Under the pieces are notes generated by a model. It did no database searches, had not been told where the DNA came from, and saw only the letters and a list, made by a program, of their open reading frames with translations. Below are positions 1 to 49,815 of a stretch of DNA of 49,815 nt, piece after piece (the first letter of the stretch is position 1; each line of letters begins with the position of its first letter). Source of the stretch: Candidatus Rokuibacteriota bacterium (GTDB lineage Bacteria > Methylomirabilota > Methylomirabilia > Rokubacteriales > CSP1-6). The DNA lies in the NCBI GenBank assembly GCA_016179875.1, contig JACPCH010000021.1:1-49815 (forward strand). The letters run 5' to 3'. Made by a program: the position numbers and the translations under genes.

Positions 1-252
1 GTCGAGCTGGCCCCACTGGGCGAGCAGCTCGGCGATCCCCCGCTCGACCTCGGCGCGCCGGGTGAGATCCACGCCGAGCGCCAGCGCCTTCACGCCGAGC
101 TGCTCGGCCTCGCGCCGCACGACCTCGGCCGCGTCGCGATCGATGTCGAGCACGGCCACCTGCGCGCCCTCGCGCGCGAGCGCCAGCACGATGGCGCGGC
201 CGATCCCCCGGCCGCCGCCGGTGACGAGCGCGGTCTGTCCCTTGAGCTTCAC
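1..252 (-). CDS. short-chain dehydrogenase/reductase (SDR), N-terminal part only; gene runs off the left edge
   Basis: Own reverse translation from GTG 252-250 gives VKLKGQTALVTGGGRGIGRAIVLALAREGAQVAVLDID..., which carries the TGxxxGxG Rossmann motif. AGGAGG lies 6 nt upstream. It is missing from the ORF track because there is no stop inside the window. Confidence 0.8.
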   Translation of the reverse strand, partial: MKLKGQTALVTGGGRGIGRAIVLALAREGAQVAVLDIDRDAAEVVRREAEQLGVKALALGVDLTRRAEVERGIAELLAQWGQLD

Positions 253-262
253 GGCGTTCCTC

Positions 263-1033
263 CTAGCGGTCCTTCCACACGGGCGCGCGCTTCTCCATGA
301 AGGCGCGGAGCCCCTCGGCCGCGTCCTCGGTCGTCATCAGCTCGTACTGGTAGAGGGCCTCGAGCGTCGCGAGCCCCTCGTCGAACGGAAGGCCGAGCGT
401 GTCGCGCACGGCGCGCTTGGCCAGGCGCAGGACCACGGCGCTCTGGGCGCGGAAGCGCTCGAGCTCGGCGTCCACGGTCTCGGCCAGCCGCTCGGCGGGC
501 ACCACGCGGTCGGCGAGGCCGATCCGCGCCGCCTCGGCGGCGTCGATCACCGCCCCCGACAGCAGCAGCCGCAAACTCTGGGCCACCCCGATCCGCTTCG
601 GGTAGTGCAGCGCCGCGACCGGCGGGAACACGCCCACGCGGATCTCGGGCTGGCCGAACGTCGCCCCCTCGCCGGCGATCACCAGGTCGCAGAACGTCGC
701 GAGCTCCGCGCCGCCGCCGAGCGCCGCGCCGTGCACCTGGGCGAGCGTCACGCAGTCGAGCGCGCGGAGGTGGCGGAAGATCTGGTGGAAGGCGTCCAGC
801 ATCGGCTTCACGCGGTCGCCGACGTGGTCCTCGATGGCGACGCCCGCCGAGAAGGCCTTGCCCTCGCCCGCGATCACGAGCGCCTTGAGCGACGGATTCC
901 CCGCCGCGCGCGCGAGCGCCGCGTTGATCTCCTGCATCATGTCGGTCGTCAGGATGTTGAGCGGCGGGCGCGCCAGCGTGAGCCGCGCCACGTCGTACTG
1001 CTCCTGAAAGCGGATCAGCCGGGGGCCGCTCAT
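263..1033 (-). CDS. enoyl-CoA hydratase/isomerase (crotonase family)
   Basis: Same frame as ORF 263..2017, trimmed to ATG 1033-1031 (MSGPRLIRFQEQYDVARLTLARPP...). Crotonase-like stretches KALVIAGEGKAFSAGV and GAALGGGAELATFCD. The start overlaps the upstream stop (ATGA). Confidence 0.9.
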   Translation of the reverse strand: MSGPRLIRFQEQYDVARLTLARPPLNILTTDMMQEINAALARAAGNPSLKALVIAGEGKAFSAGVAIEDHVGDRVKPMLDAFHQIFRHLRALDCVTLAQVHGAALGGGAELATFCDLVIAGEGATFGQPEIRVGVFPPVAALHYPKRIGVAQSLRLLLSGAVIDAAEAARIGLADRVVPAERLAETVDAELERFRAQSAVVLRLAKRAVRDTLGLPFDEGLATLEALYQYELMTTEDAAEGLRAFMEKRAPVWKDR

Positions 1034-2343
1034 GACGGAGCACCTCCCCGGGGCCGCAGGTCCTCGACCCGCTTGGCCTTGCCCGCGCTCCGTTCGATCG
1101 CCTTCGGGGGCACCACCGTCACGTCCGCCGTGAGCCCGATGGTCTCGTGGATCCGCCGCTTCACGAGCGCGGCGGCGCCGCGCATCGCGTCCGGCCCGGC
1201 CGCCGCCACCGACGCCGTCGCCTCCACCCGCACCTCGAGCGCGTCGAGGGCGCCGTCGCGGCGCACGACGAGCAGGTAGTGCGGTTCGACGCCGGCCACC
1301 TGGGTGAGCGCGTGCTCGATCTGGGACGGGTAGACGTTGACGCCCCGGATGATGAGCATGTCGTCGGTGCGGCCGGTGATCCGGCCGATGCGCGCGAGCG
1401 TGCGCCCGCACGCGCAGGGCGTCCGGTCGAGCGTGGTGATGTCGCGCGTCCGGTACCGGATCAGCGGCAGCGCCTCCTTGGTGAGCGTGGTGAACACCAG
1501 CTCGCCCGGCACGCCGTCGGCCACCGGCTCGAGCGTCGCCGGGTCGACCACCTCCGGCAGGAAGTGATCCTCGGCCACGTGCATCCCGCGGCGCTCGGGG
1601 CACTCGACGGACACGCCCGGCCCGATGACCTCGGACAGGCCGTAGATGTTGAGCGCCATCAGGTCGAGCCGCTCCTCCAGGGCCGCCCGCATGCCCTCCG
1701 TCCACGGCTCGGCGCCGAAGAACCCGACGCGGAGCCGGAGGTCCTTGGCCGCGATCCCCGCCTCCTCGAGGGCCTCGGCCAGGTAGAGCGCGTACGACGG
1801 CGTCGAGCAGAGCACGGTCGAGCCGAGGTCCTGGAGCGCCATGAGCTGGCGCTCGGTGAACCCGCCGGAGATCGGGATGACCGCCGCCCCCACCCGCTCG
1901 GCGCCGTAGTGGAAGCCGAGCCCGCCGGTGAACAGGCCGTAGCCGTAGGCGTTCTGGACGACGTCGCTGCGGCCGACGCCGCCCATCATGAGCGTGCGCG
2001 CCATCACGTCGCTCCACGTCTGGAGGTCCCGGCGCGTGTAGGCCACGACCGTCGGCTTGCCGGTGGTGCCCGACGAGGCGTGGACGCGGACGACGTCGTC
2101 CAGCGGCACCGCCAGCAGGCCGTACGGATAGGCGTCGCGGAAGTCGGCCTTGGTGGTGAACGGCAGGCGGCGCAGGTCGTCGAGCGAGCGGAGGTCGCGC
2201 GCCGTCAGGCCGGCCGCGCGCAGCCGCTCGCGGTGGAGCGGGATGCGCTCGGCCGCAGACGCGACCGACCTTCGGAGGCGTCCGAGCTGGAGGCGCCCGA
2301 GCTCGGTCCGGGGCAGGCGTTCGGCGGCGGTCAGGTCCTTCAC
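1030..2343 (-). CDS. paaK: phenylacetate-CoA ligase family (PaaK-type adenylate-forming enzyme)
   Basis: 437-aa ORF with SSGTTGKPT, YGLSE and IIRGVNVYPSQIE motifs and the length typical of PaaK. GTG start overlaps the livF-like stop (GTGA). Confidence 0.9.
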   Translation of the reverse strand: MKDLTAAERLPRTELGRLQLGRLRRSVASAAERIPLHRERLRAAGLTARDLRSLDDLRRLPFTTKADFRDAYPYGLLAVPLDDVVRVHASSGTTGKPTVVAYTRRDLQTWSDVMARTLMMGGVGRSDVVQNAYGYGLFTGGLGFHYGAERVGAAVIPISGGFTERQLMALQDLGSTVLCSTPSYALYLAEALEEAGIAAKDLRLRVGFFGAEPWTEGMRAALEERLDLMALNIYGLSEVIGPGVSVECPERRGMHVAEDHFLPEVVDPATLEPVADGVPGELVFTTLTKEALPLIRYRTRDITTLDRTPCACGRTLARIGRITGRTDDMLIIRGVNVYPSQIEHALTQVAGVEPHYLLVVRRDGALDALEVRVEATASVAAAGPDAMRGAAALVKRRIHETIGLTADVTVVPPKAIERSAGKAKRVEDLRPRGGAPS

Positions 2344-3074
2344 GACGGCGACTCCTCTCGCGCGAGCGCGAGCCCGTAGGCGGCGCGCGCGGATTCGGCG
2401 GCCTGGCCGTTGGCCGCGGCGGTCCCGATGACTCCCCCCGGGTTCAGGACGTAGCCGCGATCGGCGATGCGGAAGGCCGCGCGGGCGTTCTGCTCGACGA
2501 GCAGGATCGTGAGCCCGCCGGCCTTGAGGACGGCCAGGGCGCGGAAGATCTCGCGGATGACGAGCGGCGCGAGCCCGATGGAGGGCTCGTCGAGCAGCAG
2601 CAGCCGTGGGCGCGCCATCAGGGCTCGGCCGATCGCGACCATCTGCTGCTCGCCGCCGGAGAGCGTGGCCGCCGCCTGGGACAGGCGCGCGCGGAGCGCG
2701 GGGAAGAGCGCGAGCACCCGCTCGAGGTCGCCCGCCAGCCCGGCGCGCCGCGCCGCGCGGCCCAGGCCGTAGGCGCCGAGCGCGAGGTTCTCGCGCACCG
2801 TGAGCGGGCCGAACAGCTCGCGCCCCTCGGGCACGAGCGCCAGGCCGCCGCGCGCGATGTCCTCGGCGGCCCGGCCGGCGAGCTCCCGGTCCTCGAAGGT
2901 CACCCGGCCCGCCCGGAGCGGCACCAGGCCCGTGATCGCCCGCAGCAGCGTCGTCTTGCCGCTGCCGTTCGGCCCGACCAGCGTGACCAGCTCGCCCGGG
3001 GCCACCCGCAGGGACACGCCGCGGAGGGCCTGGACGCGGCCGTAGAAGACGTCGAGGCCCGCGACGGCGAGCAT
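2340..3074 (-). CDS. livF: branched-chain-amino-acid-type ABC transporter ATP-binding protein (LivF-like)
   Basis: Walker A GPNGSGKTT, signature LSGGEQQ, Walker B LLLLDEPS. Confidence 0.9.
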   Translation of the reverse strand: MLAVAGLDVFYGRVQALRGVSLRVAPGELVTLVGPNGSGKTTLLRAITGLVPLRAGRVTFEDRELAGRAAEDIARGGLALVPEGRELFGPLTVRENLALGAYGLGRAARRAGLAGDLERVLALFPALRARLSQAAATLSGGEQQMVAIGRALMARPRLLLLDEPSIGLAPLVIREIFRALAVLKAGGLTILLVEQNARAAFRIADRGYVLNPGGVIGTAAANGQAAESARAAYGLALAREESPS

Positions 3075-3862
3075 CAGGCGGCCTCGTCGCCGAGGTAGGC
3101 GCCGATCACGGCCGGATCCGTCCGCACCGCCTCCGGGCGCCCCTCCGCGAGCTTCTCGCCGTAGGAGAGCACGACGACCTCGTCGGACAGCCCGAGGACG
3201 AAGTCCATGTGGTGGTCCACCAGGAGGACCGTCGCGCCGGCGTCGCGGATCGTGCGGATGATCGCGGCCAGCCGCGCCTGCTCGTCGCGCCCGAGGCCGG
3301 CGCCCGGCTCGTCGAGCAGCAGGAGCTTCGGCTCGGCGGCCAGCGCGCGGCCGAGCTCGACGAGCCGCTGCTCGCCGTACGGGAGCGCCGCCGCCGGCTG
3401 GTCGGCCCGCGCGCCGAGGCCGAGGAGCGCCAGCACGGTCTGCGCCCGGAGCCGCAGCTCCGCCTCGTCCTGGCGCGCCGCGCGCGTGCGCAGGGCGCAG
3501 GCGGCCCAGCCCGCGCGGCCCCGCCGGTGACAGCCCACCAGCACGGTCTCGAGCACGCTCATCTCGCCGAAGAGCCGCACCAGCTGGAACGTGCGCGCGA
3601 TCCCGCGGGCCGCCACCGCGTGGGGCCGCCGCACGGGGAGCGGGATGCCCTCGAACAGCACCCGCCCCCGCGTCGGCGCCAGCGCCCCCGCGATCAGGTT
3701 GAAGATCGTCGTCTTGCCGGCGCCGTTCGGGCCGATCAGCGCCTTGATCTGGCCGGCGCGCACCGCGAAGTCCACGCCGCGCACCGCGGCGAGCCCGCCG
3801 AAGTCCTTGGCGAGGCCCTGCACCTCGAGGAGCGGCGCCGGGAGCCGGGCGCCGGCGGTCAC
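3074..3862 (-). CDS. livG: branched-chain-amino-acid-type ABC transporter ATP-binding protein (LivG-like)
   Basis: Same frame as ORF 3074..4753, trimmed to GTG 3862-3860, which overlaps the livM stop (GTGA). Motifs GPNGAGKTT, LPYGEQRLVELGRAL, LLLLDEPGAG. Confidence 0.85.
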   Translation of the reverse strand: MTAGARLPAPLLEVQGLAKDFGGLAAVRGVDFAVRAGQIKALIGPNGAGKTTIFNLIAGALAPTRGRVLFEGIPLPVRRPHAVAARGIARTFQLVRLFGEMSVLETVLVGCHRRGRAGWAACALRTRAARQDEAELRLRAQTVLALLGLGARADQPAAALPYGEQRLVELGRALAAEPKLLLLDEPGAGLGRDEQARLAAIIRTIRDAGATVLLVDHHMDFVLGLSDEVVVLSYGEKLAEGRPEAVRTDPAVIGAYLGDEAA

Positions 3863-4815
3863 GCCGCCCTCCGCCCGAGGGCGCTGAGGCCGCCCGGCAG
3901 GAAGATCATGAAGGCCATCAGGAGCAGGCCGAAGACCACGATCTCGTACTCGGCCGCGCCGTGGGACACGGTCAGCAGCGGCAGGAGCGCGCGGAGCGCC
4001 TCGACGAGGCCCACGACGAGCGCGGCCCCCAGCACGGCGCCCCAGAGGCTCGCCACCCCGCCGAGCACGACCATGACCACCAGCTCGATGGAGAACGCGA
4101 AGCCGAACGGCGACGGGTTGATGAACTTCAGATAGTGGGCGTAGAGGGCGCCCGCGAGCGCCGTGACGCCGCCGGCCACGGCGAAGACGCCGAGCTTGTA
4201 GCGGGCGGTGTCGACGCCGGCCGCCTCCGCCGCCGGCTCGCTGCCGTGGATCGCGCGCAGCGCGCGCCCGACCCGCGAGTCCACCAGGTTCCCGGCGAGG
4301 CCGAGCACCAGGAGGAGCGCGCCCCACGCCAGCCACGCCATGCGCCGGTCGCTGTCGAGCTGGACGCCGCCGATCGCGAGCGGCGGGATCCCGGTCAGCC
4401 CCGACGGGCCGCCGGTGACCGACGCCCAGTTGACGAGGACGTAGTAGAGGATGATGCCGAAGCCGAGCGTCGCCATCGCCAGCAGCAGGCCCGAGAGGCG
4501 GAAGATGGGCAGGCCGACCAGGAAGGCCGTCAGGGCGCCCGCGGCCACCGCCACCGCCATGGCGACCCAGGGGTTCCAGCCGTACGACGCCGTCAGCACG
4601 CCCGACACGTAGGCGCCGATCGCGTAGAACGCCGCCTGGCCGAGCGACACCTGGCCGGCGAAGCCCATCACGAGCGACAGGGCGAGCGCCGCGATGCCGT
4701 TGAGCGCGACGAAGACGAGCGCGCTCAGCACGTACGTGGAGCGCACCGTCCACGGCACCACGGCGGCGGCGAGCCCGACGGCCAGCAGCAGCACCCAGCG
4801 CTCGCGCGCGCTCAC
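3859..4815 (-). CDS. livM: ABC transporter permease (LivM-like)
   Basis: 318-aa polytopic hydrophobic protein between LivH-like and LivG-like genes. GQVSLGQAAF motif. Confidence 0.9.
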   Translation of the reverse strand: MSARERWVLLLAVGLAAAVVPWTVRSTYVLSALVFVALNGIAALALSLVMGFAGQVSLGQAAFYAIGAYVSGVLTASYGWNPWVAMAVAVAAGALTAFLVGLPIFRLSGLLLAMATLGFGIILYYVLVNWASVTGGPSGLTGIPPLAIGGVQLDSDRRMAWLAWGALLLVLGLAGNLVDSRVGRALRAIHGSEPAAEAAGVDTARYKLGVFAVAGGVTALAGALYAHYLKFINPSPFGFAFSIELVVMVVLGGVASLWGAVLGAALVVGLVEALRALLPLLTVSHGAAEYEIVVFGLLLMAFMIFLPGGLSALGRRAA

Positions 4816-4816
4816 C

Positions 4817-5701
4817 TCAGCCCTCCTCGACCGGCACGCGCCAGGGCAGCCAGCCGGCGACCTGGACCAGACAGAGCGCGATCAGGATGACGAACGCGAC
4901 GGCGTCCTTGTAGCCGGAGGACACGAGCCCGGCGGCGAAGGCCTCGAGGACGCCGAGGAGGATGCCGCCCGCGATCGCGCCGGGCGGGCTCACCAGGCCG
5001 CCGAGGACCGCGGCCACGAAGCCCTTGAGGCCGAGCATGAGCCCCATGTCGTAGGTGGCGTAGGTGATCGGCGCGATCACGGCGCCGGCGGTGGCGCCGA
5101 GGGCGCCGGAGAGCGCGAAGGCCAGCAGGGACATGCCGTCCACGCGGATGCCCATGAGGCGCGCCGCGCGCGGGTTCACCGCGCAGGCGCGCACCGCGGT
5201 CCCCGCGTAGGTCCGCGTGAAGAAGAACCAGAGGAGCGCGAACACGAGGGCGGCGACCGCGACCACCCAGAAGGCCTGGCGCACGACCAGCGCGCCCAGC
5301 AGCGCGACGGGCGGCCCCGCCGAGAACGGGGCCAGCGCGAACGGGTCGGTGCCCCACACGACCAGCGCGCCGCCGCGGAGGGCGATCGACGCGCCGATCG
5401 TCAGGATGAGGACGGCGAGCGCCGGCGCGCGCCGGAGCGGGTGGACGGCCACCCGCTCGAGCGCGGCGGCGAGCGCGGCGACGGCCGCGACGACGAGGAC
5501 GAAGGCGGGCAGCGGACCCAGCCCCAGGCCGGTGCCGGTGACCATGCCGAGCGCGCCGAGCATCACGAACTCGCCCTGGGCGAAGTTGATGATGCGCGTC
5601 ACGCTGTACACGATCACGAAGCCGAGCCCGATGAGGGCGTAGGCGCCCCCCACCACCAGGCCCGAGGCCAGGTACTGGGCCAGCTGCTCGCCGAGGGTCA
5701 T
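4817..5701 (-). CDS. livH: ABC transporter permease (LivH-like)
   Basis: 294-aa polytopic protein with INFAQGEFVMLGA motif, typical of LivH. Confidence 0.9.
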   Translation of the reverse strand: MTLGEQLAQYLASGLVVGGAYALIGLGFVIVYSVTRIINFAQGEFVMLGALGMVTGTGLGLGPLPAFVLVVAAVAALAAALERVAVHPLRRAPALAVLILTIGASIALRGGALVVWGTDPFALAPFSAGPPVALLGALVVRQAFWVVAVAALVFALLWFFFTRTYAGTAVRACAVNPRAARLMGIRVDGMSLLAFALSGALGATAGAVIAPITYATYDMGLMLGLKGFVAAVLGGLVSPPGAIAGGILLGVLEAFAAGLVSSGYKDAVAFVILIALCLVQVAGWLPWRVPVEEG

Positions 5702-5702
5702 G

Positions 5703-6854
5703 CTACCGGGCCGGGCGCCACTGCCCGTCCACGATCTGGATCATCGTGACGGCGCGCCGGTCGAGGCCGTTGTGGTCGGTCGGCGAAAAATCGAAGACGC
5801 CGGTGATCCCGACGAAGTTCTTCGTCTGCTCGAGGGCGGCGCGCACCCGGGCGCGGTCGGCGCCCGCCTTCTCGATCGCGGCCGCCACCAGCTTGATGGC
5901 GTCCCACGCGTGCCCGCCGAAGGTGTTGCGCGGGCCGAACTTCGCCTCGAAGTCCTTCGCGTAGGCGAGCAGCACGGGCTTCTGCGGGTCCTGGTCGGCC
6001 AGGTGCTCGGCCACCAGCAGCTTGCCGGCGGGGAACACCACGCCGTTGGCCCCCGGCCCGGCCAGGTCGATGTAGCGCTTGTTGCCGACGCCGTGGCTCT
6101 GGAAGAGCGGCATCTTGAGGCCGAGGTCGGCGAAGTTCTTGGTCGCGATGGACGCCGACGGCGGAATGGACCAGACGATGACGGCCTGGGGGTTCGCGAC
6201 CTTCACGCGCGTGAGCTGCGCCGTGATGTCCACGTCCTTCTGCCCGAACTTCTCGTTGGCGACGATGGTGAGGCCCGCCTTCTGGGCGGCCTTCTCGAAC
6301 GCGAGCCAGCCGAGCTGCCCGAAGGCGTAGTCCACGTTGAGCCAGCCGACCTTCGTCAGGCCCTTGGCCTTGAGGTGGTCCACCAGCACGCCGACGATCA
6401 GCGCGTCGCTCTGGGGCGTCTTGAACACCCACTTCCGCTCGGCGGCCGGCTCGACGATCTTGGCCGCGGCCGCGCAGGAGACGAGCGGCACCTCGGCCTT
6501 CTGCACGGTATCGAGGATGGCCAGCGAGGTGCCCGAGAGCGTGGTGCCGACGATCGCGACGACCTTGTCCTCGTCGATCAGCTTCTTGGCGGCGAGGACG
6601 GCCTTGGTCTCGTCGCTCGCGTCGTCGTAGATGACGATCTTGACGGGGCGCGCCTTGCCGTCGGGGCCCTTGATCCCGCCCTTGGCGTTGATCTCGGTCT
6701 CGAGCATGGCGGCGGTGTCCCGCTCGGGGATGCCGAGCGACGAGCCGGGGCCGGTGATGGAGAAGATGGCGCCGATCTTGTACACGTCCTGGGCGGCGGC
6801 CGTGCCCGGGACGGCGAGCAGGACGGCGAGGACGAAGGCGAAAAGTGTGCGCAT
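5703..6854 (-). CDS. periplasmic substrate-binding protein, LivK/LivJ (type I PBP) family
   Basis: 383 aa with signal peptide MRTLFAFVLAVLLAVPGTAAA, then YKIGAIFSITGPGSSLG, typical of Leu/Ile/Val-type binding proteins. The ligand may be an aromatic acid given the operon context. Confidence 0.9.
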   Translation of the reverse strand: MRTLFAFVLAVLLAVPGTAAAQDVYKIGAIFSITGPGSSLGIPERDTAAMLETEINAKGGIKGPDGKARPVKIVIYDDASDETKAVLAAKKLIDEDKVVAIVGTTLSGTSLAILDTVQKAEVPLVSCAAAAKIVEPAAERKWVFKTPQSDALIVGVLVDHLKAKGLTKVGWLNVDYAFGQLGWLAFEKAAQKAGLTIVANEKFGQKDVDITAQLTRVKVANPQAVIVWSIPPSASIATKNFADLGLKMPLFQSHGVGNKRYIDLAGPGANGVVFPAGKLLVAEHLADQDPQKPVLLAYAKDFEAKFGPRNTFGGHAWDAIKLVAAAIEKAGADRARVRAALEQTKNFVGITGVFDFSPTDHNGLDRRAVTMIQIVDGQWRPAR

Positions 6855-6869
6855 GGAGCCCTCCTGTGG

Positions 6870-7325
6870 TTAGGACGTCACGATCTTTTCCATGTGGATC
6901 ATCGGCCCGTGGTGGAAGCCCAGGCGGGTGAAGAACTCCCGGACGTCCGCCTGGCCGAGGTCGATGAGGGTGGCGACCTTCCGGATCGCCCGGAGCTCCT
7001 GGCCGCCGCCGATGAAGCGCTCGACCAGCGCCTGCCCGACGCCCCGGCCGCGGTAGGCCGGGTCCACGCCGATCAGGTCGATCCAGGCGGTGGCGCCCGG
7101 CATGCCGAACTCCGACTCGGCCACCCAGCCGAACAGGAAGCCGACGAGCCGGCCGTCCATCTCGGCGACCGACGACATCCAGGGCGGCCGCAGCGCGGCG
7201 ATGTCCAGCCGCGTGCGCCAGTAGTCCTTGCGCGTCTGCGCGGTGAGCTTCTCGTCGATCCGTAGGATCGCGTCGAAGTCCGACGGCTCCACCGCCCGCA
7301 CGACCGCCGCGTCCTTCTTCGCCAT
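6870..7325 (-). CDS. GNAT family N-acetyltransferase
   Basis: 151 aa with acetyl-CoA binding motif GVDPAYRGRGVGQALV. Confidence 0.8.
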   Translation of the reverse strand: MAKKDAAVVRAVEPSDFDAILRIDEKLTAQTRKDYWRTRLDIAALRPPWMSSVAEMDGRLVGFLFGWVAESEFGMPGATAWIDLIGVDPAYRGRGVGQALVERFIGGGQELRAIRKVATLIDLGQADVREFFTRLGFHHGPMIHMEKIVTS

Positions 7326-7338
7326 GGCTCGTCCTCCC

Positions 7339-8139
7339 TCAGGCCGCGGCGGCCGTGGTGAGCTTGCGGTAGCGCTGCAGCCCGAGGAGCGCCGCGCCGA
7401 GCGCGGCCGTGAGGTGCGGCTCCGCCGGCACGTTGACCGGGACGCCGAGCTTCTCGCGGAGCGCCACGATCATGCCCTCCTGGAGGGCGACCCCGCCGAT
7501 CAGCGTGACCTCGCCGTCGAGGCCGACGCGCTTCAGGAGCAGCAGCGCCCGGTCGGCGAGCGAGTTGTGGATGCCGCGCAGGATATTCTCGACGGCCACG
7601 CCCTCGGAGATGTGGTTGATGATCTCGGTCTCGGCCAGCACGGCGCAGACGCTCGAAATCGGCTGGGGCTTGCCCGCGGAGAGCGACATCGGGCCGACGT
7701 CGGCCAGCGTGACCTCGAGGTACTTGGCCGCGCGCTCCAGGAACCCGCCCGAGCCGGCGGCGCACTTCTCGTTCATGTGGAACTCCTTCACCTTGCCCCC
7801 GTCCCGGAGCTTGATGGCGCGCGAGCACTGGGCGCCGATGTCGAGCACGTAGCGCGTGCCCGGGAAGAGCGCCGCCGCCCCGCGCGCGCCGCAGGTGAGG
7901 TCGGTGATCTGGATGTCCCGGAAGGGCACCGCGTAGCGGCCGAGCCCCGTGGTGGCCAGGTAGCCCACGTCGTCGGGCCGGGCGCCGGCGTCGCCGACGG
8001 CCGCCTCCAGCACCTCGCGCGCCACCTTCTCGAAGTCCGCCTTGGTCTTCACGAGGCCGCGCCCGCGCACCGCGCCGGTCTCGTCCACCAGGATGCACTT
8101 GGTCGTTCCGGAGCCGATGTCGATTCCCGCGATCAGCAT
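7339..8139 (-). CDS. BcrA/BcrD/BadF/BadG/HgdC-family ATPase (benzoyl-CoA-reductase-type electron-activating subunit)
   Basis: 266 aa. Acetate/sugar-kinase fold start IAGIDIGSGTTK. Cluster-bridging Cys context NEKCAAGSGGFL and SSVCAVL. Confidence 0.85.
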   Translation of the reverse strand: MLIAGIDIGSGTTKCILVDETGAVRGRGLVKTKADFEKVAREVLEAAVGDAGARPDDVGYLATTGLGRYAVPFRDIQITDLTCGARGAAALFPGTRYVLDIGAQCSRAIKLRDGGKVKEFHMNEKCAAGSGGFLERAAKYLEVTLADVGPMSLSAGKPQPISSVCAVLAETEIINHISEGVAVENILRGIHNSLADRALLLLKRVGLDGEVTLIGGVALQEGMIVALREKLGVPVNVPAEPHLTAALGAALLGLQRYRKLTTAAAA

Positions 8140-8143
8140 GGCG

Positions 8144-8968
8144 TTAGCTCCTCGCCGCCCCGACGGCCACGGCCCCGCCCTGCGCCGTGGCCTGCGCGCG
8201 CTCCAGGGCGAACAGCGCGGCGCCGATGGCGCCCATGAAGTGTCCCTCGTCGCTCACGTTGAGGGGCGTGCCGAGCACCTCCTCGAGCGCCCGGACCATC
8301 CCGATGTTGCGCGACACACCGCCCGTGAAGGTGACCTCCTCCTCGACACCCACGCGCCGCACCAGCGACATCGTGCGGGTGGCGATGGCCTTGTGGACGC
8401 CGCCCAGGATATCCTCGATGGTCTTCTTCTGGGCGAGGTAGGACATGATGTCGGACTCGACGAAGACGGTGCAGACCGAGGTCAGGCGCACCGGGATCTT
8501 CGCCTGGAGCGCGAGCGGCCCGATCTCGTCGATGGAGACGCCCGTGACGTCGGCGGCCGCCGAGAGGAACCGCCCGGTGCCGGCGGCGCACTTGTCGTTC
8601 ATCGAGAAGTCGAGCACGGAGCCGTCCGCGCCGACCTTGATCGCCTTGGTGTCCTGGCCGCCCATGTCGAGGACGGTCCGCGTCGCCGGGAAGATGGACT
8701 GGGCGCCGCGCCCGTGGCAGGTGATCTCGGTGATCTGGGCGTCGCCGAACGTCACCTTGTAGCGCCCGTAGCCGGTGCCCACGACGTAGCCCACCGCGGT
8801 CCGCGGCAGCCCCGCGTCCTCCAATGCCTTGACGAAGGCGCTCTCGCCCGCCTTGGTGACGTTCGCGCCCGTCGCGATCAGGGACCGGCCGACGATCCGG
8901 CGCGCTTCGTCCACGATCACCGCCTTGGTCTGGGTCGAGCCGACGTCGACGCCCGCACCGTAGGTCAT
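8144..8968 (-). CDS. second, distinct BcrA/BcrD-family ATPase subunit
   Basis: Same frame as ORF 8144..9568, trimmed to ATG 8968-8966 ([15 protein letters not shown]...). Motifs [12 protein letters not shown] and TSVCTVF. The start overlaps the stop of the membrane subunit gene (ATGA). Confidence 0.85.
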
Positions 8969-9852
8969 GACGATCTCCTCTCGAGACGCAGAGTCGTGAG
9001 CGTGACCGGCCGGAGCTGGCCGGCCGTGAGGATGAGCGCGGTCTTCGCGAGCGCCTGGCCCGCGATCATGAGGGCGCCGGCCAGCGTGGCGGCGGGGACG
9101 GCGACGCCGGGCAGCGCCAGGGCCAGGGCCGCGCACAGGAACGGCGCGAGGTAGCCCCCGCCCACGATCGCCACCGCCGTCGGGCCCTCGCGGAGCGCCG
9201 CGGTCGCACGGGCGAAGCTCGCCTCGCGCGACCAGGTCACGTACGCGAGCCACGCGATCGCCCCGAGGACGAGCGTCACCAGCGTGGCGCCGAGGAGCGC
9301 CCCGCCCACCGGCCGGCCCGCCACGACCTCGACGAGCGCCAGGAGCCCGGCCCCGGAGACGGCCGCCGAGGCGAGGAACACGACCGGCATCGCGGGCACG
9401 TCCCAGGCCGCGATGCCGCGCGCGTGCCGCACGATCAGGCCCTGCGCCGCCGCGAGGAGCCCGGCCGCCGCGAGCGCGGCGACGCGGAGCGCGACCCCGG
9501 GGGCGACGAACTCGGCGGCGCAGCAGGCGGCGAAGGCGCCCCCGAGCCAGAGCTCGCGCGACATCCACGACGTGCCGACGCGCCGGAGCACGCGCGGCCC
9601 GCGCAGCGGCCGGCCCGCCTCGGCGGCGACGGCGACGAAGCCCGCCAGCACCAGCGCCGGGCCGAGCCAGGCCGCGAGCGTCACCGCGGGCCCGCCGCCG
9701 AAGCGGGCGGCCAGGACCGCCGCCGCGTAGAGCCCGGCGCCCAGGCCGCCGCAGACGAAATTCACGACCGCCGGCGGGCCCCAGAGCCGCTGGCGCACCG
9801 GCGGAATCAGCTCGACCCCTTCGCGCGTCGTCGCCATCGCCGTGGTCTCCAC
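8965..9852 (-). CDS. polytopic membrane anchor of a complex iron-sulfur molybdoenzyme (NrfD/DmsC-like)
   Basis: 295 aa, almost entirely hydrophobic helices, directly downstream of the Mo and FeS subunits. Family assignment rests on position and hydrophobicity only. Confidence 0.65.
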
Positions 9853-9853
9853 G

Positions 9854-10489
9854 TCAGTCGGCCAGGTAGAACACGGAGGGCTGGGTGCCGACCTCGGGCA
9901 TGAGCGCCACCGCCCGGCCGTCCGCGACGAGCTGCGCGACGCGGCTCGTCGGGTCCTCGAGGTCGCCGAAGACGATCGCGCCGGCGATGCAGGCCAGCGC
10001 GCACATCGGCGTCGCGTCGGGATCCACGCCGGGGACGAGCCCCTGGGCCCGGCCCGCGTCCACGCGCTCCTTGCAGAACGTGCACTTCGTCATCACGCCG
10101 TGGCGCCCGGCGTGGCCGTTGGCCTGCTCGGACGGCGTCGGCGCGTCGAAGTAGCCCCGGGCCTCGTGGACCAGGTGCCGCGCGTGGTACGGGCAGGCGA
10201 CCGCGCAGTAGCCGCACCCGACGCAGAGCTCGTACTCGACGTGGACGATGCCATCAGCGCGCCGCTGCGAGGCGCCGGTGGGACAGACGGGAACGCACGG
10301 AGGCTCGGCGCAGTGCATGCACTGCATGGGCAGGAAGACGCGCCGGACGTTCGGGTACTCGCCGATCTCGCAATCGGCCACGAACCGCCACTGGGTGCCC
10401 GCCGGCAGGCCGTGCTCCTGCATGCAGGCGATCGTGCAGGTCTGGCAGCCCACGCAGCGCCGGACGTCGATCACCATCCCCCAGCGCAT
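9854..10489 (-). CDS. 4Fe-4S ferredoxin-type electron-transfer subunit (DmsB/PsrB/NrfC family)
   Basis: Cys groups CVGCQTCTIAC, CMHCAEPPCVPVCP, CVGCGYCAVACP and CTFC. I prefer ATG 10489 (GAGGAG 6 nt upstream) over the ORF-track GTG at 10492. Confidence 0.9.
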   Translation of the reverse strand: MRWGMVIDVRRCVGCQTCTIACMQEHGLPAGTQWRFVADCEIGEYPNVRRVFLPMQCMHCAEPPCVPVCPTGASQRRADGIVHVEYELCVGCGYCAVACPYHARHLVHEARGYFDAPTPSEQANGHAGRHGVMTKCTFCKERVDAGRAQGLVPGVDPDATPMCALACIAGAIVFGDLEDPTSRVAQLVADGRAVALMPEVGTQPSVFYLAD

Positions 10490-10508
10490 CACCGGCTCCT
10501 CTTGAACT

Positions 10509-10545
10509 GGGCACGGGCACCCGGGCTATCGCCACGCCCGTGCCC
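10509..10545 (-). other. perfect 10-bp stem hairpin in the only long intra-operon gap
   Basis: GGGCACGGGC (10509-10518) and GCCCGTGCCC (10536-10545) with a 17-nt loop, between the Mo subunit stop (10602) and the FeS subunit start (10489). Confidence 0.5.
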
Positions 10546-10601
10546 CGCCGCGATCACCCGCTGCGATCGCTCGTCCACCCGATCAGAGCCGCAACCCCGC
10601 A

Positions 10602-13334
10602 TCAGAGTCTCCGCACTGCCACGGGGACGAGGTCGGCGCCGCTGCCGGTCGCGTCGGTGAGCGCCAGATCCATGCTCGAGACCTCGTTCAGGCTGGGCAT
10701 GCCGAGGTCGCGCGCGAACGGCGTGGCCCAGTGGCCGAACTGCTGGAGCGCGACGGCGACGTCGGGCCGCACGCCCTCGCGCAGGATCGCGCGCCCCTGC
10801 GTCCGTCCCGTCGGCGACTCGATCTCGACCAGGTCGCCGTCGGCGATGCCGAGCTTCTCGGCGGCGCGCCGGTTGAGCATGACGCCGAAGTGCCCCTTCA
10901 CGTTCTTCGCGACGTCGGCCAGGATCGGGAGCGACACGTTGGAGCCCCAGGAGTACTGCATGCTCCGGCTCGTCAGCAGCCAGAACGGGAACTCGCGCGC
11001 GTCGCGCCCGTGGGCCGCGGCGGTGCCCCGCCAGATCTCCGGGAAGTCCTTCCACGTCGGCAGCGGCTGGTACTCGTCGAGCTGGACGTCCCACCACTTG
11101 ATGCCGCGCTCGTGCAGGCGCGCCGCCAGCTCCTCGCCCATGCGCTGGATCCGCTCCTGGTAGGGCAGCTCGTAGCGCAGCCCCTGGGCGCGCATCGTCG
11201 TGTGCAGGAAATAGTTCTTCGTCGCGAACGGCACGAACCAGGCGCCGTGCCGCTTGAACCACTCGAGATCGTGCTCCTCCCGGCCGCCGGACAGCGAGCG
11301 CGTCGCCGCGCGGCATACCCGGTCCCAGATCTCCGCGGCGACCGGCAGCCGCCCGTTCTTGATCGAGTAGTCGTAGCCGTCGCCCGCGAGCGGCACCGTG
11401 GTGCCCGAGCCCCGGTTCACCGCCTGGAGGTACTCGTCGAGGAGCCCCACGCGGGCGGCCAGCTCGGTGGCGACGTCGGTGAGGTCACGCGTGTCGTACG
11501 GCGGCGCCGTCACCGGCTGGCGCAGCGCCCAGCCGGAGTGCTGCCAGTACTGCTCGGTGTACTTGGTCCCGCCGATGCGGTAGAGCTGGAGCGACTCGAG
11601 ATCGGTCGCCTCGGGCAGGAGCAGGTCCGCGTACCAGTTGGTCTCGTCCTGCGTGTAGGCGAAGGCCGCGACGAACGGGAAGCGCTCGAGCTCCCGCTCG
11701 ATCCGCCCCGTCTCCCAGTTCGAGATCGCGGGGTTCGTCCGGTAGATGATCCAGACGTCGGGCAGGGTCGGCGCCGGCCAGTGCTCCGGCGCATCCTCCA
11801 GGAAGAGCCACGGCAGGTGCGCCGGGCCGAGCGCCGCCGACCACGGCGAGTCGTCGGCCAGCGGCACCAGCGTGCGGTAGGCGTTCCTGACGTGTGGGGA
11901 CGCCTGCCACTTCTCCCGCGACGTCGGGTTGAGCGGCTGCTCCATGAAGCCGTCGGGGCCCGGCTTGACCGAGTCGAGCCGGTTCTGGGCCGGCCGGTTC
12001 AGGCGCACGGTCGTCCCGAGGATGCCGCCGGGGACCTCGAGCGCCCCGACGAGCGCCGCCAGCAGCGTGCGGGCCCAGCAGCACTCGTAGCCGCCCCAGC
12101 CGTTGGTCACCGTCTTGCCGAGCAGCACGGCGACGGGCCGGTGGGGATAGCTGACGCCGTCGATCTCGATCGTGGCCCCGACGCGCGCCGCCGCGAGGTA
12201 CTCGCCGGCGATGCGGCGGATCGTCGCGGCCGGCACGTCGGCGATCTCCGCCGCCCACTCGGGCGTGTAGGACCGCACGTGCTCGACGAGGCGCTCGAAG
12301 GCCGGGCGCACGCGGTCGCTGACGCTCCGGCGGGCGCCGTCGGCCCCGACCTCGACGCCGGAGGCGATGTACTCGCCGACCAGCGCCGGACGCGCGCACG
12401 CCGGGTCGTCGAACGGCACCGCGCGCTCGCGGTCGAGGTCCCACACCAGCGGCTTGCCGCTCCCGGGGTCGCGCAGGTAGTAGCCGCCGGGGCCGACGAG
12501 GTAGGGCGAGCCCGTCATCCGCTCGAGGAACGGCACGTCGCACACGTGGCGCCAGTCGTGCTCGATCAGGATCGCGTGGAGCAGCGCGAAGAGCACGGCG
12601 GCGTCGGTCTTCGGACGGACCGGCACCCACTCACCGGCGCCGGCGCCGGTGATCGAGAGATGCGGCTCGAGCTGCACCCAGCGGAGCCCGCGCGCGCGCG
12701 CCTCGGCGTGGCGCCAGACGCCGGTCACGCCGCCCGAGGCGTCGCCGTTGTAGCCGAAGGACAGCACGTAGTCGCAGCGCGGCACGTCGGCGGCGACGGT
12801 GAAGGCGCGGTGCCAGAACTCGCCGTAGAGGTGCTCGGAGTGGTAGCACTTCACGCCCTGACCGCTGCCGATGCCCTGGTCCAGCGGCCCCCACGCCGCC
12901 AGGAGCGCCGCGAACGTGCCGAGGTAGGCCGGCGCGATGCCGCCGGAGCCGAACGTCACCGCCAGGCGCGGGTAGCCCGCCGCGTCCACCAGCCCCGCCG
13001 CGCGGAGCGCGCGGAGCTTGCCGGCCAGGAGGTCGAGCGCCGCGTCCCACGACACCGGCGCCCAGCCCGGGTCCTCCCCGCGCGCCTTCCGCGGATTGGT
13101 GCGGACCATCGGCGTCTTGATGCGCGCGGGGTTGTAGAGCTTCTGGACGAGGCCGTAGGCGCGCACGCACACCTTGCCGCCCGCCGGGTGCTCGGCGGCG
13201 ACGTCGCTGTTCGGCTCGACGCCGACCGCGACGCCGTCCTTGACGATGACCTTCAGGAGGTCCGGGCCCGCCACGCACTGGTAGCAGTAGACCGGCACCT
13301 TCTCGATGGTCGGCGTGGCCGCGGATTTGTTCAC
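10602..13334 (-). CDS. molybdopterin (bis-MGD) oxidoreductase catalytic subunit, DMSO-reductase superfamily, no Tat signal (PadB-like candidate)
   Basis: Same frame as ORF 10602..14570, trimmed to GTG 13334-13332, which overlaps the upstream stop (GTGA). 910 aa. N-terminus VNKSAATPTIEKVPVYCYQCVAGPD...GGKVCVRAYG has a CxxC...C cluster motif and no RR/hydrophobic signal. Molybdopterin-oxidoreductase-like throughout, with a C-terminal beta-barrel-like GDLVEIESPTGR. Confidence 0.9.
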   Translation of the reverse strand: MNKSAATPTIEKVPVYCYQCVAGPDLLKVIVKDGVAVGVEPNSDVAAEHPAGGKVCVRAYGLVQKLYNPARIKTPMVRTNPRKARGEDPGWAPVSWDAALDLLAGKLRALRAAGLVDAAGYPRLAVTFGSGGIAPAYLGTFAALLAAWGPLDQGIGSGQGVKCYHSEHLYGEFWHRAFTVAADVPRCDYVLSFGYNGDASGGVTGVWRHAEARARGLRWVQLEPHLSITGAGAGEWVPVRPKTDAAVLFALLHAILIEHDWRHVCDVPFLERMTGSPYLVGPGGYYLRDPGSGKPLVWDLDRERAVPFDDPACARPALVGEYIASGVEVGADGARRSVSDRVRPAFERLVEHVRSYTPEWAAEIADVPAATIRRIAGEYLAAARVGATIEIDGVSYPHRPVAVLLGKTVTNGWGGYECCWARTLLAALVGALEVPGGILGTTVRLNRPAQNRLDSVKPGPDGFMEQPLNPTSREKWQASPHVRNAYRTLVPLADDSPWSAALGPAHLPWLFLEDAPEHWPAPTLPDVWIIYRTNPAISNWETGRIERELERFPFVAAFAYTQDETNWYADLLLPEATDLESLQLYRIGGTKYTEQYWQHSGWALRQPVTAPPYDTRDLTDVATELAARVGLLDEYLQAVNRGSGTTVPLAGDGYDYSIKNGRLPVAAEIWDRVCRAATRSLSGGREEHDLEWFKRHGAWFVPFATKNYFLHTTMRAQGLRYELPYQERIQRMGEELAARLHERGIKWWDVQLDEYQPLPTWKDFPEIWRGTAAAHGRDAREFPFWLLTSRSMQYSWGSNVSLPILADVAKNVKGHFGVMLNRRAAEKLGIADGDLVEIESPTGRTQGRAILREGVRPDVAVALQQFGHWATPFARDLGMPSLNEVSSMDLALTDATGSGADLVPVAVRRL

Positions 13335-14641
13335 CGGCTCGCCTCGGCCGGCGGGGCCCCAGCCCCGCGACGGCCTGCGGCTCGCACGACCACCTTCTTG
13401 TGCTCCAGGGCTTCGAAGAACGCGTCGATGCGGTTCTTGAGCTGCGCCTCGGCGTAGTAGCGTGGGTCCTCGAGGTCGGACTCCACGAGGAGCGTCGACA
13501 CGCCGAGCTCGCGCGTGAAGTAGTCGCGCATGTCCCCCTGCCCGGCCGAGAACAGACGGCACGACTTGATCGAATGGATGACGAGCGCGTCGGCGTCCCA
13601 TTCCTCCACGTAGCGCCGGATCTGCTGGTAGCGCGTCGTGATCGACCGGTTGGTGAGGTTCTCGCGCAGCATCTGCTCGGCGATGGACTCCAGCGGCCGC
13701 GCCGGGTCGTGACGGAAGCCCCACTCCCAGATGCCGCCCACCGTCGAGTACGTGGACTGCACGGCCACCGCGCCCCACTTGGCGAACAGGTTGCGGAAGT
13801 TCTTGTAGTAGGGATACGGCGGCGGGCCCTCGACGACGGTGCGGAACCGCTCCTCGGACAGGGGCCCGAGCCCCTGGGCCACCAGCCCCTCGAACTCGGC
13901 CACCGCCACGTCGAAGAAGTCGGCGACTTCCTTCGTGCCGCGGAGCACGTTGATCGGCCCCATCAGGTTGATCGAGTCGAAGTAGGAGTCGAAGGGCGCC
14001 GGCTTGTGCTTGCACAGGTGCTTGCAGCGCGAGTAGCCCTCCTCCGCCCGGATCGAGTAGCCGATGATCTCCCGGAGCTCGTCGATGTCGAACTTCTCCC
14101 CGGTCACGCCCTCGCAGAGGGCGATGAGCTCGCGGAGCTGGCCGACCACGTACTGGATGTCGGCCGGGCTCGGCTCGGCGGCGCGCAGGAACGGCACGTC
14201 GAGCATGAAGAGCTTGGCCCCGCTGATGTCGGCCAGGTGCTCGAACCACTTCACGTACACGTTGCAGCCGACGTAGTTGCAGACGATCAGGTTCGGGAAC
14301 GGCATGGGCTTGCCGGGCCCCATGCCCCCTTCCAGGAACAGCCCGATGTCGGCCTTCACGTAGGCGCAGTTGTCGCTCGAGTACCCCGCCTGCTCCGCCT
14401 TGAGGATGAGCGGCAGCGACTTGTGGCGGATCGCGTTCTGGAGCGCCGTGACCTCCGGGAACATGGGCAGGATGTGGCAGGCCCGCAGCAGCTCGACGCA
14501 GTTGCCCGAGATCATGATCGCGCCCGTGGGCCGCCCCTCGGCCTCGGCCCGGCCGAGCTCGCCCATCCACGCCGACATGAGCCGGCGCGAGTCCTCGTGG
14601 ACCTTGCCCTGGTACTGCCGTTCCGTCACCTGAGCCGGCAT
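13331..14641 (-). CDS. benzoyl-CoA reductase subunit B-like (BcrB/BadE/BzdO; 2-hydroxyacyl-CoA dehydratase superfamily)
   Basis: Same frame as ORF 13331..14722, trimmed to ATG 14641 (GGGAGGA upstream). 436 aa, MPAQVTERQYQGKVHEDSRRLMSAWM...SIKSCRLFSAGQGDM...LLVESDLEDPRYY, with length and motifs as in BcrB-type subunits. Confidence 0.85.
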   Translation of the reverse strand: MPAQVTERQYQGKVHEDSRRLMSAWMGELGRAEAEGRPTGAIMISGNCVELLRACHILPMFPEVTALQNAIRHKSLPLILKAEQAGYSSDNCAYVKADIGLFLEGGMGPGKPMPFPNLIVCNYVGCNVYVKWFEHLADISGAKLFMLDVPFLRAAEPSPADIQYVVGQLRELIALCEGVTGEKFDIDELREIIGYSIRAEEGYSRCKHLCKHKPAPFDSYFDSINLMGPINVLRGTKEVADFFDVAVAEFEGLVAQGLGPLSEERFRTVVEGPPPYPYYKNFRNLFAKWGAVAVQSTYSTVGGIWEWGFRHDPARPLESIAEQMLRENLTNRSITTRYQQIRRYVEEWDADALVIHSIKSCRLFSAGQGDMRDYFTRELGVSTLLVESDLEDPRYYAEAQLKNRIDAFFEALEHKKVVVRAAGRRGAGAPPAEASR

Positions 14642-14658
14642 GGCGTCGTCCTCCCGCC

Positions 14659-15813
14659 CTAGTCGAAGAGCATCGATTCGACGAAGGTCTCGATCTCGTT
14701 GCGCGTGCGCTCGAACGTCCACATCTTCTCCTCGAACTCGACGATCATGTGCGGGATGCCCGCGCGCTCGAGCCCCTGCTTCATCAGGACGTAGTCGAAC
14801 AGGGCGGGCTCGCAGAACTTGGCCGGCATGAAGACGACGGCCTGCGCGTTTGCGCGCCGGACCTTCTCGATGAGCCCCGTCGAGCGGTGCTCGCGGCCCT
14901 CGTGACGCACCGACGACGGCACCGCCTGGTTCACGTAGGCCGCGCCCAGGCGCTCGAAGGGATCGCCGTCGCCCGCGACGTCCGCGGTGAACCAGCGCCA
15001 GCCCAGCATCAGGTCGTCCTCGACGACGTAGCAGCCGGCCTCTTCCAGCACCTCGAGCAGGCCGAGCGGCGGCTGCTCGCAGAACGCCCCCTCGACGACC
15101 ACGCGCAGGCGGTCGCGGGGCCGCGCGTCGCGCAGCCGGAGCCCGGCCAGCAGGTCGTCCAGCCAGCCGATCGCGTCCTCGGGCGGCGCCAGCGTCGCCG
15201 CCCGCAGGGTGACGTACAGATCCGTGGTCGAGAGCCGCTGGGGCTCGGCGATGCGGAAGGCGTAGAGCGCGCGGACGCGCGCGCGCAGCGCGTTGTAGGT
15301 CTCGATGGACTTCGCGAGCGCGGGCTCCGTCACCTTGAGCCCGAACGCGCCCTCGAAGCCCTGCGTGAGCCGGCGCAACTCGCTGGCCGCGTAGCCGGCG
15401 ACGCCCGGCGACGTCGAGTTCTGCGGCAGGTGCAGATACTCGACGAATACGTCCGGGAAGTTGCGGTGGTAGATCGAGCTGAGGTTGCGCGCGACGTCAC
15501 AGATGTTCGAGAACACGAACCCGTCGATGCCCTTGACGATGTCCTGGAAGCCGAGCTCGAGGGTGGACTTCGCGATCGAGCACACGAAGGACTGGAACCG
15601 CGCGTCGGCGTGCGTGAGCTCGACCGAGGTGCCGCCGCCCAGGAGCGACAGCGGGAGCATGCCCGCCGCGTGGATGAGCTCGGCCGGGGCCCACACCGGG
15701 TACGCCGCGACGGCGCGCCCGCCCGGATGGGCGGCCTTCCACCGCTCGGCGACGGCGCCGAGGGGCCGGGCGACGAGCTCGCGGCACTGGTCGAGGATCT
15801 GCTCAGGCGTCAT
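14659..15813 (-). CDS. benzoyl-CoA reductase subunit C-like (BcrC/BadD/BzdN)
   Basis: 384 aa, 2-hydroxyglutaryl-CoA dehydratase D-component fold, motifs FQSFVCSIAKS and FMPAKFCEP. Paired with the B-like subunit. Confidence 0.85.
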   Translation of the reverse strand: MTPEQILDQCRELVARPLGAVAERWKAAHPGGRAVAAYPVWAPAELIHAAGMLPLSLLGGGTSVELTHADARFQSFVCSIAKSTLELGFQDIVKGIDGFVFSNICDVARNLSSIYHRNFPDVFVEYLHLPQNSTSPGVAGYAASELRRLTQGFEGAFGLKVTEPALAKSIETYNALRARVRALYAFRIAEPQRLSTTDLYVTLRAATLAPPEDAIGWLDDLLAGLRLRDARPRDRLRVVVEGAFCEQPPLGLLEVLEEAGCYVVEDDLMLGWRWFTADVAGDGDPFERLGAAYVNQAVPSSVRHEGREHRSTGLIEKVRRANAQAVVFMPAKFCEPALFDYVLMKQGLERAGIPHMIVEFEEKMWTFERTRNEIETFVESMLFD

Positions 15814-16396
15814 GGCGCGCCTCCGCTGGTTCGAGGAAGCCGTAGAGGAAGAGGGAGCCGACCTGGGCCGCGAGCGCGCGCGCGTCGTCGCGCGAGCGGA
15901 CGAACGGCCGGGTCGCGATGCCGTTCAGCATGCCGAGGAGGAGATTGGTCGCCGACAGGAGCTCGTCGCCCGACCGTCCGTGCGGGTCGAGCTCGCGCAG
16001 GACCCCGAGCCCGCGCTGGACGTAGTCGCCGCGCTTGGCCGCGACGTCCGAGCGGCGCGGCTCGGGCAGGAGCTCCCAGTCGCGGTTGATGACCTTGAGC
16101 GCCGGACCGTGGCGGAAGCCGAAGTCGAGGTGCGTCTGGATCAGGGCGAGGAGCTTCAGCTCCGGGGTGCGCGCCCGCGTCAGGGCCTCGTCGAGCGCGC
16201 CGATGAGCGTGTCGAGCGACCGGTCGAGGACCAGGAAGAGCAGCTCATCCTTGCCGCCGACGTAATGGTAGAGGCCGGCGAGCGAGAGGCCGGCGGCGCG
16301 GGCGATCTCGCGGATCGAGGCCTGGTGGAAGCCGCGCCGCGCGATGGCCTCGGTCGCCGCCTGGAGGATCTCGTTGTATCGCTCCTCGATCGCCAC
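15803..16396 (-). CDS. TetR/AcrR family transcriptional regulator
   Basis: HTH FHQASIREIARAAGLSLAGLYHYVGGKDELL. I start it at GTG 16396 (TAGGAGG 6 nt upstream), not the ORF-track start at 16417. The stop overlaps the bcrC-like start by 11 nt. Confidence 0.9.
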   Translation of the reverse strand: MAIEERYNEILQAATEAIARRGFHQASIREIARAAGLSLAGLYHYVGGKDELLFLVLDRSLDTLIGALDEALTRARTPELKLLALIQTHLDFGFRHGPALKVINRDWELLPEPRRSDVAAKRGDYVQRGLGVLRELDPHGRSGDELLSATNLLLGMLNGIATRPFVRSRDDARALAAQVGSLFLYGFLEPAEARHDA

Positions 16397-16451
16397 ACCG
16401 AACCTCCTACCGAACACGAATTCGAATTACGCGTACGGTAGTCGGTTCGGT
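16397..16451 (-). promoter_or_regulatory. long inverted repeat overlapping the tetR ribosome-binding site
   Basis: 16-nt arms ACCGAACCGACTACCG / CGGTAGGAGGTTCGGT (14 of 16 complementary) flank a 23-nt AT-rich centre that contains CGAATTCG. The proximal arm includes the TAGGAGG SD and abuts the GTG start. Confidence 0.5.
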
Positions 16452-16470
16452 CAGCCGTTTGAATCCGGAG

Positions 16471-16496
16471 GGTGCCTCATTTTTCTAGTTCAATCG
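16471..16496 (-). promoter_or_regulatory. 26-nt AT-rich motif shared with the rrf2-cox promoter, copy 1
   Basis: The minus strand reads CGATTGAACTAGAAAAATGAGGCACC, which matches 20420-20445 at 21 of 26 positions. Confidence 0.45.
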
Positions 16497-16521
16497 AGGG
16501 AGTTTGGGCCTGCGCGGCGCG

Positions 16522-19005
16522 TCAAACCGGGCGCCGGACACCGGCCAGGGTCAGGAGCCCTACGCCGGCGGCCGCGGCCAGGGCCAGGGCCCAGTCGGCC
16601 GGGTGGAGCGGCTCGAGGTGGAGGAGGCGCGCGAGCGCCGGAGTCTGGATGAGCGCCCCGGAGAGCAGCCCGCCGCCGGCCGCGACGAGCCACGCCATCC
16701 GCGTGCGCAGACGCGAGAGGGCGGCGGTCAGGGCGGCGCCCGACAGCGTCAACACCGCCAGGGCCATCGCGCGGCCGTGCTCCAGGCGGCCGGCCTCGCC
16801 GAGGCTGGCCAGATAGCCCCCGGTGACGAGGACGGTGATCAGCGCGCCGACGGCGGCGATGGCCACCCAGTCGCGCCGTGAGAAGAAGCGCCCCGCGCGC
16901 CCGGCCGCCGGCCCGATCCGTCCCCCGGCCGGGAACTCCTGGAAGACGAGCAGCGCCGTCGGGTGGATCAGCAGCTCGAGCCACACGATGTGGGTGGGCA
17001 GGTAGAGGAGCGGGTAGCCGGCGAGCGGGATGAACGCGGCGGTGACGACGAGCGGGATGTGGATCATCAGGAGGTACTGGAAGGCGCGGCGGAGGTTCTC
17101 GAAGAGCTGCCGCCCCTCGCCGACGGCGCGGACGATCGTCGCGAAGTCGTCGTCGAGGAGCACGATCGCCGCCACCTCCCGCGCGCTCCGGGTGCCGCGC
17201 TCGCCCATGGCGATGCCGACGTCCGCGGCCTGGAGCGCCGGCACGTCGTTCACGCCGTCGCCGGTGACCGCGACGATCTCGCGCGCGTCCTGGAGGGCCC
17301 GCACGAGGGCGAGCTTCTGCGCGGGCGCCGCGCGCGCGATCACGTCCACGCCGCGGAGGCCCGCCCCCTCCCCGCGCGCGACGCGCCCGGCGATCTCGTC
17401 GCCGGCGATCACCGCGGGCGCGCCGCCCCCGAGCCCCACCTCGCGGGCCACCGCCAGCGCCGTCAGCGGATGGTCGCCCGTCACCATGATGGTGTGGATG
17501 CCGGCCTCGCGGCAGCGCGCGACGGCGCGGGCCACGCCCGCGCGCACCGGATCCTCGAACGCGAGGAGGCCGGCGAAGCGGTACTCGTGCGTGAGCTCGT
17601 CGGCGGGCTCGCCCGCCCACACCGCCGCGTCGAGGGGCCGCCACGCGCACGCGATGACCTTGTGGCCCTCGGCCGCCAGGTCGGTCATCCGCCGCTCCCA
17701 CGCGCCGCGGTCCGCCGGGGCGAGGGCGCACATGTCGAGCACGACCTCGGCCGCGCCCTTGGCCGCGGCGACGAGCGCGCCGTCGGCGTCGCGGACGATC
17801 GCCGTCTCGCGCTTGCGCCCCTCCGTGAACGGGAACGTCGCCAGGAGCTCGACGGCGCCGCCCGGCGCGCCGTCGCCGGCGGCGCGAAGGATCGAGGCGT
17901 CGAGCGGGTCGCCGCTCTCCTCGCGCGACGCGAGCGCGGCGACGCGCAGGAGGCGCGCGTCGTCGAGCCCGGGCGCCGGGAGGAGGTGGGTCAGGTGCAG
18001 GCGCCCCTCCGTGATCGTGCCCGTCTTGTCCGAGCAGATGCAGGTCAGGCGGCCGATATTTTCGACGGAGACCGCGCGGCGGACGAGCGCCTGGCGGCGC
18101 GCCAGACGGTACACGCCCACGCCGAGGAAGAACGTGAAGACCACCGGGAACTCCTCGGGGAGCGCGGCCGAGGCGAGCGTCACCGCGCTCACCAGCGCGT
18201 CGAGCCAGCCGTGTCCCTGGCGGAGGCGGGCCGCCGCCATGATCAGGCACAGCACGCCGGCGGCGGCGACGAGGACGGTCACGAGACTCCGGATCGCCGC
18301 CTGGAGCGGCGTGAGGGCGTGGGCGCCGCGCACCGCCGAGCGCACGATCTCGCCGTAGAGCGTCTCACCGCCGGTCCACGCCACCCGGAGCGCCGCGGCG
18401 CCCGTCAGGAGGCGCGTGCCGGCGAAGCCCCAGTGCTCGTGCTCGACGATCGGCTCGTCGCCGTCAGGCGGCGGCGCGCGGAGCGCCAGCTTGGCGACCG
18501 GGTACGCCTCGCCGGTCAGCGCCGACTCGTCGGCTTGCAGCTCCCGGCCGGCGACGATCACCCCGTCCGCCGGGAACGCCTCGCCCGTGGCGACCAGGAC
18601 CAGGTCGCCCGGCACGAGGTCGGCCGCCGCGACCTCGCGGGCGGCGCCGTCGCGCACCACGCGCGCCCGCGACGCGAGCCGGCTGGCGAGATCCTCGGTG
18701 GAGGCCTGGGTGCGGCGATGGAGGACCACGTCCATCCCGGCGAGCGGCAGGATGGCGACGACCAGCGTCAGCGCCTCCACGCCCTGGCCCACCGCGGCGT
18801 AGAGCGCGCTGGTGCCGGCCAGGAACCAGAGCATCGGGTCCTTCGCCGTGTCCCGCACGAGGTCCCGCCAGGCCGCGGGCGGGCGCTCGACGATGTCGTT
18901 GCGCCCGAAGCGGCGGCGCCGCTCGTCGGCCGCGGCGTCGCCGAGCCCCTGCTCCGCGAGCCACGCCTCGGGCAGCCGCGCGATCGGAAGCGGCCGGCGC
19001 AGCAT
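16522..19005 (-). CDS. cation-translocating P-type ATPase (P2/P3-like, not heavy-metal type)
   Basis: 827 aa with TGE (ALTGEAYP), phosphorylation site DKTGTIT and hinge TGDGVNDVPAL. The membrane motif is PEEFP (PEGL-like), not CPx. Confidence 0.9.
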   Translation of the reverse strand: MLRRPLPIARLPEAWLAEQGLGDAAADERRRRFGRNDIVERPPAAWRDLVRDTAKDPMLWFLAGTSALYAAVGQGVEALTLVVAILPLAGMDVVLHRRTQASTEDLASRLASRARVVRDGAAREVAAADLVPGDLVLVATGEAFPADGVIVAGRELQADESALTGEAYPVAKLALRAPPPDGDEPIVEHEHWGFAGTRLLTGAAALRVAWTGGETLYGEIVRSAVRGAHALTPLQAAIRSLVTVLVAAAGVLCLIMAAARLRQGHGWLDALVSAVTLASAALPEEFPVVFTFFLGVGVYRLARRQALVRRAVSVENIGRLTCICSDKTGTITEGRLHLTHLLPAPGLDDARLLRVAALASREESGDPLDASILRAAGDGAPGGAVELLATFPFTEGRKRETAIVRDADGALVAAAKGAAEVVLDMCALAPADRGAWERRMTDLAAEGHKVIACAWRPLDAAVWAGEPADELTHEYRFAGLLAFEDPVRAGVARAVARCREAGIHTIMVTGDHPLTALAVAREVGLGGGAPAVIAGDEIAGRVARGEGAGLRGVDVIARAAPAQKLALVRALQDAREIVAVTGDGVNDVPALQAADVGIAMGERGTRSAREVAAIVLLDDDFATIVRAVGEGRQLFENLRRAFQYLLMIHIPLVVTAAFIPLAGYPLLYLPTHIVWLELLIHPTALLVFQEFPAGGRIGPAAGRAGRFFSRRDWVAIAAVGALITVLVTGGYLASLGEAGRLEHGRAMALAVLTLSGAALTAALSRLRTRMAWLVAAGGGLLSGALIQTPALARLLHLEPLHPADWALALAAAAGVGLLTLAGVRRPV

Positions 19006-19014
19006 GGACGGGGC

Positions 19015-19155
19015 TCAGTGTGCCATGCCGCGGACCAGGTCCTCCGCCCAGGCGAGCCCGGCGAGCGCGCGGCGCGCGTCGGCGCGCGGCCACGCGTATT
19101 CGAAGATGACGGCGCAGTCCCCCGGGTGGAGCGCGCTGGCCGGCGGGACGGTCAC
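19015..19155 (-). CDS. hypothetical 46-aa protein, translationally coupled
   Basis: GTG 19155-19153 overlaps the dehydrogenase stop (GTGA), and the stop lies 9 nt before the ATPase start. Peptide VTVPPASALHPGDCAVIFEYAWPRADARRALAGLAWAEDLVRGMAH. No recognisable family. Confidence 0.3.
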   Translation of the reverse strand: MTVPPASALHPGDCAVIFEYAWPRADARRALAGLAWAEDLVRGMAH

Positions 19156-20039
19156 CGGCCGCGCGCGGCGTGCACCGTCACGCCGGCGGCGCGCTCGGCG
19201 GGCACGACGACCGCCGCCTGGTCGAGGTGGCCGAGGCCGAGCCGGCGCATCTCGTCGTAGCACTCGCGGGCGACGCCCGCGAGCCGCAGCCGCACCCTCA
19301 GCGCCTCGGCGGCGTCGAGCGCGCACTCGAGGTCCTTGGCCGCGAGGTCGGCGGTGAACGCCGCCTCGAAGGCGCGCGCGAGGATCGCCGGCGCCGCCTG
19401 CTCGAGGGCCCGGCTGCGTCCCGACGACGTCGAAAGCGCCGCGAACAGCTCGGCCGCGTCGAGGCCGCCCTTGACGCCGAGCACGAACGCCTCGGCGACG
19501 GCCGCGTAGGCGACGCCGGTGAGGATCTGGTTGCAGAGCTTGGCGAGGTGGCCGCTGCCGGCCGGGCCCAGGTGATGGACACGCGCGCCGAGCGTGTCCA
19601 GGACGGGGCGCACCCGCGCCAGCGCCGGCGCCTCGCCGCCGACCATGATCGTGAGCGTCCCCCGCGCCGCGCCCTCGGGGCCGCCGCTCACCGGCGCGTC
19701 GAGGTAGTGGACGCCGCGCGCGCCGAGGGCGGCGCCGATGCGCCGGCTGGTGGCGGGATCGATCGTGCTCATCTCGACGAGCACGGCGCCGGGGGCGAGG
19801 CCCGGCAGCAGCGCGGTGACCACGGCGACGACGTCGGCGGGCCGCGGCAGGCACGTCAGCACGCAGTCGGCGGCGGCCGCCAGCGCTGCCGGCGAGTCCG
19901 CCGCGGCCGCGCCCGCGGCCACCAGCGGCGCCGCCGCCGCGGGCCGGCGGGCCCACACCGCGAGCGGGAACCCGGCGGCCAGCAGGCGCCGCGCCATCGG
20001 CGCGCCCATGCGGCCGAGCCCGATCGCGCCGACACGCAT
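19152..20039 (-). CDS. NAD(P)-dependent beta-hydroxyacid dehydrogenase (3-hydroxyisobutyrate / 6-phosphogluconate dehydrogenase-like)
   Basis: Same frame as ORF 19152..20138, trimmed to ATG 20039 (MRVGAIGLGRMGAPMARRL, GxGxxG). DAPVSGG and GSGHLAKLCNQ motifs of the MmsB/GarR family. Confidence 0.85.
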   Translation of the reverse strand: MRVGAIGLGRMGAPMARRLLAAGFPLAVWARRPAAAAPLVAAGAAAADSPAALAAAADCVLTCLPRPADVVAVVTALLPGLAPGAVLVEMSTIDPATSRRIGAALGARGVHYLDAPVSGGPEGAARGTLTIMVGGEAPALARVRPVLDTLGARVHHLGPAGSGHLAKLCNQILTGVAYAAVAEAFVLGVKGGLDAAELFAALSTSSGRSRALEQAAPAILARAFEAAFTADLAAKDLECALDAAEALRVRLRLAGVARECYDEMRRLGLGHLDQAAVVVPAERAAGVTVHAARGR

Positions 20040-20171
20040 CAGGCGCAGCGCCCGAGGTACTCGGCGGCCAGGTCGACGCGCAGGCCGGTCGCGTTCATGG
20101 AGCGCGCAGGATAGCGCGCGCCCCGTCCCGGCCGCCATGCGCCGGACGGCTCAATCGCCTGAGACACGCGG

Positions 20172-20417
20172 ATGATTGAAGACGCCGGCGCCCGGGCGTA
20201 CGCTACGTGCGTGAGCTGTCGGGCTCTCTCGCCGCACCCGCGCGTCGCCGATCTCCTCACCGGGACCGAGGCCGCGGAGCTCGCGCGCGACCTCGCCGCC
20301 GCCGGCCGCCGCGACGACTTCCGGTGGTTCGCGCGCTCCCAGGGCGTGCCCGACGAACGGCTCGACGAGCTGTGGCGCCACCTGCGCCGCCCGCCTCCCG
20401 CGCTCTGGACGCTCTGA
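20172..20417 (+). CDS. hypothetical protein (81 aa)
   Basis: ATG-started ORF with strongly G/C-biased third positions, like the confident genes. No recognisable motif. Confidence 0.4.
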   Translation: MIEDAGARAYATCVSCRALSPHPRVADLLTGTEAAELARDLAAAGRRDDFRWFARSQGVPDERLDELWRHLRRPPPALWTL

Positions 20418-20419
20418 AG

Positions 20420-20445
20420 CGTTTGCACTAGAAAAACGACGCGCC
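20420..20445 (+). promoter_or_regulatory. 26-nt AT-rich motif shared with the tetR-operon promoter, copy 2
   Basis: The plus strand reads CGTTTGCACTAGAAAAACGACGCGCC, 75 nt upstream of the rrf2 start. Confidence 0.45.
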
Positions 20446-20519
20446 CGTCCGATTGATCGAGCCACCGCTGTGCGGTGTGATTCCAGGACGACAATGATCT
20501 CATTCGTCCCGGATCCCGC

Positions 20520-20963
20520 ATGCGGCTCACGCGCCAGGGCGACTACGCCGTCCGCGTAGTCGTCGACCTCGCCTCCCGGCCGGCCGGCGCGGTCGTCCCG
20601 CGCTCCAGCATCCAGGAGCGCCAGGACGTGCCCGCCGCCTACCTCGCGAAGATCGTGCAGGCGCTCGCCCGCGCCGGCCTCGTGCGCACGCATCCCGGCG
20701 CGCGCGGCGGCGTCGCGCTCGGCCGCCCGCCCGACCACATCCCGCTGAGGGACGTGATCGAAGCCGTGGAAGGTCCGATCCACCTGAACCGGTGCGTGGT
20801 CCGCCCCGACGCGTGCGCGCGGGACCGGTTCTGCTCCGTCCACCCCGTCTGGCTGCGCCTGCAGGCGCTGGTCACGCGCGAGCTCGAGGCGGTGACGATC
20901 GCCGCCCTCGCCCGGCCGCCCGCCCGCGCCGCCCTGGAGGCCGACGCCACCCTATGTTCCTGA
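20520..20963 (+). CDS. Rrf2 family transcriptional regulator (IscR/NsrR/BadM-like, three-Cys cluster site)
   Basis: MRLTRQGDYAVRVVVDLA N-terminal wHTH. Cys triad CVVRPDACARDRFC, typical of Fe-S binding Rrf2 proteins. Confidence 0.9.
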   Translation: MRLTRQGDYAVRVVVDLASRPAGAVVPRSSIQERQDVPAAYLAKIVQALARAGLVRTHPGARGGVALGRPPDHIPLRDVIEAVEGPIHLNRCVVRPDACARDRFCSVHPVWLRLQALVTRELEAVTIAALARPPARAALEADATLCS

Positions 20964-21634
20964 GCTGGCTCCCCGAGAACGTCTCGAGCTTCGGACGCGA
21001 CATCGACGGGATCATCGCGCTCATCTGGTACGTCACCCTGGCCTGGTTCGTCGCCACGATGGGCACCCTGCTCGTCTTCATCGTCCGCTACCGGCGGCGC
21101 CCGGGCCGGCCGGCCGGGTACGTGAAGGGCGACCGCTGGCGGGAGGCGGTGTGGGTCCTGGTGCCGTGCGTGCTGGTGCTCGTGCTGGACTTCTGGATGG
21201 ACTTCAAGGGCGCGCCGGTCTGGGCCAAGGTGAAGATCGACGTTCCGCAGTCCGATCTCCACATCAAGGTGACCGGCAAGCAGTTCAACTGGGTCGTCAG
21301 CTACCCCGGGCCCGACGGCACGTTCGACACCGCCGACGACAAGACGTTCCTCGACGAGCTGCACATCCCGGCGGGCAAGCCCGTCCGGCTCACGCTCGGC
21401 GCGCAGGACGTCATCCACAGCTTCTTCCTGCCGAACCTCCGCGTGAAGCAGGACGTCCTGCCCGGGCGGGCGATCCCGGCCTGGATCGACGCGATGAAGC
21501 CGGGCACGTACGAGCTGCCGTGCGCGGCCCTCTGCGGCATGGGGCACTCGGGCATGAAGGCGACGCTCGTCGTCCACGCGGCGGCCGACTGGGACACGTG
21601 GGTCGCCGCGCAGTGGTCAGGAGCGAAGCAATGA
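20954..21634 (+). CDS. coxB: cytochrome c oxidase subunit II (CuA, no fused cytochrome c)
   Basis: Same frame as ORF 20792..21634, trimmed to ATG 20954. Two N-terminal TM helices. CuA site HSFFLP...CAALCGMGHSGM. Confidence 0.9.
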   Translation: MFLSWLPENVSSFGRDIDGIIALIWYVTLAWFVATMGTLLVFIVRYRRRPGRPAGYVKGDRWREAVWVLVPCVLVLVLDFWMDFKGAPVWAKVKIDVPQSDLHIKVTGKQFNWVVSYPGPDGTFDTADDKTFLDELHIPAGKPVRLTLGAQDVIHSFFLPNLRVKQDVLPGRAIPAWIDAMKPGTYELPCAALCGMGHSGMKATLVVHAAADWDTWVAAQWSGAKQ

Positions 21635-23346
21635 GCCACGCGGCGACGCTGCCCCGGGTCCACGAGCCCCACGAAGCGGCCGGCTTCTTCCGGACCTATC
21701 TCTACGCCACCGATCACAAGACGATCGCCAAGCAGTACCTGCTGCTCGGCCTCCTCATGGCCGTCGTCGGGGGCTTCCTTTCCTACGCGATGCGCTGGCA
21801 GCTCGCGTGGCCGGACACCGAGGTGCCGGGCTTCGGCTTCGTCGGCCCGGAGACCTACAACGCCCTCGTGACCAACCACGGGACGGTCATGGTCTTCTTC
21901 GTGGCCATGCCGATCCTGCTCGGCTCGTTCGGCAACTTCCTGATCCCCCTGATGATCGGCGCGCGGGACATGGCCTTCCCGCGCCTCAACGCGCTCTCCT
22001 TCTGGCTGCTGGCGCTGGGCTCGGCGGTCCTCTGCGCGTCCTTCGTGGTGCCGGGCGGCGCCGCCTCCGCCGGCTGGACCGGCTACCCGCCGCTCAGCGC
22101 CAAGGCCGAGTACACCGGCGTCCACTGGGGCCTCACGCTCTGGCTCCTCGCCCACGCCATCGAGTTCGCCGCCTTCCTGCTCGGCGGCGTGAACTTCCTG
22201 ACGACGATCGTGACGATGCGCGCCCCCGGCCTCACCGTCGGCCGCCTGCCGCTCCTGATCTGGCAGCTGGCCACCGCGTCCATCCTCTTCCTGCTCTCGG
22301 TGGGCCCGCTCATCGCCGGCGCCGTCATGCTCCTGATGGACCGCCTGGTCGGCACCGGGTTCTTCCTGCCCGAGCGCGGCGGCGAGCCGCTCCTCTGGCA
22401 GCACCTGTTCTGGTTCTTCGGCCACCCCGAGGTGTACGTGGTGCTGCTGCCCGCGCTCGGCGCCTCCCTCGAGGTGTATCCCGTGTTCGCACGCAAGCCG
22501 ATCTTCGGTTACCGGCTGATCGTCTGGGCCACCATCGTCGCCGGCGCGCTCAGCTTCATCGTGTGGGCGCACCACATGTTCGTGAGCGGCATGGACCCGC
22601 GCCTGGCCATGCCGTTCAGCATCACGACGATCCTCATCTCGGTGCCGTTCGCGCTGGCGGTGTTCACGATGATCGCCTCGCTCTACCGGGGCTCGATCGC
22701 CCTCGAGCTGCCCATGCTGTGGGCGCTGGCGTTCCTGGCGATGTTCATCACGGGCGGGCTCACCGGCATCTTCCTCGGCTCGGCGCCCTCCGACATCTAC
22801 CTGAACGGCACCTACTTCGTCGTCGCCCACTTCCACTACACGCTGATCTCGGCCGTCATCTTCGGCGGCTTCGCCGGGATCTACTACTGGTTCCCGAAGA
22901 TGTTCGGCCGGATGCTGGGCACGCGGCTCGGCCAGCTCCACTTCTGGTCGACGCTGGCGTTCTTCAACCTGACGTTCTTCCCCCTGCACTGGATCGGCAT
23001 CGCCGGCATGGTCCGCCGCATCGCGAACCCGCTCCAGTACGACCTGGTGGCCCCGCACCAGTGGATCAACGTCTTCTCGACCGTCTCGCTCCTCGGGTTG
23101 ATCGCCGGCCAGGCCGTGTTCTTCCTGAACTTCTTCCTGAGCCAGTTCCGGGGCCGGCCGGCGCCGGCCAACCCCTGGCAGGCGACCACCCTCGAGTGGA
23201 CGGCGCCGTCGCCGCCGCCCCACGGCAACTGGGGCGCGGCGCTGCCGGCGGTCGAGCGGGGACCCTACGAGTACAGCGTGCCCGGCGCCGCGCAGGACTG
23301 GCTGCCGCAGCGGGCCGGCGCCGCCGTGCTGGGGAGCCGGTCATGA
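21631..23346 (+). CDS. coxA: cytochrome c oxidase subunit I (heme-copper oxidase, A-type)
   Basis: Same frame as ORF 21151..23346, trimmed to ATG 21631 (ATGA overlap). Motifs WFFGHPEVY, HHMF and VAHFHY. Confidence 0.95.
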   Translation: MSHAATLPRVHEPHEAAGFFRTYLYATDHKTIAKQYLLLGLLMAVVGGFLSYAMRWQLAWPDTEVPGFGFVGPETYNALVTNHGTVMVFFVAMPILLGSFGNFLIPLMIGARDMAFPRLNALSFWLLALGSAVLCASFVVPGGAASAGWTGYPPLSAKAEYTGVHWGLTLWLLAHAIEFAAFLLGGVNFLTTIVTMRAPGLTVGRLPLLIWQLATASILFLLSVGPLIAGAVMLLMDRLVGTGFFLPERGGEPLLWQHLFWFFGHPEVYVVLLPALGASLEVYPVFARKPIFGYRLIVWATIVAGALSFIVWAHHMFVSGMDPRLAMPFSITTILISVPFALAVFTMIASLYRGSIALELPMLWALAFLAMFITGGLTGIFLGSAPSDIYLNGTYFVVAHFHYTLISAVIFGGFAGIYYWFPKMFGRMLGTRLGQLHFWSTLAFFNLTFFPLHWIGIAGMVRRIANPLQYDLVAPHQWINVFSTVSLLGLIAGQAVFFLNFFLSQFRGRPAPANPWQATTLEWTAPSPPPHGNWGAALPAVERGPYEYSVPGAAQDWLPQRAGAAVLGSRS

Positions 23347-23909
23347 GCGCCACCACCCACGCGCACGCCACCGGCGCCGCCGAGCGCGGCAAGGTCGCGA
23401 TCTGGTGGTTCCTCGCTTCCGAGATCATGCTGTTCGGCGGCCTCATCTCGAGCTTCGTCATCTCCCGCCTGGGCGGCGGGGCCCAGGTCGACCACGGCCA
23501 CCTCAACGTCACGGTGGCCGCCGTCAACACGTTCATCCTCCTCTCCTCGAGCTACACGATGGTGGAGGCGTTCGGCTGCGCCGAGCGCGGCGACCGCCGC
23601 GCGATGCGGCTCTTCCTCGGGCTGACGGTGCTCGGCGGGCTCGCCTTCCTCGGCCTCAAGGCCTACGAGTACACCGGCGAGATCCTCCACGGCTTCACCC
23701 CGTGGGCGGGGACGTTCTGGTCGTTCTACTACACGATGACCGGGCTCCACGCGCTGCACGTGCTGATCGGCGTGATCGCCAACGCCACCCTCTGCGTGGC
23801 CGCGCGCCTGGGCCTCGAGCGCCCGTACCGCGTCGAGGTCGCGGGGCTCTACTGGCACTTCGTGGACATCGTCTGGATCTTCCTGTTCCCCCTCGTCTAC
23901 CTGTCGTGA
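23343..23909 (+). CDS. coxC: cytochrome c oxidase subunit III (short form)
   Basis: Same frame as ORF 21807..23909, trimmed to ATG 23343 (ATGA overlap). Motifs WWFLASEIMLFGG...YWHFVDIVWIFLFP. Confidence 0.9.
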   Translation: MSATTHAHATGAAERGKVAIWWFLASEIMLFGGLISSFVISRLGGGAQVDHGHLNVTVAAVNTFILLSSSYTMVEAFGCAERGDRRAMRLFLGLTVLGGLAFLGLKAYEYTGEILHGFTPWAGTFWSFYYTMTGLHALHVLIGVIANATLCVAARLGLERPYRVEVAGLYWHFVDIVWIFLFPLVYLS

Positions 23910-23916
23910 GGCGCCC

Positions 23917-24195
23917 ATGAACGGCACCGTGTTGACGCGCGGCTACGTGGTCATCTGGGGCTGGCTGCTCGTGCTGATGACGCTCTCCCTCTTCGCCAAC
24001 ACCCTGCCGGTGTCCCGGCCGGCGATCGTCACGCTGATGTTCGTGGTGGCGGCCGTGAAGGCCGTGCTGGTCGCGCTGCACTTCATGCACCTGCGGGTCG
24101 AGCGCTGGCTCATCTACGCCATCGCGATCGTCCCCGTGCTGCTCGTCTTCGGCCTGATGCTGGCGCTCTTCCCCGACTTCGTCTTCGCCCGGTGA
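23917..24195 (+). CDS. prokaryotic cytochrome c oxidase subunit IV family protein
   Basis: 92 aa, three hydrophobic helices, KAVLVALHFMHL motif typical of CoxD/CtaF-like small subunits. Confidence 0.75.
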   Translation: MNGTVLTRGYVVIWGWLLVLMTLSLFANTLPVSRPAIVTLMFVVAAVKAVLVALHFMHLRVERWLIYAIAIVPVLLVFGLMLALFPDFVFAR

Positions 24196-24767
24196 CGGCC
24201 GGGCCCGCGAGCCGCCCCCTGCCCGCGCTGCCCTCCCCGGCGTGGGTGGGCATGCTCTTCTTCGTGGGCGCGGAGGCGATGCTCTTCGGCGGCCTGCTCA
24301 TCGCGTTCCTCATCTTCCGCCTGGGAAGCCCGGTCTGGCCGCCGCTCGGCGAGCCGCGGCTGCCGCTCGGCGTGACCCTGGCCAATACCGCGATCCTGGT
24401 GGCGTCGAGCGTGGTGATGCGGCGGGCGGTGGCGCGCGCCCGCGCGGGCGCCGGAGCCGAGGCGCGCCGGGCCCTCGCGACGACGGCCGCCCTCGGCGTC
24501 ACGTTCCTCACGGTGCAGGGCAGCGAGTGGGTCCGGCTGGTGCGCTGGGGGCTCACGGCGACCTCGAGCCCCTACGGCGGGATCGTCTACGCGCTCCTCG
24601 CGGCTCACGGCGTCCACGTGCTGGCGGCGGTCGCCTGGCTCGTCGCGGTGGCGGTCCCCGGACGGCGCCCGCCCCCGCCCGCGCGGCGGCTCGAGGCGTG
24701 CGCGCTCTACTGGTCCTTCGTCTGCATCCTCTGGGTCGCGATCGTCGCCGTCGTCTACCTGGGCTGA
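24192..24767 (+). CDS. second heme-copper oxidase subunit III-like protein
   Basis: 191 aa, GMLFFVGAEAMLFGGL...LYWSFVCILWVAIVAVVYL mirrors subunit III motifs. GTG start overlaps the previous stop (GTGA). Confidence 0.7.
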   Translation: MTAGPASRPLPALPSPAWVGMLFFVGAEAMLFGGLLIAFLIFRLGSPVWPPLGEPRLPLGVTLANTAILVASSVVMRRAVARARAGAGAEARRALATTAALGVTFLTVQGSEWVRLVRWGLTATSSPYGGIVYALLAAHGVHVLAAVAWLVAVAVPGRRPPPPARRLEACALYWSFVCILWVAIVAVVYLG

Positions 24768-24774
24768 CCCCCGC

Positions 24775-25413
24775 TTACAGCAGCCGGTGCTTGCTGGCGT
24801 ACGCGACCGCCTCGAGGCGGCTGTGGACGCCGAGCTTGCCGAAGATGTTCTGCACGTGGTTGCGGACCGTGGCCGGGCTCACGTGCAGCTTCTCGGCGGC
24901 CGCCGCCGTGTTGAGGCCCTGCATCATGAGGCGCAGCACCTCGACCTCGCGGCGGGTCAGCGCCGAGGCGGCCTCGGGGCGCTCGCCGTTCGGCGGCCCG
25001 GCGAGCCGGTCGTGCACGAGCGTCAGGAGCTCCTTCGTCGCCGTCACGTCGCGGAAGAGGTGGACGGTCAGCGGGCCGCTCCGCCCGTTGGGCGGCGTGA
25101 CGAGGATGCTGACGTTGATCCAGATCGGCTTGCCGGCCTTCGAGCGCGTGTGCATGTCGAAGCTCTGGATCGGATCGCCGAGCTTCACGAGGTTCTGGAC
25201 GTGGCAGCCCTGGTAGCAGAGCCGGTTGCCGGCGTCGTCCACGCCGACGAAGACGTCGCAGCACGGGCGGCCCACCACCTCGCGCGCGGTGTAGCCGAGG
25301 ACCCGCTCGGCGGTCCGGTTCCACAGGACGATCCGCCCGTCTCCGCCGATCACGAAGGCGCCGTCGCCGGCCCGGGCCAGCGCCTGGTCGAGGCCCGACT
25401 CAATGGCGGGCAT
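24775..25413 (-). CDS. PAS-domain LuxR-family transcriptional regulator
   Basis: N-terminal PAS (GRIVLWNRTAERVLGYTAREVVGRP). C-terminal LuxR HTH (LTRREVEVLRLMMQGLNTAAAAEKLHVSPATVRNHVQNIFGKLGV). Confidence 0.9.
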   Translation of the reverse strand: MPAIESGLDQALARAGDGAFVIGGDGRIVLWNRTAERVLGYTAREVVGRPCCDVFVGVDDAGNRLCYQGCHVQNLVKLGDPIQSFDMHTRSKAGKPIWINVSILVTPPNGRSGPLTVHLFRDVTATKELLTLVHDRLAGPPNGERPEAASALTRREVEVLRLMMQGLNTAAAAEKLHVSPATVRNHVQNIFGKLGVHSRLEAVAYASKHRLL

Positions 25414-25525
25414 GGCGTTCGTACACCGGGCCGGCGAGCGCGGTCGAGAGGGCGTATGGCCCGCCGGCGAGCCCTGGATTCAGGAAGGGACACACCGCTG
25501 TCTCCACATCAGCCATCGTCATCAT
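25400..25525 (-). CDS. 41-aa CPFL-motif mini-protein (hypothetical)
   Basis: Own translation: MMTMADVETAVCPFLNPGLAGGPYALSTALAGPVYERHARH. GAAGGAGG lies 7 nt upstream of ATG 25525. It sits about 30 nt downstream of a sigma54-like promoter and overlaps the PAS-LuxR start by 14 nt. It shares the CPFL motif with the 28194-28660 proteins. Confidence 0.4.
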   Translation of the reverse strand: MMTMADVETAVCPFLNPGLAGGPYALSTALAGPVYERHARH

Positions 25526-25554
25526 GCGCTTACCTCCTTCTGGCGGCGGATGCC

Positions 25555-25570
25555 TGCGAGCTTCGTGCCA
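25555..25570 (-). promoter_or_regulatory. sigma54-like -24/-12 promoter P3 (weaker -12)
   Basis: The minus strand reads TGGCAC-GAAGC-TCGCA. GG-N10-GC spacing is kept, with TCGCA instead of TTGCA. It is about 30 nt upstream of the ATG at 25525. Confidence 0.5.
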
Positions 25571-25655
25571 GCAACCGACGCTCGATCTTTCAAGGGTTTC
25601 GGAATCGGCAGCGCACCGTTCGCGGCACCGTCTGGGGCGGCGACGCCCCACCCGG

Positions 25656-25673
25656 CTGGGTCGCATGACCCAG
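25656..25673. promoter_or_regulatory. perfect palindrome CTGGGTC-GCAT-GACCCAG upstream of P3
   Basis: 7-bp arms and a 4-nt spacer, about 95 nt upstream of P3. The half-site G(A/T)CCCA resembles the core of the 13-mer GTCCCA. Confidence 0.35.
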
Positions 25674-25804
25674 TGTCGGCACCGGGCGCGGCCCGCCCCC
25701 GACACCGTATGGCACCCGCCGCCCGTCACCTATGACGTGGCTCATACGACCTAGAGCAGGCGCGCGAGGCGGTCGTGAGCCGGCAGGGAGCGGCGGCGGC
25801 CGAA

Positions 25805-26907
25805 TCAGCCCAGAGCCGGGAGAGCGAGGCCGTCAGGCGACGTCACGCCACCTCGGGGCTCCCACGCGCACAGCGGATCCTCGCCCAGCGCGTCGCCGGT
25901 CGCCGCGAACGCGCGGGCGCGCGAGCCGCCGCACAGCGCGTGGAACCCGCACGCGCCGCAGCGGCCGTGGAACCGCTCGGGCGCGCGCAGGTCCCGGAAG
26001 AGCGCGGCGTCGCGGTAGATCTCCAGCACGTCGCCCTCGCGGACGTTGCCGGCGGCGAGCGGCAGGAAGCCCGACGGCGTCACGTCGCCGTTCGCCGCGA
26101 TAAACAGGATCCCGTTGCCGTCGCGGATGCCGAAGCTCCGCGCGGCCGGGCTCTGGCGGATCTCCGCGCCGTTGGCGCCGCCGGCGCGCATCGCCTGGAC
26201 CAGGACCCGGCGCCAGTGGGGCGCCTCCGTCGTGGTCACCGCGAACGGCCACCCGGGGGCGCGGGCCGCCAGCCAGCGGAGCGTGGCCTCGCACTCGTCG
26301 GCGCCGAGCGGGCGCAGGGCCCGGCCGCGACCGACGGACACCAGGAAGAAGAGGCTCCAGCGGGCGGCGCCCATCCGGGCGACGACCCGGGCGATGGATT
26401 CCAGATCGGGCTCGGTCTCCGCGGTGACCAGCGTGTTGACCTGGAGCGGGATGCCGGCCGCCACGATCCGCTGCGCGGCCACGAGGGTCCAGCCGAAGCA
26501 GCCGTAGACGCCCCGGAGGCCGTCGTGGCGGGCCGGGCTCGACCCGTCGAGCGACAGCGACATCGCGCCCACGCCGGCCTCCTTGAGGGCGGACACCGTG
26601 TCCCGGCCGAGCGCCTGGGTCGCGCTCGGCGCCACCGCGACCGGCAGCCCGAGCCCGACCGCGTGCCGCACGAGCGGGAGGAGGTCGGGCCGCTTGAGCG
26701 GGTCGCCGCCCGTGAAGACGACGTGGGGCGCGGGCGCGCCCGCGGCGGCCAGCTGGTCCAGCACCCGCTCGCACTCCGCCGTCGTGAGCTCGCACGGCTC
26801 GCGCTCCTTCTGCGCCTCGGCGCGGCAGTGGCGGCAGGCGAGGTCGCAGGCCCGCGTGAGCTCCCAGTACACGCGGACGGGCGCCCGCGCGTACACGGGA
26901 GCCGGCA

Positions 26908-26908
<1 letters not shown>
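25805..26908 (-). CDS. radical SAM / SPASM-domain enzyme (NirJ/AhbD-like architecture)
   Basis: Same frame as ORF 25805..27850, trimmed to ATG 26908. Radical SAM motif CDLACRHC in VYWELTRACDLACRHCRAEA. FFLVSVGRG. C-terminal auxiliary-cluster Cys motif GRCGACGFHALCGG. The start overlaps the gltA stop by 1 nt (TGATG). Confidence 0.9.
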
Positions 26909-28193
<1,285 letters not shown>

Positions 28194-28197
<4 letters not shown>

Positions 28198-28433
28198 GAC
28201 GCGCCTCCCGTCTGAAGCCAGTGGCGGTAGGTGAGACAGCCGTGGTGGCAGCCGGTGGTGCAGAACCACGCGAACTCGTCCGCGGAGGGAACGCACAGCG
28301 GTCCCAGACGGAGCCGGCAGGTGAACCCGTGCGGATAGCTGTGCTCGAGGTCGCCGTCCACGGCGACGAGGAACGGGCATCCGGTGGACACGTTCCCGGA
28401 ATCGATCGGGACGGAACGGTCGGTCGCGATCAT
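28194..28433 (-). CDS. Cys/His-rich CPFL-motif protein 2 (79 aa, hypothetical)
   Basis: Same frame as ORF 28194..28637, trimmed to ATG 28433 (GGGAGG upstream). MIATDRSVPIDSGNVSTGCPFLVAVDGDLEHSYPHGFTCRLRLGPLCVPSADEFAWFCTTGCHHGCLTYRHWLQTGGAS, with 6 Cys. The stop overlaps the gltA start (ATGA). High GC3. Confidence 0.6.
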
Positions 28434-28435
28434 GG

Positions 28436-28660
28436 TCAGCCTCCCTGCGGCGGCGCGCCGGTCGGGGCGCCCGCGCTCGCCTGGTACCGCCCGCACGCGA
28501 GGTAGGCGCGCGTGACGCACACGCCCGCGAGGGTGGCCGGCGCCGGGACCCGCACGCTCTGGCCCGGGCGGTGGCAGTACATCCCGACCGGATACAGCCA
28601 GAGCCGGTCCGCGATCACCGGAACCAGAAAGGGGCACCGGTCGTCGGGTTCGCTCGTCAT
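28436..28660 (-). CDS. Cys-rich CPFL-motif protein 1 (74 aa, hypothetical)
   Basis: MTSEPDDRCPFLVPVIADRLWLYPVGMYCHRPGQSVRVPAPATLAGVCVTRAYLACGRYQASAGAPTGAPPQGG, with 4 Cys. GGAGGAGGG upstream. High GC3. The stop lies 2 nt before the paralog start. Confidence 0.6.
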   Translation of the reverse strand: MTSEPDDRCPFLVPVIADRLWLYPVGMYCHRPGQSVRVPAPATLAGVCVTRAYLACGRYQASAGAPTGAPPQGG

Positions 28661-28688
28661 CGCGTCCCTCCTCCGGCGGCGCCCGCCC

Positions 28689-29450
28689 TCACGGGAGGCT
28701 CCGCCCGTTCGTGCGCCAGTGGATGACGGCCGCGCGCTTCCGGAACGGCGCGATCCACTCCCCGTCGGCGCGCCGCAGGCGCGCGGCCAGGAAGCCGCGC
28801 AGGAACGCGCGCGGCGCCTCGCCCTGGAGCCGCATGTACTCCATCCAGAAGTCGCACGCCTCGTCGAGCGAGTCGAACGGCTGGTCGGAGTCGTACTCGA
28901 TCGCCGTCACCGTGGGCCGCACGCCGAGCCGCGCCAGCTCGTCGAGCGCCTCGTCGGCGTCGCAGCCGTGCTCGTACGGCCGGCCGAGGAGGCGCGGGTA
29001 GAGCTCGCCGAAGAAGAACTTGTCGCCGCCGGGCACGTCGCGCACGAGCGCGACGCCCCGCCGGGCGACGGCGCCGGCCTCGCGGAGGAAGGACGCGCCG
29101 CGCTTCACGAGGGGGCTCACGTGGGCGCAGACGACGAGATCGTGCGGCGCGACGGGCGCCGCCCCCCACGCCGCCTCCATCACGGTCAGGCGGGCGAGCC
29201 CCTCCCGCCCGGCGGCGCGCGCGAGCGCCGCCGCCATCGCGGGCGCGGGCTCGAGCGCGGTCACGACGAGGCCGCGCCGCGCGAGCGGCAGCGCGAGGGC
29301 GCCGAAGCCGGCGCCGACGTCGAGCGCGCTCGTCGAGCCCGCCAGCAGGTCGGCGAGCGCGGCGAGGACCTTCGGGGCGTAGTCGCTCCGCGCGTTCGCC
29401 CGCTCGTACCAGGCGACCGTCCGCGCGTTCCAGAGATCGCCGCGGCTCAG
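28689..29450 (-). CDS. class I SAM-dependent methyltransferase (start codon unresolved)
   Basis: SAM motif ALDVGAGFGALALPLA about 40 aa into the frame. The coding-like third-position bias of this frame begins only near 29450, where the only candidate start is CTG. The ORF-track start at 29696 would add about 80 aa of non-coding-looking sequence that contains a sigma54 promoter. Confidence 0.75.
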   Translation of the reverse strand: MSRGDLWNARTVAWYERANARSDYAPKVLAALADLLAGSTSALDVGAGFGALALPLARRGLVVTALEPAPAMAAALARAAGREGLARLTVMEAAWGAAPVAPHDLVVCAHVSPLVKRGASFLREAGAVARRGVALVRDVPGGDKFFFGELYPRLLGRPYEHGCDADEALDELARLGVRPTVTAIEYDSDQPFDSLDEACDFWMEYMRLQGEAPRAFLRGFLAARLRRADGEWIAPFRKRAAVIHWRTNGRSLP

Positions 29451-29515
29451 CGCCGCTCGACCAGGCAGATCCGGACCTTCCCTTCCTGCGCCAGCATGGA
29501 CCCGATCGCGATCAT
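29447..29515 (-). CDS. 22-codon leader ORF (MIAIGSMLAQEGKVRICLVERR), or the displaced true N-terminus of the methyltransferase
   Basis: AGGAGG 6 nt upstream of ATG 29515. 20 of 21 codons end in G/C. Its TGA overlaps the CTG at the head of the methyltransferase frame (CTGA). It sits about 40 nt downstream of the sigma54 promoter. Confidence 0.35.
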   Translation of the reverse strand: MIAIGSMLAQEGKVRICLVERR

Positions 29516-29554
29516 CGTCGCCTCCTGGTAAGGGTCGTCGACTTTCGGAAGCGA

Positions 29555-29570
29555 CGCAACCCGCGTGCCA
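29555..29570 (-). promoter_or_regulatory. sigma54 (RpoN) -24/-12 promoter P2
   Basis: The minus strand reads TGGCAC-GCGGG-TTGCG, a near-consensus TGGCAC-N5-TTGC. It is about 40 nt upstream of the leader ORF ATG at 29515. Confidence 0.75.
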
Positions 29571-29668
29571 CGATGCCACGCGCCGGGCCTGGTCGAATGA
29601 CCCACGAACGTAGGACGCACTCACGGGGCGGCGCGCCCCCGGCGGGGCGGCTGCGCCCCAGGCGGCGA

Positions 29669-29681
29669 GGCGATGTCCCAC
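29669..29681. promoter_or_regulatory. candidate enhancer (UAS) 13-mer, copy 2
   Basis: The plus strand reads GGCGATGTCCCAC. It is about 105 nt upstream of P2, just after the CheY stop. Confidence 0.4.
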
Positions 29682-29685
29682 CGGG

Positions 29686-30051
29686 TCACCGGCCATGGAC
29701 GGTCCGCTCGACCAGCGTCGCGAGCTCCGACGCCGCGAAGGGCTTGGCGAGGTAGGCGGCGGCGCCCGCGCCGAACGCGGCCTGGCGGCTCGCCTCCGAG
29801 GCGAACCCGGTGACCACGATGACCGGCACGGGCGCCGGCGCCCGGCAGGCGGCGTGCACGATGTCGAGCCCGTCGCCGTCCGGCAGCCGGAGGTCCGAGA
29901 TGACGAGCGCGAGCCGCTCGCTCGCGATGATGGCGAGCCCCTCGTGACGCGTGCTGCTCCCGATCACCCGGTAGCCGGAGCGCCCCAGGAGCCGCTCGTA
30001 GCTGGCCAGGAGGTCCCGCTCGTCGTCGACGGCGAGGATCGCCGGTGTCAC
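29686..30051 (-). CDS. single-domain response regulator (CheY-like receiver)
   Basis: 121 aa, ILAVDDE...LVISDLRLPDGDG...YLAKPF receiver motifs. GTG start overlaps the CBS gene stop (GTGA). Confidence 0.9.
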   Translation of the reverse strand: MTPAILAVDDERDLLASYERLLGRSGYRVIGSSTRHEGLAIIASERLALVISDLRLPDGDGLDIVHAACRAPAPVPVIVVTGFASEASRQAAFGAGAAAYLAKPFAASELATLVERTVHGR

Positions 30052-30452
30052 GCCGTCTTCGCGAACTCGCGGAGCACGTCGGTCTCCGTGATGATCCCGA
30101 CGAGCTGGCCGCTCGAGACGACCGGCAGCGCGCCGATCTTGTTCTCCACCATGACCTGCGCCGCCTCACGGGCCTCCTGGGTCGGGCCGATCGCGATGAC
30201 GTCCTTCGTCATCACGGCGCCGACCGTCATCTTGGCCAGGAGGTAGTTGATCTCCCAGACCGAGAGGCTGGTCGCCGGCGACGGCAGGTTGAGGCGGATG
30301 TCGCGGTCCGTCACGATGCCGGCGAGCCGCCCGCCGTTGGTCACCAGCAGATGGCGGATGCGCTTCTCCACCATGAGCTGGCGGGCCTCCAGCACGGGGG
30401 TCTCGGGCGCCACGGTGATGTAGCTGATCGTCATGATGTCCTGGACTCGCAT
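30048..30452 (-). CDS. CBS-pair domain protein
   Basis: 134 aa, two CBS repeats (VQDIMTISYITV...HLLV and VGAVMTKDVIAI...ALPVV). Confidence 0.9.
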   Translation of the reverse strand: MRVQDIMTISYITVAPETPVLEARQLMVEKRIRHLLVTNGGRLAGIVTDRDIRLNLPSPATSLSVWEINYLLAKMTVGAVMTKDVIAIGPTQEAREAAQVMVENKIGALPVVSSGQLVGIITETDVLREFAKTA

Positions 30453-30462
30453 GGGTCCTCCT

Positions 30463-31587
30463 TCAGCGGTGAGAGGCGCCGGAGGCGCTTCGGTGGAGCT
30501 GGTGCGCCAGCCTCAGCACGGCCTCGATGGCGCTCCAGGCGTCTTGCCGGTCGGTCCGGAGCGTGAGCTCGGGGGCGAGCGCGTGCTCGTAGTCGGGCGC
30601 GACGTCGGGCGCCGCGACGGTCCCCGGCGCGCCGCGGCGGGCGACACCGCCCGCCGCCAGGCACCAGCGCACCGCGCGCTCGCGGTCCACGCAGAGCTCG
30701 CGGGGGCAGACCAGCTGGACCTCGGCGAAGTGCGCGATCAGCTGGCGCGCCATCTCGCGCCAGGCCCGGCGCGACGCCGTCGCGTCCACGATCACCGGGA
30801 CGCCGGCCTCCGTCAAGAGCTTCGCCGCGCCGGCGAGCGCGCGGTGGACCAGCTCCCGCGCCGCGTCCGACTCCGGGCGGTCGCCCAGGACGAAGCGCCG
30901 CAGGTCCGCGAGGTCGAGCACGCGGATCGGGATCCCCCGCTCCGCGAGCGCCTCGGCCGCGCCCCAGGCGAGCGTCGTCTTGCCGCTGCCCGGCAGCCCC
31001 GTGATCCAGATCGCCCAGCCGCCGGCCGCCGGGCTCCGGCCCGCGCGCGGCGCGCGGGCCAGTCCACGCGCCAGGTCCAGGATCGCCGCGACGGAGGCCG
31101 CCGGGTCGTGGCGCGCGGTGTCGAGCGTCAGCTCGGGCGCGAGCGCCGGCTCGTACGCCACGTCCACGCCCGGCACCGTCGCCCCCGCCCGCCCGGCCCG
31201 CGCGTAGATGCCGGGGGGCGCGTGTCCCCCGGCGCGCCGCGCCTCGCGCTCGCGGCACACGTCGAGCGGGCAGACGAGCTGCACCTCGGCGAAGCGCGCG
31301 ATCGTCGCGCGCGCCAGGTCGCGCCACGCCCGGCGGTGGCCGGTGGCGTCGACGATCACGGGCACGCCGGCCTCGGTCAGGGCCGCGGCGATGTACACGA
31401 GGGCGCGATACACCAGCTCGCGCTCCGTCGCCGAGTACGTCGGCGCCGGCGTGAGCGTCTTGCGGAGCGCGTCGAGCTCCAGGTGGACGACCGGCTCGCC
31501 GCGCTCGCGGAGCGCCGCCGCCGCGCTCCGCGCCAGCACCGACTTGCCGCTGCCCGGCAGCCCGGTGATCCAGATCGCCCAGCTCAT
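30463..31587 (-). CDS. tandem-duplicated P-loop kinase (two adenylylsulfate-kinase-like domains in one chain)
   Basis: Same frame as ORF 30463..32136, trimmed to ATG 31587 (ATGA overlap). Two roughly 188-aa halves each start AIWITGLPGSGK(S/T) and share ...LTEAGVPVIVDAT..RRAWR..A...FAEVQLVCP...ALAPELTL. Confidence 0.8.
   Translation of the reverse strand: MSWAIWITGLPGSGKSVLARSAAAALRERGEPVVHLELDALRKTLTPAPTYSATERELVYRALVYIAAALTEAGVPVIVDATGHRRAWRDLARATIARFAEVQLVCPLDVCREREARRAGGHAPPGIYARAGRAGATVPGVDVAYEPALAPELTLDTARHDPAASVAAILDLARGLARAPRAGRSPAAGGWAIWITGLPGSGKTTLAWGAAEALAERGIPIRVLDLADLRRFVLGDRPESDAARELVHRALAGAAKLLTEAGVPVIVDATASRRAWREMARQLIAHFAEVQLVCPRELCVDRERAVRWCLAAGGVARRGAPGTVAAPDVAPDYEHALAPELTLRTDRQDAWSAIEAVLRLAHQLHRSASGASHR
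30463..31587 (-). repeat. intragenic tandem duplication, period 564 nt
   Basis: The 41-nt segments 30979-31019 and 31543-31583 (cttgccgctgcccggcagccc[c/g]gtgatccagatcgcccagc) differ at 1 position. Further similarity runs along both halves. Confidence 0.8.
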
Positions 31588-32684
31588 CGGGCCGCCCCGC
31601 AGAGCCGGTCGAGGGCGCCGGGCGCGAACGCGCCGCCGTCGAGCAGGCCGGTCGCCAGCCGGACCAGCGCCGTCCGGGTGGCCGGCGCGAGGGTCGGGTA
31701 CCAGCGCGGATGCGCGATCACCAGTGCCCGGAACGCGAGGAACGGCGGCAGCACCTCCAGGAGCTCCGCGTCGCCCGACCGCACGAGGTACACGGCGAGG
31801 AAGCGCCGGAAGAGCTCGCGGAAGGGCTCGGCCACCGTCGCCGGCTCGCGCTCGCTCCGGCGCAGCCCGAAGAAGAGATAGTTGATGCCGAGCGCCGCGA
31901 CGTCGTCGGCCGGCTCGCCCCATTCCCCGCGGCTCCGGTCGAGCACCGAGAAGTCCGTGCCGTCGCGGAAGAGCAGGTTCCACGGGTGGAAGTCGCCGTG
32001 CGTGCGCGCGAGCCGGTGGCTCCGCCCCCGGAGGCGCCAGCGCCAGGCCACGGCGGCGCGCTCGAGCGCCTCGCACGCCGCCGGCGGCAGGAACGGCCAC
32101 GGATGCGGCAGGCTGTCGAGAATCCCCATCAGGCACTCGCCGTGGCCGACGAGCTCCCGGATGCGGCGCTCGTAGAGCGTCGGCTCGTCACGGCGCTCGG
32201 CGTGGGCGCCGGCGAGGAACGCCGCCAGCGCCTCGGCGCGCGCCACGTCCAGCGGGCGCGGCGGGGCGACGAGCAGCCGGTCGAGGTCGAGCCAGTACAG
32301 CTGTCCGGCCGCCTTCTCGACGAGCTGGAAGAACTCGTGCGCGTCGCCGGCCGAGACCAGTTCGCCCGACGCGCGCTCGAAGCCGACGTCGAGGCTCCTC
32401 ACGTGCCGCGGAAAGCTGTTGTACGCCTCGTGGGCGTACAGCGCCTGCCACGCGCGGTCGGCGGGATAGTCGTGGCCGAAGCCGCGGGCCGGCCGCGTGC
32501 GCGACACGACGAACGCGCGCGGCGCGCCCCCGACGAGGCACTCCACCTCGAAGGGCACGCCATAGCCGAACCCCTTCGGGTCGAGCTCCGCGCCCGCGGC
32601 GGCCTTGAGGGGCTGGAGGCCCAGGATCTCGACGGGCGTGCGGAGCACGCCGGCGAGATAGCCCGTGAGCGTTGACTTATCCAC
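31584..32684 (-). CDS. aminoglycoside-phosphotransferase / choline-kinase-fold kinase (APH family)
   Basis: 366 aa. Catalytic loop HGDFHPWNLLF and downstream VLDRSRGEWGEPADDVA. GTG start with GGAG upstream. Confidence 0.85.
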   Translation of the reverse strand: MDKSTLTGYLAGVLRTPVEILGLQPLKAAAGAELDPKGFGYGVPFEVECLVGGAPRAFVVSRTRPARGFGHDYPADRAWQALYAHEAYNSFPRHVRSLDVGFERASGELVSAGDAHEFFQLVEKAAGQLYWLDLDRLLVAPPRPLDVARAEALAAFLAGAHAERRDEPTLYERRIRELVGHGECLMGILDSLPHPWPFLPPAACEALERAAVAWRWRLRGRSHRLARTHGDFHPWNLLFRDGTDFSVLDRSRGEWGEPADDVAALGINYLFFGLRRSEREPATVAEPFRELFRRFLAVYLVRSGDAELLEVLPPFLAFRALVIAHPRWYPTLAPATRTALVRLATGLLDGGAFAPGALDRLCGAAR

Positions 32685-32735
32685 CCGTCTCCGGTGACGT
32701 CGGTGCCGCGGCCCCGGGGCAGCCCATCATCCGGC

Positions 32736-33176
32736 CTACCGGCCCCGCACCGTGAGCACCGGACACGGCGACGCCGCCACCACGCGCCCCGCCACGCTGC
32801 CGAGGAACAGCTTCGCAAGCCCCGAGCGTCCGTGCGTGCCCATCACGACGAGGTCCGCCCGCCGCGACTTCGCGATCCGCACGATCTGCTCGTGCGGCAC
32901 GCCTTCGAGGAGGAACCCCCTGGCCCGCACGCCGGCGGCCTTCGCCTTCGCGAGGCGCTTGGCGAGCTGCTTCTGCCCCCACGCCTTGGTGGACGCCGCG
33001 ATCTCGTCGTAGACCTTCGGCGAGATGTAGCCGTCGCCGGGCACGGGGATCACCGGGTTCATGACGTGCACGAGCAGCAGCTCGCCGCGGCCGGCCTTCG
33101 CCATCTCGACCGCCTTCGCGAAGGCGGCGGCGGAGGCCGTGGAGAAATCCGTGGGGTGCAGGACGCGGCGGCTCAT
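32736..33176 (-). CDS. universal stress protein (UspA family) 3
   Basis: Same frame as ORF 32736..33641, trimmed to ATG 33176 (ATGA overlap). ...DLVVMGTHGRSGLAKLFLGSVAGRVV... Confidence 0.9.
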   Translation of the reverse strand: MSRRVLHPTDFSTASAAAFAKAVEMAKAGRGELLLVHVMNPVIPVPGDGYISPKVYDEIAASTKAWGQKQLAKRLAKAKAAGVRARGFLLEGVPHEQIVRIAKSRRADLVVMGTHGRSGLAKLFLGSVAGRVVAASPCPVLTVRGR

Positions 33177-33649
33177 CGCACGGCCTCCCAGGCCGCGCGC
33201 GCGGCCACCTGCGCCTCGGTCTGGCGCATCAGGAACACGGGCACCTCGGACTGCCGCAGCACCGCCTCGGCGACGGAGCCGAACAGCAGCCGGCCGAACC
33301 CGCTGCGCCCGTGCGTGGTCATCGCGATCAGGTCGGCCTTCGCCTCGCGGGCGGCGGCGAGGATCTCCCCGGCGGGCTCGCCGCGGCGCACCATGGTCCG
33401 GACGCGGATGCCCTTGGTGCGCAGCTCCGCGGCGATCGGCGTCAGGTACGCCTCGGCCTCCGCGCGCCGCTTTTCCGGGTCCTCCACCTCGACGTGCCGT
33501 GAGGCCTCGATGACCGACGGCGGCACCGGCACCATCACGCGGACCAGCACGACCTCGATGTCGAGCGGCCCCGCGATCTCGAGGATGAACGGCAGGATGC
33601 CCTCGGCCACGATGGAGCCATCGAGCGGGATGGCGACGCACTTATACAC
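33173..33649 (-). CDS. universal stress protein (UspA family) 2
   Basis: 158 aa, ...DLIAMTTHGRSGFGRLLFGSVAEAVL... Confidence 0.9.
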   Translation of the reverse strand: MYKCVAIPLDGSIVAEGILPFILEIAGPLDIEVVLVRVMVPVPPSVIEASRHVEVEDPEKRRAEAEAYLTPIAAELRTKGIRVRTMVRRGEPAGEILAAAREAKADLIAMTTHGRSGFGRLLFGSVAEAVLRQSEVPVFLMRQTEAQVAARAAWEAVR

Positions 33650-34121
33650 GGCTGGTCTCCTTCACCGGCGCCGCGGCGCGCGGCGGCTCGAGGGGCGCGC
33701 TGTCGGCGCGCACGACGAGGATGGGGGTGGTGGTGCCACGCAGCACCGCCTCGGCGACGCTCCCGAGGATCAAGCGGCCCAGGCCGCTCCGCCCGTGCGT
33801 GGACATCGTGATCAGGTCCGCCTTCTGCACGCGCGCCGCCTCGACGATGGCCCCGGCGGGTGCGCCGTACCAGACGTGCGTCTCCACCTTCCGGATGTCG
33901 CGGTCCGCCAGCCGGCGGACGACGCCCTCGAGATACTCCTCGGCCTCGCGTACCGCCGCGACCTGCGCGTCCACCGGATCGGCGCCGGGCACGGTGTGCG
34001 CCTCGGCAGCCCTGAGGAGGCTCACCGTGGCGTCCGTGCCGGCCAGATCGATCGCCTGCCACAACGCCGCCTCGGCCAGGGTCGAGCCGTCCAGCGGCAC
34101 CAGGATCTTGGCGAGCTTCAT
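33642..34121 (-). CDS. universal stress protein (UspA family) 1
   Basis: Same frame as ORF 33642..34142, trimmed to ATG 34121 (GGAGGAGG 6 nt upstream). ...DLITMSTHGRSGLGRLILGSVAEAVL... Confidence 0.9.
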   Translation of the reverse strand: MKLAKILVPLDGSTLAEAALWQAIDLAGTDATVSLLRAAEAHTVPGADPVDAQVAAVREAEEYLEGVVRRLADRDIRKVETHVWYGAPAGAIVEAARVQKADLITMSTHGRSGLGRLILGSVAEAVLRGTTTPILVVRADSAPLEPPRAAAPVKETSRV

Positions 34122-34171
34122 GGGCTGCCTCCTCCCCGTCATGGGTTGCCTGCACTCCGCTCACGGAGACG

Positions 34172-34187
34172 AGCAACCCCGATGCCA
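34172..34187 (-). promoter_or_regulatory. sigma54 (RpoN) -24/-12 promoter P1
   Basis: The minus strand reads TGGCAT-CGGGG-TTGCT with exact GG-N10-GC spacing. It is 50 nt upstream of the USP start at 34121 and immediately downstream of the bEBP gene. Confidence 0.7.
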
Positions 34188-34200
34188 GAGGGAAGAGGTG

Positions 34201-34229
34201 AAGGAAAACGGCGGCTTATCGCCCGTTTC
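34201..34229 (-). terminator. intrinsic-terminator-like hairpin after the bEBP gene
   Basis: The minus strand reads GAAACGGGCG-ATAAG-CCGCCGTTTTCCTT. This gives a stem of about 8 bp with one bulge followed by a T-rich tail, located between the bEBP stop and P1. Confidence 0.5.
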
Positions 34230-34259
34230 TCGGGGGCTCGATGTGGCCGGGCAGCCCCT

Positions 34260-34272
34260 GTGGGACATCGCC
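34260..34272. promoter_or_regulatory. candidate enhancer (UAS) 13-mer, copy 1
   Basis: The plus strand reads GTGGGACATCGCC, the exact reverse complement of the 13-mer at 29669-29681. It is about 80 nt upstream of P1. Confidence 0.4.
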
Positions 34273-34288
34273 GCCCCGTCGCCGAGGG

Positions 34289-35689
34289 CTAACCGCGGAT
34301 CTGGTACTTGTTGATGAGCCGGTGGAAGGTCTTGCGGTCGATGCCGGCGGCCTTGGCGGCCGCCGAGATGTTGCCCCCGTGGCGCTCGAGGAGGTCGCGC
34401 AGGTACGCGGCCTCGAGCACCTGCATCCATTTCTCCTTGGCGTCCTTGAGCGGCAGGTCGGCGGTGGCGCCGGCCGGCAGGGCCGCCCCGGCCGCCGGCG
34501 CGGCGCCGGCGGCGCGCAGGCCCCGGCCCTGGACGAGGTAGTCGGGCAGATCCTGACGGCCGACGCGGTCGCCGTCGGCGAGCGCGCACGCCCGCTCGAC
34601 CACGTTCTGCAGCTCGCGCACGTTGCCCGGCCACGCCCAGGCCTCGAGCGTCTCGAGCGCGGCTTCCTCGAACGCGCGCACGCGCTCGCCGCCGTAGCGC
34701 TTGAGGAAGGCGTGCGCGAGCAGCCGCACGTCGCCCGCGCGGTCGCGGAGCGGCGGCAGCGGGATCTCGATCACGTTGACCCGGTAGTAGAGCTCCTCGC
34801 GGAACTGCCCCTTGGCGACCGCCGCCCGGAGGTCCCGGTTGGTCGCCGAGACCACGCGGGCGTCCACGTCGATCGTCGCGGTCCCGCCCACGCGGCGCAG
34901 CTGGCGCTCCTGGAGCGCGCGCAGGAGCTTCACCTGGAGGACCACGGGCATCTCCGCGATCTCGTCCAGGAAGAGCGTGCCGCGGTCGGCGACCTCCATG
35001 AGCCCGCGCTTACCCTTCACCGCCCCGGTGAACGCGCCCTTTTCGTGGCCGAACAGCTCCGACTCGAGGAGCTGCTCGGGGAGCGACGCGCAGTCCACCG
35101 GCACGAACGGCTGGGCCGCCCGCGGGCTGTTGGCGTGGATCGCCCGCGCGATCAGCTCCTTGCCGGTGCCCGATTCGCCGAGCACCAGGATGTTGGCCTC
35201 GGAGCGGGCCGCCTTGCGGACGAGCTCGAACACCCTCGCCATCGCCGGGCTTCGTCCGAGGATGTTCTCGAAGCCGAGCGTGCCCTGCAGCTGGTCGCGC
35301 AGGTTGCGGTTCTCGATCTGGAGCTCGCGCTGCCGGAGCCCGCGCTCGACCGCCACCCGGAGCTGCTCCACCGAGAAGTTCTTCGGCAGGTAGTCGAAGG
35401 CCCCGTCCTTGATGGCCGCCACCGCGGACTCGATCGTCGCGAACGCGGTGATGAGGACGACCGGGAGCGCCGGGTCCACCTCCCGGGCCCGGCGCAGCAG
35501 CTCCATGCCATCCATCCCCGGCATCTTGACGTCGGTCAGCAGGAGATCCGGACGCTCGGTCTCGACGAGCGCCAGCGCCCGGCGCGGGTCGGTGGCGGTC
35601 AGACACTGGAGGCCCGCGCGCTTCAGGATGCGGGCGCAGTTCTCGACCATGTCCGGCTCGTCGTCCACCACCAGCACGCGCTGCGCCAT
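34289..35689 (-). CDS. sigma54-dependent response regulator (NtrC-family bacterial enhancer-binding protein)
   Basis: Same frame as ORF 34289..36616, trimmed to ATG 35689. Receiver (VLVVDDE...TDVKMPGMDG), AAA+ (GESGTGKE, GAFTGA, LFLDEI), and C-terminal Fis-type HTH. Confidence 0.95.
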   Translation of the reverse strand: MAQRVLVVDDEPDMVENCARILKRAGLQCLTATDPRRALALVETERPDLLLTDVKMPGMDGMELLRRAREVDPALPVVLITAFATIESAVAAIKDGAFDYLPKNFSVEQLRVAVERGLRQRELQIENRNLRDQLQGTLGFENILGRSPAMARVFELVRKAARSEANILVLGESGTGKELIARAIHANSPRAAQPFVPVDCASLPEQLLESELFGHEKGAFTGAVKGKRGLMEVADRGTLFLDEIAEMPVVLQVKLLRALQERQLRRVGGTATIDVDARVVSATNRDLRAAVAKGQFREELYYRVNVIEIPLPPLRDRAGDVRLLAHAFLKRYGGERVRAFEEAALETLEAWAWPGNVRELQNVVERACALADGDRVGRQDLPDYLVQGRGLRAAGAAPAAGAALPAGATADLPLKDAKEKWMQVLEAAYLRDLLERHGGNISAAAKAAGIDRKTFHRLINKYQIRG

Positions 35690-37335
35690 CAGGCCAGCTC
35701 CCCGTCCCCCGCGCCGCGGAACGTCAGCACGAACGTCGTGCCCTCGCCGGGCCGCGACTGCACGTCCACGGTGCCCCGGTGCTCGCGCACGATCCCGTAG
35801 GAAATGCTGAGGCCGAGGCCGGTGCCCTCGGCCTTGGTCGTGAAGAACGGGTCGAAGATCCGCGGCAGGTCCTCGGGCGGGATGCCCGGGCCCGTGTCGC
35901 GCACGACCAGGCGCACGCCGCCGGGCGGCTCGGCCGCGGGCGCGGTCTCGATCGCGATCTCGCCGCCTTTTCGCACGGCGTCGCGCGCGTTGGTCAGCAG
36001 GTTCATCACCACCTGCTGGAGCGCGTTGGCGTCGCCCCAGACCGGGGGCAGCGTCGGCGCCAGGGCGCGCCGGAGCGCGATGCCGTCGCGGACGATCTGC
36101 TTCTCGATCAGGAGCAGGGTCTCGTCCACCAGGCGGTTGAGGTCCACGCGCCCGTGGGCGCCCGAGGAGTGGCGGGAGAACGACAGGAGGCCCTGCGCGA
36201 TGCGCGCGACGCGCTGGGCGTGGCGGTGGATCACGTGCAGGTCCTCGCGCACGTCCGCGGGCAGCGGGCGCGTCTCGGCGTCGAGCTGCATCAGCTCGGC
36301 GCGCGTCGAGATGACGCCGATCGGGTTGTTGAGCTCGTGGGCGAGGCCCGCCGCCAGCGTGCCGAGCGCCGCGAGCTTCTCGGCCTGGCGGGCGGCGCGC
36401 TCGATGCCGACGCGCTCGGTGATGTCCTCGACCAGGAGGACCGCGCCCGCGGGCCGCGCGCCCTCCCGGAGCAGGCGTCCCTTGATGTTCTGGACGACCA
36501 TGCCCGTGCGCAGGCTCTGGTGGTCGACGCCCTCCTCCGCGAACTCCTCGATCTCGCCGCGCAGCAGCCGCCCGAGGCTCTGCGACCACGGCTCCCTGGC
36601 GGCCGCGGGGAAGCACTCGAAGTAGCGGCGTCCGGTGACCTCGGCGGCCGGCACGTCGTAGCGCGTCTCCATGGCGCGGTTCCAGGCCACGATCCGCCCG
36701 TCGGCGTCGAGCGCGAACACGCCCTCGCTCAGGTTGTCCACGACGCTCTGGATGAACCGCTCACGGTCCAGGATCTCGGCGGAGAGCGTCGCCCCGCGCA
36801 GGCGCTCGCGCTGCTCGATCTCGGCGAGGACGCCCACGCTGACGGCCGTGCCGAGCAGGACGATGAGCCGCATGGCGACGTTGGGGATCTCCAGGCCCAC
36901 GATGGTCGGCCAGACGACGGCCAGGTAGGCCGCCGCCGACACGCAGGCGACCGCCACCCCGCGCCGGATGCCGTAGTAGTACGACTGCAGCGCGGCGATC
37001 AGCGGCAGCGCCAGGTAGAGGCCGCTGCGCGCCCCGCCCGTCAGGGCGATCAGGACCAGCGCGAAGAGCTGGTCGAGGAGGAGGACGTAGAAGTTCAGCC
37101 GGAGCGTCGCCGCCGGCCGCGTCCAGAGCGCCGCCTCCACCGCCGTGCTGTAGACGAGGAAGCCCAGCGTGGCCAGCAGCAGGGCCTGCGACTCCTGGAA
37201 GGGCGCCGGCGCGAGGAGGAGCCAGGCCAGCGCGGCCAGGACCGCCAGCGTGCGCAGCAGCGGCAGCGCCAGCACCCGGGCGCCCCCGACGTGGAGCGCC
37301 AGCCGGTCGAACATGCGGGTCAGCGTCTCGGTCAT
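35689..37335 (-). CDS. membrane sensor histidine kinase (TM region, PAS, HisKA, HATPase)
   Basis: 548 aa. N-terminal hydrophobic helices, PAS, H-box LAHELNNPIG, N/G boxes (NLLTNARDA, DTGPGI, GTGLGLS). The stop overlaps the bEBP start by 1 nt. Confidence 0.9.
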   Translation of the reverse strand: MTETLTRMFDRLALHVGGARVLALPLLRTLAVLAALAWLLLAPAPFQESQALLLATLGFLVYSTAVEAALWTRPAATLRLNFYVLLLDQLFALVLIALTGGARSGLYLALPLIAALQSYYYGIRRGVAVACVSAAAYLAVVWPTIVGLEIPNVAMRLIVLLGTAVSVGVLAEIEQRERLRGATLSAEILDRERFIQSVVDNLSEGVFALDADGRIVAWNRAMETRYDVPAAEVTGRRYFECFPAAAREPWSQSLGRLLRGEIEEFAEEGVDHQSLRTGMVVQNIKGRLLREGARPAGAVLLVEDITERVGIERAARQAEKLAALGTLAAGLAHELNNPIGVISTRAELMQLDAETRPLPADVREDLHVIHRHAQRVARIAQGLLSFSRHSSGAHGRVDLNRLVDETLLLIEKQIVRDGIALRRALAPTLPPVWGDANALQQVVMNLLTNARDAVRKGGEIAIETAPAAEPPGGVRLVVRDTGPGIPPEDLPRIFDPFFTTKAEGTGLGLSISYGIVREHRGTVDVQSRPGEGTTFVLTFRGAGDGELA

Positions 37336-37343
37336 GCCCCATC

Positions 37344-37349
37344 ATTATA
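37344..37349 (-). promoter_or_regulatory. consensus TATAAT hexamer 8 nt upstream of the histidine kinase ATG
   Basis: The minus strand reads CTTCTATAATGATGGGGCATG. There is no convincing -35 and no SD, so a leaderless transcript is possible. Confidence 0.3.
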
Positions 37350-37396
37350 GAAGGTGGGGCCAGCGGGCCGGGCACGGTGTGCGCGCGGGCCCCCCG

Positions 37397-39763
37397 TCAG
37401 AGGCGGCCCAGGGCCCTCAACACCACCCCGGGGGTGATCGGCTGCGCGCTCACGCGGGCGCCGAGCGGCGCCAGGGCGTCGTTCACGGCGTTCAGCACGG
37501 CGCCGGGCGCGCCGGCCGTCCCGGCCTCGCCGGCGCCCTTGAAGCCGCCCTCGGCGTAGGCCGTCGGCGTCTCGACGTGGCCGACGACGATGTCGGGCAT
37601 CTCGGCGGCCATCGGCACCAGGTAGTCCATCAGGGACGCCGTCAGGAGCTGGCCCGCGCCATCGTAGACGCAGTGCTCGAGGAGCGCGGCGCCGAGCCCC
37701 TGGACGATCGCGCCCCGGATCTGCTCGTCCACGAGCCGCGGGTTGATGATCCGGCCGCAGTCCTCGACGGCCCAGTGGCCGAGCAGGCGCACCCCGCCGG
37801 TCTCGACGTCCACCTCGACGTGCGAGAGCTGGACGCCGTTGGTGAAGGCGAAGCCCTGATGGCGCGGCACGTAGTGGCGCGTGACCGTCAGCTCGGACTG
37901 GAAGTCCTTCGGCAGCGTGTCGGGGCGGAAGTAGGCCACGCGGCCCAGCTCGGCCAGATCCAGCTTCACCTCGCCCGTCAGCGCATCCACCACGCGGCCG
38001 AGCCGCACGTCGAGGTCCTCGGGCTCGCCGCCGAGGACCGCCGCCGCGACGCGCAGGACGTTCTGCTTGAGCGCCTTGCCCGACTGCAGCGCCGCCTCGC
38101 CGCCGATGCCGGCGCCGCGCGAGGCCCAGGTGCCGCCGCCGTAGGGCGACACGAGCGTGTCCCCGGTGAGGACGCGCACGTCCTCGAGGCGCACGCCCAC
38201 CGCGGTCGCGACGACCTGGGCGAGCATCGCGTCGGTCCCCTGCCCCTGCTCGGTGACGCCGGTGAGACACGTGACGGTGCCCGAGGGCTCGAGCCTCAGC
38301 GTGACGCCGTCCTGGGACGAGATCCGCGCCCCGCCGACGCCGTAGAACGCCGGGCCCGGCGTGGTCAGCTCGATGAACGCGCAGAGCCCGAGGCCCCGGT
38401 ACACGCCGCGCCGCCGGAGAGCGTCGCGCTCGGCGCCGAGCTTGCGGTACTCCGACATCTCGAGGAGCTTGTCGAGGCACTCCTCGTGCGAGAGGCGCTC
38501 GAAGAAATAGCCGGTCGGCGCCGTGTACGGGTACATGTCCCCGGTGATGAAGTTCCGCCGGCGCACCTCGACCGGGTCCAGCTCGAGCGCGCGCGCGACG
38601 TGGTCCACCATGCCCTCCATCACCGCGAAGGCGATCGGGTGGCCCACCGCCCGGTACTGGCACATCGGCGTCTTGTTCTGCAAGACCACGCGCAGGCGCG
38701 CGGCGTAGTCGCGGAATCGGTAGCAGCCCGGCGTGAGGCGCACGGTCTGGTTGCCCTCGACGGCGCTGGTGCGCGGGTAGACCGAGTACGGGCCGATGCC
38801 GGTGAGGTCGTCCAGCTTCATGCCGAGGATCGTGCCGTCGCGCCGGACGGCGACCTCGGCGCGCACGCGGTGGTCGCGGGCGTGGATGTCGGACAGGAAC
38901 GACTCGTGACGGTCGGCGAGGAACTTCACCGGCCGCCCGAGCAGCACCGCCAGCGCGCAGGTCGCCATCTCGTCGGGGTAGACGTGGACCTTGATGCCGA
39001 ACGAGCCCCCGACGTCCTTGCAGATCACGCGGACGTTCTGCTCCTCGAGGCCGAGGTGGCGGGCCAGGATGTCCTGCATCATGTTCGGCGCCTGGAAGGA
39101 GTGGTGGACGGTCAGGCGCCGCTCCGACGGGTCGAAGTCGGCCAGGATGACGCGCGGCTCGAGCGTCACCCCGGTGTGGCGGCCCATCGTGAAGGTCTCG
39201 GCGACGACGGCGTCGGCGTTCTTGAACGCCTCCTCCACGTTGCCCGCGTTCAGCTCGAGCGCGAAGGCGAGGTTGTCGCCGAGCTCGGGATGGATGACGG
39301 GCGTGCCCGGATCGAGCGCCGTCTCGGGATCCGTCACGGCCGGCAGCGGCTCCCAGGCGACCGCCACGCGCGCCGCCCCATCCTCGGCGATGGCGCGGCT
39401 CTCCGCGACGACGGCGGCGACGGGCTCGCCCTGCCAGGTGGCGCGGTCGAGCGCCAGCGCGTGCTGCGTCGCGGACTTCATGCCCGCGAAGTGGGCGAGC
39501 GTGCCCACCCAGCCCGAGCACACGCGGGCGAGCTCCGGGCCGGTGACGACGGCGACGACCCCCGCCAGCGCCCGGGCCGCGTCCGTCTCGATGCGCGCGA
39601 TGCGGGCGTGGGCGTGGGGGCTCCGCACGAACGCCACGTGCGTCATGCGCGGGAGCTTCACGTCGTCGGTGTAGACGCCGCGGCCGGCCAGGAGGCGCGC
39701 CGTCTGGGGGCGCACGACGCTCAGGCCGATGTAGCTGACACCCGCCTCGATCCGCTCGCTCAC
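37397..39763 (-). CDS. xanthine dehydrogenase / aerobic CO dehydrogenase family molybdopterin-binding large subunit
   Basis: Same frame as ORF 37397..40099, trimmed to GTG 39763 (GGAGG upstream, GTGA overlap). 788 aa with GGSFG and GQGTDAM, typical of the Mo-hydroxylase family. Confidence 0.9.
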   Translation of the reverse strand: MSERIEAGVSYIGLSVVRPQTARLLAGRGVYTDDVKLPRMTHVAFVRSPHAHARIARIETDAARALAGVVAVVTGPELARVCSGWVGTLAHFAGMKSATQHALALDRATWQGEPVAAVVAESRAIAEDGAARVAVAWEPLPAVTDPETALDPGTPVIHPELGDNLAFALELNAGNVEEAFKNADAVVAETFTMGRHTGVTLEPRVILADFDPSERRLTVHHSFQAPNMMQDILARHLGLEEQNVRVICKDVGGSFGIKVHVYPDEMATCALAVLLGRPVKFLADRHESFLSDIHARDHRVRAEVAVRRDGTILGMKLDDLTGIGPYSVYPRTSAVEGNQTVRLTPGCYRFRDYAARLRVVLQNKTPMCQYRAVGHPIAFAVMEGMVDHVARALELDPVEVRRRNFITGDMYPYTAPTGYFFERLSHEECLDKLLEMSEYRKLGAERDALRRRGVYRGLGLCAFIELTTPGPAFYGVGGARISSQDGVTLRLEPSGTVTCLTGVTEQGQGTDAMLAQVVATAVGVRLEDVRVLTGDTLVSPYGGGTWASRGAGIGGEAALQSGKALKQNVLRVAAAVLGGEPEDLDVRLGRVVDALTGEVKLDLAELGRVAYFRPDTLPKDFQSELTVTRHYVPRHQGFAFTNGVQLSHVEVDVETGGVRLLGHWAVEDCGRIINPRLVDEQIRGAIVQGLGAALLEHCVYDGAGQLLTASLMDYLVPMAAEMPDIVVGHVETPTAYAEGGFKGAGEAGTAGAPGAVLNAVNDALAPLGARVSAQPITPGVVLRALGRL

Positions 39764-40236
39764 GTCCGCCTCCGTCCCCTGCCGGCCTTCTTCACGGCCT
39801 GGACGATGGCGTGGTAGCCCGTGCAGCGGCAGTACTGGCTGGCGAGGCCCTCGCGAATCTCGCGCTCGCTCGCCCCCGGGCTCGCGGCCAGCAGCTCCTG
39901 GGCGACGAGCAGCATCCCGGGCGTGCAGAACCCGCACTGGAGCGCGTTCTCCTCGGCGAACGCCTGCTGGAGGTCGGCCAGCTCGCCGCGCCCGGCGACG
40001 CCCTCGATCGTCTCGACGCCGGCCCCGTCGGCCTGCACCGCCAGCATCAGGCAGCCGCGCACCAGCACGCCGTCCACCCGCACGGTGCACGCCCCGCACA
40101 CGCCGTGCTCGCAGCCCACGTGGGTGCCGGTCAGCTCGAGGTCGTAGCGCAGGAAGTCGGCGAGGCTCGTCCGCGGCTCGACCGCCCGGGTGACGGGGAC
40201 GCCGTTGACGGTCAGCGCGATTCGAAGAACCGGCAT
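39760..40236 (-). CDS. (2Fe-2S)-binding small subunit of an XDH-family enzyme (CoxS-like)
   Basis: Same frame as ORF 39760..40359, trimmed to ATG 40236. Motifs CEHGVCGACTV and CGFCTPG...CRCTGY. Confidence 0.9.
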   Translation of the reverse strand: MPVLRIALTVNGVPVTRAVEPRTSLADFLRYDLELTGTHVGCEHGVCGACTVRVDGVLVRGCLMLAVQADGAGVETIEGVAGRGELADLQQAFAEENALQCGFCTPGMLLVAQELLAASPGASEREIREGLASQYCRCTGYHAIVQAVKKAGRGRRRT

Positions 40237-40265
40237 GGCGGACTGTATCTTAGCCCGGAACGACG

Positions 40266-40300
40266 CCGGGGGTGACGGGGCGATTCCCCGTCCCCCCCGG
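40266..40300 (-). terminator. long GC hairpin just downstream of tRNA-Gly
   Basis: CCGGGGG-x-GACGGGG-loop(5)-CCCCGTC-x-CCCCCGG gives 14 bp with one internal mismatch and no T tract. Confidence 0.35.
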
Positions 40301-40306
40301 AAGAGT

Positions 40307-40381
40307 TGGAGCGGGCGACCGGATTCGAACCGGCGACGTCCAGCTTGGGAAGCTGGCATTCTGCCACTGAATTACGCCCGC
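40307..40381 (-). tRNA. tRNA-Gly (anticodon CCC)
   Basis: The minus strand reads GCGGGCGTAATTCAGTGGCAGAATGCCAGCTTCCCAAGCTGGACGTCGCCGGTTCGAATCCGGTCGCCCGCTCCA. It has a 7-bp acceptor stem, anticodon loop TTCCCAA, T-arm GGTTCGAATCC and an encoded CCA. Confidence 0.9.
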
Positions 40382-40408
40382 CCGGCGCCTCCTATTCTAC
40401 TCCCGCGC

Positions 40409-41962
40409 CTACTTGCCGTCCTTGAGCGACATGTCGTACGCCTTCAGCCGCTCGTCCGCCCGCGCCTTCCAGCCCAGGCGCTTGCTCACGCCGTAGAGGT
40501 CGAGCTGCTGGTAGAGCGGCACCGCCGGCATCTCCTCGACCCAGAGCTTGTTGATCCGGTGGTACTGCTCGAGGCGCTTCTTCTCGTCCATGATGGCCTG
40601 CGCCTCTTCGAACATCCGGTTGAAGTCCTCGTGGTGCCAGTTCACGAAGATCCCCGGCGACTTGAAGAGCGGGCCGTAGACGGTCTCGGCGTCGATGGTC
40701 GGCGTGCCCCAGCCGATCAGCCACACCGGGCCCGCCTTGTGCACGTACACCATGTTGTTCAGGTAGGTCACGAAGTCGTAGGTCCGGAGCGTGGTCTTGA
40801 TGCCGGCCTTGGTGAGCTGGCCGGCCACCGCCTCGGCCACCTCGGCGTCGCGCACGTAGCGGCCGCGCGGGCCGTGCAGCGTGATCTCCACGCCGCCGGC
40901 GAACCCGGCCTCGGCCAGGAGCTTCTTGGCCCGGGCGAGATCCTGCTTGATCGGCTGAAGCTTCGGATCGAAGCCGAAGTGCATGGTCGTCAGCATCGTG
41001 GCCACCCGCACGCCCTTGCCGTCGAGCACCGACTTGATGATCTCGTCGGCGTCGAGGGTGTAGGCGATCGCCTGGCGGACGCGCTTGTCGGCGGTGGGCC
41101 CGTTGTACGGCCCCGTCGGCTTGTGCTGGGCGTCCATCTGGTGCGTGTAGAACATGAGCTGGATGGTGCGGATCGACGGCGCCGTGGACAGGAAGAGCTT
41201 CGGGTGCTTGTCGATGATCACGGCGAGGTGCGGCGGGATGTTCACGGCGACGTCGATCTCGCCGTTCTGGAGCGCCGCCACCCGCACGGCATCGTCGGGG
41301 ATCGGCTTGAACACCACCGTCTTGATCCGGGGCGCGCCCCGCCAGTACTTGTCGTTGGCCTCGAGGACGATCTCCTCGTCCTTGGCCCAGCGCACGAACT
41401 TGTAGGGTCCGGTGCCGATCGGGTTCCGCGAGATGAACGTCGTGTCCTTGTCCTTGTACGCGTTGGGCGGGTACATCGAGGCCTGGTTGAACGTCATCAC
41501 CACCGTGAAGGTCGGCCACGGCTTCCTGGTGTGAACCCGGACCGTGTAGGGGTCCACGATCTCCACGCGGTCGATCGGCGCGAAGAAGGTGGCGCCGCGG
41601 AGCTTCCCCTGCCCGCCGGCCAGCCGCTCCAGGCTGAACTTCACCGACGCGGCGTTGAAGTCTTCGCCGTTGTGGAACTTGACGCCCTTGCGAAGCTTGA
41701 CCTCCCAGGTCGTCGGCGCCACCAGCCTCGGCAGCTCGGCGGCGAGGCCCATGACGAGCTTGAGGTTCGCGTCGCGCTCGACGAGCGTGTCCCAGATGTT
41801 GATCGCGAGGTTGGACGCGGGAGTCTCCGACTGGTTCATCGTGTCGAGCGTCGTCGGATCGACGCCCTGCGCGATCACGACCTTGCCCGCCGGGGCGGCG
41901 TCGGCCGCCAGCGGCAGGAGGCCTGCAACGGCCAGTATGACTATCGTTCGCCAGACAATCAT
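40409..41962 (-). CDS. ABC transporter substrate-binding protein, family 5 (peptide/nickel/opine type)
   Basis: Same frame as ORF 40409..42037, trimmed to ATG 41962 (GAGGAGG upstream). Signal peptide MIVWRTIVILAVAGLLPLAADA. WEVKLRKGVKFHNGEDF motif. Confidence 0.9.
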   Translation of the reverse strand: MIVWRTIVILAVAGLLPLAADAAPAGKVVIAQGVDPTTLDTMNQSETPASNLAINIWDTLVERDANLKLVMGLAAELPRLVAPTTWEVKLRKGVKFHNGEDFNAASVKFSLERLAGGQGKLRGATFFAPIDRVEIVDPYTVRVHTRKPWPTFTVVMTFNQASMYPPNAYKDKDTTFISRNPIGTGPYKFVRWAKDEEIVLEANDKYWRGAPRIKTVVFKPIPDDAVRVAALQNGEIDVAVNIPPHLAVIIDKHPKLFLSTAPSIRTIQLMFYTHQMDAQHKPTGPYNGPTADKRVRQAIAYTLDADEIIKSVLDGKGVRVATMLTTMHFGFDPKLQPIKQDLARAKKLLAEAGFAGGVEITLHGPRGRYVRDAEVAEAVAGQLTKAGIKTTLRTYDFVTYLNNMVYVHKAGPVWLIGWGTPTIDAETVYGPLFKSPGIFVNWHHEDFNRMFEEAQAIMDEKKRLEQYHRINKLWVEEMPAVPLYQQLDLYGVSKRLGWKARADERLKAYDMSLKDGK

Positions 41963-42011
41963 CGGAGCGCCTCCTCGCGCGAGGGTTGAGGTCTGCTGAA
42001 TTCCCCACACT

Positions 42012-43451
42012 CTAGGGGCCGGCCTCGGGAGAGTCAAGGTAGGCCAGCGCCTCCTCCCGCGTCCGGACGAGCCCGAGCGCCTGGGCCTCCCGCGCCCGCT
42101 CGAGGAGCCGGCCGACCGCGGGGCCCGGCGCCAGGCCGAACCGGGCCATGACGTCCTCCCCGGTGAGGACGGGGACCGCCGGCCCCGCGGCCTGCCGCTC
42201 CTGCCAGCCGGCCAGGAGGTCGCGGAGCAGTCCGGCCCGGCGCCAGGCGCTGACCGGCGAGGCGCCGGTCAGCGCCGCGGCGTCCACCAGGGCGAGCAGG
42301 CAGAGATCGCGGGTCTGCGCGCCGAGGTCGCGGTAGAAGCGATAGCGCGCGCGGCGCGTCACCGCAGCCGCCGCCGCCAGGTGCATCAGGCGCAGGTGCT
42401 GGCGCACCAGGCACTCGACCACGGCGGTGACGCGCGCGGGGAGCCGGAGCCGCTCGCCGATCGTCCGGGCGCGCCGGGCGCCGAGCGTGTCGTGCTCGAG
42501 GAAGCGGATGCGGCCCGCCACCATCCGGCGGGTCTCGGGCTTGGCCACGTCGTGCAGGAGCGCGGCGAGCTTGAGGGCGGCCGCGCGGGTGATCCCGCCC
42601 CCCAGCTCCTCGGCCATGTGCGCCGCCAGCTCCTCGCCGAACGGTCTCAGCGCGTCGAGCCGTTCGAGAAGCTGATCCGCCCCCGCGACGCAGCGCAGCG
42701 AGTGCTCGAGGACGTCGAAGCGGTGGGGCGCCGGCTGCGTCGCGCCGCGCATGGCCAGGAGCTCGGGCAGGACGACCGTCAGCATCCCGAGCGAGAGCGC
42801 GCGCCGGAGCGCCGTCGCGCCGCGCCGGAGCGCCAGCATCGCCAGCAGCTCGTCGCGCACGCGCTCCGCCGACACCCGCGCCAGCCCGGGCGCGGCGGCG
42901 CGGATGGCCCGCGCGGCCGCCGGTGTCAGCCTGAGCCCGAGGGTGGCCTCGAGCCGCACGCCACGCAGCGCGCGCAGCGGGTCGTCGTCGAGCACCCGCG
43001 GGGACGGCAGGCGCAGTCGCCGCCGCCGCAGATCCGCGAGCCCGCCCGTCGGGTCCACGATCGCGGCGCGGCCGGCCCGCAACAGGGCTCGGAGCGGAAC
43101 GGCGAGGGCGTTGACGGTGAAGTCGCGCGCGGCGAGATCGCCGGCGAGCGTCGGCGCCCTGAAGTCGGCCAGGTCGAGCCGCAGGCCGCCCGCGACCACG
43201 CGGGCCGTGCCGCGGTCGGGGTCGAGCGGGACGAAGGCGCCACCGGCGCGCGCGGCGACGCGGCGCGCGAGGTCGAGCGCGCCGGAGGGGACGGCGACGT
43301 CGAGGTCGGGCGACGTCGCGCGCCGGAGGCAGGCGTCACGCACCGCTCCGCCGACGAGCCAGACCTCGCCGCGCCGGCCGGCCTCCCGGGCGAGGACGCG
43401 CAGGAGCGCGACGCCGGCCGGGCTCAGGCGGTCAAGACGCAGGAAGGCCAT
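42012..43451 (-). CDS. cca: CCA-adding enzyme / poly(A) polymerase-family tRNA nucleotidyltransferase with HD domain
   Basis: 479 aa, LVGGAVRDACL...DLDVAV head-domain motifs and C-terminal HD (LLHDVAKP). Confidence 0.85.
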   Translation of the reverse strand: MAFLRLDRLSPAGVALLRVLAREAGRRGEVWLVGGAVRDACLRRATSPDLDVAVPSGALDLARRVAARAGGAFVPLDPDRGTARVVAGGLRLDLADFRAPTLAGDLAARDFTVNALAVPLRALLRAGRAAIVDPTGGLADLRRRRLRLPSPRVLDDDPLRALRGVRLEATLGLRLTPAAARAIRAAAPGLARVSAERVRDELLAMLALRRGATALRRALSLGMLTVVLPELLAMRGATQPAPHRFDVLEHSLRCVAGADQLLERLDALRPFGEELAAHMAEELGGGITRAAALKLAALLHDVAKPETRRMVAGRIRFLEHDTLGARRARTIGERLRLPARVTAVVECLVRQHLRLMHLAAAAAVTRRARYRFYRDLGAQTRDLCLLALVDAAALTGASPVSAWRRAGLLRDLLAGWQERQAAGPAVPVLTGEDVMARFGLAPGPAVGRLLERAREAQALGLVRTREEALAYLDSPEAGP

Positions 43452-43506
43452 GCCAGGTTCGTGCCGGCGGACCCCTGCGGCCCCGCCTCACCCGCCCGGC
43501 GCCGCG

Positions 43507-44391
43507 TCACATCTCGATGCCGGCGGCGCCGACCTTGTACTCGACGATCTCGTCGGACATCGCGCTGCCCCGGTGCTTGACCACGCAGAGCATCCGGGCC
43601 AGGCGCGTGCCGACCCGCTCGCTGCCCATGACGAGGATCGTGTTCGCGGTCGCGCCGACGTCACCCGTGGCCACCTTGCGGGCCAGCAGATCCTCGAGCC
43701 GCGTCTCCTCCGTCGTCACCAGGAGCAGCGTCGTGATCCCGTTGTGGTCGTAGCGGTGGGCATCGATGAACGCGCGGTGCGCCCACACGGGCAGGCAGAT
43801 CTCCATGCCGAGCGTCTCGGCGTCCCGGTGGATCGTCTTCCGGTACAGCTCGTCGAACATGAAACACTGGATCGAGTCGGCCGGCGCGTCCATCGGCTCG
43901 ACGCCGTCCACCACCACGCGCCGGGTGCCGGCGGCGAAGTGGAAGTAGAAGAACGGCCGCACCGTGTAGAGCGCGTGGTTGTACATCGCCTTCCAGTTCC
44001 AGTCGAACTCGAAGCCGCCGTCGGGCGTCGGCACCTGGTAGTCGCGCACGCGGCCGACCCACGGGAGCGCGTTCGAGTAGAACGCCGCCATCTGCCCGGG
44101 CGGCGGGTACGGGTCGCTCATCGGCGTGACGGTGTGGGTCCACGGCGCGAGCGGCCACCGGAACAGGCGCGCCGCGTACGCGTCGTGCTGCTGCGAGTCG
44201 CCGCGCCCGTTCATGTCCAGCACGACGCCACGGGCGCCGTCGGCGGCCAGGCCGTGGTTCGCGAAGGTCAGGCCGAGGTGGGTCTTGCCGATGCCGGTGG
44301 CGCCGTAGGCGACGGCGAGCGTGCCGGGCAGGAGGCCGCCGCCCAGCATCGCGTCGAGCTTCGGGAGCCCGGTGGACACGCGTGCGCTCAT
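43507..44391 (-). CDS. KaiC/RecA-superfamily ATPase, single domain
   Basis: Same frame as ORF 43507..44439, trimmed to ATG 44391. GLPKLDAMLGGGLLPGTLAVAYGATGIGKTHLGL (Walker A), with an unusually long segment between Walker A and the C-terminal ...VVKHRGS... motif. Confidence 0.75.
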   Translation of the reverse strand: MSARVSTGLPKLDAMLGGGLLPGTLAVAYGATGIGKTHLGLTFANHGLAADGARGVVLDMNGRGDSQQHDAYAARLFRWPLAPWTHTVTPMSDPYPPPGQMAAFYSNALPWVGRVRDYQVPTPDGGFEFDWNWKAMYNHALYTVRPFFYFHFAAGTRRVVVDGVEPMDAPADSIQCFMFDELYRKTIHRDAETLGMEICLPVWAHRAFIDAHRYDHNGITTLLLVTTEETRLEDLLARKVATGDVGATANTILVMGSERVGTRLARMLCVVKHRGSAMSDEIVEYKVGAAGIEM

Positions 44392-44407
44392 GTCACTGGA
44401 TTCTACA

Positions 44408-45985
44408 CTAGGCGCTCCGCCCGCCCGGCGGCCCGCCACCCTTCGTCGCGAACTGGCGCTCGTAGAGCCGCCGCAGCTCCGCGAGCGTGGTCGCCTGGCC
44501 GGGGGCCTTGTCGTCGCGGATCCGCGTGACGCGGGCGAAGCGGAGGGCGAGGCCCGACGGGTACGTCGGGCTCTTCTGGATCTCGTTGTAGGCGACCTCG
44601 ACGACGACCTCGGGCCGGACGGACACCGTGTAGCCGTCGTCGGCGACGGCGAGCGCCGACAGCCGCGCCGTCATCGCGGCGAACTGGGTGTCGGTCAGGC
44701 CCTTGAAGGTCTTCCCGACGTCGGCGAACGCGCCGCCGTCGCGCACGCCCAGATGGTAGTTGGAGAGCCACCCGCGGCGCCGGCCCGAGCCGCGGTCGGC
44801 GGCGAGGATCACGCAGTCCAGCGTCTCGGCGACCTTCACCTTGAACCAGCGCTTGCCGCGGCCGCCGGGCTCGTAGGCGCTCGCCGGGTCCTTGGCCATC
44901 ACGCCCTCGTGCCCCGCGGCGAGCGCCCGCGCGAAGAACTCGCGCGCGGCCGCCGCCGACGTCACCAGCGCGCGCTCGGCCAGCCGGCGCCCGCCCGTCG
45001 CGGCGGCCAGCGCCGCCCAGCGCTCCGCGTACGGCCGGTCGATGAGCGGCCGGCCGTCGGCCATCAGACAGTCGAAGAAGTGGATCGCGAGCGGCAGCTC
45101 GCGCGCCGCCGCCTCGACCTCGTGGACGCGCCGGAAGCGCCGCATCAGCTCCTGGAACGGCAGCGGCCGGCCGGCGGCGTCGAGCGCCACCACCTCGCCG
45201 TCCAGGATGAGCGGCCCGGCCGGCAGCTCGCGCCGCGCGACCTCGACGACGTCGGGCAGGCTCCGCGTGACGTCGCTGAGGCGCCGGCTCCAGACGGCGA
45301 CGCGGTCGCCGTCCTTGTGGAGCTGGATGCGCGCGCCGTCGTACTTGTACTCGAGCGCCGTGCTGCCGCCGTGCGCGGCGAGCGCCTCGTCGAAGTCGGT
45401 GGCCAGCTCGGCGAGCATGGGCAGGAGCGGCACGCCCACGCGCGCTGTCGTCGCCTCCAGGGCGGCCGTCCCGCCGCGGGCGGCGAGCACGGCGACGGCG
45501 GCGAGGTCACCGAGGAGGAGGAAGGCGCGGCGGGCGATCGCGAGCGGCGCGCCGGCCATCAGGGCGATCGCCTCGAGCACGAGGCCCTCGGCGGCGCCCG
45601 TGCGCAGCTCGCCGGTGACGATCCGCGCGAGGATCTCGCGCTCGCGCGGCGTGGCGCGCGCCGCGAGCGCGCGCAGGCGCTCCTCGCGCGCCCGGCGGGC
45701 GCCGCCGCCACGGGCGTCGGCCGCCTCGGCGAACGCGGCGGCCACGTCGGCGAGGGTGAGCGGCGGGCCGGCGCCTCCGCCCTCCGCCGCCGGGAGCCCA
45801 CGCACGCCGAGGGTGCGCGGGTCCGACACGGGCAACGCGCGGCCCGACAGGAACGTCACCGCGTCGCCGACGGCGTCGGGCGGCAGGCTCCGGAGGTACT
45901 CCGCGAGCAGGGCGAGCTTGTCGAGCCGCCCGCGCGTGGCCTCGAGCCGGCCGGCCAGCTCGACGAGCCGGGCGAAATCGCTCAC
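44408..45985 (-). CDS. lig: ATP-dependent DNA ligase (Lig1/LigB-like, with N-terminal DNA-binding domain)
   Basis: 525 aa. Adenylation motif I EYKYDGARIQLH, motifs EGVMAK and WFKVK. GTG start. Confidence 0.9.
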   Translation of the reverse strand: MSDFARLVELAGRLEATRGRLDKLALLAEYLRSLPPDAVGDAVTFLSGRALPVSDPRTLGVRGLPAAEGGGAGPPLTLADVAAAFAEAADARGGGARRAREERLRALAARATPREREILARIVTGELRTGAAEGLVLEAIALMAGAPLAIARRAFLLLGDLAAVAVLAARGGTAALEATTARVGVPLLPMLAELATDFDEALAAHGGSTALEYKYDGARIQLHKDGDRVAVWSRRLSDVTRSLPDVVEVARRELPAGPLILDGEVVALDAAGRPLPFQELMRRFRRVHEVEAAARELPLAIHFFDCLMADGRPLIDRPYAERWAALAAATGGRRLAERALVTSAAAAREFFARALAAGHEGVMAKDPASAYEPGGRGKRWFKVKVAETLDCVILAADRGSGRRRGWLSNYHLGVRDGGAFADVGKTFKGLTDTQFAAMTARLSALAVADDGYTVSVRPEVVVEVAYNEIQKSPTYPSGLALRFARVTRIRDDKAPGQATTLAELRRLYERQFATKGGGPPGGRSA

Positions 45986-45990
45986 CCCCG

Positions 45991-46012
45991 CATTCTACGA
46001 TTCATTCTACGA
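45991..46012. repeat. tandem direct repeat CATTCTACGA x2 (period 12) in the lig / HD-GYP divergent intergenic region
   Basis: Exact 10-mers at 45991-46000 and 46003-46012, immediately upstream of a TTGACT hexamer. Confidence 0.6.
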
Positions 46013-46015
46013 GTC

Positions 46016-46045
46016 TTGACTTGGCGGGAGGCCACGCCCTACCTT
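46016..46045 (+). promoter_or_regulatory. sigma70-like promoter giving a leaderless or near-leaderless HD-GYP mRNA
   Basis: -35 TTGACT (46016-46021), 18-nt spacer, -10 TACCTT (46040-46045). The ATG at 46052 is 6 nt after the -10 and has no SD. Confidence 0.4.
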
Positions 46046-46051
46046 CGAGCT

Positions 46052-47977
46052 ATGCGTCGCCGTGTGTTCTACGACGCGTCCTCGCGCGCGGCGGCGGCCG
46101 CCGGCGCCCTCCTTCGCGACGAGTTCGACGTGAGCCCGCTCCCGGCGGGCGGCGTCCCGGCCGACGCCGGACCCACCGTGCTGCTGACCGGCCCCGGCGG
46201 CGACCCCGTCCCGCCGGTCGGCGGCCCCGGGCTGCGGGCCGTCGGCCTCGTGGACCCCGCCGCGGCCGGGCCCTGGCCGCCGGAGTGGTGGGCGCTCCTG
46301 CCCGAGGACGTGGGCCGCCCGATCCTCGCGCGCACCGTCGACAACGCGTTCGCCGACATGGACGCGGTGGTCGAGGTGGGCCGTCTCGAGCGCGAGCTCG
46401 CCGATCTGCATGCGATCGGCATCCGCCTGACCTCCGAGCGCAACCCCCGCGAGCTGCTCGAGACGATCCTGACGAAGGCGCGCGAGATCACCGCCAGCGA
46501 CGCCGGCTCGCTCTACCTCGTGAACGAGGCGCCCGACGGCGCCCGGCAGCTCCGGTTCGCGCTCGCGCAGAACGACTCGATCGACGTCACGTTCCGCGCG
46601 GCCACGCTGCCGCTCACGAGCGACAGCGTGGCGGGCCACGTCGCCCTCACCGGCGAGAGCGTGAACCTCGCCGACGCCTACGCGCCGCCGCCCGGCGCGC
46701 CCTTCCACATCAACCGCTCCTTCGACGAGCAGGCGGGCTACCGCACCAAGTCCATGCTCGTCGTGCCGATGCGCACGCCGCAGGGCGAGACGATCGGCGC
46801 GCTCCAGCTCATCAACTGCAAGCCCGACTTCGGCCTGAGGCTCCGGTCGCCCGCGGAGGCCGAGCGCGTGGTGCGGCCGTTCAGCGCGCGCCACGAACGG
46901 CTCGCGAACTCGCTCGCCTCGCAGGCGGCGGTGGCGCTCTCGAACAGCCGCCTCTACGAGTCCATCCGCCAGCTCTTCGAGGGCTTCGTGAAGGCCGCCG
47001 TCACCGCGATCGAGTCGCGCGACCCGACGACCTCCGGCCACTCCTTCCGGGTGGCGAACCTCACCGTGGGCCTCGCGAGCGTGGTGGACCGCGTGGCGAC
47101 CGGGCCCTACGGCGCGACGCGCTTCTCCGCCGACGAGATGATGGAGCTGCGCTACGCGGCGCTCCTCCACGACTTCGGCAAGGTCGGCGTGCGCGAGCAG
47201 GTGCTGGTGAAGGCCAAGAAGCTCTACCCCGGCGACCTCGAGCGGATCCGCGAGCGCGTCCAGCTCATCAAGCGGAGCCTCGAGCTGCGCTACACCGGCC
47301 GGAAGCTCGAGTACCTGCTCGCCAGGGGGCGCCGCCGCTACGGCGAGGAGGCCGCCGCCCTCGACGCCGAGCTGGCGCAATACCTGGCCGAGCTCGACGA
47401 CAGCCTCGACCGGATCGTGCTGGCCAACGAGCCCGCCGTGCTCCCGCGCGACTTCGCCGCCGAGATCGAGCGCCTGGCGCTCCGCGCGTTCGAGGACCAC
47501 CTGGGCCGGCGCCACGCGGTCATCACGCCCGAGGAGGCCGCGGTGCTGGCGATCCCGCGCGGGAGCCTCACCCCCGACGAGTACAAGGAGATCCAGTCCC
47601 ACGTGGTCCACACCTACCAGTTCCTCGCCCAGATCCCGTGGACCAAGGAGTTCCGGCGCATCCCGGAGATCGCGCGCTCGCACCACGAGAAGCTCGACGG
47701 CACCGGCTATCCCTACGGGATGAAGGGCGAGGTGATTCCCGTGCAATCGAAGATGATGACGATCGCCGACATCTACGACGCGCTGACCGCCGCCGACCGT
47801 CCCTACAAGAAGGCGGTGCCGGTCGAGACGGCGCTCGACATCTTGCAGGCGGAGCGCCGGGCCGGCCAGGTGGACGCGGCGCTCCTCGACCTCTTCCTCG
47901 AGGCGAAGGTCTACGAGCGCACGGACGACAACCCGCTCATCCAGCGAGCAGCAGAGCGACGCCGGCCCACGCAGTGA
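46052..47977 (+). CDS. GAF-domain HD-GYP phosphohydrolase (putative c-di-GMP phosphodiesterase)
   Basis: Same frame as ORF 44321..47977, trimmed to ATG 46052. GAF-like region (ASDAGSLYLV...GALQLIN), HD (LLHDFGK) and HHEKLDGTGYPYG. Confidence 0.9.
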   Translation: MRRRVFYDASSRAAAAAGALLRDEFDVSPLPAGGVPADAGPTVLLTGPGGDPVPPVGGPGLRAVGLVDPAAAGPWPPEWWALLPEDVGRPILARTVDNAFADMDAVVEVGRLERELADLHAIGIRLTSERNPRELLETILTKAREITASDAGSLYLVNEAPDGARQLRFALAQNDSIDVTFRAATLPLTSDSVAGHVALTGESVNLADAYAPPPGAPFHINRSFDEQAGYRTKSMLVVPMRTPQGETIGALQLINCKPDFGLRLRSPAEAERVVRPFSARHERLANSLASQAAVALSNSRLYESIRQLFEGFVKAAVTAIESRDPTTSGHSFRVANLTVGLASVVDRVATGPYGATRFSADEMMELRYAALLHDFGKVGVREQVLVKAKKLYPGDLERIRERVQLIKRSLELRYTGRKLEYLLARGRRRYGEEAAALDAELAQYLAELDDSLDRIVLANEPAVLPRDFAAEIERLALRAFEDHLGRRHAVITPEEAAVLAIPRGSLTPDEYKEIQSHVVHTYQFLAQIPWTKEFRRIPEIARSHHEKLDGTGYPYGMKGEVIPVQSKMMTIADIYDALTAADRPYKKAVPVETALDILQAERRAGQVDAALLDLFLEAKVYERTDDNPLIQRAAERRRPTQ

Positions 47978-48119
47978 GGGCGCCGAGCGCGACGGCGGCG
48001 CGCGCGAGCTCGCGCGCCCACCGCCGCGCGCTCTTCACGTGTTGAGTGGATCGCGCCAAAAAAAACGCGCGCGAGCTTCGCCGGTGCAGCAGCGTGTAGG
48101 TCAGCGCGTGGGTGCTCAT
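47937..48119 (-). CDS. possible 60-aa basic protein with C-terminal hydrophobic helix (hypothetical)
   Basis: AAGGAAGG 6 nt upstream of ATG 48119. Peptide MSTHALTYTLLHRRSSRAFFLARSTQHVKSARRWARELARAAVALGALTAWAGVALLLAG, with about 50 of 60 codons ending in G/C. Caveat: it contains an 18-bp perfect palindrome and overlaps the HD-GYP 3' end by 41 nt. Confidence 0.3.
   Translation of the reverse strand: MSTHALTYTLLHRRSSRAFFLARSTQHVKSARRWARELARAAVALGALTAWAGVALLLAG
48000..48017. other. 18-bp perfect GC palindrome downstream of the HD-GYP gene
   Basis: GCGCGCGAGCTCGCGCGC, 23 nt after the HD-GYP stop. Possibly a bidirectional stem-loop between convergent genes. Confidence 0.4.
48031..48046. promoter_or_regulatory. 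second LexA-box-like sequence
   Basis: CTCTTCACGTGTTGAG matches CTCAACGCGTGTTGAG of the lexA box at 13 of 16 positions (right arm identical, left arm degenerate). It lies inside the candidate small ORF. Confidence 0.3.
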
Positions 48120-48227
48120 GACCATCCTTCCTTCCCTTCGATGACGCCCGTCTCAGAGCCTGTGAACGAATCGCCTGTCGAGCCGCGTCCCGGGTCCCCC
48201 GGGGCGCGTGCAAGCGCTGGGGGGTTT

Positions 48228-48248
48228 GGGGGGCGCCCGGAGCCCCCC
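48228..48248 (-). terminator. GC hairpin just downstream of the lexA stop
   Basis: GGGGGGC-7 nt-GCCCCCC, 7 nt after the TGA, no T tract. Confidence 0.3.
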
Positions 48249-48254
48249 ATGTTC

Positions 48255-48896
48255 TCAGAAGCCGCGCAGCAGCCCGATGACCTTGCCGAGGATCTTCACG
48301 GGACGCTCGGCCGGATCCACGACGATGGGCGACATCGCCGGGTTCTCCGGCTTCAGCACGATGCGCGGGCCGTCGCGCAGGAACCGCTTCACCGTCGCCT
48401 CGCCGCCCTCCACCGAGTCCACCAGCGCGACGACGATGTCGTTGGGCTGGGCCGAGTCCTGGCGGCGGACCAGGACGAGGTCGCCGTCCACGATGTGGGC
48501 GCCGACCATGGACTGGCCGCGCACGCGGAGCGCGAAGAGGTCCTCACCGCGCCCCGGGAGCGCGCCGGCCGCGATCGGCAGCTCGCCCTCGCGGTCCTCG
48601 GTGGCCGTGGTGAGCGCGCCGGCGGCGATGCGGCCGAGGATCGGGACGGCGTGGTGTAGGGGCTGCGGCGCCCGGCCGGGCCCGGCGAGCGTGAGCGCGC
48701 GCGAGGTGCGGCCGGCGCTCGCCCGCCGCACGAGCTCCCCCTTGCGCTCGAGCGCGCGCAGGTGGTCGAACGCGGCGCGCGGTGTGATGCGGAAGCGCTG
48801 GCCGATCTCGCGCACGGTCGGCGGCACCCCGTGCTCCGCGCTGAAGGCGCGGATGAAGTCGAGGATCTCCTGCTGCCGACTCGTCAGCTCACGCAT
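48255..48896 (-). CDS. lexA: LexA repressor
   Basis: 213 aa. N-terminal wHTH (PTVREIGQRF), cleavage site RIAAGAL, and S24 peptidase Ser/Lys (RVRGQSMVGA, ATVKRF). Confidence 0.95.
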   Translation of the reverse strand: MRELTSRQQEILDFIRAFSAEHGVPPTVREIGQRFRITPRAAFDHLRALERKGELVRRASAGRTSRALTLAGPGRAPQPLHHAVPILGRIAAGALTTATEDREGELPIAAGALPGRGEDLFALRVRGQSMVGAHIVDGDLVLVRRQDSAQPNDIVVALVDSVEGGEATVKRFLRDGPRIVLKPENPAMSPIVVDPAERPVKILGKVIGLLRGF

Positions 48897-48921
48897 GGCG
48901 GCCTCCCGTGACCGCCACCAT

Positions 48922-48939
48922 ACTCAACGCGTGTTGAGT
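48922..48939. promoter_or_regulatory. LexA box (SOS operator) inside the lexA promoter
   Basis: Palindrome ACTCAAC-GCGT-GTTGAGT. On the minus strand it lies between a -35 TTGACT (48946-48941) and a -10 TATGGT (48922-48917), with GGGAGG before the ATG. Confidence 0.7.
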
Positions 48940-48998
48940 TAGTCAAGAAAAATCCAGAGCTGAGGTGATTCGACAAAGAATCAAATAGTTACACTCGG

Positions 48999-49370
48999 TC
49001 AGTCCTTCTTCAGGTTGCACTTCATCTCCTTACCGGGCTGGCCCGTGCAGCCCAGGATCTTGCGGTGGACCTTGTAGACGTAGGGGGCCTGGAACACGGT
49101 GTCCCCGAGGACGTAGAGGCATCTCACCGTGTTGTCGCTGACGCTGACGGCGGACTCCTTGAACTTCGCCGAATGCCGCAGGTTCTCGTACTCCTTGGCG
49201 ACCGGGAAGTCCGGATTGGCGCTGATCTTGTTGGTCCAGTTGAGCCTGACGTGAGTCAGATCGGGGCATTTGAACGTGTGCACCACGTAGTCGTCGGCCG
49301 CCGACGCGGGTCCTGACGCGAGCGCCGCCGCCAGCCCGCACAGGACGAGAGCGAACGTCAGAGCCTTCAT
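48999..49370 (-). CDS. secreted small Cys-containing protein (hypothetical)
   Basis: 123 aa. Signal peptide MKALTFALVLCGLAAALASGPASA, mature part with 4 Cys. AAAGGAGGGG upstream. Visibly lower GC than its neighbours. Confidence 0.7.
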   Translation of the reverse strand: MKALTFALVLCGLAAALASGPASAADDYVVHTFKCPDLTHVRLNWTNKISANPDFPVAKEYENLRHSAKFKESAVSVSDNTVRCLYVLGDTVFQAPYVYKVHRKILGCTGQPGKEMKCNLKKD

Positions 49371-49385
49371 GGGAACCCCTCCTTT

Positions 49386-49408
49386 GTCGCCGTCCGCCGG
49401 ACGGCGTC
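49386..49408 (-). terminator. hairpin between the PhyH-family gene and the secreted-protein gene
   Basis: The minus strand reads GACGCCGTCC-GGC-GGACGGCGAC (8 contiguous bp plus 1), followed by AAAGGAGG. Confidence 0.35.
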
Positions 49409-49412
49409 GTCC

Positions 49413-49815
49413 CTACTGACGACGGCCGGGCCCCCGGCCATCGAGGATTTCCGGCCCGCACACCGGGCAGCCGGCCCGCCCCTGCCCCTCGGCCTCGGCG
49501 GCGCGGTCGAACTCGACGCGCTCGGCCTCGGGGATGCGCGCCGCCCACCCGCATCCACGCCGGTGGAAGAGCCGCGCGCCACGGGCGGCCACGTACGGCG
49601 CCGGCGGGCGCGGCCGTGCGGGGCGGTAGCGGAAGTCGATCGAGAGCCGCAGGCGGTCCGTCGCGTTCTCGCACGCCGCGTGCACGGTGAGGCCATGGAA
49701 CATGACGACGTCGCCACACGCGAGGTCACCGGCCGCCCACACCGCGTCGTCGGGCACGGCGGCGCCCTCGGTCGCCACGCCGGCCGGCGGATGCGGCAGG
49801 AGCCCCCGGTGGCGC
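49413..49815 (-). CDS. phytanoyl-CoA dioxygenase (PhyH) family Fe(II)/2OG oxygenase, C-terminal part; gene runs off the right edge
   Basis: The frame is open to the window end. GDVVMFHGLTVHAACENATDRLRLSIDFRY matches the distal His / Arg region of PhyH-type oxygenases. Confidence 0.7.
   Translation of the reverse strand, partial: RHRGLLPHPPAGVATEGAAVPDDAVWAAGDLACGDVVMFHGLTVHAACENATDRLRLSIDFRYRPARPRPPAPYVAARGARLFHRRGCGWAARIPEAERVEFDRAAEAEGQGRAGCPVCGPEILDGRGPGRRQ

Follow-up and report, generated by a model that had tools for sequence, protein, structure and literature searches.

The conversion of phenylacetyl-CoA through phenylglyoxylate to benzoyl-CoA is an established pathway (PMC9765128), and in the known degraders the pad and bcr gene clusters are separate (PMC9765128, PMC4453571). 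In Aromatoleum, Thauera and Sedimenticola, the pad genes (padJ, padBCD, padEFGHI) lie apart from the bcr genes (bcrCBAD, dch, had, oah) (PMC4453571). The locus studied here shares with these clusters the ligase, PadBCD, ring reductase and hydratase functions, but its padBCD genes are situated between the bcrB-like and the bcrA-like gene. A literature search found no published description of such an interleaved order.

The window, a 49,815-nucleotide stretch of a genome from the Rokubacteria (Methylomirabilota), a lineage of uncultured soil bacteria, holds all genes of the block on the minus strand. The seven genes, arranged as C-B-Mo-FeS-anchor-A-D, and the two stop/start overlaps were confirmed exactly where the preliminary description had placed them, downstream of a regulatory gene:

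15803-16396, minus strand: TetR-family regulator (Pfam TetR_N and TetR_C_24)
14659-15813, minus strand: C-like gene, BcrC/MbdN-like subunit of a class I aryl-CoA reductase (384 aa, Pfam HGD-D)
13331-14641, minus strand: B-like gene, BcrB/MbdO-like catalytic subunit (436 aa, HGD-D)
10602-13334, minus strand: PadB-like bis-MGD Mo subunit (910 aa, Pfam Molybdopterin and Molydop_binding)
9854-10492, minus strand: PadC-like FeS subunit (212 aa, Fer4_11 and related Pfam matches)
8965-9852, minus strand: PadD-like polytopic membrane anchor (295 aa, weak NrfD/DmsC matches)
8144-8968, minus strand: ATPase 1, BcrA/BzdQ-like (274 aa, BcrAD_BadFG 212 bits)
7339-8139, minus strand: ATPase 2, BcrD-like (266 aa, BcrAD_BadFG)

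Direct reading of the sequence showed a GTGA overlap at the B/Mo junction and an ATGA overlap where the anchor gene meets ATPase 1; the remaining junctions measure, in order, -11 (TetR/C), 17, 109 (Mo/FeS), 1, 4, 13 and 15 nt. The TetR gene, which has an alternative GTG start at 16417, overlaps the start of the C-like gene by 11 nt with its stop, and it immediately precedes this gene in 24 of 26 related loci. No terminator-like sites above chance were found within the block, which is probably read as a single TetR-controlled transcript.

In regard to the four outer genes, the C-like subunit reached 308 bits on the NCBIfam model of BcrC (TIGR02263, below its cutoff of 421) versus 181 on HadC, and the B-like subunit 316 bits on BcrB (TIGR02260, below its cutoff of 487) versus 162 on HadB. 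The best PDB matches follow the same pattern, with MbdN at 267 bits versus 164 for HadC, and MbdO (37% identity to the B-like subunit) at 249 versus 140 for HadB. Cys78, 105, 255 and 336 of the C-like subunit align with Cys of MbdN, while Cys92, Cys126 and Cys361 of the B-like subunit, which also holds an invariant Glu63, are aligned with or adjoin Cys95/128/380 of BzdO (PMC11971306). ATPase 1 scores 201 bits on TIGR02259 and 179 bits on BzdQ, and ATPase 2 has its best BCR-subunit match at 186 bits on TIGR02261; the two are old paralogs, 45% identical to each other, and both are kept in outgroups.

Thauera-type class I benzoyl-CoA reductases (BcrCBAD, BadDEFG, MbdONQP) thus have in common with the block two HGD-D subunits with two different BcrAD_BadFG ATPases, the conserved cluster cysteines, the best HMM and PDB matches and, once the insert is removed, the C-B-A-D order. 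The block differs in being only about 37% identical (B versus MbdO) and under all four equivalog cutoffs, in falling into a separate subfamily, in having no ferredoxin gene within 10 kb and in being split by padBCD. The four flanking genes represent a divergent subfamily within the class I benzoyl-CoA reductases, which was found in MAGs of Rokubacteria, Planctomycetota, Acidobacteriota, Binatia and Chloroflexi. In an Acidobacteriaceae locus (L071), whose B subunit is 58% identical, the genes downstream of C-B-A-D encode genuine Had, at 429 bits above its cutoff of 339, and Oah, at 550 above 464, as well as Dch, which at 262 narrowly misses the cutoff of 292.

Alternatively, the B- and C-like proteins could be a 2-hydroxyacyl-CoA dehydratase with its activator, and no ring reductase at all. 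Such dehydratases (HadBC/HadI, HgdAB/HgdC) share with the block the superfamily and fold, the three-Cys [4Fe-4S] site and an ATP-driven electron-injecting ATPase; Pfam places both enzyme types in HGD-D and cannot separate them, and HadB and HadC are the second-best matches. However, the block scores on the Had models only about half of what it scores on Bcr/Mbd, its two non-identical ATPase genes, conserved across phyla, differ from the one homodimeric activator gene of the dehydratases, and the subfamily neighbours Had, Oah and Dch in Acidobacteriota, which makes this origin exceedingly improbable. The earlier assignment of the outer genes as BCR-like, with two distinct ATPases, is thereby upheld.

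The interleaved genes point to a known enzyme. The Mo subunit matches a PadB cluster of Thauera spp., its nearest 50%-identity cluster, along the full length with 59% identity (1212 bits), and close homologs are named phenylacetyl-CoA:acceptor oxidoreductase by JGI. Residues C17, C20, C56, C163 and H168 are invariant, and the N-terminal cluster motif is a three-Cys one. The FeS subunit, 55% identical to Thauera PadC, holds 17 Cys in four ferredoxin-type groups, with four [4Fe-4S] clusters predicted; it is DsrO/TtrB-like, and the match begins past the signal region of these models. The anchor, with about 8 hydrophobic helices by hydropathy analysis, is 37% identical to Thauera PadD in its N-terminal half (E 2e-10). 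No Tat signal was found in the Mo and FeS subunits, whereas the distant homologs P0126 and P0128 have one; its absence would fit a cytoplasmic orientation and CoA-ester substrates. On these comparisons, the three-gene membrane molybdoenzyme is assigned as the ortholog of PadBCD, phenylacetyl-CoA:acceptor oxidoreductase.

PadBCD of Thauera aromatica and Aromatoleum (Rhee & Fuchs 1999, cited in PMC4453571 and PMC9765128) shares with the block the order of bis-MGD, four-cluster FeS and anchor subunits, the three-Cys N-terminal motif with conserved Cys163/His168, the lack of a Tat signal and the linkage to phenylacetate-CoA ligase. In Thauera the genes run FdhD-PadB-PadC-PadD next to a PaaX regulator, and bcr genes are absent there, while the block version, whose activity is predicted, is inserted inside a reductase operon, has a TetR regulator and no adjacent FdhD-like gene, and the window contains no PadEFGHI. 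The periplasm-facing respiratory enzymes PsrABC, PhsABC, TtrABC and ArrAB have the same three-part Mo/FeS/NrfD architecture, and among solved structures ArrA and PsrA come closest to the block Mo subunit. These enzymes, however, are Tat-exported and reduce inorganic substrates, whereas neither the block Mo enzyme nor Thauera PadB has a Tat signal, and in both the FS0 motif is missing its third Cys.

Among the related Methylomirabilota/Rokubacteria loci, 22 lie on contigs that extend beyond the B-like gene, and all 22, mostly from separate species-level genomes, carry the interleaved block. The preliminary description had supposed class I genes to be contiguous as a rule, which agrees with the uninterrupted C-B-A-D in all 55 outgroup loci (Planctomycetota, Acidobacteriota, Binatia, Chloroflexi), all of them without Mo genes. 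Its recurrence in all 22 loci rules out chance and assembly artefacts as the source of the arrangement. A local rearrangement or mis-assembly of this one contig, in favour of which nothing was found, has practically no chance of being correct and is refuted by the identical order in independent NCBI, JGI and ENA assemblies. A neighbour-joining tree joins the Rokubacteria in one monophyletic clade, whose sister is the Planctomycetota clade with contiguous genes, pointing to a probable single insertion of padBCD between the B-like and A-like genes.

It had also been proposed that the molybdoenzyme is an unknown quinone-facing module which might feed or dock to the reductase, forming one complex with it or a dedicated wire between it and the quinone pool or membrane potential. 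One version of such a wire would be an uphill electron supply to the ATPase cluster, replacing ferredoxin. The packing is tight and conserved, with the 4-nt ATGA overlap between anchor and ATPase retained in 11 of 14 loci and the block intact in all 22, and PadC is the sole poly-ferredoxin of a neighbourhood without a ferredoxin gene. Yet this proposal was not supported, and we regard it as very unlikely. The enzyme to which the Mo module is orthologous has a substrate of its own, functions in Thauera without BCR genes and also stands alone in other lineages, and the sister clades use the same reductase subfamily (55-71% identity) without Mo genes. Since these clades have no nearby ferredoxin either, PadC is no substitute for a lost one. 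No clade-specific insertions or deletions were found in C, B, A1 and A2 compared with outgroups, and PadB, PadC and PadD are about as long as their Thauera counterparts. PadBCD makes the benzoyl-CoA precursor, and its electrons enter the quinone pool rather than leave it, at potentials far above those required for ring reduction. Nothing here supports a joint complex or an electron route from the membrane to the reductase; the order is explained by the joint expression of successive pathway steps, and a joint complex would not be needed.

The genes downstream of the block, all on the same strand, suggest the following pathway context:

6870-7325, minus strand: GNAT acetyltransferase (Acetyltransf_1), directly after the second ATPase
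2340-6854, minus strand: Liv-type ABC importer, whole set (Pfam Peripla_BP_6, BPD_transp_2, ABC_tran)
5703-6854, minus strand: binding protein of the importer
4817-5701 and 3859-4815, minus strand: permeases of the importer
3074-3862 and 2340-3074, minus strand: ATPases of the importer
1030-2343, minus strand: PaaK-type phenylacetate-CoA ligase with an AMP-binding_C_2 domain (best match TIGR02155, 554 bits, short of the cutoff of 646)
263-1033, minus strand: enoyl-CoA hydratase closest to cyclohexa-1,5-dienecarbonyl-CoA hydratase, Dch (top match TIGR03189, 176 bits, short of the cutoff of 292)
1-252, minus strand: N-terminal part of a short-chain dehydrogenase extending beyond the window (TGGGRGIG Rossmann motif in the translation)

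Counterparts of the GNAT gene occur in 13 related loci and, at 44-47% identity, in some of the outgroup BCR clusters, the same importer set lies downstream of the block in L002/L003, L023 and L030, and the PaaK-ECH-SDR order is repeated in L014. Flanks of relatives hold a benzoate-CoA ligase family gene (693, cutoff 375), a BadH-like SDR (312 bits on BadH in L002), a cyclohexanecarboxyl-CoA-dehydrogenase-like ACAD, a 4HBT thioesterase and Dch-like genes. As the four BCR-like subunits, the ligase and the Dch-like hydratase do not reach the NCBIfam equivalog cutoffs, we infer the identity of the substrates. The direction of electron flow is likewise inferred.

Another possibility is that the reductase of this clade acts by ketyl-radical chemistry on a Pad product such as phenylglyoxylyl-CoA or mandelyl-CoA and not on benzoyl-CoA, in which case one enzyme would directly follow the other in the pathway and no separate phenylglyoxylate oxidoreductase would be required. 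The interleaving that brings both enzymes together, the lack of PadEFGHI in the window, the modest identity of B to MbdO and the scores of B and C under the Bcr cutoffs would agree with it. Nevertheless, we consider it unlikely: the sister-clade orthologs have no Pad genes and lie beside Had, Oah and Dch, the reductase subunits are free of clade-specific indels, and the ligase, BadH-, Dch- and dehydrogenase-like genes flanking the block in Rokubacteria are typical of the benzoyl-CoA pathway. Moreover, five or six relatives have a POR-type 2-oxoacid oxidoreductase immediately after the block. The genes of this oxidoreductase fall under the PadE and PadG equivalog cutoffs (143 versus 300; 270 versus 700) and score no better on these than on generic PorC/PorA, which speaks against the phenylacetate pathway, as do the lack of any phenylglyoxylate oxidoreductase gene in the window and of a ferredoxin gene within 10 kb.

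The block is likely one catabolic operon by which phenylacetate, or a close arylacetate, is used anaerobically by way of benzoyl-CoA. The acid would be imported by the Liv-type ABC system and activated by the PaaK-type ligase to phenylacetyl-CoA, whose alpha-methylene group the cytoplasm-facing, membrane-anchored PadBCD homolog would oxidise by four electrons to phenylglyoxylyl-CoA/phenylglyoxylate, delivering the electrons to the quinone pool. Decarboxylation of phenylglyoxylate to benzoyl-CoA could then be accomplished by a 2-oxoacid oxidoreductase, with genes adjoining the block in some relatives and presumably elsewhere in the present genome, followed by dearomatisation of benzoyl-CoA by the four-subunit, ATP-dependent class I reductase (C-like, B-like, two ATPases) and further steps by hydratase and dehydrogenase enzymes. 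The padBCD cassette probably landed once within an ordinary C-B-A-D operon, between the B-like and A-like genes, and we propose that the interleaved order was retained because peripheral and central steps thereby come under one TetR-controlled transcript. Most likely, the locus encodes a known anaerobic pathway in an unusually dense packing rather than a new machine.

Seven genes of two enzyme systems lie interleaved on the minus strand of this Candidatus Rokuibacteriota contig: two genes for reductase subunits (C-like and B-like), three for a membrane molybdoenzyme (Mo, FeS and anchor subunits) and two for ATPases (A1 and A2). Codon-position G+C scoring called one clear set of genes in the window, where the G+C content is approximately 73%. 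The genes of the block are located exactly where the preliminary description had placed them, and the GTGA overlap between the B-like and Mo genes and the ATGA overlap between the anchor and ATPase 1 genes can be read straight off the sequence. Its span was right as to the genes and too narrow as to the extent, since a TetR gene adds to the block upstream and the genes from a GNAT acetyltransferase to a short-chain dehydrogenase (SDR) add to it downstream.

Genes of the interleaved block and its flanks
14659-15813, minus strand: C-like subunit, 384 aa, HGD-D
13331-14641, minus strand: B-like subunit, 436 aa, HGD-D
10602-13334, minus strand: Mo subunit, 910 aa, molybdopterin oxidoreductase
9854-10492, minus strand: FeS subunit, 212 aa, four-cluster ferredoxin type
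8965-9852, minus strand: anchor, 295 aa, polytopic membrane protein
8144-8968, minus strand: ATPase 1 (A1), 274 aa, BcrAD_BadFG
7339-8139, minus strand: ATPase 2 (A2), 266 aa, BcrAD_BadFG
15803-16396: TetR regulator, upstream of the C-like gene and overlapping its start by 11 nt
6870-7325: GNAT acetyltransferase, downstream of A2
2340-6854: Liv-type ABC importer, five genes, downstream of GNAT
1030-2343: PaaK-type CoA ligase, top match at 554 bits (cutoff 646)
263-1033: enoyl-CoA hydratase, Dch-like, 176 bits (cutoff 292)
1-252, after the hydratase: SDR, start only, the gene leaving the window

A sequence scan of the block found no internal promoter-like or terminator-like sites above chance. 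The gap between the Mo and FeS genes measures 109 nt in the window (10493-10601), compared with -4 to 25 nt in most relatives, and contains a perfect 10-bp GC-rich hairpin (10509-10545). The possibility that the gap encodes a riboswitch or other structured RNA was rejected, as Rfam returned no match and the fold z-score of -1.66 was not significant. Further from the block, the window carries a PAS-LuxR regulator (24775-25413) whose family is located directly upstream of TetR in 14 relatives; here the two are parted by 16522-24767, with a P-type ATPase, a 3-hydroxyisobutyrate-dehydrogenase-like gene, and Rrf2 together with an aa3-type cytochrome oxidase operon. A second, unrelated molybdoenzyme of the xanthine-dehydrogenase family (37397-40381) consists of a 788-aa MoCoBD subunit and a 158-aa [2Fe-2S] subunit, with a tRNA gene at 40310-40381 after them. 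The small GNAT gene is a companion of the reductase subfamily both in Rokubacteria and in some outgroup loci (L056, L058, L064), an association that may recall badL of Rhodopseudomonas palustris.

In regard to the reductase genes, Pfam is unable to tell reductases from dehydratases, while the curated NCBIfam models can. Class I benzoyl-CoA reductases (BCRs) catalyze the ATP-dependent two-electron reduction of benzoyl-CoA to a cyclic dienoyl-CoA. The C-like protein scored 308 bits against BcrC (cutoff 421) and 181 against HadC (cutoff 700), and the B-like protein 316 bits against BcrB (cutoff 487) and 162 against HadB (cutoff 750). ATPase 1 matched BcrA/BzdQ best (BcrA 201 bits, cutoff 578) and ATPase 2 matched BcrD best (186 bits, cutoff 313), so that none of the four subunits reaches its respective Bcr equivalog cutoff. 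Among solved structures, the best matches were MbdN (267 bits) and MbdO (249 bits), two subunits of 3-methylbenzoyl-CoA reductase (MbdONQP structure, PDB 9g87), compared with 164 and 140 bits for HadC and HadB, and 88 and 100 bits for BzdN and BzdO. The cysteine pattern of the C-like protein is shared with MbdN. The catalytic [4Fe-4S] cluster of BzdO is held by three cysteines with a glutamate nearby (PMC11971306); in the B-like protein, Cys92 and Cys361 align with BzdO Cys95 and Cys380, Cys126 falls within one position of Cys128, and the invariant Glu63 is the counterpart of that glutamate, while a counterpart of BzdO His131 could not be placed by sequence alignment.

The set comprises two HGD-D proteins and two non-identical BcrAD_BadFG ATPases, the four-subunit composition of a class I BCR. 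The two ATPases, proposed earlier as a non-identical BCR-type pair, share 45% identity and are both conserved in other phyla; they are old paralogs, which fits a reductase heterodimer. A 2-hydroxyacyl-CoA dehydratase, expected to have one homodimeric activator and a best match among Had, Hgd, Fld or Lcd, was rejected on the two distinct ATPase genes and on Had scores below those of Bcr. The preference of the preliminary description for a BCR over a dehydratase is borne out by Bcr and Mbd scores exceeding Had for both the B-like and the C-like protein, and the four proteins belong to a divergent subfamily of class I reductases. In MAGs, a divergent BCR-like subfamily (B subunit 37% identical to MbdO) is widespread, with loci L049-L089 from Acidobacteriota, Binatia, Chloroflexi and Deltaproteobacteria.

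According to family models alone, the Mo subunit resembles a generic Psr/Phs/Arr relative. A search of a large protein collection returned 120 close homologs with 80-97% identity; those named by organism come mostly from Methylomirabilota/Rokubacteria MAGs, and most of the JGI-sourced ones carry the JGI name phenylacetyl-CoA:acceptor oxidoreductase. PadBCD, the enzyme of that name, converts phenylacetyl-CoA into phenylglyoxylate by oxidation, the electrons being accepted by a quinone or a dye. In an exhaustive HMMER search of representatives of 50%-identity clusters, the closest cluster outside the clade (59% identity, 1212 bits, Mo-subunit residues 6-910), which is also the nearest non-self cluster, consists of Thauera proteins, T. 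aminoaromatica among them. Thauera is cited as the genus from which PadBCD was purified (Rhee and Fuchs 1999, as cited in PMC4453571 and PMC9765128). Two Thauera contigs (L006/L007) encode an FdhD-like protein, PadB (917 aa), PadC (215 aa) and PadD (301 aa), with a PaaX regulator adjoining, and the Mo-FeS-anchor order of the window is the same as theirs. The FeS subunit shares 55% identity with Thauera PadC. The anchor has about eight hydrophobic helices and matches the N-terminal half of PadD at 37% identity across 164 residues (E 2e-10).

The alignment of the PadB family contains three invariant N-terminal cysteines, C-x2-C-x2-G-P...C (residues 17-56 of the window protein), and an invariant Cys163 and His168, which may contribute to the Mo ligand region. 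The Tat-exported respiratory enzymes Psr, Phs, Ttr and Arr have a twin-arginine signal and a four-cysteine FS0 motif, whereas the window Mo subunit has only the three invariant cysteines and no Tat motif. The twin-arginine motif is likewise absent from the N-termini of the Thauera and Syntrophales PadB-like proteins, while Tat signals (RRRF motifs) occur in more distant homologs of 37-42% identity, including P0126 and P0128. A CoA-ester substrate requires an active site facing the cytoplasm, and the missing Tat signal indicates that the active site of the Pad module would be cytoplasmic. The lack of this signal, a cytoplasm-facing site suited to a CoA ester, and the homology therefore identify the three-gene molybdoenzyme as a PadBCD ortholog, an enzyme of a known kind, although the preliminary description had not named it as such. 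A SoeABC-like sulfite dehydrogenase paired with a desulfonating reductase was dropped because the homologs proved to be PadB. A search for a solved PadBCD structure found none, ArrA and PsrA being the closest PDB matches. In Syntrophales, a PadB homolog of 50% identity (L008/L009:1336-7647) is found in a cluster that reads, in this order, UbiD-family decarboxylase, Mo subunit, FeS subunit and Pyr_redox_2 flavoprotein, devoid of a membrane anchor, and may represent a soluble variant for another substrate.

Scanning GTDB, one genome per species, with an alignment of B-like proteins yielded 80 loci, onto which all window proteins were mapped by tblastn. All Rokubacteria/Methylomirabilota loci reaching far enough (B-like identity to the window 76-89%) read TetR, C, B, Mo, FeS, anchor, A1, A2 and usually GNAT. 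The interleaved order, which could have been confined to the window, is present in 22 loci whose contigs run past the B-like gene, mostly from separate species-level genomes; of 14 loci, 11 retain the 4-nt anchor/A1 overlap, and A1 and A2 are 2-5 nt apart in relatives. The genes of class I BCRs had been described as normally contiguous, and C-B-A1-A2 is indeed contiguous, without Mo genes, in all outgroup loci (55/55), with B-like identities of 64-71% in Planctomycetota/Phycisphaerae and 55-61% in Acidobacteriota, Binatia, Chloroflexi and Deltaproteobacteria; three genes split this unit in the window and in the relatives reaching past the B-like gene. A neighbour-joining tree of B subunits recovers a monophyletic Rokubacteria clade, whose sister group is the Planctomycetota clade with contiguous genes. 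Independent linkage of PadB and BCR elsewhere was also considered, and PadB-like genes of Thauera, Syntrophales, Chloroflexi and Thermodesulfobacteriota had no reductase neighbours. The simplest history would be that a padBCD cassette entered an ordinary operon a single time, at the junction of its B-like and A-like genes. No description of the interleaved order was found in the searchable literature.

Several loci show other arrangements. On a second contig of Rokubacteria GWC2_70_16 (L024:1113-4599), a B-like paralog of 81% identity stands alone, without C-like, Mo or ATPase genes nearby; a TetR gene and the large and B12-binding small subunits of an acyl-CoA mutase immediately precede it. 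An additional, distant ATPase of the activator type (37-45% identical) occurs in many Planctomycetota/Phycisphaerae loci (among them L032, L035-L039, L041, L044 and L045) and in the Vicinamibacteraceae locus L047, joined in several of these loci by a distant HGD-D-like gene (25-30% identical). Both are located some kilobases upstream of the contiguous C-B-A-D genes, before position 10001. Two loci labelled as a Bathyarchaeia archaeon (L004, GCA_035506595.1) and a Binatia bacterium (L015), with B-like proteins 84-86% identical to that of the window, are probably mis-binned Rokubacteria contigs rather than cases of transfer.

The established route leads from phenylacetyl-CoA over phenylglyoxylate to benzoyl-CoA (PMC9765128), and known degraders hold pad and bcr genes in two separate clusters (PMC4453571), in contrast to the merged block of Rokubacteria. 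The functions of the block most likely match this phenylacetyl-CoA-to-benzoyl-CoA route. The ABC system would import the substrate, the PaaK-type ligase would activate it, PadBCD would perform the alpha-oxidation, the C/B/A/D enzyme would reduce the ring, and a first hydratase would follow. The oxidative decarboxylation of phenylglyoxylate to benzoyl-CoA would be the step missing from the window, where no phenylglyoxylate oxidative decarboxylase or PadEFGHI genes were found. A POR-type 2-oxoacid oxidoreductase directly follows the block in five or six relatives. It is made up of a gamma subunit, a fusion of an NAD(P)-binding GltD-like protein with a delta ferredoxin, and an alpha subunit; the POR-type genes adjoining the block in L011, L016, L018, L027 and L028 do not reach the cutoffs of PadE/PadG. 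A 4HBT thioesterase, adjoining TetR in three relatives, could hydrolyze phenylglyoxylyl-CoA. We infer the substrates, electron flow and transcript structure, and the gene identities and history are computational.

From the benzoyl-CoA pathway, the window itself contains only the Dch-like hydratase (176 bits against 292) and the SDR fragment. The Rokubacteria flanks provide a gene of the benzoate-CoA ligase family (693 bits, cutoff 375), a BadH-like dehydrogenase, Dch-like hydratases and a cyclohexanecarboxyl-CoA-dehydrogenase-like gene. In L071 (12928-15918), a locus from Acidobacteriaceae whose B-like protein is 58% identical, three genes come directly after C-B-A1-A2; Had and Oah score above the curated cutoffs, and the third gene falls just short of the cutoff for dienoyl-CoA hydratase (262 bits against 292). 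Had, Oah and dienoyl-CoA hydratase are signature enzymes after benzoyl-CoA reduction. That the reductase acts on a Pad product instead of benzoyl-CoA seems unlikely to us.

The preliminary description had suggested a joint complex or a dedicated electron route from the membrane to the reductase. In its strongest form, PadBCD and the ATP-dependent reductase would constitute one membrane-bound supercomplex delivering electrons to the reductase, which we regard as highly improbable; the same holds for its proposed electron sources, PadC or reverse flow through the PadD anchor driven by proton-motive force. If true, arylacetate oxidation or the quinone pool would power ring reduction, and a soluble ferredoxin would be unneeded. 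However, each module occurs alone in its nearest relatives, and the gene order is explained without such a complex or route. A search for lineage-specific docking insertions found no clade-specific indels relative to outgroups in any of the four reductase subunits, and the Pad subunit lengths are about those of Thauera. PadC as a substitute for a lost ferredoxin was examined by looking through the full set of 89 loci for short ORFs of the poly-Cys ferredoxin type: none lies within 10 kb in the Rokubacteria loci or in most outgroup loci, and PadC therefore replaced none. PadBCD passes its electrons to the quinone pool, at potentials far too positive to feed ring reduction.

Both enzyme systems are of known kinds, and the present evidence reveals no new enzyme mechanism. 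New are the lineage-wide interleaved operon, the putative phenylacetate/benzoyl-CoA pathway of Rokubacteria, and the recognition that class I reductases include a divergent subfamily. The operon offers a clean case of a catabolic cassette that probably entered another operon and became fixed in the lineage, and its compact, presumably co-regulated genes lend themselves to the study of PadBCD in heterologous hosts. The divergent subfamily, predicted to be ATP-dependent, is widespread in uncultured soil phyla (Acidobacteriota, Planctomycetota, Binatia, Chloroflexi), and Rokubacteria, abundant and uncultured bacteria of soil and groundwater, may be assigned a coherent route that breaks down phenylacetate and benzoate independently of oxygen.

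Follow-up and report, generated by a model that had tools for sequence, protein, structure and literature searches.

The window (the whole 49,815-nt stretch that was analyzed) carries a tightly packed string of minus-strand genes (Table 1). The host is an uncultured groundwater Rokubacterium. A TetR-family regulator gene heads the string, overlaps the start of the bcrC-like gene by 11 nt and occupies the same position in relatives. The initial annotation had read the region 8965-13334 as three subunits of a molybdoenzyme, and it does hold three minus-strand open reading frames (ORFs), of 910, 212 (or 211) and 295 aa. The GNAT acetyltransferase gene, which follows bcrD in relatives as well, is the conserved final gene of the bcr/pad cassette. 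Beyond it lie an ABC uptake system, the phenylacetate-CoA ligase family gene that had been placed in the same operon, and a hydratase and short-chain dehydrogenase pair (ECH and adh_short) that is also present in relative L009.

Table 1. Features of the minus-strand gene string, listed from its TetR gene to the contig end
Feature	Position	Strand	Size	Matches and evidence
TetR-family regulator	15803..16417	-		TetR_N, TetR_C_24 (Pfam)
bcrC-like subunit	14659..15813	-	384 aa	TIGR02263 308 bits (cut-off 421) vs HadC 181; Pfam HGD-D
bcrB-like subunit	13331..14644	-	437 aa	TIGR02260 316 bits (cut-off 487) vs HadB 162
PadB-like bis-MGD-type molybdopterin catalytic subunit	10602..13334	-	910 aa, 100.1 kDa	Molybdopterin, Molydop_binding (Pfam)
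padB-padC spacer	10493..10601	-	109 nt	GC-rich hairpins, AAGAGGAG ribosome-binding site (sequence and fold)
PadC-like Fe-S subunit	9854..10492	-	212 aa from GTG (211 from next ATG), 22.9 kDa	17 Cys; Fer4_11 and further Fer4 (Pfam)
PadD-like membrane anchor	8965..9852	-	295 aa, 29.5 kDa	Eight transmembrane helices; NrfD/DmsC (Pfam), weak
bcrA-like ATPase subunit	8144..8950	-	268 aa	TIGR00241 251 bits, above cut-off; Pfam BcrAD_BadFG
bcrD-like ATPase subunit	7339..8139	-	266 aa	TIGR02261 186 bits (cut-off 313); Pfam BcrAD_BadFG
GNAT acetyltransferase	6870..7325	-	151 aa	Pfam Acetyltransf_1
Liv-type ABC uptake system	2340..6854	-		ORFs and translations
Liv-type binding protein	5703-6854	-		Branched-chain-type SBP models
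Liv-type permeases	4817-5701, 3859-4815	-
Liv-type ATPases	about 3074-3860, 2340-3074	-
PaaK-family aryl-acetate-CoA ligase	1030..2343	-	437 aa	TIGR02155 554 bits (cut-off 646), E 1e-166
Enoyl-CoA hydratase	263..1030	-		Pfam ECH_1
Short-chain dehydrogenase, gene start (cut by contig end)	1..258	-		Translation, TGGGRGIG motif

The large subunit starts with VNKSAATPTIEKVPVYCYQC, and in GGTGA its GTG start shares bases with the TGA that ends the bcrB-like gene. An in-frame upstream extension had been expected to overlap bcrB, and the extended ORF (10602-14570) indeed crosses that gene in a different frame. Alignment with homologues begins at residues 1-14, and in one relative the padB-like start lies 30 nt downstream of bcrB. 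The first Cys is preceded by merely 10-20 residues, which is too short for a Tat leader; none was found in 83 related loci either, in agreement with the earlier view that the protein lacks a twin-arginine motif or signal. The N-terminal motif is C17-x2-C20-x2-GPD...C56, and C-x2-C-x2-GPD occurs in 83 of the 83 related loci. Thus, the departure from the canonical motif that had been noticed consists of an Asp in place of the third Cys of CX2CX3C. Distant relatives retain CX2CX3C, some of them with RR leaders. Residue C163, which is invariant across the family and kept in the window's catalytic subunit, is the likely Mo ligand.

The Fe-S subunit probably holds four [4Fe-4S] clusters, and neither a signal peptide, a Tat leader nor a transmembrane segment was found in it. 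It matches DsrO/TtrB/QrcC/ArrB-type subunits below cut-off and is 50-60% identical to the protein encoded just downstream of padB at 69 loci. The fold of the spacer between padB and padC is not significant (z -1.38), and some relatives lack the spacer, with padC beginning 2 nt past padB in L009.

The anchor is 37% identical to Thauera PadD across 164 residues. Its AlphaFold model (pLDDT 92.3), for which ActC and PsrC (2vpw_C, TM 0.61/0.71) are the top PDB matches, has the PsrC/NrfD fold. In 46 of 46 PadD homologues, Lys and Arg average 14.1 in the N-terminus, loops 2/4/6 and the C-terminus versus 0.7 in the other loops, a charge bias opposite to that of a Tat-linked relative's anchor. This reversal therefore points to a cytoplasmic docking face, and the predicted topology puts both termini and the conserved GRPxR...SWMSRE loop in the cytoplasm. 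The trio is predicted to be a cytoplasm-facing, membrane-anchored molybdenum enzyme. The sulfite:quinone oxidoreductase SoeABC of Allochromatium vinosum also faces the cytoplasm, with a Tat-less Mo/Fe-S dimer docked on an NrfD/DmsC-type anchor. It offers a precedent for such cytoplasmic docking; its substrate differs, and no Soe model was among the NCBIfam matches of the window proteins.

It is scarcely conceivable that the trio is instead an ordinary member of the Psr/Phs/Ttr/Arr group, Tat-exported reductases of the periplasm that act on polysulfide, thiosulfate, tetrathionate or arsenate. PsrABC, PhsABC and ArrAB(C) (PDB 2vpw, 6cz7) have the superfamily and subunit plan in common with the trio, the anchor fold is that of PsrC, and the top named hits of the large subunit in NCBIfam and the PDB are PhsA (163 bits), ArrA (140 bits) and 6cz7 (E 1.6e-32). 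The scores, however, are at most a quarter of the family cut-offs and arise mainly over residues 6-270; ArrA and PsrA align with the N-terminal 270 residues. Moreover, these enzymes are exported by the Tat system and face the periplasm, whereas both soluble subunits of the window trio lack a Tat leader, the anchor bias is reversed, the third Cys is Asp, and the tree puts the large subunit within the PadB group. Scores, Tat-less subunits, anchor bias and tree together refute this identity at the sequence level.

In the large-subunit tree, the Methylomirabilota and Tectomicrobia sequences form the sister group of the Pseudomonadota PadB clade, with an SH-aLRT support of 100 at the node that joins the two, and Tat-bearing relatives fall outside that node. 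The nearest 50%-cluster representative is a Thauera protein of 917 aa (59% identity), the Mo subunit of the Rhodocyclaceae locus L061 is 60% identical, and JGI names homologues 80-97% identical to the window protein phenylacetyl-CoA:acceptor oxidoreductase. In the comparison that the initial annotation had proposed, then, the closest homologues are Tat-less proteins of the PadB type, with PhsA and ArrA giving weak, partial matches, and the suggested PadBCD-like identity stands as far as sequence can tell. PadBCD (EC 1.17.5.1) of Thauera aromatica, Azoarcus evansii and Aromatoleum aromaticum EbN1 resembles the window trio in its Mo-pterin subunit, its (in the window, probable) four Fe-S clusters, its eight-helix anchor, its lack of an export signal, its C-x2-C-x2-GPD motif, and its linkage to a PaaK-type ligase and benzoyl-CoA pathway genes. 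The subunits of the Thauera enzyme are reported to be 93, 27 and 26 kDa, sizes that match those of the window trio. The 917-aa Thauera protein belongs to a trio of 917/215/301 aa, beside which lie genes for a PaaX regulator and for Mo-cofactor maturation. There are also differences: the window anchor is only about 25-37% identical to PadD, the hosts of PadBCD are Pseudomonadota whereas the window trio belongs to a separate sister clade in Methylomirabilota/Rokubacteria, and PadBCD genes lie ahead of padEFGHI-padJ whereas the window trio is nested between bcrCB and bcrAD.

The surrounding genes encode four subunits of the right families for a class I enzyme (BcrCBAD/BadDEFG), with BcrB, BcrC, BcrA and BcrD as best NCBIfam matches and 2-hydroxyacyl-CoA dehydratase models behind. 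The bcrC-like gene, for example, putatively encodes one subunit of a benzoyl-CoA-reductase-like enzyme of the ATP-dependent kind (class I, Thauera-type). All four fall below equivalog cut-offs (for the bcrA-like subunit, BcrA 197 bits and BzdQ 176 bits), the bcrA-like subunit lacks the model's N-terminal ~200 residues, and, unlike in BcrCBAD, the pad trio stands between bcrCB and bcrAD, so that the four genes form two pairs. The ligase and the hydratase, whose best match is cyclohexa-1,5-dienecarbonyl-CoA hydratase (TIGR03189, 176 bits; cut-off 292), are also below their cut-offs.

A different role for the trio would be that of a membrane module that oxidizes no substrate and instead couples the Bcr-like reductase to the quinone pool or the membrane, supplying it with electrons or anchoring it, in one complex with BcrCBAD. 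The start/stop overlap with bcrB fits this idea, as do the order bcrC-bcrB-padBCD-bcrA-bcrD, which recurs at 9 of the 11 species-level loci from relatives and is kept in roughly ten genomes of related species, and the fact that no ferredoxin gene for the reductase was evident in the window operon. Nesting is not fixed, however, since relative L027 has the order bcrA-bcrD-Mo-FeS, and the nested loci are close kin (76-86% identical), so that a single ancestral insertion accounts for it. Outside the phylum, bcr-like genes lie near the trio in 8 of 69 loci and are missing from the other 61, while paaK flanks it in 31 and directly follows it in 24. The catalytic subunit also retains the family-invariant residues, C163 included, and the potential of quinol electrons is far too high for a class I benzoyl-CoA reductase. 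We therefore consider such a role very improbable, and the quinol-linked partner of the reductase, offered earlier as an alternative, finds no support.

By definition, the Pad pathway comprises PadJ, PadBCD and PadEFGHI (PMC5109826; PMC4453571). L061 has the canonical padBCD-padEFGHI-paaK order (Mo-FeS-anchor, then the Pad genes) and exceeds the curated NCBIfam cut-offs (PadE 320 versus 300, PadG 728 versus 700, PadH 551 versus 475, PadI 814 versus 700, PaaK 705 versus 646); padG- and padI-like genes lie near the trio in 8 of the 69 loci outside the phylum. The genome search for padEFGHI that had been advised was successful in part: padF-G-H-I-like genes (78, 392, 205 and 334 bits) stand in canonical order on contig C205, which belongs to the same bin, and padE was not found in the genome carrying the window. 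The PadG- and PadI-like proteins are 46% identical to those of L061, and the scores are about half of the curated cut-offs. This 3.8-kb contig is tied to the genome by binning only (GC 75.7% versus 72.6 +/- 1.5%), its padH-like gene is broken by a frame change, and the set is unlinked and divergent, unlike at PadBCD loci. Among the 121 genomes of the phylum that were sampled, PadI-like genes were found in only 4 and PadB-like genes in 29; the search of G057, a genome of the same genus that is 93% complete, gave no PadI-like gene. In relative L023, the operon includes, between its GNAT and paaK genes, a gene for a Por-type 2-oxoacid:ferredoxin oxidoreductase.

It is possible, though unlikely, that the trio is built like PadBCD and uses its chemistry (a CoA thioester is oxidized at the alpha position, and the electrons go to quinone) but acts on 4-hydroxyphenylacetyl-CoA or another aryl-acetyl-CoA, in which case the interleaved reductase would act on the matching substituted benzoyl-CoA. 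The separate branch with merely about 60% identity, the ligase and Bcr-like scores below cut-off, the rarity of canonical PadI-like genes in the phylum and the different oxidoreductase in the L023 operon are consistent with this; identity of 59-60% and a sister-clade position are insufficient to settle substrate specificity. On the other hand, the ligase matches the PaaK model at the E value in Table 1 and shares 49-58% identity with the paaK genes downstream of padBCD in Pseudomonadota, and the operon gives no pointer to a substituted ring, such as a dehydroxylating enzyme. Phenylacetate is the most likely aryl-acetate substrate.

We favor, with a probability of roughly three in four, the explanation that the trio is a PadBCD orthologue in the broad sense, working in a proposed route from aryl-acetate to benzoyl-CoA. 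Homology, the subunit set, the absent export signals, the anchor fold and charge bias, and gene linkage are its directly established elements; the substrate, the quinone acceptor, the cluster types and all enzyme activities we infer. The ABC system would import the aryl-acetate, most likely phenylacetate, which the PaaK-type ligase would activate to its CoA ester. The cytoplasmic PadB-like subunit would then oxidize the alpha-methylene of the ester at a Mo-bis-pterin site with oxygen from water, yielding phenylglyoxylyl-CoA and then phenylglyoxylate. By way of the N-terminal Fe-S cluster, with its Asp substitution, and the PadC-like subunit's four clusters, four electrons would reach quinone on the PadD-like anchor, a PsrC/NrfD-fold protein presumably inserted with its docking face toward the cytoplasm. 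A 2-oxoacid oxidoreductase, for which the C205 padFGHI-like set is the candidate here and the operon-borne Por-type enzyme may serve in one relative, would form benzoyl-CoA. The interleaved BcrCBAD-like, ATP-dependent reductase would dearomatize it, and the downstream hydratase and short-chain dehydrogenase may carry the pathway further.

The trio thus belongs to a known enzyme family, PadBCD, rather than to a novel kind of system. What is unusual about it is its host phylum, Methylomirabilota/Rokubacteria, and the operon order in which bcrC and bcrB precede padBCD and bcrA and bcrD follow.

The source genome is metagenome-assembled (3.33 Mb, 288 contigs, 77% complete, 73% G+C), and the minus strand of the window from 16417 to the contig start is occupied by a single tightly packed gene string. 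Intergenic gaps in the string are 0-15 nt or overlaps, except for a 109-nt spacer between the genes for the molybdenum (Mo) and iron-sulfur (Fe-S) subunits, and the genes past 16.4 kb, which include those for a P-type ATPase, an Rrf2 regulator and a haem-copper oxidase among others, are unrelated. All elements of the three-gene set described in the initial annotation are present in the sequence, and the phenylacetate-CoA ligase family gene that it had placed in the same operon was recovered as a PaaK-family gene.

Genes of the minus-strand string, listed from the regulator towards the contig start; masses are calculated.
Gene	Position	Strand	Product size	Features
TetR regulator	15803-16417	-
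bcrC-like	14659-15813	-
bcrB-like	13331-14644	-
PadB-like Mo subunit	10602-13334	-	910 aa, 100.1 kDa	Pfam Molybdopterin/Molydop_binding
PadC-like Fe-S subunit	9854-10492	-	212 aa, 22.9 kDa	Fer4; 17 Cys
PadD-like anchor	8965-9852	-	295 aa, 29.5 kDa	weak NrfD/DmsC; 8 TM helices
bcrA-like	8144-8950	-
bcrD-like	7339-8139	-
GNAT acetyltransferase	6870-7325	-
Liv-type ABC transporter	2340-6854	-
PaaK-family ligase	1030-2343	-
enoyl-CoA hydratase	263-1030	-
short-chain dehydrogenase		-		5' part only, cut by contig end

The spacer between padB and padC (10493-10601) contains GC-rich hairpins and is absent in the relative L009, and its folding was no better than that of shuffled sequences (z -1.38). 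In one contig from an RNA library, position 10492 is joined directly to 10618 with about 125 nt left out, an indication that the insert is missing from relatives. The GNAT acetyltransferase gene is the conserved final gene of the bcr/pad cassette in relatives, and it may correspond to BadL of the Rhodopseudomonas palustris bad cluster.

The Mo subunit starts at a GTG that overlaps the bcrB stop TGA (GGTGA). The possible upstream extension of the gene (ORF 10602-14570) overlaps bcrB, as had been claimed, and since it passes through bcrB in a different frame it is considered an artefact of high G+C content. Homologues of the Mo subunit align starting from residues 1-14, and in one relative the gene begins 30 nt past bcrB. 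Only 16 residues precede the first Cys, which is too short for a Tat leader, and the Fe-S subunit, which starts MMRWGMVIDVRRCVGC, has no leader either, in agreement with the absence of an export signal noted earlier for the Mo subunit. A crude search of the upstream frames for RRxFL gave hits at 10 of 83 loci; each hit was a translation of non-coding GC-rich DNA or an RR abutting the Cys motif, and none was a Tat leader. The non-canonical Cys motif of the initial annotation reads C17-x2-C20-x2-G-P-D25 ... C56, with an Asp at the position where the third Cys of CX2CX3C is found in more distant relatives, and the C-x2-C-x2-GPD motif occurs in all 83 related loci examined. The Cys residues of the Fe-S subunit are enough for four [4Fe-4S] clusters.

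In its subunit lengths and masses the trio matches the heterotrimer plan of PadBCD, the phenylacetyl-CoA:acceptor oxidoreductase, which in a 1999 study of Thauera reportedly consisted of a Mo-pterin subunit of about 93 kDa, an Fe-S subunit of about 27 kDa and a membrane subunit of about 26 kDa. In the PadBCD reaction, phenylacetyl-CoA loses four electrons to a quinone or DCPIP and is converted to phenylglyoxylate. NCBIfam has no model for PadB, PadC or PadD, which left no curated cut-off on which to base the assignment to a family. No curated NCBIfam model was passed by the Mo subunit. The best were PhsA, at 163 bits against a cut-off of 694, and ArrA, at 140 bits against 1600, both matching chiefly the first 270 residues, and matches to PDB sequences were likewise partial. 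These scores, together with 45 bits for TtrA (cut-off 1750) and the missing twin-arginine leader, led us to reject a periplasmic reductase of the Psr/Phs/Ttr/Arr type.

Relatives of the Mo subunit number in the thousands in a large protein collection, and a scan with one genome per species found one in at least 593 genomes. Those most similar to it, with 80-97% identity, belong to Rokubacteria-type bins and carry the JGI name phenylacetyl-CoA:acceptor oxidoreductase. In an exhaustive search, the nearest full-length 50%-identity representative was a Thauera cluster at 59% identity. The PadB reference here was an orthologue from a Thauera sp., used instead of the sequences from T. aromatica K172 and EbN1, the strains studied biochemically. 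The nearest representative is of the Thauera PadB type; a Tat-exported reductase as the closest homologue would, according to the initial annotation, have spoken against PadBCD. The Thauera trio (917/215/301 aa) adjoins genes for a PaaX regulator and XdhC/MobA-like/FdhD maturation proteins. In the Rhodocyclaceae locus L061, whose Mo subunit is 60% identical to that of the window, the trio is followed by PadE, PadG, PadH, PadI and PaaK, each above its NCBIfam curated cut-off; this is the padBCD-padEFGHI-padJ layout known from Thauera, Azoarcus and Aromatoleum (PMC4453571; PMC5109826).

A maximum-likelihood tree of 40 sequences placed the Methylomirabilota, along with one Tectomicrobia sequence, as the sister of the Pseudomonadota PadB clade. 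The node joining the two clades had an SH-aLRT of 100 and a long stem, and the Tat-bearing relatives and the source genome's own 36%-identical paralogue fell outside it. The PaaK-family gene of the string scored just below its cut-off (E 1e-166; 554 bits against 646). Of the 69 loci from outside the phylum, 31 have a gene for a PaaK-type ligase in their flanks, and in 24 it comes immediately after the trio; padG- plus padI-like genes occurred in 8 and bcr-like genes in 8. Taken together, the PadB-type matches, the layout of L061, the tree and the paaK linkage assign the trio to the PadBCD family in the broad sense. The PadBCD reading of the initial annotation is thus supported, as judged from sequence, by the 59-60% identity, tree position, subunit plan and gene linkage.

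The membrane anchor had no NCBIfam match and matched NrfD (PF03916; 28.8 bits, cut-off 25.8) and DmsC (PF04976; 25.8 bits, cut-off 22.3) of Pfam over short stretches only, both scores being those for the whole protein. It shares 37% identity with Thauera PadD across the first half, and in 72 loci the gene after that for the Fe-S subunit encodes a homologue of it. An AlphaFold model (46 homologues; pLDDT 92.3) has eight transmembrane helices, and its top Foldseek matches, at a probability of 1.00, were ActC of alternative complex III (8k9e_C and 6lod_C) and PsrC of polysulfide reductase (2vpw_C; TM 0.61/0.71). The anchor as modelled has the eight-helix PsrC/ActC fold. With loops defined from the helices of this model, the N-terminus, loops 2, 4 and 6 and the C-terminus of 46 PadD homologues carry a mean of 14.1 Lys and Arg residues compared to 0.7 for the other loops, and the bias has the same direction in all 46. 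By the positive-inside rule, this bias supports a cytoplasmic location for both termini and for the conserved GRPxR...SWMSRE loop. The control anchor of a Tat-signal-bearing relative (L109) had the reverse bias, with 12 Lys and Arg residues in odd loops versus 7 in even loops under a hydropathy-based helix assignment that is cruder than the model-based one. The charge bias and the missing export signals together support the predicted docking of the catalytic dimer on the cytoplasmic face of the membrane, as a CoA-ester substrate requires. SoeABC is a precedent for a Mo/Fe-S dimer that faces the cytoplasm on an anchor of the NrfD type. The trio groups with PadBCD in its sequence, in its subunit plan, in its predicted orientation and in the linkage of its genes, and it probably works like PadBCD.

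None of the four subunits of the neighboring reductase passes the BcrA/B/C/D or BzdNOPQ equivalog models (316 bits against a cut-off of 487 for BcrB, 308 against 421 for BcrC, 197 against 578 for BcrA and 186 against 313 for BcrD), and we therefore refer to them as Bcr-like rather than as a confirmed benzoyl-CoA reductase. The Thauera-type BcrB/C/A/D models are nonetheless the best matches of the four proteins, above 2-hydroxyacyl-CoA dehydratase models. The enoyl-CoA hydratase of the string is closest to dienoyl-CoA hydratase, below the cut-off.

A pathway from phenylacetate to benzoyl-CoA also needs an enzyme for phenylglyoxylate, and the initial annotation had called for a search for padEFGHI, whose absence, together with that of any other route from phenylglyoxylate to benzoyl-CoA, it would have counted against PadBCD. 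Contig C205 of the same bin, 3.8 kb long, joined to the genome only by binning and with a G+C content two standard deviations high, carries padF-, padG-, padH- and padI-like genes in canonical order with about half the cut-off scores. Its PadG and PadI are 46% identical to those of L061, and its padI-like gene, which is cut by the contig end, has a ferredoxin domain fused to PadI. The padH-like gene of C205 (1-3838; loci L001, L010 and L104) is read in two frames, with the change between about 2001 and 2036, reflecting either an assembly indel or a pseudogene. padE, which would fall past the end of C205, was not found in the 77%-complete genome with the queries used. Across 121 sampled genomes of the phylum, PadI-like genes are present in 4 and PadB-like genes in 29, and all three of the other PadI-positive genomes are also PadB-positive. 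Elsewhere in the source genome (C88:2056-3545; L003), a gene resembling the N-terminal ferredoxin domain of PadI (92 bits) is followed by one for a PadH-like flavoprotein (32% identity), with no 2-oxoacid oxidoreductase subunits adjoining the pair. In another Rokubacterial locus (L023, 16343-20649), a four-subunit Por/Vor-type 2-oxoacid:ferredoxin oxidoreductase lies between the GNAT gene and paaK, where it replaces the ABC transporter. This enzyme could be a phenylglyoxylate:ferredoxin oxidoreductase and may supply reduced ferredoxin to the ring reductase. Por genes of the L023 type were not found in the 77%-complete source genome with the queries used.

What is the significance of the trio's position between bcrCB and bcrAD? 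The order TetR-bcrC-bcrB-Mo-FeS-anchor-bcrA-bcrD-GNAT is found in L009 and in 9 of 11 species-level loci of the Methylomirabilota, some of them truncated at contig ends, while L027 has the order bcrA-bcrD-Mo-FeS. One possibility, offered by the initial annotation as an alternative to PadBCD, is that the trio is a new quinol-linked partner of the reductase. The nested loci are close kin, however, with 76-86% identity in the Mo subunit, and thus a single ancestral insertion would explain the order. Outside the phylum, the trio occurs mostly without bcr genes, and we therefore read the nesting as pathway-level co-regulation rather than as a sign that electrons pass from the trio to the reductase. 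Electrons at the level of quinol have a potential much too high for class I benzoyl-CoA reductase. It is very improbable that the products of bcrC-bcrB-padB-padC-padD-bcrA-bcrD form one membrane-anchored assembly in which the ring reductase is coupled physically or electronically to the Fe-S/quinone module of PadCD; if true, such an assembly would represent a new way for Rokubacteria to supply or dispose of dearomatization electrons.

Two other loci encode more distant Mo enzymes. In the source genome, L110 (C116:662-11393) encodes a second Tat-less Mo enzyme of 851 aa that is 36% identical to the PadB-like protein. Its Cys motif is the canonical CX2CX3C, and an Fe-S subunit of its own is encoded with it. 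Genes for a UbiD-family (de)carboxylase, a xanthine-dehydrogenase-family Mo enzyme, a luciferase-like monooxygenase and a 2OG oxygenase flank it, and L110 may be another aromatic-compound cluster. A Syntrophales MAG (L108:5769-10380) encodes a relative that has 38% identity and an RR leader, and in which a Pyr_redox_2/Rubredoxin_C flavoprotein and an Fe-S subunit follow the Mo gene in place of a membrane anchor and TctABC transporter genes adjoin. The L108 set is a distinct variant within the superfamily and is not known to have been described.

DNA nearly identical to the operon is present in groundwater metagenomes, the best match being probably the source sample. Copies that are more diverged were found in metagenomes of soil, sediment and drinking water from 13 studies. 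Parts of the operon are also matched, at 90-100% likeness, by contigs of two metatranscriptome libraries from sediment, some with 0-3 differences across 190-260 nt. Such contigs cannot rank expression, and since they may stem from DNA carry-over they give only a weak hint that the operon is transcribed.

The finding is real and its initial interpretation was mostly correct, and the trio is not a new kind of system. The kind of enzyme is already known, and public annotation pipelines (JGI) name close homologues correctly. The trio differs from PadBCD of Thauera and its relatives in its Methylomirabilota/Rokubacteria host, in forming a separate sister clade with about 60% identity, in being nested inside a bcr-like cluster, and in having a phenylglyoxylate-oxidizing enzyme that is unlinked, divergent or substituted. 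Modestly new are the distribution among Rokubacteria and, as family hallmarks, a first cluster with Asp in place of one Cys and a predicted reversal of the anchor topology. To our knowledge, no structure of PadBCD has been solved and few studies of it have followed since 1999. Two family-wide features serve as hypotheses for this enzyme: the replacement of the third Cys of the cluster by Asp, and a PsrC-fold anchor whose docking side is predicted to face the cytoplasm.

We found no literature linking Rokubacteria or Methylomirabilota to benzoyl-CoA or phenylacetate metabolism beyond incidental co-mention. The anaerobic Pad route from phenylacetate to benzoyl-CoA, together with an ATP-dependent ring reductase, would be extended to this uncultured phylum, which is common in groundwater and soil and of which about a quarter of the sampled genomes encode the PadB-like Mo enzyme. 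Such an extension suggests that Rokubacteria have a facultatively anaerobic capacity for the degradation of aromatic acids, and it offers a candidate substrate for enrichment cultures of these bacteria.

Follow-up and report, generated by a model that had tools for sequence, protein, structure and literature searches.

The island analysed here occupies positions 24775-37335 (12.5 kb, minus strand) of a 49,815-nt stretch of DNA, referred to as the window, from a genome of 73% G+C; all features described below lie on the minus strand. At its head is a sensor histidine kinase (35689..37335) whose N-terminal ~175 residues, with about six hydrophobic helices, precede PAS, HisKA and HATPase_c domains (Pfam). 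The nearest solved structure to its catalytic core is that of ZraS, and a domain search, structure comparison and the sequence itself revealed no heme, oxygen-sensing or other diagnostic cofactor motif in this protein. The kinase stop codon overlaps, as TGATG, the ATG of an NtrC-family bEBP (34289..35689) composed of a receiver domain (Response_reg), a sigma-54 AAA+ domain (Pfam Sigma54_activat, 3e-71) and HTH_8. The activator carries the motifs GESGTGKE, GAFTGA, with its loop intact, and LFLDEI, and reaches the cutoff of no named NCBIfam equivalog (for AtoC, for example, it scores 478 where 714 is required).

Three tightly packed strings of genes follow. Unit 1 (29686..34121), in which genes overlap or abut and whose order is repeated in many loci, encodes USP1 (33642-34121), USP2 (33173-33649), USP3 (32736-33176), an APH-like kinase (31584-32684), a tandem (double) APS-kinase-like protein (30463-31587), a CBS pair (30048-30452) and CheY (29686-30051), as assigned by Pfam and NCBIfam; we place the start of USP1 at 34121 and rejected an upstream ATG at 34142. 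Unit 2 (25805..29515) contains six ORFs: a 22-aa ORF (29447-29515) that is the remnant of a 73-aa winged-helix gene, a SAM methyltransferase (28689 to about 29450), the small proteins CPFL_A (28436-28660) and CPFL_B (28194-28433), a type I citrate synthase (26908-28197) and an AhbD-like radical SAM/SPASM enzyme of TIGR04053 (25805-26908). The CPFL_B/citrate synthase junction overlaps as ATGA and the citrate synthase/radical SAM junction as TGATG. The CPFL proteins, small and with four cysteines, make up a family that has not been described. Unit 3 (24775..25525) has two ORFs, a 41-aa CPFL-like mini-ORF (25400-25525) and, overlapping it by 14 nt, a PAS-LuxR regulator (24775-25413) whose PAS domain contains four invariant cysteines, spaced CC-x13-C-x3-C. 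The kinase, the NtrC-type activator and the content of the three units are as an earlier note on this DNA had listed them (Pfam, NCBIfam), except that the 22-aa ORF, and not the methyltransferase, stands first behind the second promoter.

Each unit is preceded by a match to the sigma-54 -24/-12 motif: P1, TGGCATcggggTTGCT (34172..34187), P2, TGGCACgcgggTTGCG (29555..29570), and P3, TGGCACgaagcTCGCA (25555..25570). All three are intergenic, on the coding strand and at the coordinates originally claimed for them. The -12 element ends 51, 40 and 30 nt before the start codon at P1, P2 and P3, respectively, and a Shine-Dalgarno sequence lies in between (GGAGGAGG for P1, AGGAGG for P2 and AAGGAGG for P3). 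The pattern TGGCAY-N5-TYGC has exactly three matches on both strands of the window, namely P1, P2 and P3, against 0.47 expected, a count reached in 1 of 100 shuffles; each promoter is one position off TGGCAC-N5-TTGCW, closer than anything else in the window. The earlier note had called for weight-matrix scoring, and with a matrix trained mainly on P1 orthologues P1 scores highest in the window (21.2) and P2 second (12.6), while P3, whose non-consensus -12 element TCGCA has an atypical C before the GC, is not among the 16 best matches. No match to the RpoN-box was found in any DNA examined, and rpoN was not seen there. Could the matches simply be chance products of a G+C-rich genome? The loose pattern TGGC-N9-GC indeed shows no enrichment (84 found, 74.5 expected), but the excess of the tight motif, all at the heads of genes, an independent dyad upstream of every site and the conservation of the sites at orthologous positions in many genomes effectively refute this explanation.

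The dyad in question, GGGGC-N6-GYCCC, has three copies in the window and no more, one ahead of each promoter, a placement with a chance probability of ~2e-9. At P1 it forms part of an enhancer-like element of tandem dyads, GGGGCGGCGATGTCCC and GGGGCTGCCCGGCCAC (34243..34277; 19 nt start to start), which is conserved together with the promoter in 27 distinct orthologous USP-operon promoter sequences. P2 similarly has a perfect dyad, GGGGCGCAGCCGCCCC, in tandem with GGGGGCGCGCCGCCCC (29625..29659; 19 nt apart), whereas P3 has only one strong dyad, the perfect GGGGCGTCGCCGCCCC (25634..25649). Dyad centres lie 83.5 nt (P1, first dyad), 82.5 nt (P2) and 72.5 nt (P3) upstream of the GG of the -24 element, distances that are helically phased. 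Across 955 kb comprising the window and related DNA, a sigma-54 motif lies 55-100 nt downstream of 21 of the 32 distinct dyads, where the fraction expected by chance is 0.003; the spacings cluster at ~64, 73, 83 and 92 nt. Some of these dyads are oriented GGGAC-N6-GCCCC and could not pair as RNA, which argues against a hairpin and for a site in DNA.

A block consisting of the kinase, activator, USPs, APH-like kinase, double APS-kinase-like protein, CBS pair and CheY recurs in many Rokubacteria and soil contigs, and a fuller island that extends through citrate synthase and the radical SAM enzyme recurs in about eight. Other Rokubacteria genomes and soil metagenome contigs also keep the dyad and sigma-54 arrangement at orthologous positions. 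For P2 and for P3, conservation is seen in a single further lineage (L007/L008), in spacers that have otherwise diverged: the P2 counterpart is TGGCACgcgccTTGCG, and the same TGGCAC-N5-TCGCA, including the odd TCGCA, stands ahead of the PAS-LuxR gene with a dyad ~72 nt upstream. In L001, L009 and L010 only 34 nt separate CheY from the winged-helix gene, with no P2 between them, and L015 and L022 similarly have only short gaps behind CheY; in all five a sigma-54 promoter lies ahead of the CPFL_B gene instead, suggesting that unit boundaries are evolutionarily fluid.

We detected no sigma-70-like promoter and no canonical terminator within the island, including between the three units, and read-through from P1 may therefore contribute to expression of all of them. 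In the extreme case, the island would be one long operon transcribed from P1, with P2 and P3 weak or vestigial sites of little independent activity. The undetected terminators, the absence of P2 from the short gap in L001, L009 and L010 and the irregular -12 element of P3 all favor such an arrangement. It is nonetheless improbable, since P2 and P3 each have a perfect dyad at a phased distance and have been kept in L007/L008 despite divergence of the surrounding spacers, and since lineages that lack P2 still carry a dyad and sigma-54 promoter before CPFL_B, citrate synthase and the radical SAM gene.

Which protein recognizes the dyads? The adjacent activator is quite probably the binder, judging from its sequence and its setting: in at least 10 loci its gene immediately precedes P1 and the best-conserved dyad pair, and the DNA-binding helix of the protein is near-invariant among 15 orthologues. 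A different model accepts the sigma-54 promoters and assigns the dyads to another factor, either PAS-LuxR or an activator encoded elsewhere, leaving the adjacent pair in control of P1 at most. The PAS-LuxR, CPFL, PAS-LuxR adjacency recurs in L097, where, as in L007, PAS-LuxR genes themselves lie behind a dyad and sigma-54 pair, and some promoters of this type are on contigs without a nearby activator gene. However, LuxR-type factors are unable to activate sigma-54, PAS-LuxR is absent at the equivalent position in L001 and L009, and tandem dyads 19-21 nt apart at a phased 73 or 83 nt are the classic layout of an NtrC-type enhancer. Together with the position of the activator gene and the constancy of its HTH, these observations make another binder unlikely.

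We favor a model in which these 12.5 kb constitute a sigma-54 regulon cassette in a genome of the Rokubacteria type, with the kinase and activator controlling P1, P2 and P3, and assign it a probability of roughly 0.7. That no sigma-70-like promoter turned up in the island speaks for this model. The membrane-embedded PAS kinase would phosphorylate the adjacent activator, which would bind the dyads, in tandem at P1 and P2 and as a single strong site at P3, ~73 or 83 nt from the -24 GG, and remodel the sigma-54 holoenzyme at all three promoters. P1 would drive the three USPs, the APH-like kinase, the double APS-kinase-like protein, the CBS pair and CheY; P2 the methyltransferase, the two four-cysteine CPFL proteins, a second citrate synthase and the AhbD-like radical SAM enzyme; and P3 the Cys-rich PAS-LuxR regulator, which could constitute a second regulatory tier. 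The three units are likely to be co-induced. The earlier note had proposed a single regulon under this two-component system, and all in silico tests (the common dyad, its conserved placement, the position of the activator and its HTH) agree with that prediction.

The activator has the domain architecture and GAFTGA loop of NtrB-NtrC and ZraS-ZraR systems, which the island further resembles in its ZraS-like kinase core and in having tandem dyad enhancers ~100 nt upstream of the start. Its proposed targets, by contrast, are unrelated to nitrogen, zinc or acetoacetate, and the activator matches no named equivalog at cutoff. This kind of switch is already well known, and the island adds a new, solid example.

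The closest experimentally defined analogue is the hypoxia-induced NmpR regulon of Myxococcus xanthus, which is concerned with oxygen utilisation (McAllister et al. 2025, PMC11841059). There, too, in a soil bacterium, an NtrC-like response regulator binds tandem dyads upstream of several sigma-54 promoters. A CBS-domain protein and a single-domain USP are likewise among its targets, as is HemN, an oxygen-independent radical SAM enzyme that acts in heme metabolism; the induction by hypoxia is a feature of NmpR (PMC11841059). The M. xanthus dyad is GCGCA-N5-TGCGC, unlike the one described here, and its signal passes through a phosphorelay of a protoglobin kinase and a hybrid kinase rather than a single polytopic-membrane PAS kinase (PMC11841059). 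The island also differs in lacking a visible autoregulatory promoter and in adding APH-like and APS-kinase-like proteins, citrate synthase, CPFL proteins and a PAS-LuxR tier.

The DosRST system of Mycobacterium tuberculosis is a dedicated two-component system that controls a USP-rich, hypoxia-type dormancy regulon, including the CBS-pair protein Rv2626c and the APH-related protein Rv2004c. DosR is a NarL/LuxR-type regulator that acts at sigma-70-type promoters, and its sensors have heme-GAF domains. Control of the island would instead be exerted by sigma-54 and an AAA+ activator, and the likeness is in gene content only.

By analogy to NmpR and DosR, and from gene content, we tentatively suggest oxygen or energy limitation as the inducing signal, at slightly less than even odds. 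Relatives carry pyruvate:ferredoxin oxidoreductase (PFOR) genes inserted in the same island, and these, the oxygen-labile radical SAM chemistry and the four invariant PAS-LuxR cysteines point to a low-oxygen or energy-stress theme. The architecture could serve another signal, such as a general shortage of energy or nutrients, stationary phase, desiccation, or membrane or redox stress perceived by the polytopic kinase: as proteins linked to energy status and stress, those of the USP, CBS and nucleotide-kinase-like types are generic, and the kinase bears no oxygen-sensing signature. We regard this as somewhat unlikely given that oxygen-labile enzymes recur among the island genes, that the PAS domain of PAS-LuxR has its four cysteines, that two lineages have heme-copper oxidase genes next to the island and that the closest experimentally studied analogues are hypoxia regulons. 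The stress or dormancy-type programme originally suggested has gained support from PFOR, the cysteines and NmpR, and is still best worded as a suggestion; the cassette may represent a stress gene programme conserved across uncultured soil Rokubacteria.

NreB is an Fe-S oxygen sensor that holds a [4Fe-4S] cluster in a four-cysteine PAS domain. The sequence of PAS-LuxR recalls it in having four invariant cysteines within the PAS domain, and differs in their spacing and in being a one-component LuxR-type regulator rather than a kinase. Finally, a conserved T-rich box, AGCCGCCGTTTTCCTTC (34200..34216), lies between the P1 enhancer-like element and the -24 element; its consensus, ..TAA..GTTTT.., recurs with position unchanged where other loci have their USP-operon promoters, and the box is possibly a bend or a site for an architectural protein.

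Our analysis supports the view that the minus-strand island (24775-37335) is a fresh and well-supported case of a known circuit type, in which a sensor kinase and its partner activator would drive three sigma-54 promoters. Such promoters are defined by a GG (-24) and a GC (-12) separated by exactly 10 nt, in a sequence near TGGCAC-N5-TTGCW. The earlier note had placed three of them on the minus strand, P1 (34187-34172), P2 (29570-29555) and P3 (25570-25555), and a sequence check of the window found all three exactly there, each of them intergenic, on the coding strand and followed by a strong Shine-Dalgarno sequence. Each departs from the 11 specified positions of the consensus by a single mismatch, and they are the only sites in the 49.8 kb that come so close; the pattern TGGCAY-N5-TYGC has three matches on both strands of the whole window against 0.47 expected. 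Judged by their sequences, P1, P2 and P3 have every feature that marks sigma-54 dependence. For the position-weight-matrix scoring that the same note had proposed, a matrix built from sites with an associated dyad mostly reflected P1 orthologues and left P3 outside the 16 best window matches, and we rejected it as unfair for generic scoring. The loose pattern TGGC-N9-GC was without enrichment and uninformative. Eight nucleotides upstream of the TGGCAC of P2 lies a second TGGCAT (29573-29578, minus strand, TGGCATCGTGGCAC), which is probably not a promoter because a matching -12 element is absent.

Conservation follows the promoter elements closely. The -24 and -12 elements of P1 are kept before the first USP gene in 27 distinct sequences in which the rest of the spacer has diverged. 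P2 is retained as TGGCACgcgccTTGCG in L007/L008, two of the 98 related loci from Rokubacteria genomes and soil metagenome contigs that we compared with the window, and P3 is retained in the same loci as TGGCACagacaTCGCA, with an unusual -12 element and a dyad about 72 nt upstream. Loci L001, L009 and L010 have a 34-nt gap after CheY without P2, and in these three as well as in L015 and L022 CGGCACatcgcTTGCA and dyads stand immediately ahead of the genes for CPFL_B, citrate synthase and radical SAM. Consensus scans of the island gave neither a sigma-70-like promoter nor a canonical terminator, Rfam returned nothing credible for an RNA family in the island, and the RpoN box had no match in the window or the 98 loci. 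The literature that we searched held nothing on sigma-54 in Rokubacteria.

At the head of the island sit a PAS histidine kinase (35689-37335, minus strand) and an NtrC-type activator (34289-35689, minus strand), both identified with Pfam and NCBIfam. The kinase has about six N-terminal hydrophobic helices, one cytoplasmic PAS domain and a ZraS/NtrB-like core, and its stop codon overlaps the start of the activator gene (TGATG), so that the two are translationally coupled. The activator combines a REC domain, a sigma-54 AAA+ domain with Walker A/B motifs and a C-terminal HTH_8, and it adjoins a HisKA/HATPase kinase, as expected of an NtrC-family two-component pair. The motifs GESGTGKE, GAFTGA and LFLDEI are all present, GAFTGA being the loop by which such activators contact sigma-54; that it is kept gives indirect support for an rpoN gene in the genome. 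It falls below every NCBIfam cutoff for the named equivalogs (AtoC, NtrC, ZraR, GlrR, NtrX and others), the best being AtoC with 478 bits against a cutoff of 714. On these sequence comparisons we assign it to the NtrC family and not to the orthologues of any named equivalog. In at least 10 loci P1 is immediately preceded by the activator gene, and the HTH of the activator, GN(I/V)S(A/S)AAKAAGIDRKTFHRLINKY, is nearly invariant among 15 orthologues.

Enhancers of bacterial enhancer-binding proteins are dyad-symmetric sites, usually in tandem, about 70-150 nt upstream of the promoter and on a constant helical face. The window holds two copies of GGGGC-N6-GCCCC (25634-25649 and 29644-29659), and relaxing the pattern to GGGGC-N6-GYCCC adds one further site (34262-34277), for a total of three. 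Measured from the first G of the -24 GG, their centres lie 72.5 nt (P3), 82.5 nt (P2) and 83.5 nt (P1) upstream; because these distances differ by about one helical turn, the three dyads would share one helical face. For three sites placed at random, such an arrangement has a probability of about 2e-9. P1 and P2 each have another dyad, slightly degenerate, 19 nt further downstream, and across the window and the related loci tandem dyads are 19-21 nt apart, a layout typical of NtrC-type enhancers. The window dyads therefore show the symmetry, tandem arrangement, distance and phasing expected of an enhancer. In P1 orthologues both sites, GGGGC-N6-GTCCCA and GRGGC-N6-GCCYCA, are kept in 27 distinct sequences. 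Of the 32 distinct dyads in 955 kb, 21 are followed at 55-100 nt by a sigma-54-like motif (chance fraction 0.003), and the distances cluster at about 83 nt (13 sites), about 73 nt (4 sites) and about 64, 86 and 92 nt. A palindrome of this kind could also act as an RNA hairpin or terminator, and we ruled this out since it is the half-site sequence that is kept rather than pairing, in both orientations and at a fixed distance from the -24 element. Some dyads read GGGAC-N6-GCCCC, which as RNA would mispair (A-C), and the element is therefore a DNA site and not a hairpin. Given the adjacency of the activator gene and the invariance of its HTH, we infer that the dyads are putative activator sites.

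We envision a circuit in which the phosphorylated activator would assemble on the dyads and activate P1, P2 and P3, and in which P3 would add a second tier through a PAS-LuxR regulator whose PAS domain bears cysteines. Read-through from P1 may add to the transcription driven by P2 and P3, since no terminators were detected in the island.

Other short elements accompany the promoters. USP-operon promoters carry a conserved T-rich box, ..TAA..GYTGTTTTCSTT (34200-34216, minus strand), after the dyads and before the -24 element; it occurs at equivalent positions in L007, L009, L015, L022, L024 and others, and a T-rich box is kept in the 27 distinct P1 sequences. Promoters before CPFL genes have another box, GATTCCG (L001, L015, L022, L003 and window P3). 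Both boxes may be sites for bending or architectural proteins. The P2 and P3 regions alone share GGGTCAT(T/G)CGACC (29591-29603 and 25659-25671, minus strand), which lies upstream of the -24 GG in both, by about 28 nt at P2 and by about 96 nt at P3. The window contains two exact and two one-mismatch copies, one of the latter at 25739-25751 (plus strand), against 0.42 expected at up to one mismatch, and among the related loci only L093, which belongs to the same genome as the window, has the element. It may be the site of a second regulator.

Genes were called from third-position G+C (the window is 73% G+C) and named with Pfam and NCBIfam, which bore out the gene content that the earlier note had described. 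From high to low coordinates on the minus strand, the kinase and activator are followed by three USPs, an APH-like kinase, a tandem APS-kinase-like protein, a CBS pair and CheY, then by a 22-aa ORF, a SAM methyltransferase, two small CPFL proteins, citrate synthase, a radical SAM protein, a 41-aa mini-ORF and PAS-LuxR. The three USP genes (32736-34121, minus strand) are paralogous repeats spaced by about 480 nt, and the APS-kinase-like gene (30463-31587, minus strand) consists of two 564-nt repeats of about 78% identity. The citrate synthase is of type I (591 bits, above the NCBIfam cutoff) and is found in identical form in GCA_016209405.1 (contig JACQWE010000172.1). The radical SAM/SPASM protein is TIGR04053 (422.8 bits against an equivalog cutoff of 395), with AhbD heme b synthase next best (283 against 500); a search with it retrieved Rokubacteria MAGs, and the literature searched held nothing on TIGR04053.

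The 22-aa ORF behind P2 (MIAIGSMLAQEGKVRICLVERR; 29447-29515, minus strand) is what an in-frame internal deletion has left of a 73-aa winged-helix gene, of which L001 (2701-2922) and L009 have the intact form and L007 (9906-10004) a different, 32-aa remnant. Its start and its last codons survive together with the Shine-Dalgarno sequence, as if for translational coupling. The methyltransferase has no canonical start codon near its conserved N-terminus, and at 29440-29455 (minus strand), as in L001 and L015, the TGA that ends the small ORF forms a CTGA overlap with an in-frame CTG, which suggests CTG re-initiation or coupling. The 41-aa ORF after P3 (25400-25525, minus strand) resembles a CPFL gene cut short, and its end overlaps the beginning of the PAS-LuxR gene. 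In PAS-LuxR itself (24775-25413, minus strand), cysteines C51, C52, C66 and C70 of the PAS domain (CC-x13-C-x3-CH) are invariant in four homologues, a pattern that suggests sensing via metal, Fe-S or redox.

The CPFL proteins, encoded at 28194-28660 (minus strand) in addition to the mini-ORF, form a small, uncharacterised family of 65-100 aa, nearly always stand-alone, with four near-invariant cysteines and the consensus CPFLVPVxADRLWxYPxGAYC-x17-C-x7-CxGYR. An alignment query was needed to recover the family, CPFL_B alone giving one match; a word-indexed search yielded 140 matches, and about 214 clusters were found in 1.84 billion representatives. Matches with a named source come from Rokubacteria/NC10. 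Neither single proteins nor 79 members together matched Pfam or NCBIfam, and an AlphaFold model of moderate confidence (pLDDT 64.8) had no Foldseek match in the PDB. CPFL genes recur beside citrate synthase, radical SAM and pyruvate:ferredoxin oxidoreductase (PFOR) genes and also beside PAS-LuxR, often behind sigma-54 motifs. A RiPP-type cluster, made up of a SPASM maturase, Cys-rich precursor peptides and a methyltransferase, calls for obligate pairing of the maturase with a neighboring small precursor gene. We dropped this reading, in which the radical SAM enzyme would mature CPFL peptides, as the main idea because the genes are often apart: L004, L005, L014, L030, L046, L048 and L072 have the radical SAM gene without a CPFL tblastn match, and L011, L094, L096 and L097 have CPFL genes without radical SAM. 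One could imagine that CPFL proteins are a new small metal or Fe-S redox class specific to Rokubacteria/NC10, acting with TIGR04053, the dedicated citrate synthase and PFOR as an O2-responsive metabolic switch wired to sigma-54 via the dyad, with the Cys-rich PAS-LuxR as a direct O2/redox sensor in the second tier; we regard this as quite improbable.

The 98 loci were assembled from the contexts of CPFL homologues and from a metagenome scan with the APH-like kinase. A near-complete island is found in L007/L008, where the kinase, activator, three USPs, APH-like kinase, double APS-kinase-like protein, CBS and CheY are followed by a small ORF, CPFL_B, citrate synthase, radical SAM and PAS-LuxR; variants occur in L001, L009, L010, L014, L015, L022 and L030, and dozens of soil contigs share the core that runs from the USPs to CheY. 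Pairs of dyad and sigma-54 motif also precede PAS-LuxR in L097 (spacing 83 nt), a PCYCGC, Fer4_5, EB_dh and cytochrome c cluster in L098 (8320-8726, spacing 70 nt), a membrane protein gene adjoining a cytochrome c gene in L046 (3306) and a lone CPFL gene in L096 (5941). The presence of such pairs before other genes indicates that the regulon exceeds the island.

What would such a programme answer? USPs, CBS pairs and nucleotide-kinase-like proteins are typically energy-status or stress proteins. We favor a response to oxygen or energy limitation, with a probability of roughly 45%, because the USPs and CBS pair are joined by oxygen-labile enzymes, a dedicated citrate synthase and adjoining oxidase genes. 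The oxygen-labile enzymes are the AhbD-like radical SAM protein of the island and PFOR, which is inserted in the island of L001, L009, L010 and L098. A programme directed at other stresses would account for the USPs and CBS pair too, and we consider it rather unlikely. Among systems studied by experiment, the NmpR regulon of Myxococcus xanthus comes closest; in it a hypoxia-induced NtrC-like regulator uses tandem GCGCA-N5-TGCGC dyads at sigma-54 promoters and targets a CBS protein, a USP, cbb3 oxidase and the radical SAM enzyme HemN (PMC11841059). By analogy the island would work alike, a likeness that is no proof of membership: its dyad is GGGGC-N6-GYCCC and not the NmpR sequence, and whereas NmpR is fed by a phosphorelay of NmpU (a protoglobin) and NmpS, the island has a single membrane PAS kinase without a globin domain. 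The island also resembles in content, although not in mechanism, the DosR regulon of mycobacteria, which includes USPs, the CBS protein Rv2626c and the APH-related Rv2004c.

Soils and aquifers hold abundant Rokubacteria, all uncultured, and to our knowledge their regulation is almost wholly undescribed. The locus offers a concrete, testable circuit composed of a kinase/activator pair, a predicted 16-bp dyad enhancer and three promoters of defined spacing. This circuit is conserved across the lineage and rebuildable in a heterologous host. It ties the uncharacterised TIGR04053 and CPFL families and the APH-like kinase/tandem APS-kinase-like pair to a USP-rich stress programme similar to the hypoxia regulons of Myxococcus and Mycobacterium, and this tie provides functional hypotheses for those families. 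The gene set could further serve as a marker for metatranscriptomes of soils with fluctuating oxygen.

Upstream of the kinase, at 37397-40381 (minus strand), lie genes for the large (three Pfam MoCo domains) and 2Fe-2S small subunits of a xanthine dehydrogenase/CO dehydrogenase-family enzyme, preceded by tRNA-Gly(CCC) (40307-40381); this neighborhood is not conserved, L007 having an MtrB/PioB porin gene there. Convergent on the island from the other side is a heme-copper oxidase cluster (20520-24767, plus strand) of an Rrf2-family regulator, COX2, COX1, a 171-aa ORF, COX4 and COX3, and L009/L010 likewise have a COX cluster after the island.

Follow-up and report, generated by a model that had tools for sequence, protein, structure and literature searches.

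Our results place two adjacent small genes of a Candidatus Rokuibacteriota bacterium, ORF A and ORF B, in a conserved and so far unannotated domain family with four invariant cysteines (Cys4), which comprises 189 clusters and has no counterpart in Pfam, NCBIfam, or the PDB. The window, by which we mean the whole stretch of DNA that was analyzed, covers 49,815 nucleotides of contig JACPCH010000021.1 (assembly GCA_016179875.1). The explanation that we favor, with a probability of roughly 0.5, is that the two proteins are small metal- or Fe-S-binding proteins that serve as redox partners or accessory proteins within a sigma54 regulon. Rokubacteria and Methylomirabilota are abundant, mostly uncultured bacteria of soil and groundwater. 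Within a sigma54 stress regulon, the domain is linked genetically to pyruvate:ferredoxin oxidoreductase (PFOR), a DHODH-like flavoenzyme, citrate synthase, and an AhbD-like orphan radical SAM enzyme.

Both ORFs of the original prediction are present side by side on the minus strand, ORF A with 74 amino acids (28436..28660; an A-type member of the family) and ORF B with 79 amino acids (28194..28433; a B-type member). As had been proposed, each is preceded by a good Shine-Dalgarno (SD) sequence, of the GGAGG type, and has a high GC3, which is 0.92 for ORF A and 0.85 for ORF B in a window with a GC content of 0.73. ORF B starts 2 nt past the stop codon of ORF A, and its own stop codon overlaps the ATG of the citrate synthase gene (ATGA). 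The paralogy suggested from the shared CPFLVxV and YPxG(M/F)xC blocks is borne out, as these blocks are present, the two proteins align above chance in BLASTP (E = 2e-7, 35% identity over 52 amino acids), and both match the family profile (E = 3.6e-28 for ORF A and E = 6.5e-23 for ORF B). ORF A follows the pattern CPFLVPVIADRLWLYPVGMYC...RVP...C-x7-C-x2-Y, with Cys at positions 9, 29, 48, and 56, and has homologs in 22 clusters (43 to 95% identity). ORF B contains YPHG..C.LR.G...PS.DE.AWFCT.G.HH.C.TYR, and the relatives of its subfamily are P0095 to P0148. The four Cys of ORF A, the six of ORF B, and the CTTGCHHGC stretch are all found as described, but the family positions in ORF B are Cys 19, 39, 58, and 66 only; the extra Cys 47 and Cys 62 are not conserved and are lineage specific rather than a feature of the family. 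Both proteins thus carry all four family Cys together with a significant profile score, and on sequence grounds they are real and related (paralogous) genes. Spurious ORFs are numerous in GC-rich genomes, and the GC3 of ORF B is somewhat below that of its neighbors, which could point to chance ORFs that are not expressed. Against this stand the SD sequences, hundreds of homologs with position-specific conservation, and stop-start overlaps with flanking genes that are kept in three lineages; the conservation data effectively refute a chance origin.

The family was delimited by four Cys at conserved positions, the motifs CP[FY]L, R[VI]P, and C-x7-C-x2-[YF], and a significant profile score. Its 189 representative clusters were obtained at 50% identity with E ≤ 1e-3, 82 of them reaching E ≤ 1e-10, and clustering at 90% provides 158 further family clusters. 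Members occur mainly in Rokubacteria and their relatives, where oxygen-sensitive redox enzymes are encoded beside them, are about 70 residues long, and share the signature C-P-[FY]-L ... [YF]-C ... R-[VI]-P ... C-x7-C-x2-[YF]. In an alignment of 165 sequences, Cys2 to Cys4 are conserved in 100%, Cys1-Pro in 98%, the proline of RVP in 95%, and the final Tyr or Phe in 94%. The original prediction had made the persistence of the CPFL/Cys pattern among homologs a test of its proposal, and the pattern is indeed kept, with the Cys conserved at 98 to 100%. Most members are basic, with a median pI of 8.5 and a net charge of +2 in the core. They lack a signal peptide and are predicted to be cytoplasmic, because many of them begin with MCPFL. 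The domain is also found in larger contexts: P0169 contains five tandem copies after a receiver and ParA module, P0141 has the domain C-terminal to a DksA/TraR zinc finger, P0161 has it after a receiver-like N terminus, and P0201 is a double domain of one A-type and one other-type unit. The receiver and DksA-type fusions hint at signaling, and less at bulk electron transfer.

The earlier suggestion that the proteins stand outside any known family agrees with all of our searches. Scans of ORF A, ORF B, and a 41-amino-acid mini-ORF of the window against Pfam and NCBIfam returned no family, and the same databases returned nothing for six other members. Two family profiles searched against PDB sequences gave only noise (FSH beta, E = 0.15; unkempt, E = 0.74), Foldseek found no match in the PDB for the AF2 model of either ORF A or ORF B, and a full-text literature search on the family motifs and on TIGR04053 retrieved nothing relevant. 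Across Pfam, NCBIfam, PDB sequences, PDB folds, and the papers searched, the family is therefore undescribed so far. Its clear signature will allow annotators to name several hundred proteins now listed as hypothetical. In kind, the family resembles Cys_rich_CPXG, CpXC, and similar Pfam families, which are likewise small bacterial Cys-rich domains defined by a motif and of unknown function, but ORF A, ORF B, and the six other members match no model of this group at E ≤ 1.

Both AF2 models, of moderate confidence, contain a common beta-hairpin followed by helices (pLDDT 66.6 for ORF A and 74.7 for ORF B), and in these models the family behaves as a folded domain. Cys1 and Cys2 are placed at opposite ends of the hairpin, and Cys3 and Cys4 flank a helix-helix turn. 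The four invariant, widely spaced Cys most likely organize the fold and together bind one metal center. Metal binding is suggested by the invariance of these Cys, by their predicted placement on hairpin and helices, and by the redox enzymes encoded nearby. The part of the original prediction that foresaw a new family is upheld, since the family is new and diverse (189 clusters) with four fixed Cys; the metal or Fe-S center fits all findings and is our inference. Of the two types of center, an Fe-S cluster seems to us more likely than structural zinc, since CxxC knuckles are absent, Pro comes after two of the Cys, and the Cys have aromatic neighbors. If the proteins do bind Fe-S clusters, they would represent a new small cluster-binding fold.

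Small cytoplasmic Cys4 sites are often zinc sites, and the repetition of the module in the large, scaffold-like protein P0169 would suit a structural zinc mini-domain in which Zn sits on the four Cys and the protein acts as a nonredox adaptor for PFOR or citrate synthase or assists in their assembly. We consider this unlikely. The spacing in the family is 19/18/7 (C-x19-C-x18-C-x7-C), so that even the closest pair of Cys is 7 residues apart, every Cys is isolated, and the paired CxxC or CPxC of zinc ribbons and treble clefs is missing; no zinc-finger family in Pfam or the PDB and no fold in Foldseek was matched, and Fe-S or flavin redox enzymes make up the great majority of the neighbors. Ferredoxins and HiPIPs offer another comparison, as they too are small Cys4 proteins encoded beside PFOR or radical SAM genes, which would fit a one-electron carrier, and HiPIPs share the aromatic residues next to Cys. 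However, the family has neither the CxxCxxCxxxCP motif of Fer4 nor the CxxC...C...C of HiPIPs, is mostly basic rather than acidic, and, unlike HiPIPs, has no signal peptide. No Fer4 or HiPIP model in Pfam matched at E ≤ 1, and the hhalign probability was 0.07% against a HiPIP sequence.

In the window, the predicted operon runs from a sigma54 promoter through genes for a methyltransferase, ORF A, ORF B, citrate synthase, and a radical SAM protein, all on the minus strand. The first gene encodes a class I SAM-dependent methyltransferase (28689..29501, start uncertain; Pfam Methyltransf_11/25), ends 28 nt ahead of ORF A, and gives only generic, subthreshold matches in NCBIfam; its orthologs adjoin family genes in L015, L016, L023, and L036. 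The citrate synthase (26908..28197) is of type I (GltA; NF004126, 591 bits, cutoff 505) and is translationally coupled on both sides, upstream to ORF B and downstream to the radical SAM gene through a 1-nt overlap (TGATG). The last product (25805..26908) is an AhbD/NirJ-like radical SAM/SPASM protein of TIGR04053 (422.8 bits, cutoff 395), which scores 283 bits against the AhbD model (cutoff 500).

The neighborhood census covered 43 distinct Rokubacteria-type copies, 35 of which are informative for direct radical SAM adjacency; the distant subfamily members P0118, P0100, and P0161 lie on contigs of about 1 kb with no usable context. Among the 43 copies, the gene directly upstream encodes PFOR in 10, a PFOR-linked DHODH-like protein in 6, a membrane-anchored Cys4 mini-protein in 9, and a methyltransferase in 4. 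Within 8 kb, PFOR is found in 14 copies, a radical SAM protein in 12, and citrate synthase in 9. The gap between the family gene and PFOR is 3 to 35 nt, and in three lineages, namely, the window, L023 (L023-25), and L078 (L078-80), a B-type gene overlaps the start of the citrate synthase gene. A distant CPFL relationship was considered for the membrane-anchored Cys4 neighbors and rejected; they are a separate family because the hhalign probability is only 0.4%.

Such cotranscription with redox enzymes, often with translational coupling, leads us to propose a role as partners or accessory subunits in Rokubacteria and Methylomirabilota. A-type genes would be cotranscribed after PFOR and the DHODH-like flavoenzyme or ahead of the AhbD-like radical SAM gene, and B-type genes would be expressed from behind a sigma54 promoter while overlapping the start of citrate synthase. 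The proteins may then be dedicated redox partners or accessory subunits of these enzymes, in electron transfer or redox sensing, within a stress or low-oxygen regulon controlled by sigma54 and an NtrC-type activator, and A and B possibly act as a pair. If they are Fe-S proteins, they are candidates for a role that is still vacant in the phylum, that of physiological redox partner or regulator of PFOR. PFOR is usually served by acidic ferredoxins and flavodoxins. The basic character of the family, unlike that of these acidic partners, speaks against a carrier role and is no less compatible with a role in regulation or binding. No PFOR gene is present in the window, and about a quarter of the copies have no recurrent neighbor at all; both observations count against a partner function.

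The proximity of small Cys-rich ORFs to radical SAM/SPASM and methyltransferase genes in one operon also raises the possibility that the proteins are RiPP precursors, or precursors or carriers of a peptide-derived cofactor, modified by these enzymes in the style of SCIFF/ranthipeptides, PQQ, or mycofactocin. A family gene directly precedes the radical SAM gene in L016, L017, L020, and L064, an NC10-type member adjoins a different radical SAM gene together with that of an FAD enzyme, and SCIFF and other radical SAM-SPASM precursors are likewise short, Cys-rich, encoded near such enzymes, and conserved along their length. Even so, we regard this possibility as very improbable. The linkage is loose, as the 4 loci just named are the only direct adjacencies among the 35 informative copies and most copies lack a radical SAM gene within 8 kb (present in 12 of 43), so that the consistent adjacency of a maturase is not observed. 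In the window, the citrate synthase gene stands between the small ORFs and the radical SAM gene. The enzyme itself is of the AhbD/NirJ-like, tetrapyrrole type, and Pfam recognizes in it Radical_SAM and SPASM only; its core begins at about residue 13 with CxxxCxxC at residues 20 to 27, and it therefore has no N-terminal leader-recognition domain of the RRE/PqqD type. The operon contains no PqqD-like ORF, RRE protein, peptidase (or protease), or exporter, and elsewhere the domain sits inside large multidomain proteins, including one with five repeats.

Nor does the alignment point to a division into leader and core. It argues against the alternative in the original prediction, a precursor or carrier with a conserved N terminus and a variable Cys-rich C terminus, since conservation is uniform and the Cys are spread over the whole domain of about 60 residues, and the variable tail past the last Cys is poor in or free of Cys. 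The analysis removes a RiPP annotation that is attractive but has weak support. It would take a strong surprise for the Cys4 proteins to be substrates or scaffolds from which the TIGR04053 radical SAM/SPASM enzyme and the methyltransferase make, much as PQQ or mycofactocin is made, a protein-derived redox cofactor or a cross-linked protein to serve an anaerobic metabolism centered on PFOR and citrate synthase; if this were true, it would give a function to both the new protein family and an uncharacterized radical SAM family.

The claim that the small ORFs all lie behind sigma54 promoters holds at the level of the operon and not for the individual genes. With TGGCAC-N5-TTGC as the consensus (-24 GG, -12 GC), the only match in the window without mismatch is the -24/-12 element TGGCACGCGGGTTGC (29556..29570, minus strand), which precedes the methyltransferase gene heading the operon and is likely the promoter of the methyltransferase-A-B-citrate synthase-radical SAM operon. 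No site is found directly before ORF A or ORF B in the window, and a conserved CGGCACATCGCTTGC stands directly before the B-type genes in L023 and L078. Two sites have one mismatch, TGGCACGAAGCTCGC (25556..25570, minus strand), which lies upstream of the mini-ORF and the gene for a PAS-LuxR regulator, and another at 34173-34187. When up to two mismatches are allowed, the motif is not enriched (28 found and 35 expected in the window), and we take as meaningful, by sequence, only sites with zero or one mismatch that are intergenic or lead an operon. An NtrC-type sigma54 enhancer-binding response regulator (34289..35689, minus strand; Pfam Response_reg, Sigma54_activat, and HTH_8) is encoded next to its partner histidine kinase (35689-37335), 5 kb upstream of the operon promoter. 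As a candidate activator, it may act on the sites at 34173-34187, 29556-29570, and 25556-25570. The exact element and the coencoded activator support a predicted promoter, and the operon would belong to a stress regulon driven by this activator. The window also codes for three USPs and for CBS and receiver proteins; rpoN was not seen in it.

The same regulon leads to another possible, though doubtful, function, in which the proteins are small redox or oxygen regulators whose Cys4 center senses O2, NO, or the redox state and modulates transcription or an enzyme. Their targets, equally tentative, could be RNA polymerase, a coencoded enzyme, or a regulator, for example the adjacent PAS-LuxR protein, in a WhiB-like action by an unrelated protein. 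This PAS-LuxR one-component regulator (24775..25413, minus strand; Pfam PAS_9 and GerE) has a Cys-rich PAS motif, CC-x13-C-x3-CH, and family genes neighbor its orthologs in L016, L017, L047, L061, and L066; in L047 and L061, two PAS-LuxR paralogs flank the family copy. A sensor would also be consistent with the basic charge of the family, with fusions of the domain to receiver, DksA/TraR, and ParA-like signaling modules, with the location of the genes in a sigma54/USP stress regulon, and with the pairing of some copies with a membrane-tethered Cys4 protein, which recalls a factor and its membrane anti-factor. The WhiB-like (Wbl) [4Fe-4S] proteins of Actinobacteria provide a plausible functional analogy for sensing, being small (70 to 100 amino acids), cytoplasmic, lineage restricted, often basic, linked to redox or stress, and equipped with four invariant Cys. 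In contrast to the family, however, Wbl proteins belong to a different phylum, space their Cys as C-xn-C-x2-C-x5-C, have a G[VI]WGG turn, and are all-helical, whereas the Cys4 proteins have a predicted beta-hairpin. No Wbl match was found in Pfam, the motif is absent, and hhalign gave a probability of 0.2% with a WhiB1 sequence. The family also has no recognizable DNA-binding motif, and its tightest linkage is with the enzymes PFOR and citrate synthase, by a translational coupling that is typical of subunits.

The 41-amino-acid mini-ORF (MMTMADVETAVCPFLNPGL...; 25400..25525, minus strand) had been proposed as a third CPFL gene. It exists, with AGGAGG and an ATG, it carries CPFL, it has its own sigma54-like site (TGGCACGAAGCTCGC, located 30 nt upstream), and it overlaps the ATG of the PAS-LuxR gene. 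In all six reading frames of the window, CP[FY]L appears no more than three times. Membership in the family was nevertheless rejected, as the mini-ORF has a single Cys, matches the profile only over positions 5 to 25 (E = 0.03), has a GC3 at background (0.74), and is found elsewhere solely as strain variants that are >99% identical. A decayed third copy was also considered and rejected, as the other frames hold no remnants of the missing Cys-bearing part. The mini-ORF is absent upstream of the PAS-LuxR orthologs in L016 and L017. In the window, it could serve as a leader ORF for the PAS-LuxR gene, which lacks an SD sequence.

Our analysis clearly shows that ORF A (74 aa; 28436-28660, minus strand) and ORF B (79 aa; 28194-28433, minus strand), two adjacent cysteine-rich genes of the window, are real paralogs with the appearance of translated genes. 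Both ORFs lie where the original prediction had placed them, each with a GGAGG-type ribosome-binding site, and their GC3 is high as had been claimed (0.92 in ORF A and 0.85 in ORF B, compared with 0.95 to 0.98 in neighbouring genes and a window GC of 0.73). All of the motifs that had been described were found, namely CPFLVxV, YPxG(M/F)xC 7 residues further on, four and six Cys residues, respectively, and CTTGCHHGC. The proposed paralogy also held, as BLASTP aligned the two proteins with 35% identity over 52 residues (E = 2e-7), indicating a kinship beyond chance. When the six-frame translation of the window was searched with a family profile, ORF A (3.6e-28) and ORF B (6.5e-23) were the only significant matches.

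CP[FY]L occurs three times in the same translation, and the 41-aa mini-ORF at 25400-25525 (minus strand) had understandably been taken as a third copy. This assignment was not sustained. The mini-ORF carries only the first Cys, its profile match is limited to positions 5 to 25 (E = 0.03), its GC3 of 0.74 corresponds to background, its other copies are exclusively strain variants of >99% identity, and there is no room for it before the orthologs of the downstream PAS-LuxR gene in L016 and L017. The mini-ORF begins with ATG behind a strong Shine-Dalgarno sequence (AGGAGG), about 30 nt 3' of a sigma54-like site, TGGCACGAAGCTCGC (25556-25570, minus strand), and its end and the ATG of PAS-LuxR overlap by 14 nt; PAS-LuxR lacks its own ribosome-binding site. 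Because of this overlap and the strong Shine-Dalgarno sequence, the mini-ORF may be a translational-coupling leader that brings ribosomes to PAS-LuxR, though its GC3 is not of the coding type.

The family to which ORF A and ORF B belong, here termed the Cys4 family, is undescribed and new relative to the libraries searched. In agreement with the original statement that no known family could be assigned, neither ORF A, ORF B nor six further members matched Pfam-A or NCBIfam at E<=1, family profiles gave only noise against PDB sequences, and Foldseek returned zero matches in PDB for either model. No kinship was detected by hhalign with WhiB1 or a HiPIP, and a literature search retrieved nothing on the family motif or on TIGR04053, the radical SAM/SPASM family of the window. 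The AlphaFold2 models of ORF A (25 sequences; pLDDT 66.6) and ORF B (149 sequences; pLDDT 74.7) share one topology, in which two or three short helices come after a beta-hairpin. Strand 1 is predicted to begin with Cys1 and strand 2 to end with Cys2; the first helix ends at Cys3 and the following one begins at Cys4. Judging from this topology, such an arrangement could bring the four thiols together.

A single-sequence search with ORF A retrieved 22 clusters with 43 to 95% identity, the named matches being hypothetical proteins from Candidatus Rokubacteria MAGs, whereas ORF B retrieved only a 96% twin. A profile search against 1.84 billion representatives identified 189 clusters at E<=1e-3, 82 of which reached E<=1e-10, and a broader profile added 158 clusters (90% identity), among them an abundant 85-aa Candidatus Methylomirabilis subfamily. 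Genome matches came from 12 MAGs, 11 of Rokubacteria/Methylomirabilota and one labelled Limnocylindria. The original prediction of a new family of small metal- or Fe-S-binding proteins is borne out as regards a new family without known match, while metal binding is what we infer for it. In an alignment of 165 sequences, Cys1 and the Pro that follows it are conserved in 98%, Cys2, Cys3 and Cys4 in 100%, the Pro of R-[VI]-P in 95%, and an aromatic residue at Cys4 +3 in 94%, giving the signature C-P-[FY]-L-x(16-20)-[YF]-C-x(6-8)-R-[VI]-P-x8-C-x7-C-x2-[YF]. ORF B was assigned by the profile search to a separate subfamily (P0095, P0097, P0102, P0131 and others), which displays YPHG..C.LR.G...PS.DELAWFCTNG.HH.C.TYR, and the two extra Cys of ORF B are not conserved within it. 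The 85-aa Methylomirabilis-type member is always preceded by a conserved basic protein of 75 to 77 aa (L032, 6646-6873; L034, 6647-6880) carrying …LLTAGKLAAAWGVKP.DVKKAIVA.GVKPDA.RCGCAYYG….

Conservation runs across all of the ~60 residues of the domain, and the variable region is an Ala/Pro/Gly-rich tail after Cys4 that contains no Cys. This does not fit the alternative originally offered, a precursor or carrier peptide with a conserved N-terminus and a variable Cys-rich C-terminus. A RiPP or carrier peptide is also very improbable in view of the surrounding genes, as the linkage to radical SAM genes is loose, neither a protease nor an exporter is present, and the radical SAM protein lacks an RRE. 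The radical SAM protein exceeds the threshold for TIGR04053 only, the next best being AhbD/NirJ, which are tetrapyrrole enzymes (for the role of AhbD, see PMC10548856). Judged by its sequences, the CPFL protein, without a leader/core division, behaves as a domain. Five tandem copies are found in P0169 (1077 aa), between a receiver and ParA-like module and a C-terminal TM helix, and its gene adjoins that of an FAD protein. The domain is C-terminal to a DksA/TraR C4 zinc finger in P0141 and to a receiver-like N-terminus in P0161, is doubled in P0201, and is fused in P0053 to the Cys4 domain of a second, membrane-anchored family (TM-Cys4). As P0039 proved to be an A-type and a B-type gene merged by the gene caller, the tandem arrangement of the window recurs elsewhere.

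The window proteins, pyruvate:ferredoxin oxidoreductase (PFOR), a DHODH-like protein and TM-Cys4 were mapped onto ~70 related loci from genomes and metagenomes, resulting in a census of 43 distinct family copies. Directly upstream of these were PFOR (10/43), a DHODH-like gene itself located 3' of PFOR (6/43), TM-Cys4 (9/43, or 9 of 38 informative copies), a methyltransferase (4/43) or another gene (9/43), with no data for 5/43; radical SAM and citrate synthase genes were each directly downstream in 4/43. Within 8 kb, we found PFOR in 14, radical SAM in 12, TM-Cys4 in 11, citrate synthase in 9, the DHODH-like gene in 7, and methyltransferase and PAS-LuxR in 6 each of the 43. The small gene follows each of two divergent PFOR types (~31 to 33% identical) by 3 to 35 nt. 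Three lineages (window, L023-25 and L078-80) have B-type genes that run into the citrate synthase start, and the same CGGCACATCGCTTGC element lies ~30 to 45 nt ahead of the B-type gene in both L023 and L078. In one genome, an NC10-type member is followed by a different, activase-like radical SAM gene and an FAD protein gene, and in two loci a family gene lies between two PAS-LuxR paralogs. The recurrent neighbours are citrate synthase and redox enzymes whose reactions employ or require one-electron partners, namely PFOR, flavoenzymes and radical SAM proteins.

We infer that the four Cys would together bind one metal centre. Fe-S would be more likely than Zn, because each Cys is isolated (spacing 19/18/7) without knuckles, two are followed by Pro, aromatic residues flank them, and the genes keep company with redox enzymes; a structural-zinc adaptor is unlikely. 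The family protein would serve as a dedicated redox partner or accessory subunit. A redox sensor or regulator is retained as a strong rival, if a rather doubtful one, because the family is mostly basic (median pI 8.5), unlike what is expected of a classical ferredoxin role, and because its domain fusions are to signalling modules. As a kind, a small Cys4 metalloprotein acting beside redox enzymes would be a variant of something familiar; the family is noteworthy for its clean signature, its size, its strong linkage to PFOR and citrate synthase, and its direct testability.

Several neighbours displayed features of their own. The genes for citrate synthase, which is of type I, and the orphan TIGR04053 protein (25805-28197, minus strand) form a stop-start-overlapping pair conserved across many Rokubacteria loci (L008, L023, L036, L052 and L066), often with PFOR and the DHODH-like gene. 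In the one-component regulator PAS-LuxR (24775-25413, minus strand), four Cys of the PAS domain form a conserved motif (GRPCCDVFVGVDDAGNRLCYQGCH), and its orthologs and paralogs recur beside Cys4 small-protein genes (L016, L017, L047 and L061). The four-Cys motif is reminiscent of PAS domains that sense oxygen through Fe-S, as in NreB. TM-Cys4 is a second undescribed family of 90 to 120 aa, in which a single N-terminal TM helix is combined with a Cys4 domain on the cytoplasmic side, of the pattern [FW]-C-P-x7-V-x-V-x-F ... C-[ST]-x-F ... C-x3-C, without a Pfam match or detectable homology to the CPFL family. It is represented at L001 (7230-7998), L005 (7044-7957), L012, L014, L015, L018, L052 and L078, all outside the window, and its genes lie immediately 5' of A-type genes in the 9 copies counted above, with the single fusion in P0053.

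The window itself contains no PFOR or TM-Cys4 gene, and its family genes stand in a setting regulated by sigma54 and stress proteins. All genes concerned are on the minus strand. A histidine kinase gene and that of an NtrC-type sigma54 activator (34289-35689) are followed by a sigma54-like site, TGGCATCGGGGTTGC (34173-34187), 5' of the first of three USP genes, and then by APH-like, double APS-kinase-like, CBS and receiver genes. An exact sigma54 site (29556-29570) precedes the methyltransferase, ORF A, ORF B, citrate synthase and radical SAM genes, in this order, after which come the sigma54-like site at 25556-25570, the mini-ORF and PAS-LuxR. Gaps are 28 nt between methyltransferase and ORF A and 2 nt between ORF A and ORF B; the stop codons of ORF B (ATGA) and citrate synthase each overlap the start of the next gene, citrate synthase and radical SAM, respectively. 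The stress block (29686-37335), which encodes the histidine kinase, the activator, three USPs, an APH-like kinase, a CBS pair, a stand-alone receiver and a protein with two APS-kinase-like P-loop domains, is syntenic with L023-25 and partially with L078. In the region 29447-29570, the sole strong Shine-Dalgarno sequence (AGGAGG) 3' of the exact sigma54 site precedes an ATG at 29514, which starts a 22-codon ORF (MIAIGSMLAQEGKVRICLVERR*) in a frame other than that of the methyltransferase. No ATG, GTG or TTG occurs in the methyltransferase frame ahead of its conserved N-terminal block, and a CTG in this frame shares nucleotides with the stop of the 22-codon leader (CTGA), a layout also present in L023. 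Translation of the methyltransferase may begin by reinitiation at the CTG, through a frameshift or from a start further upstream.
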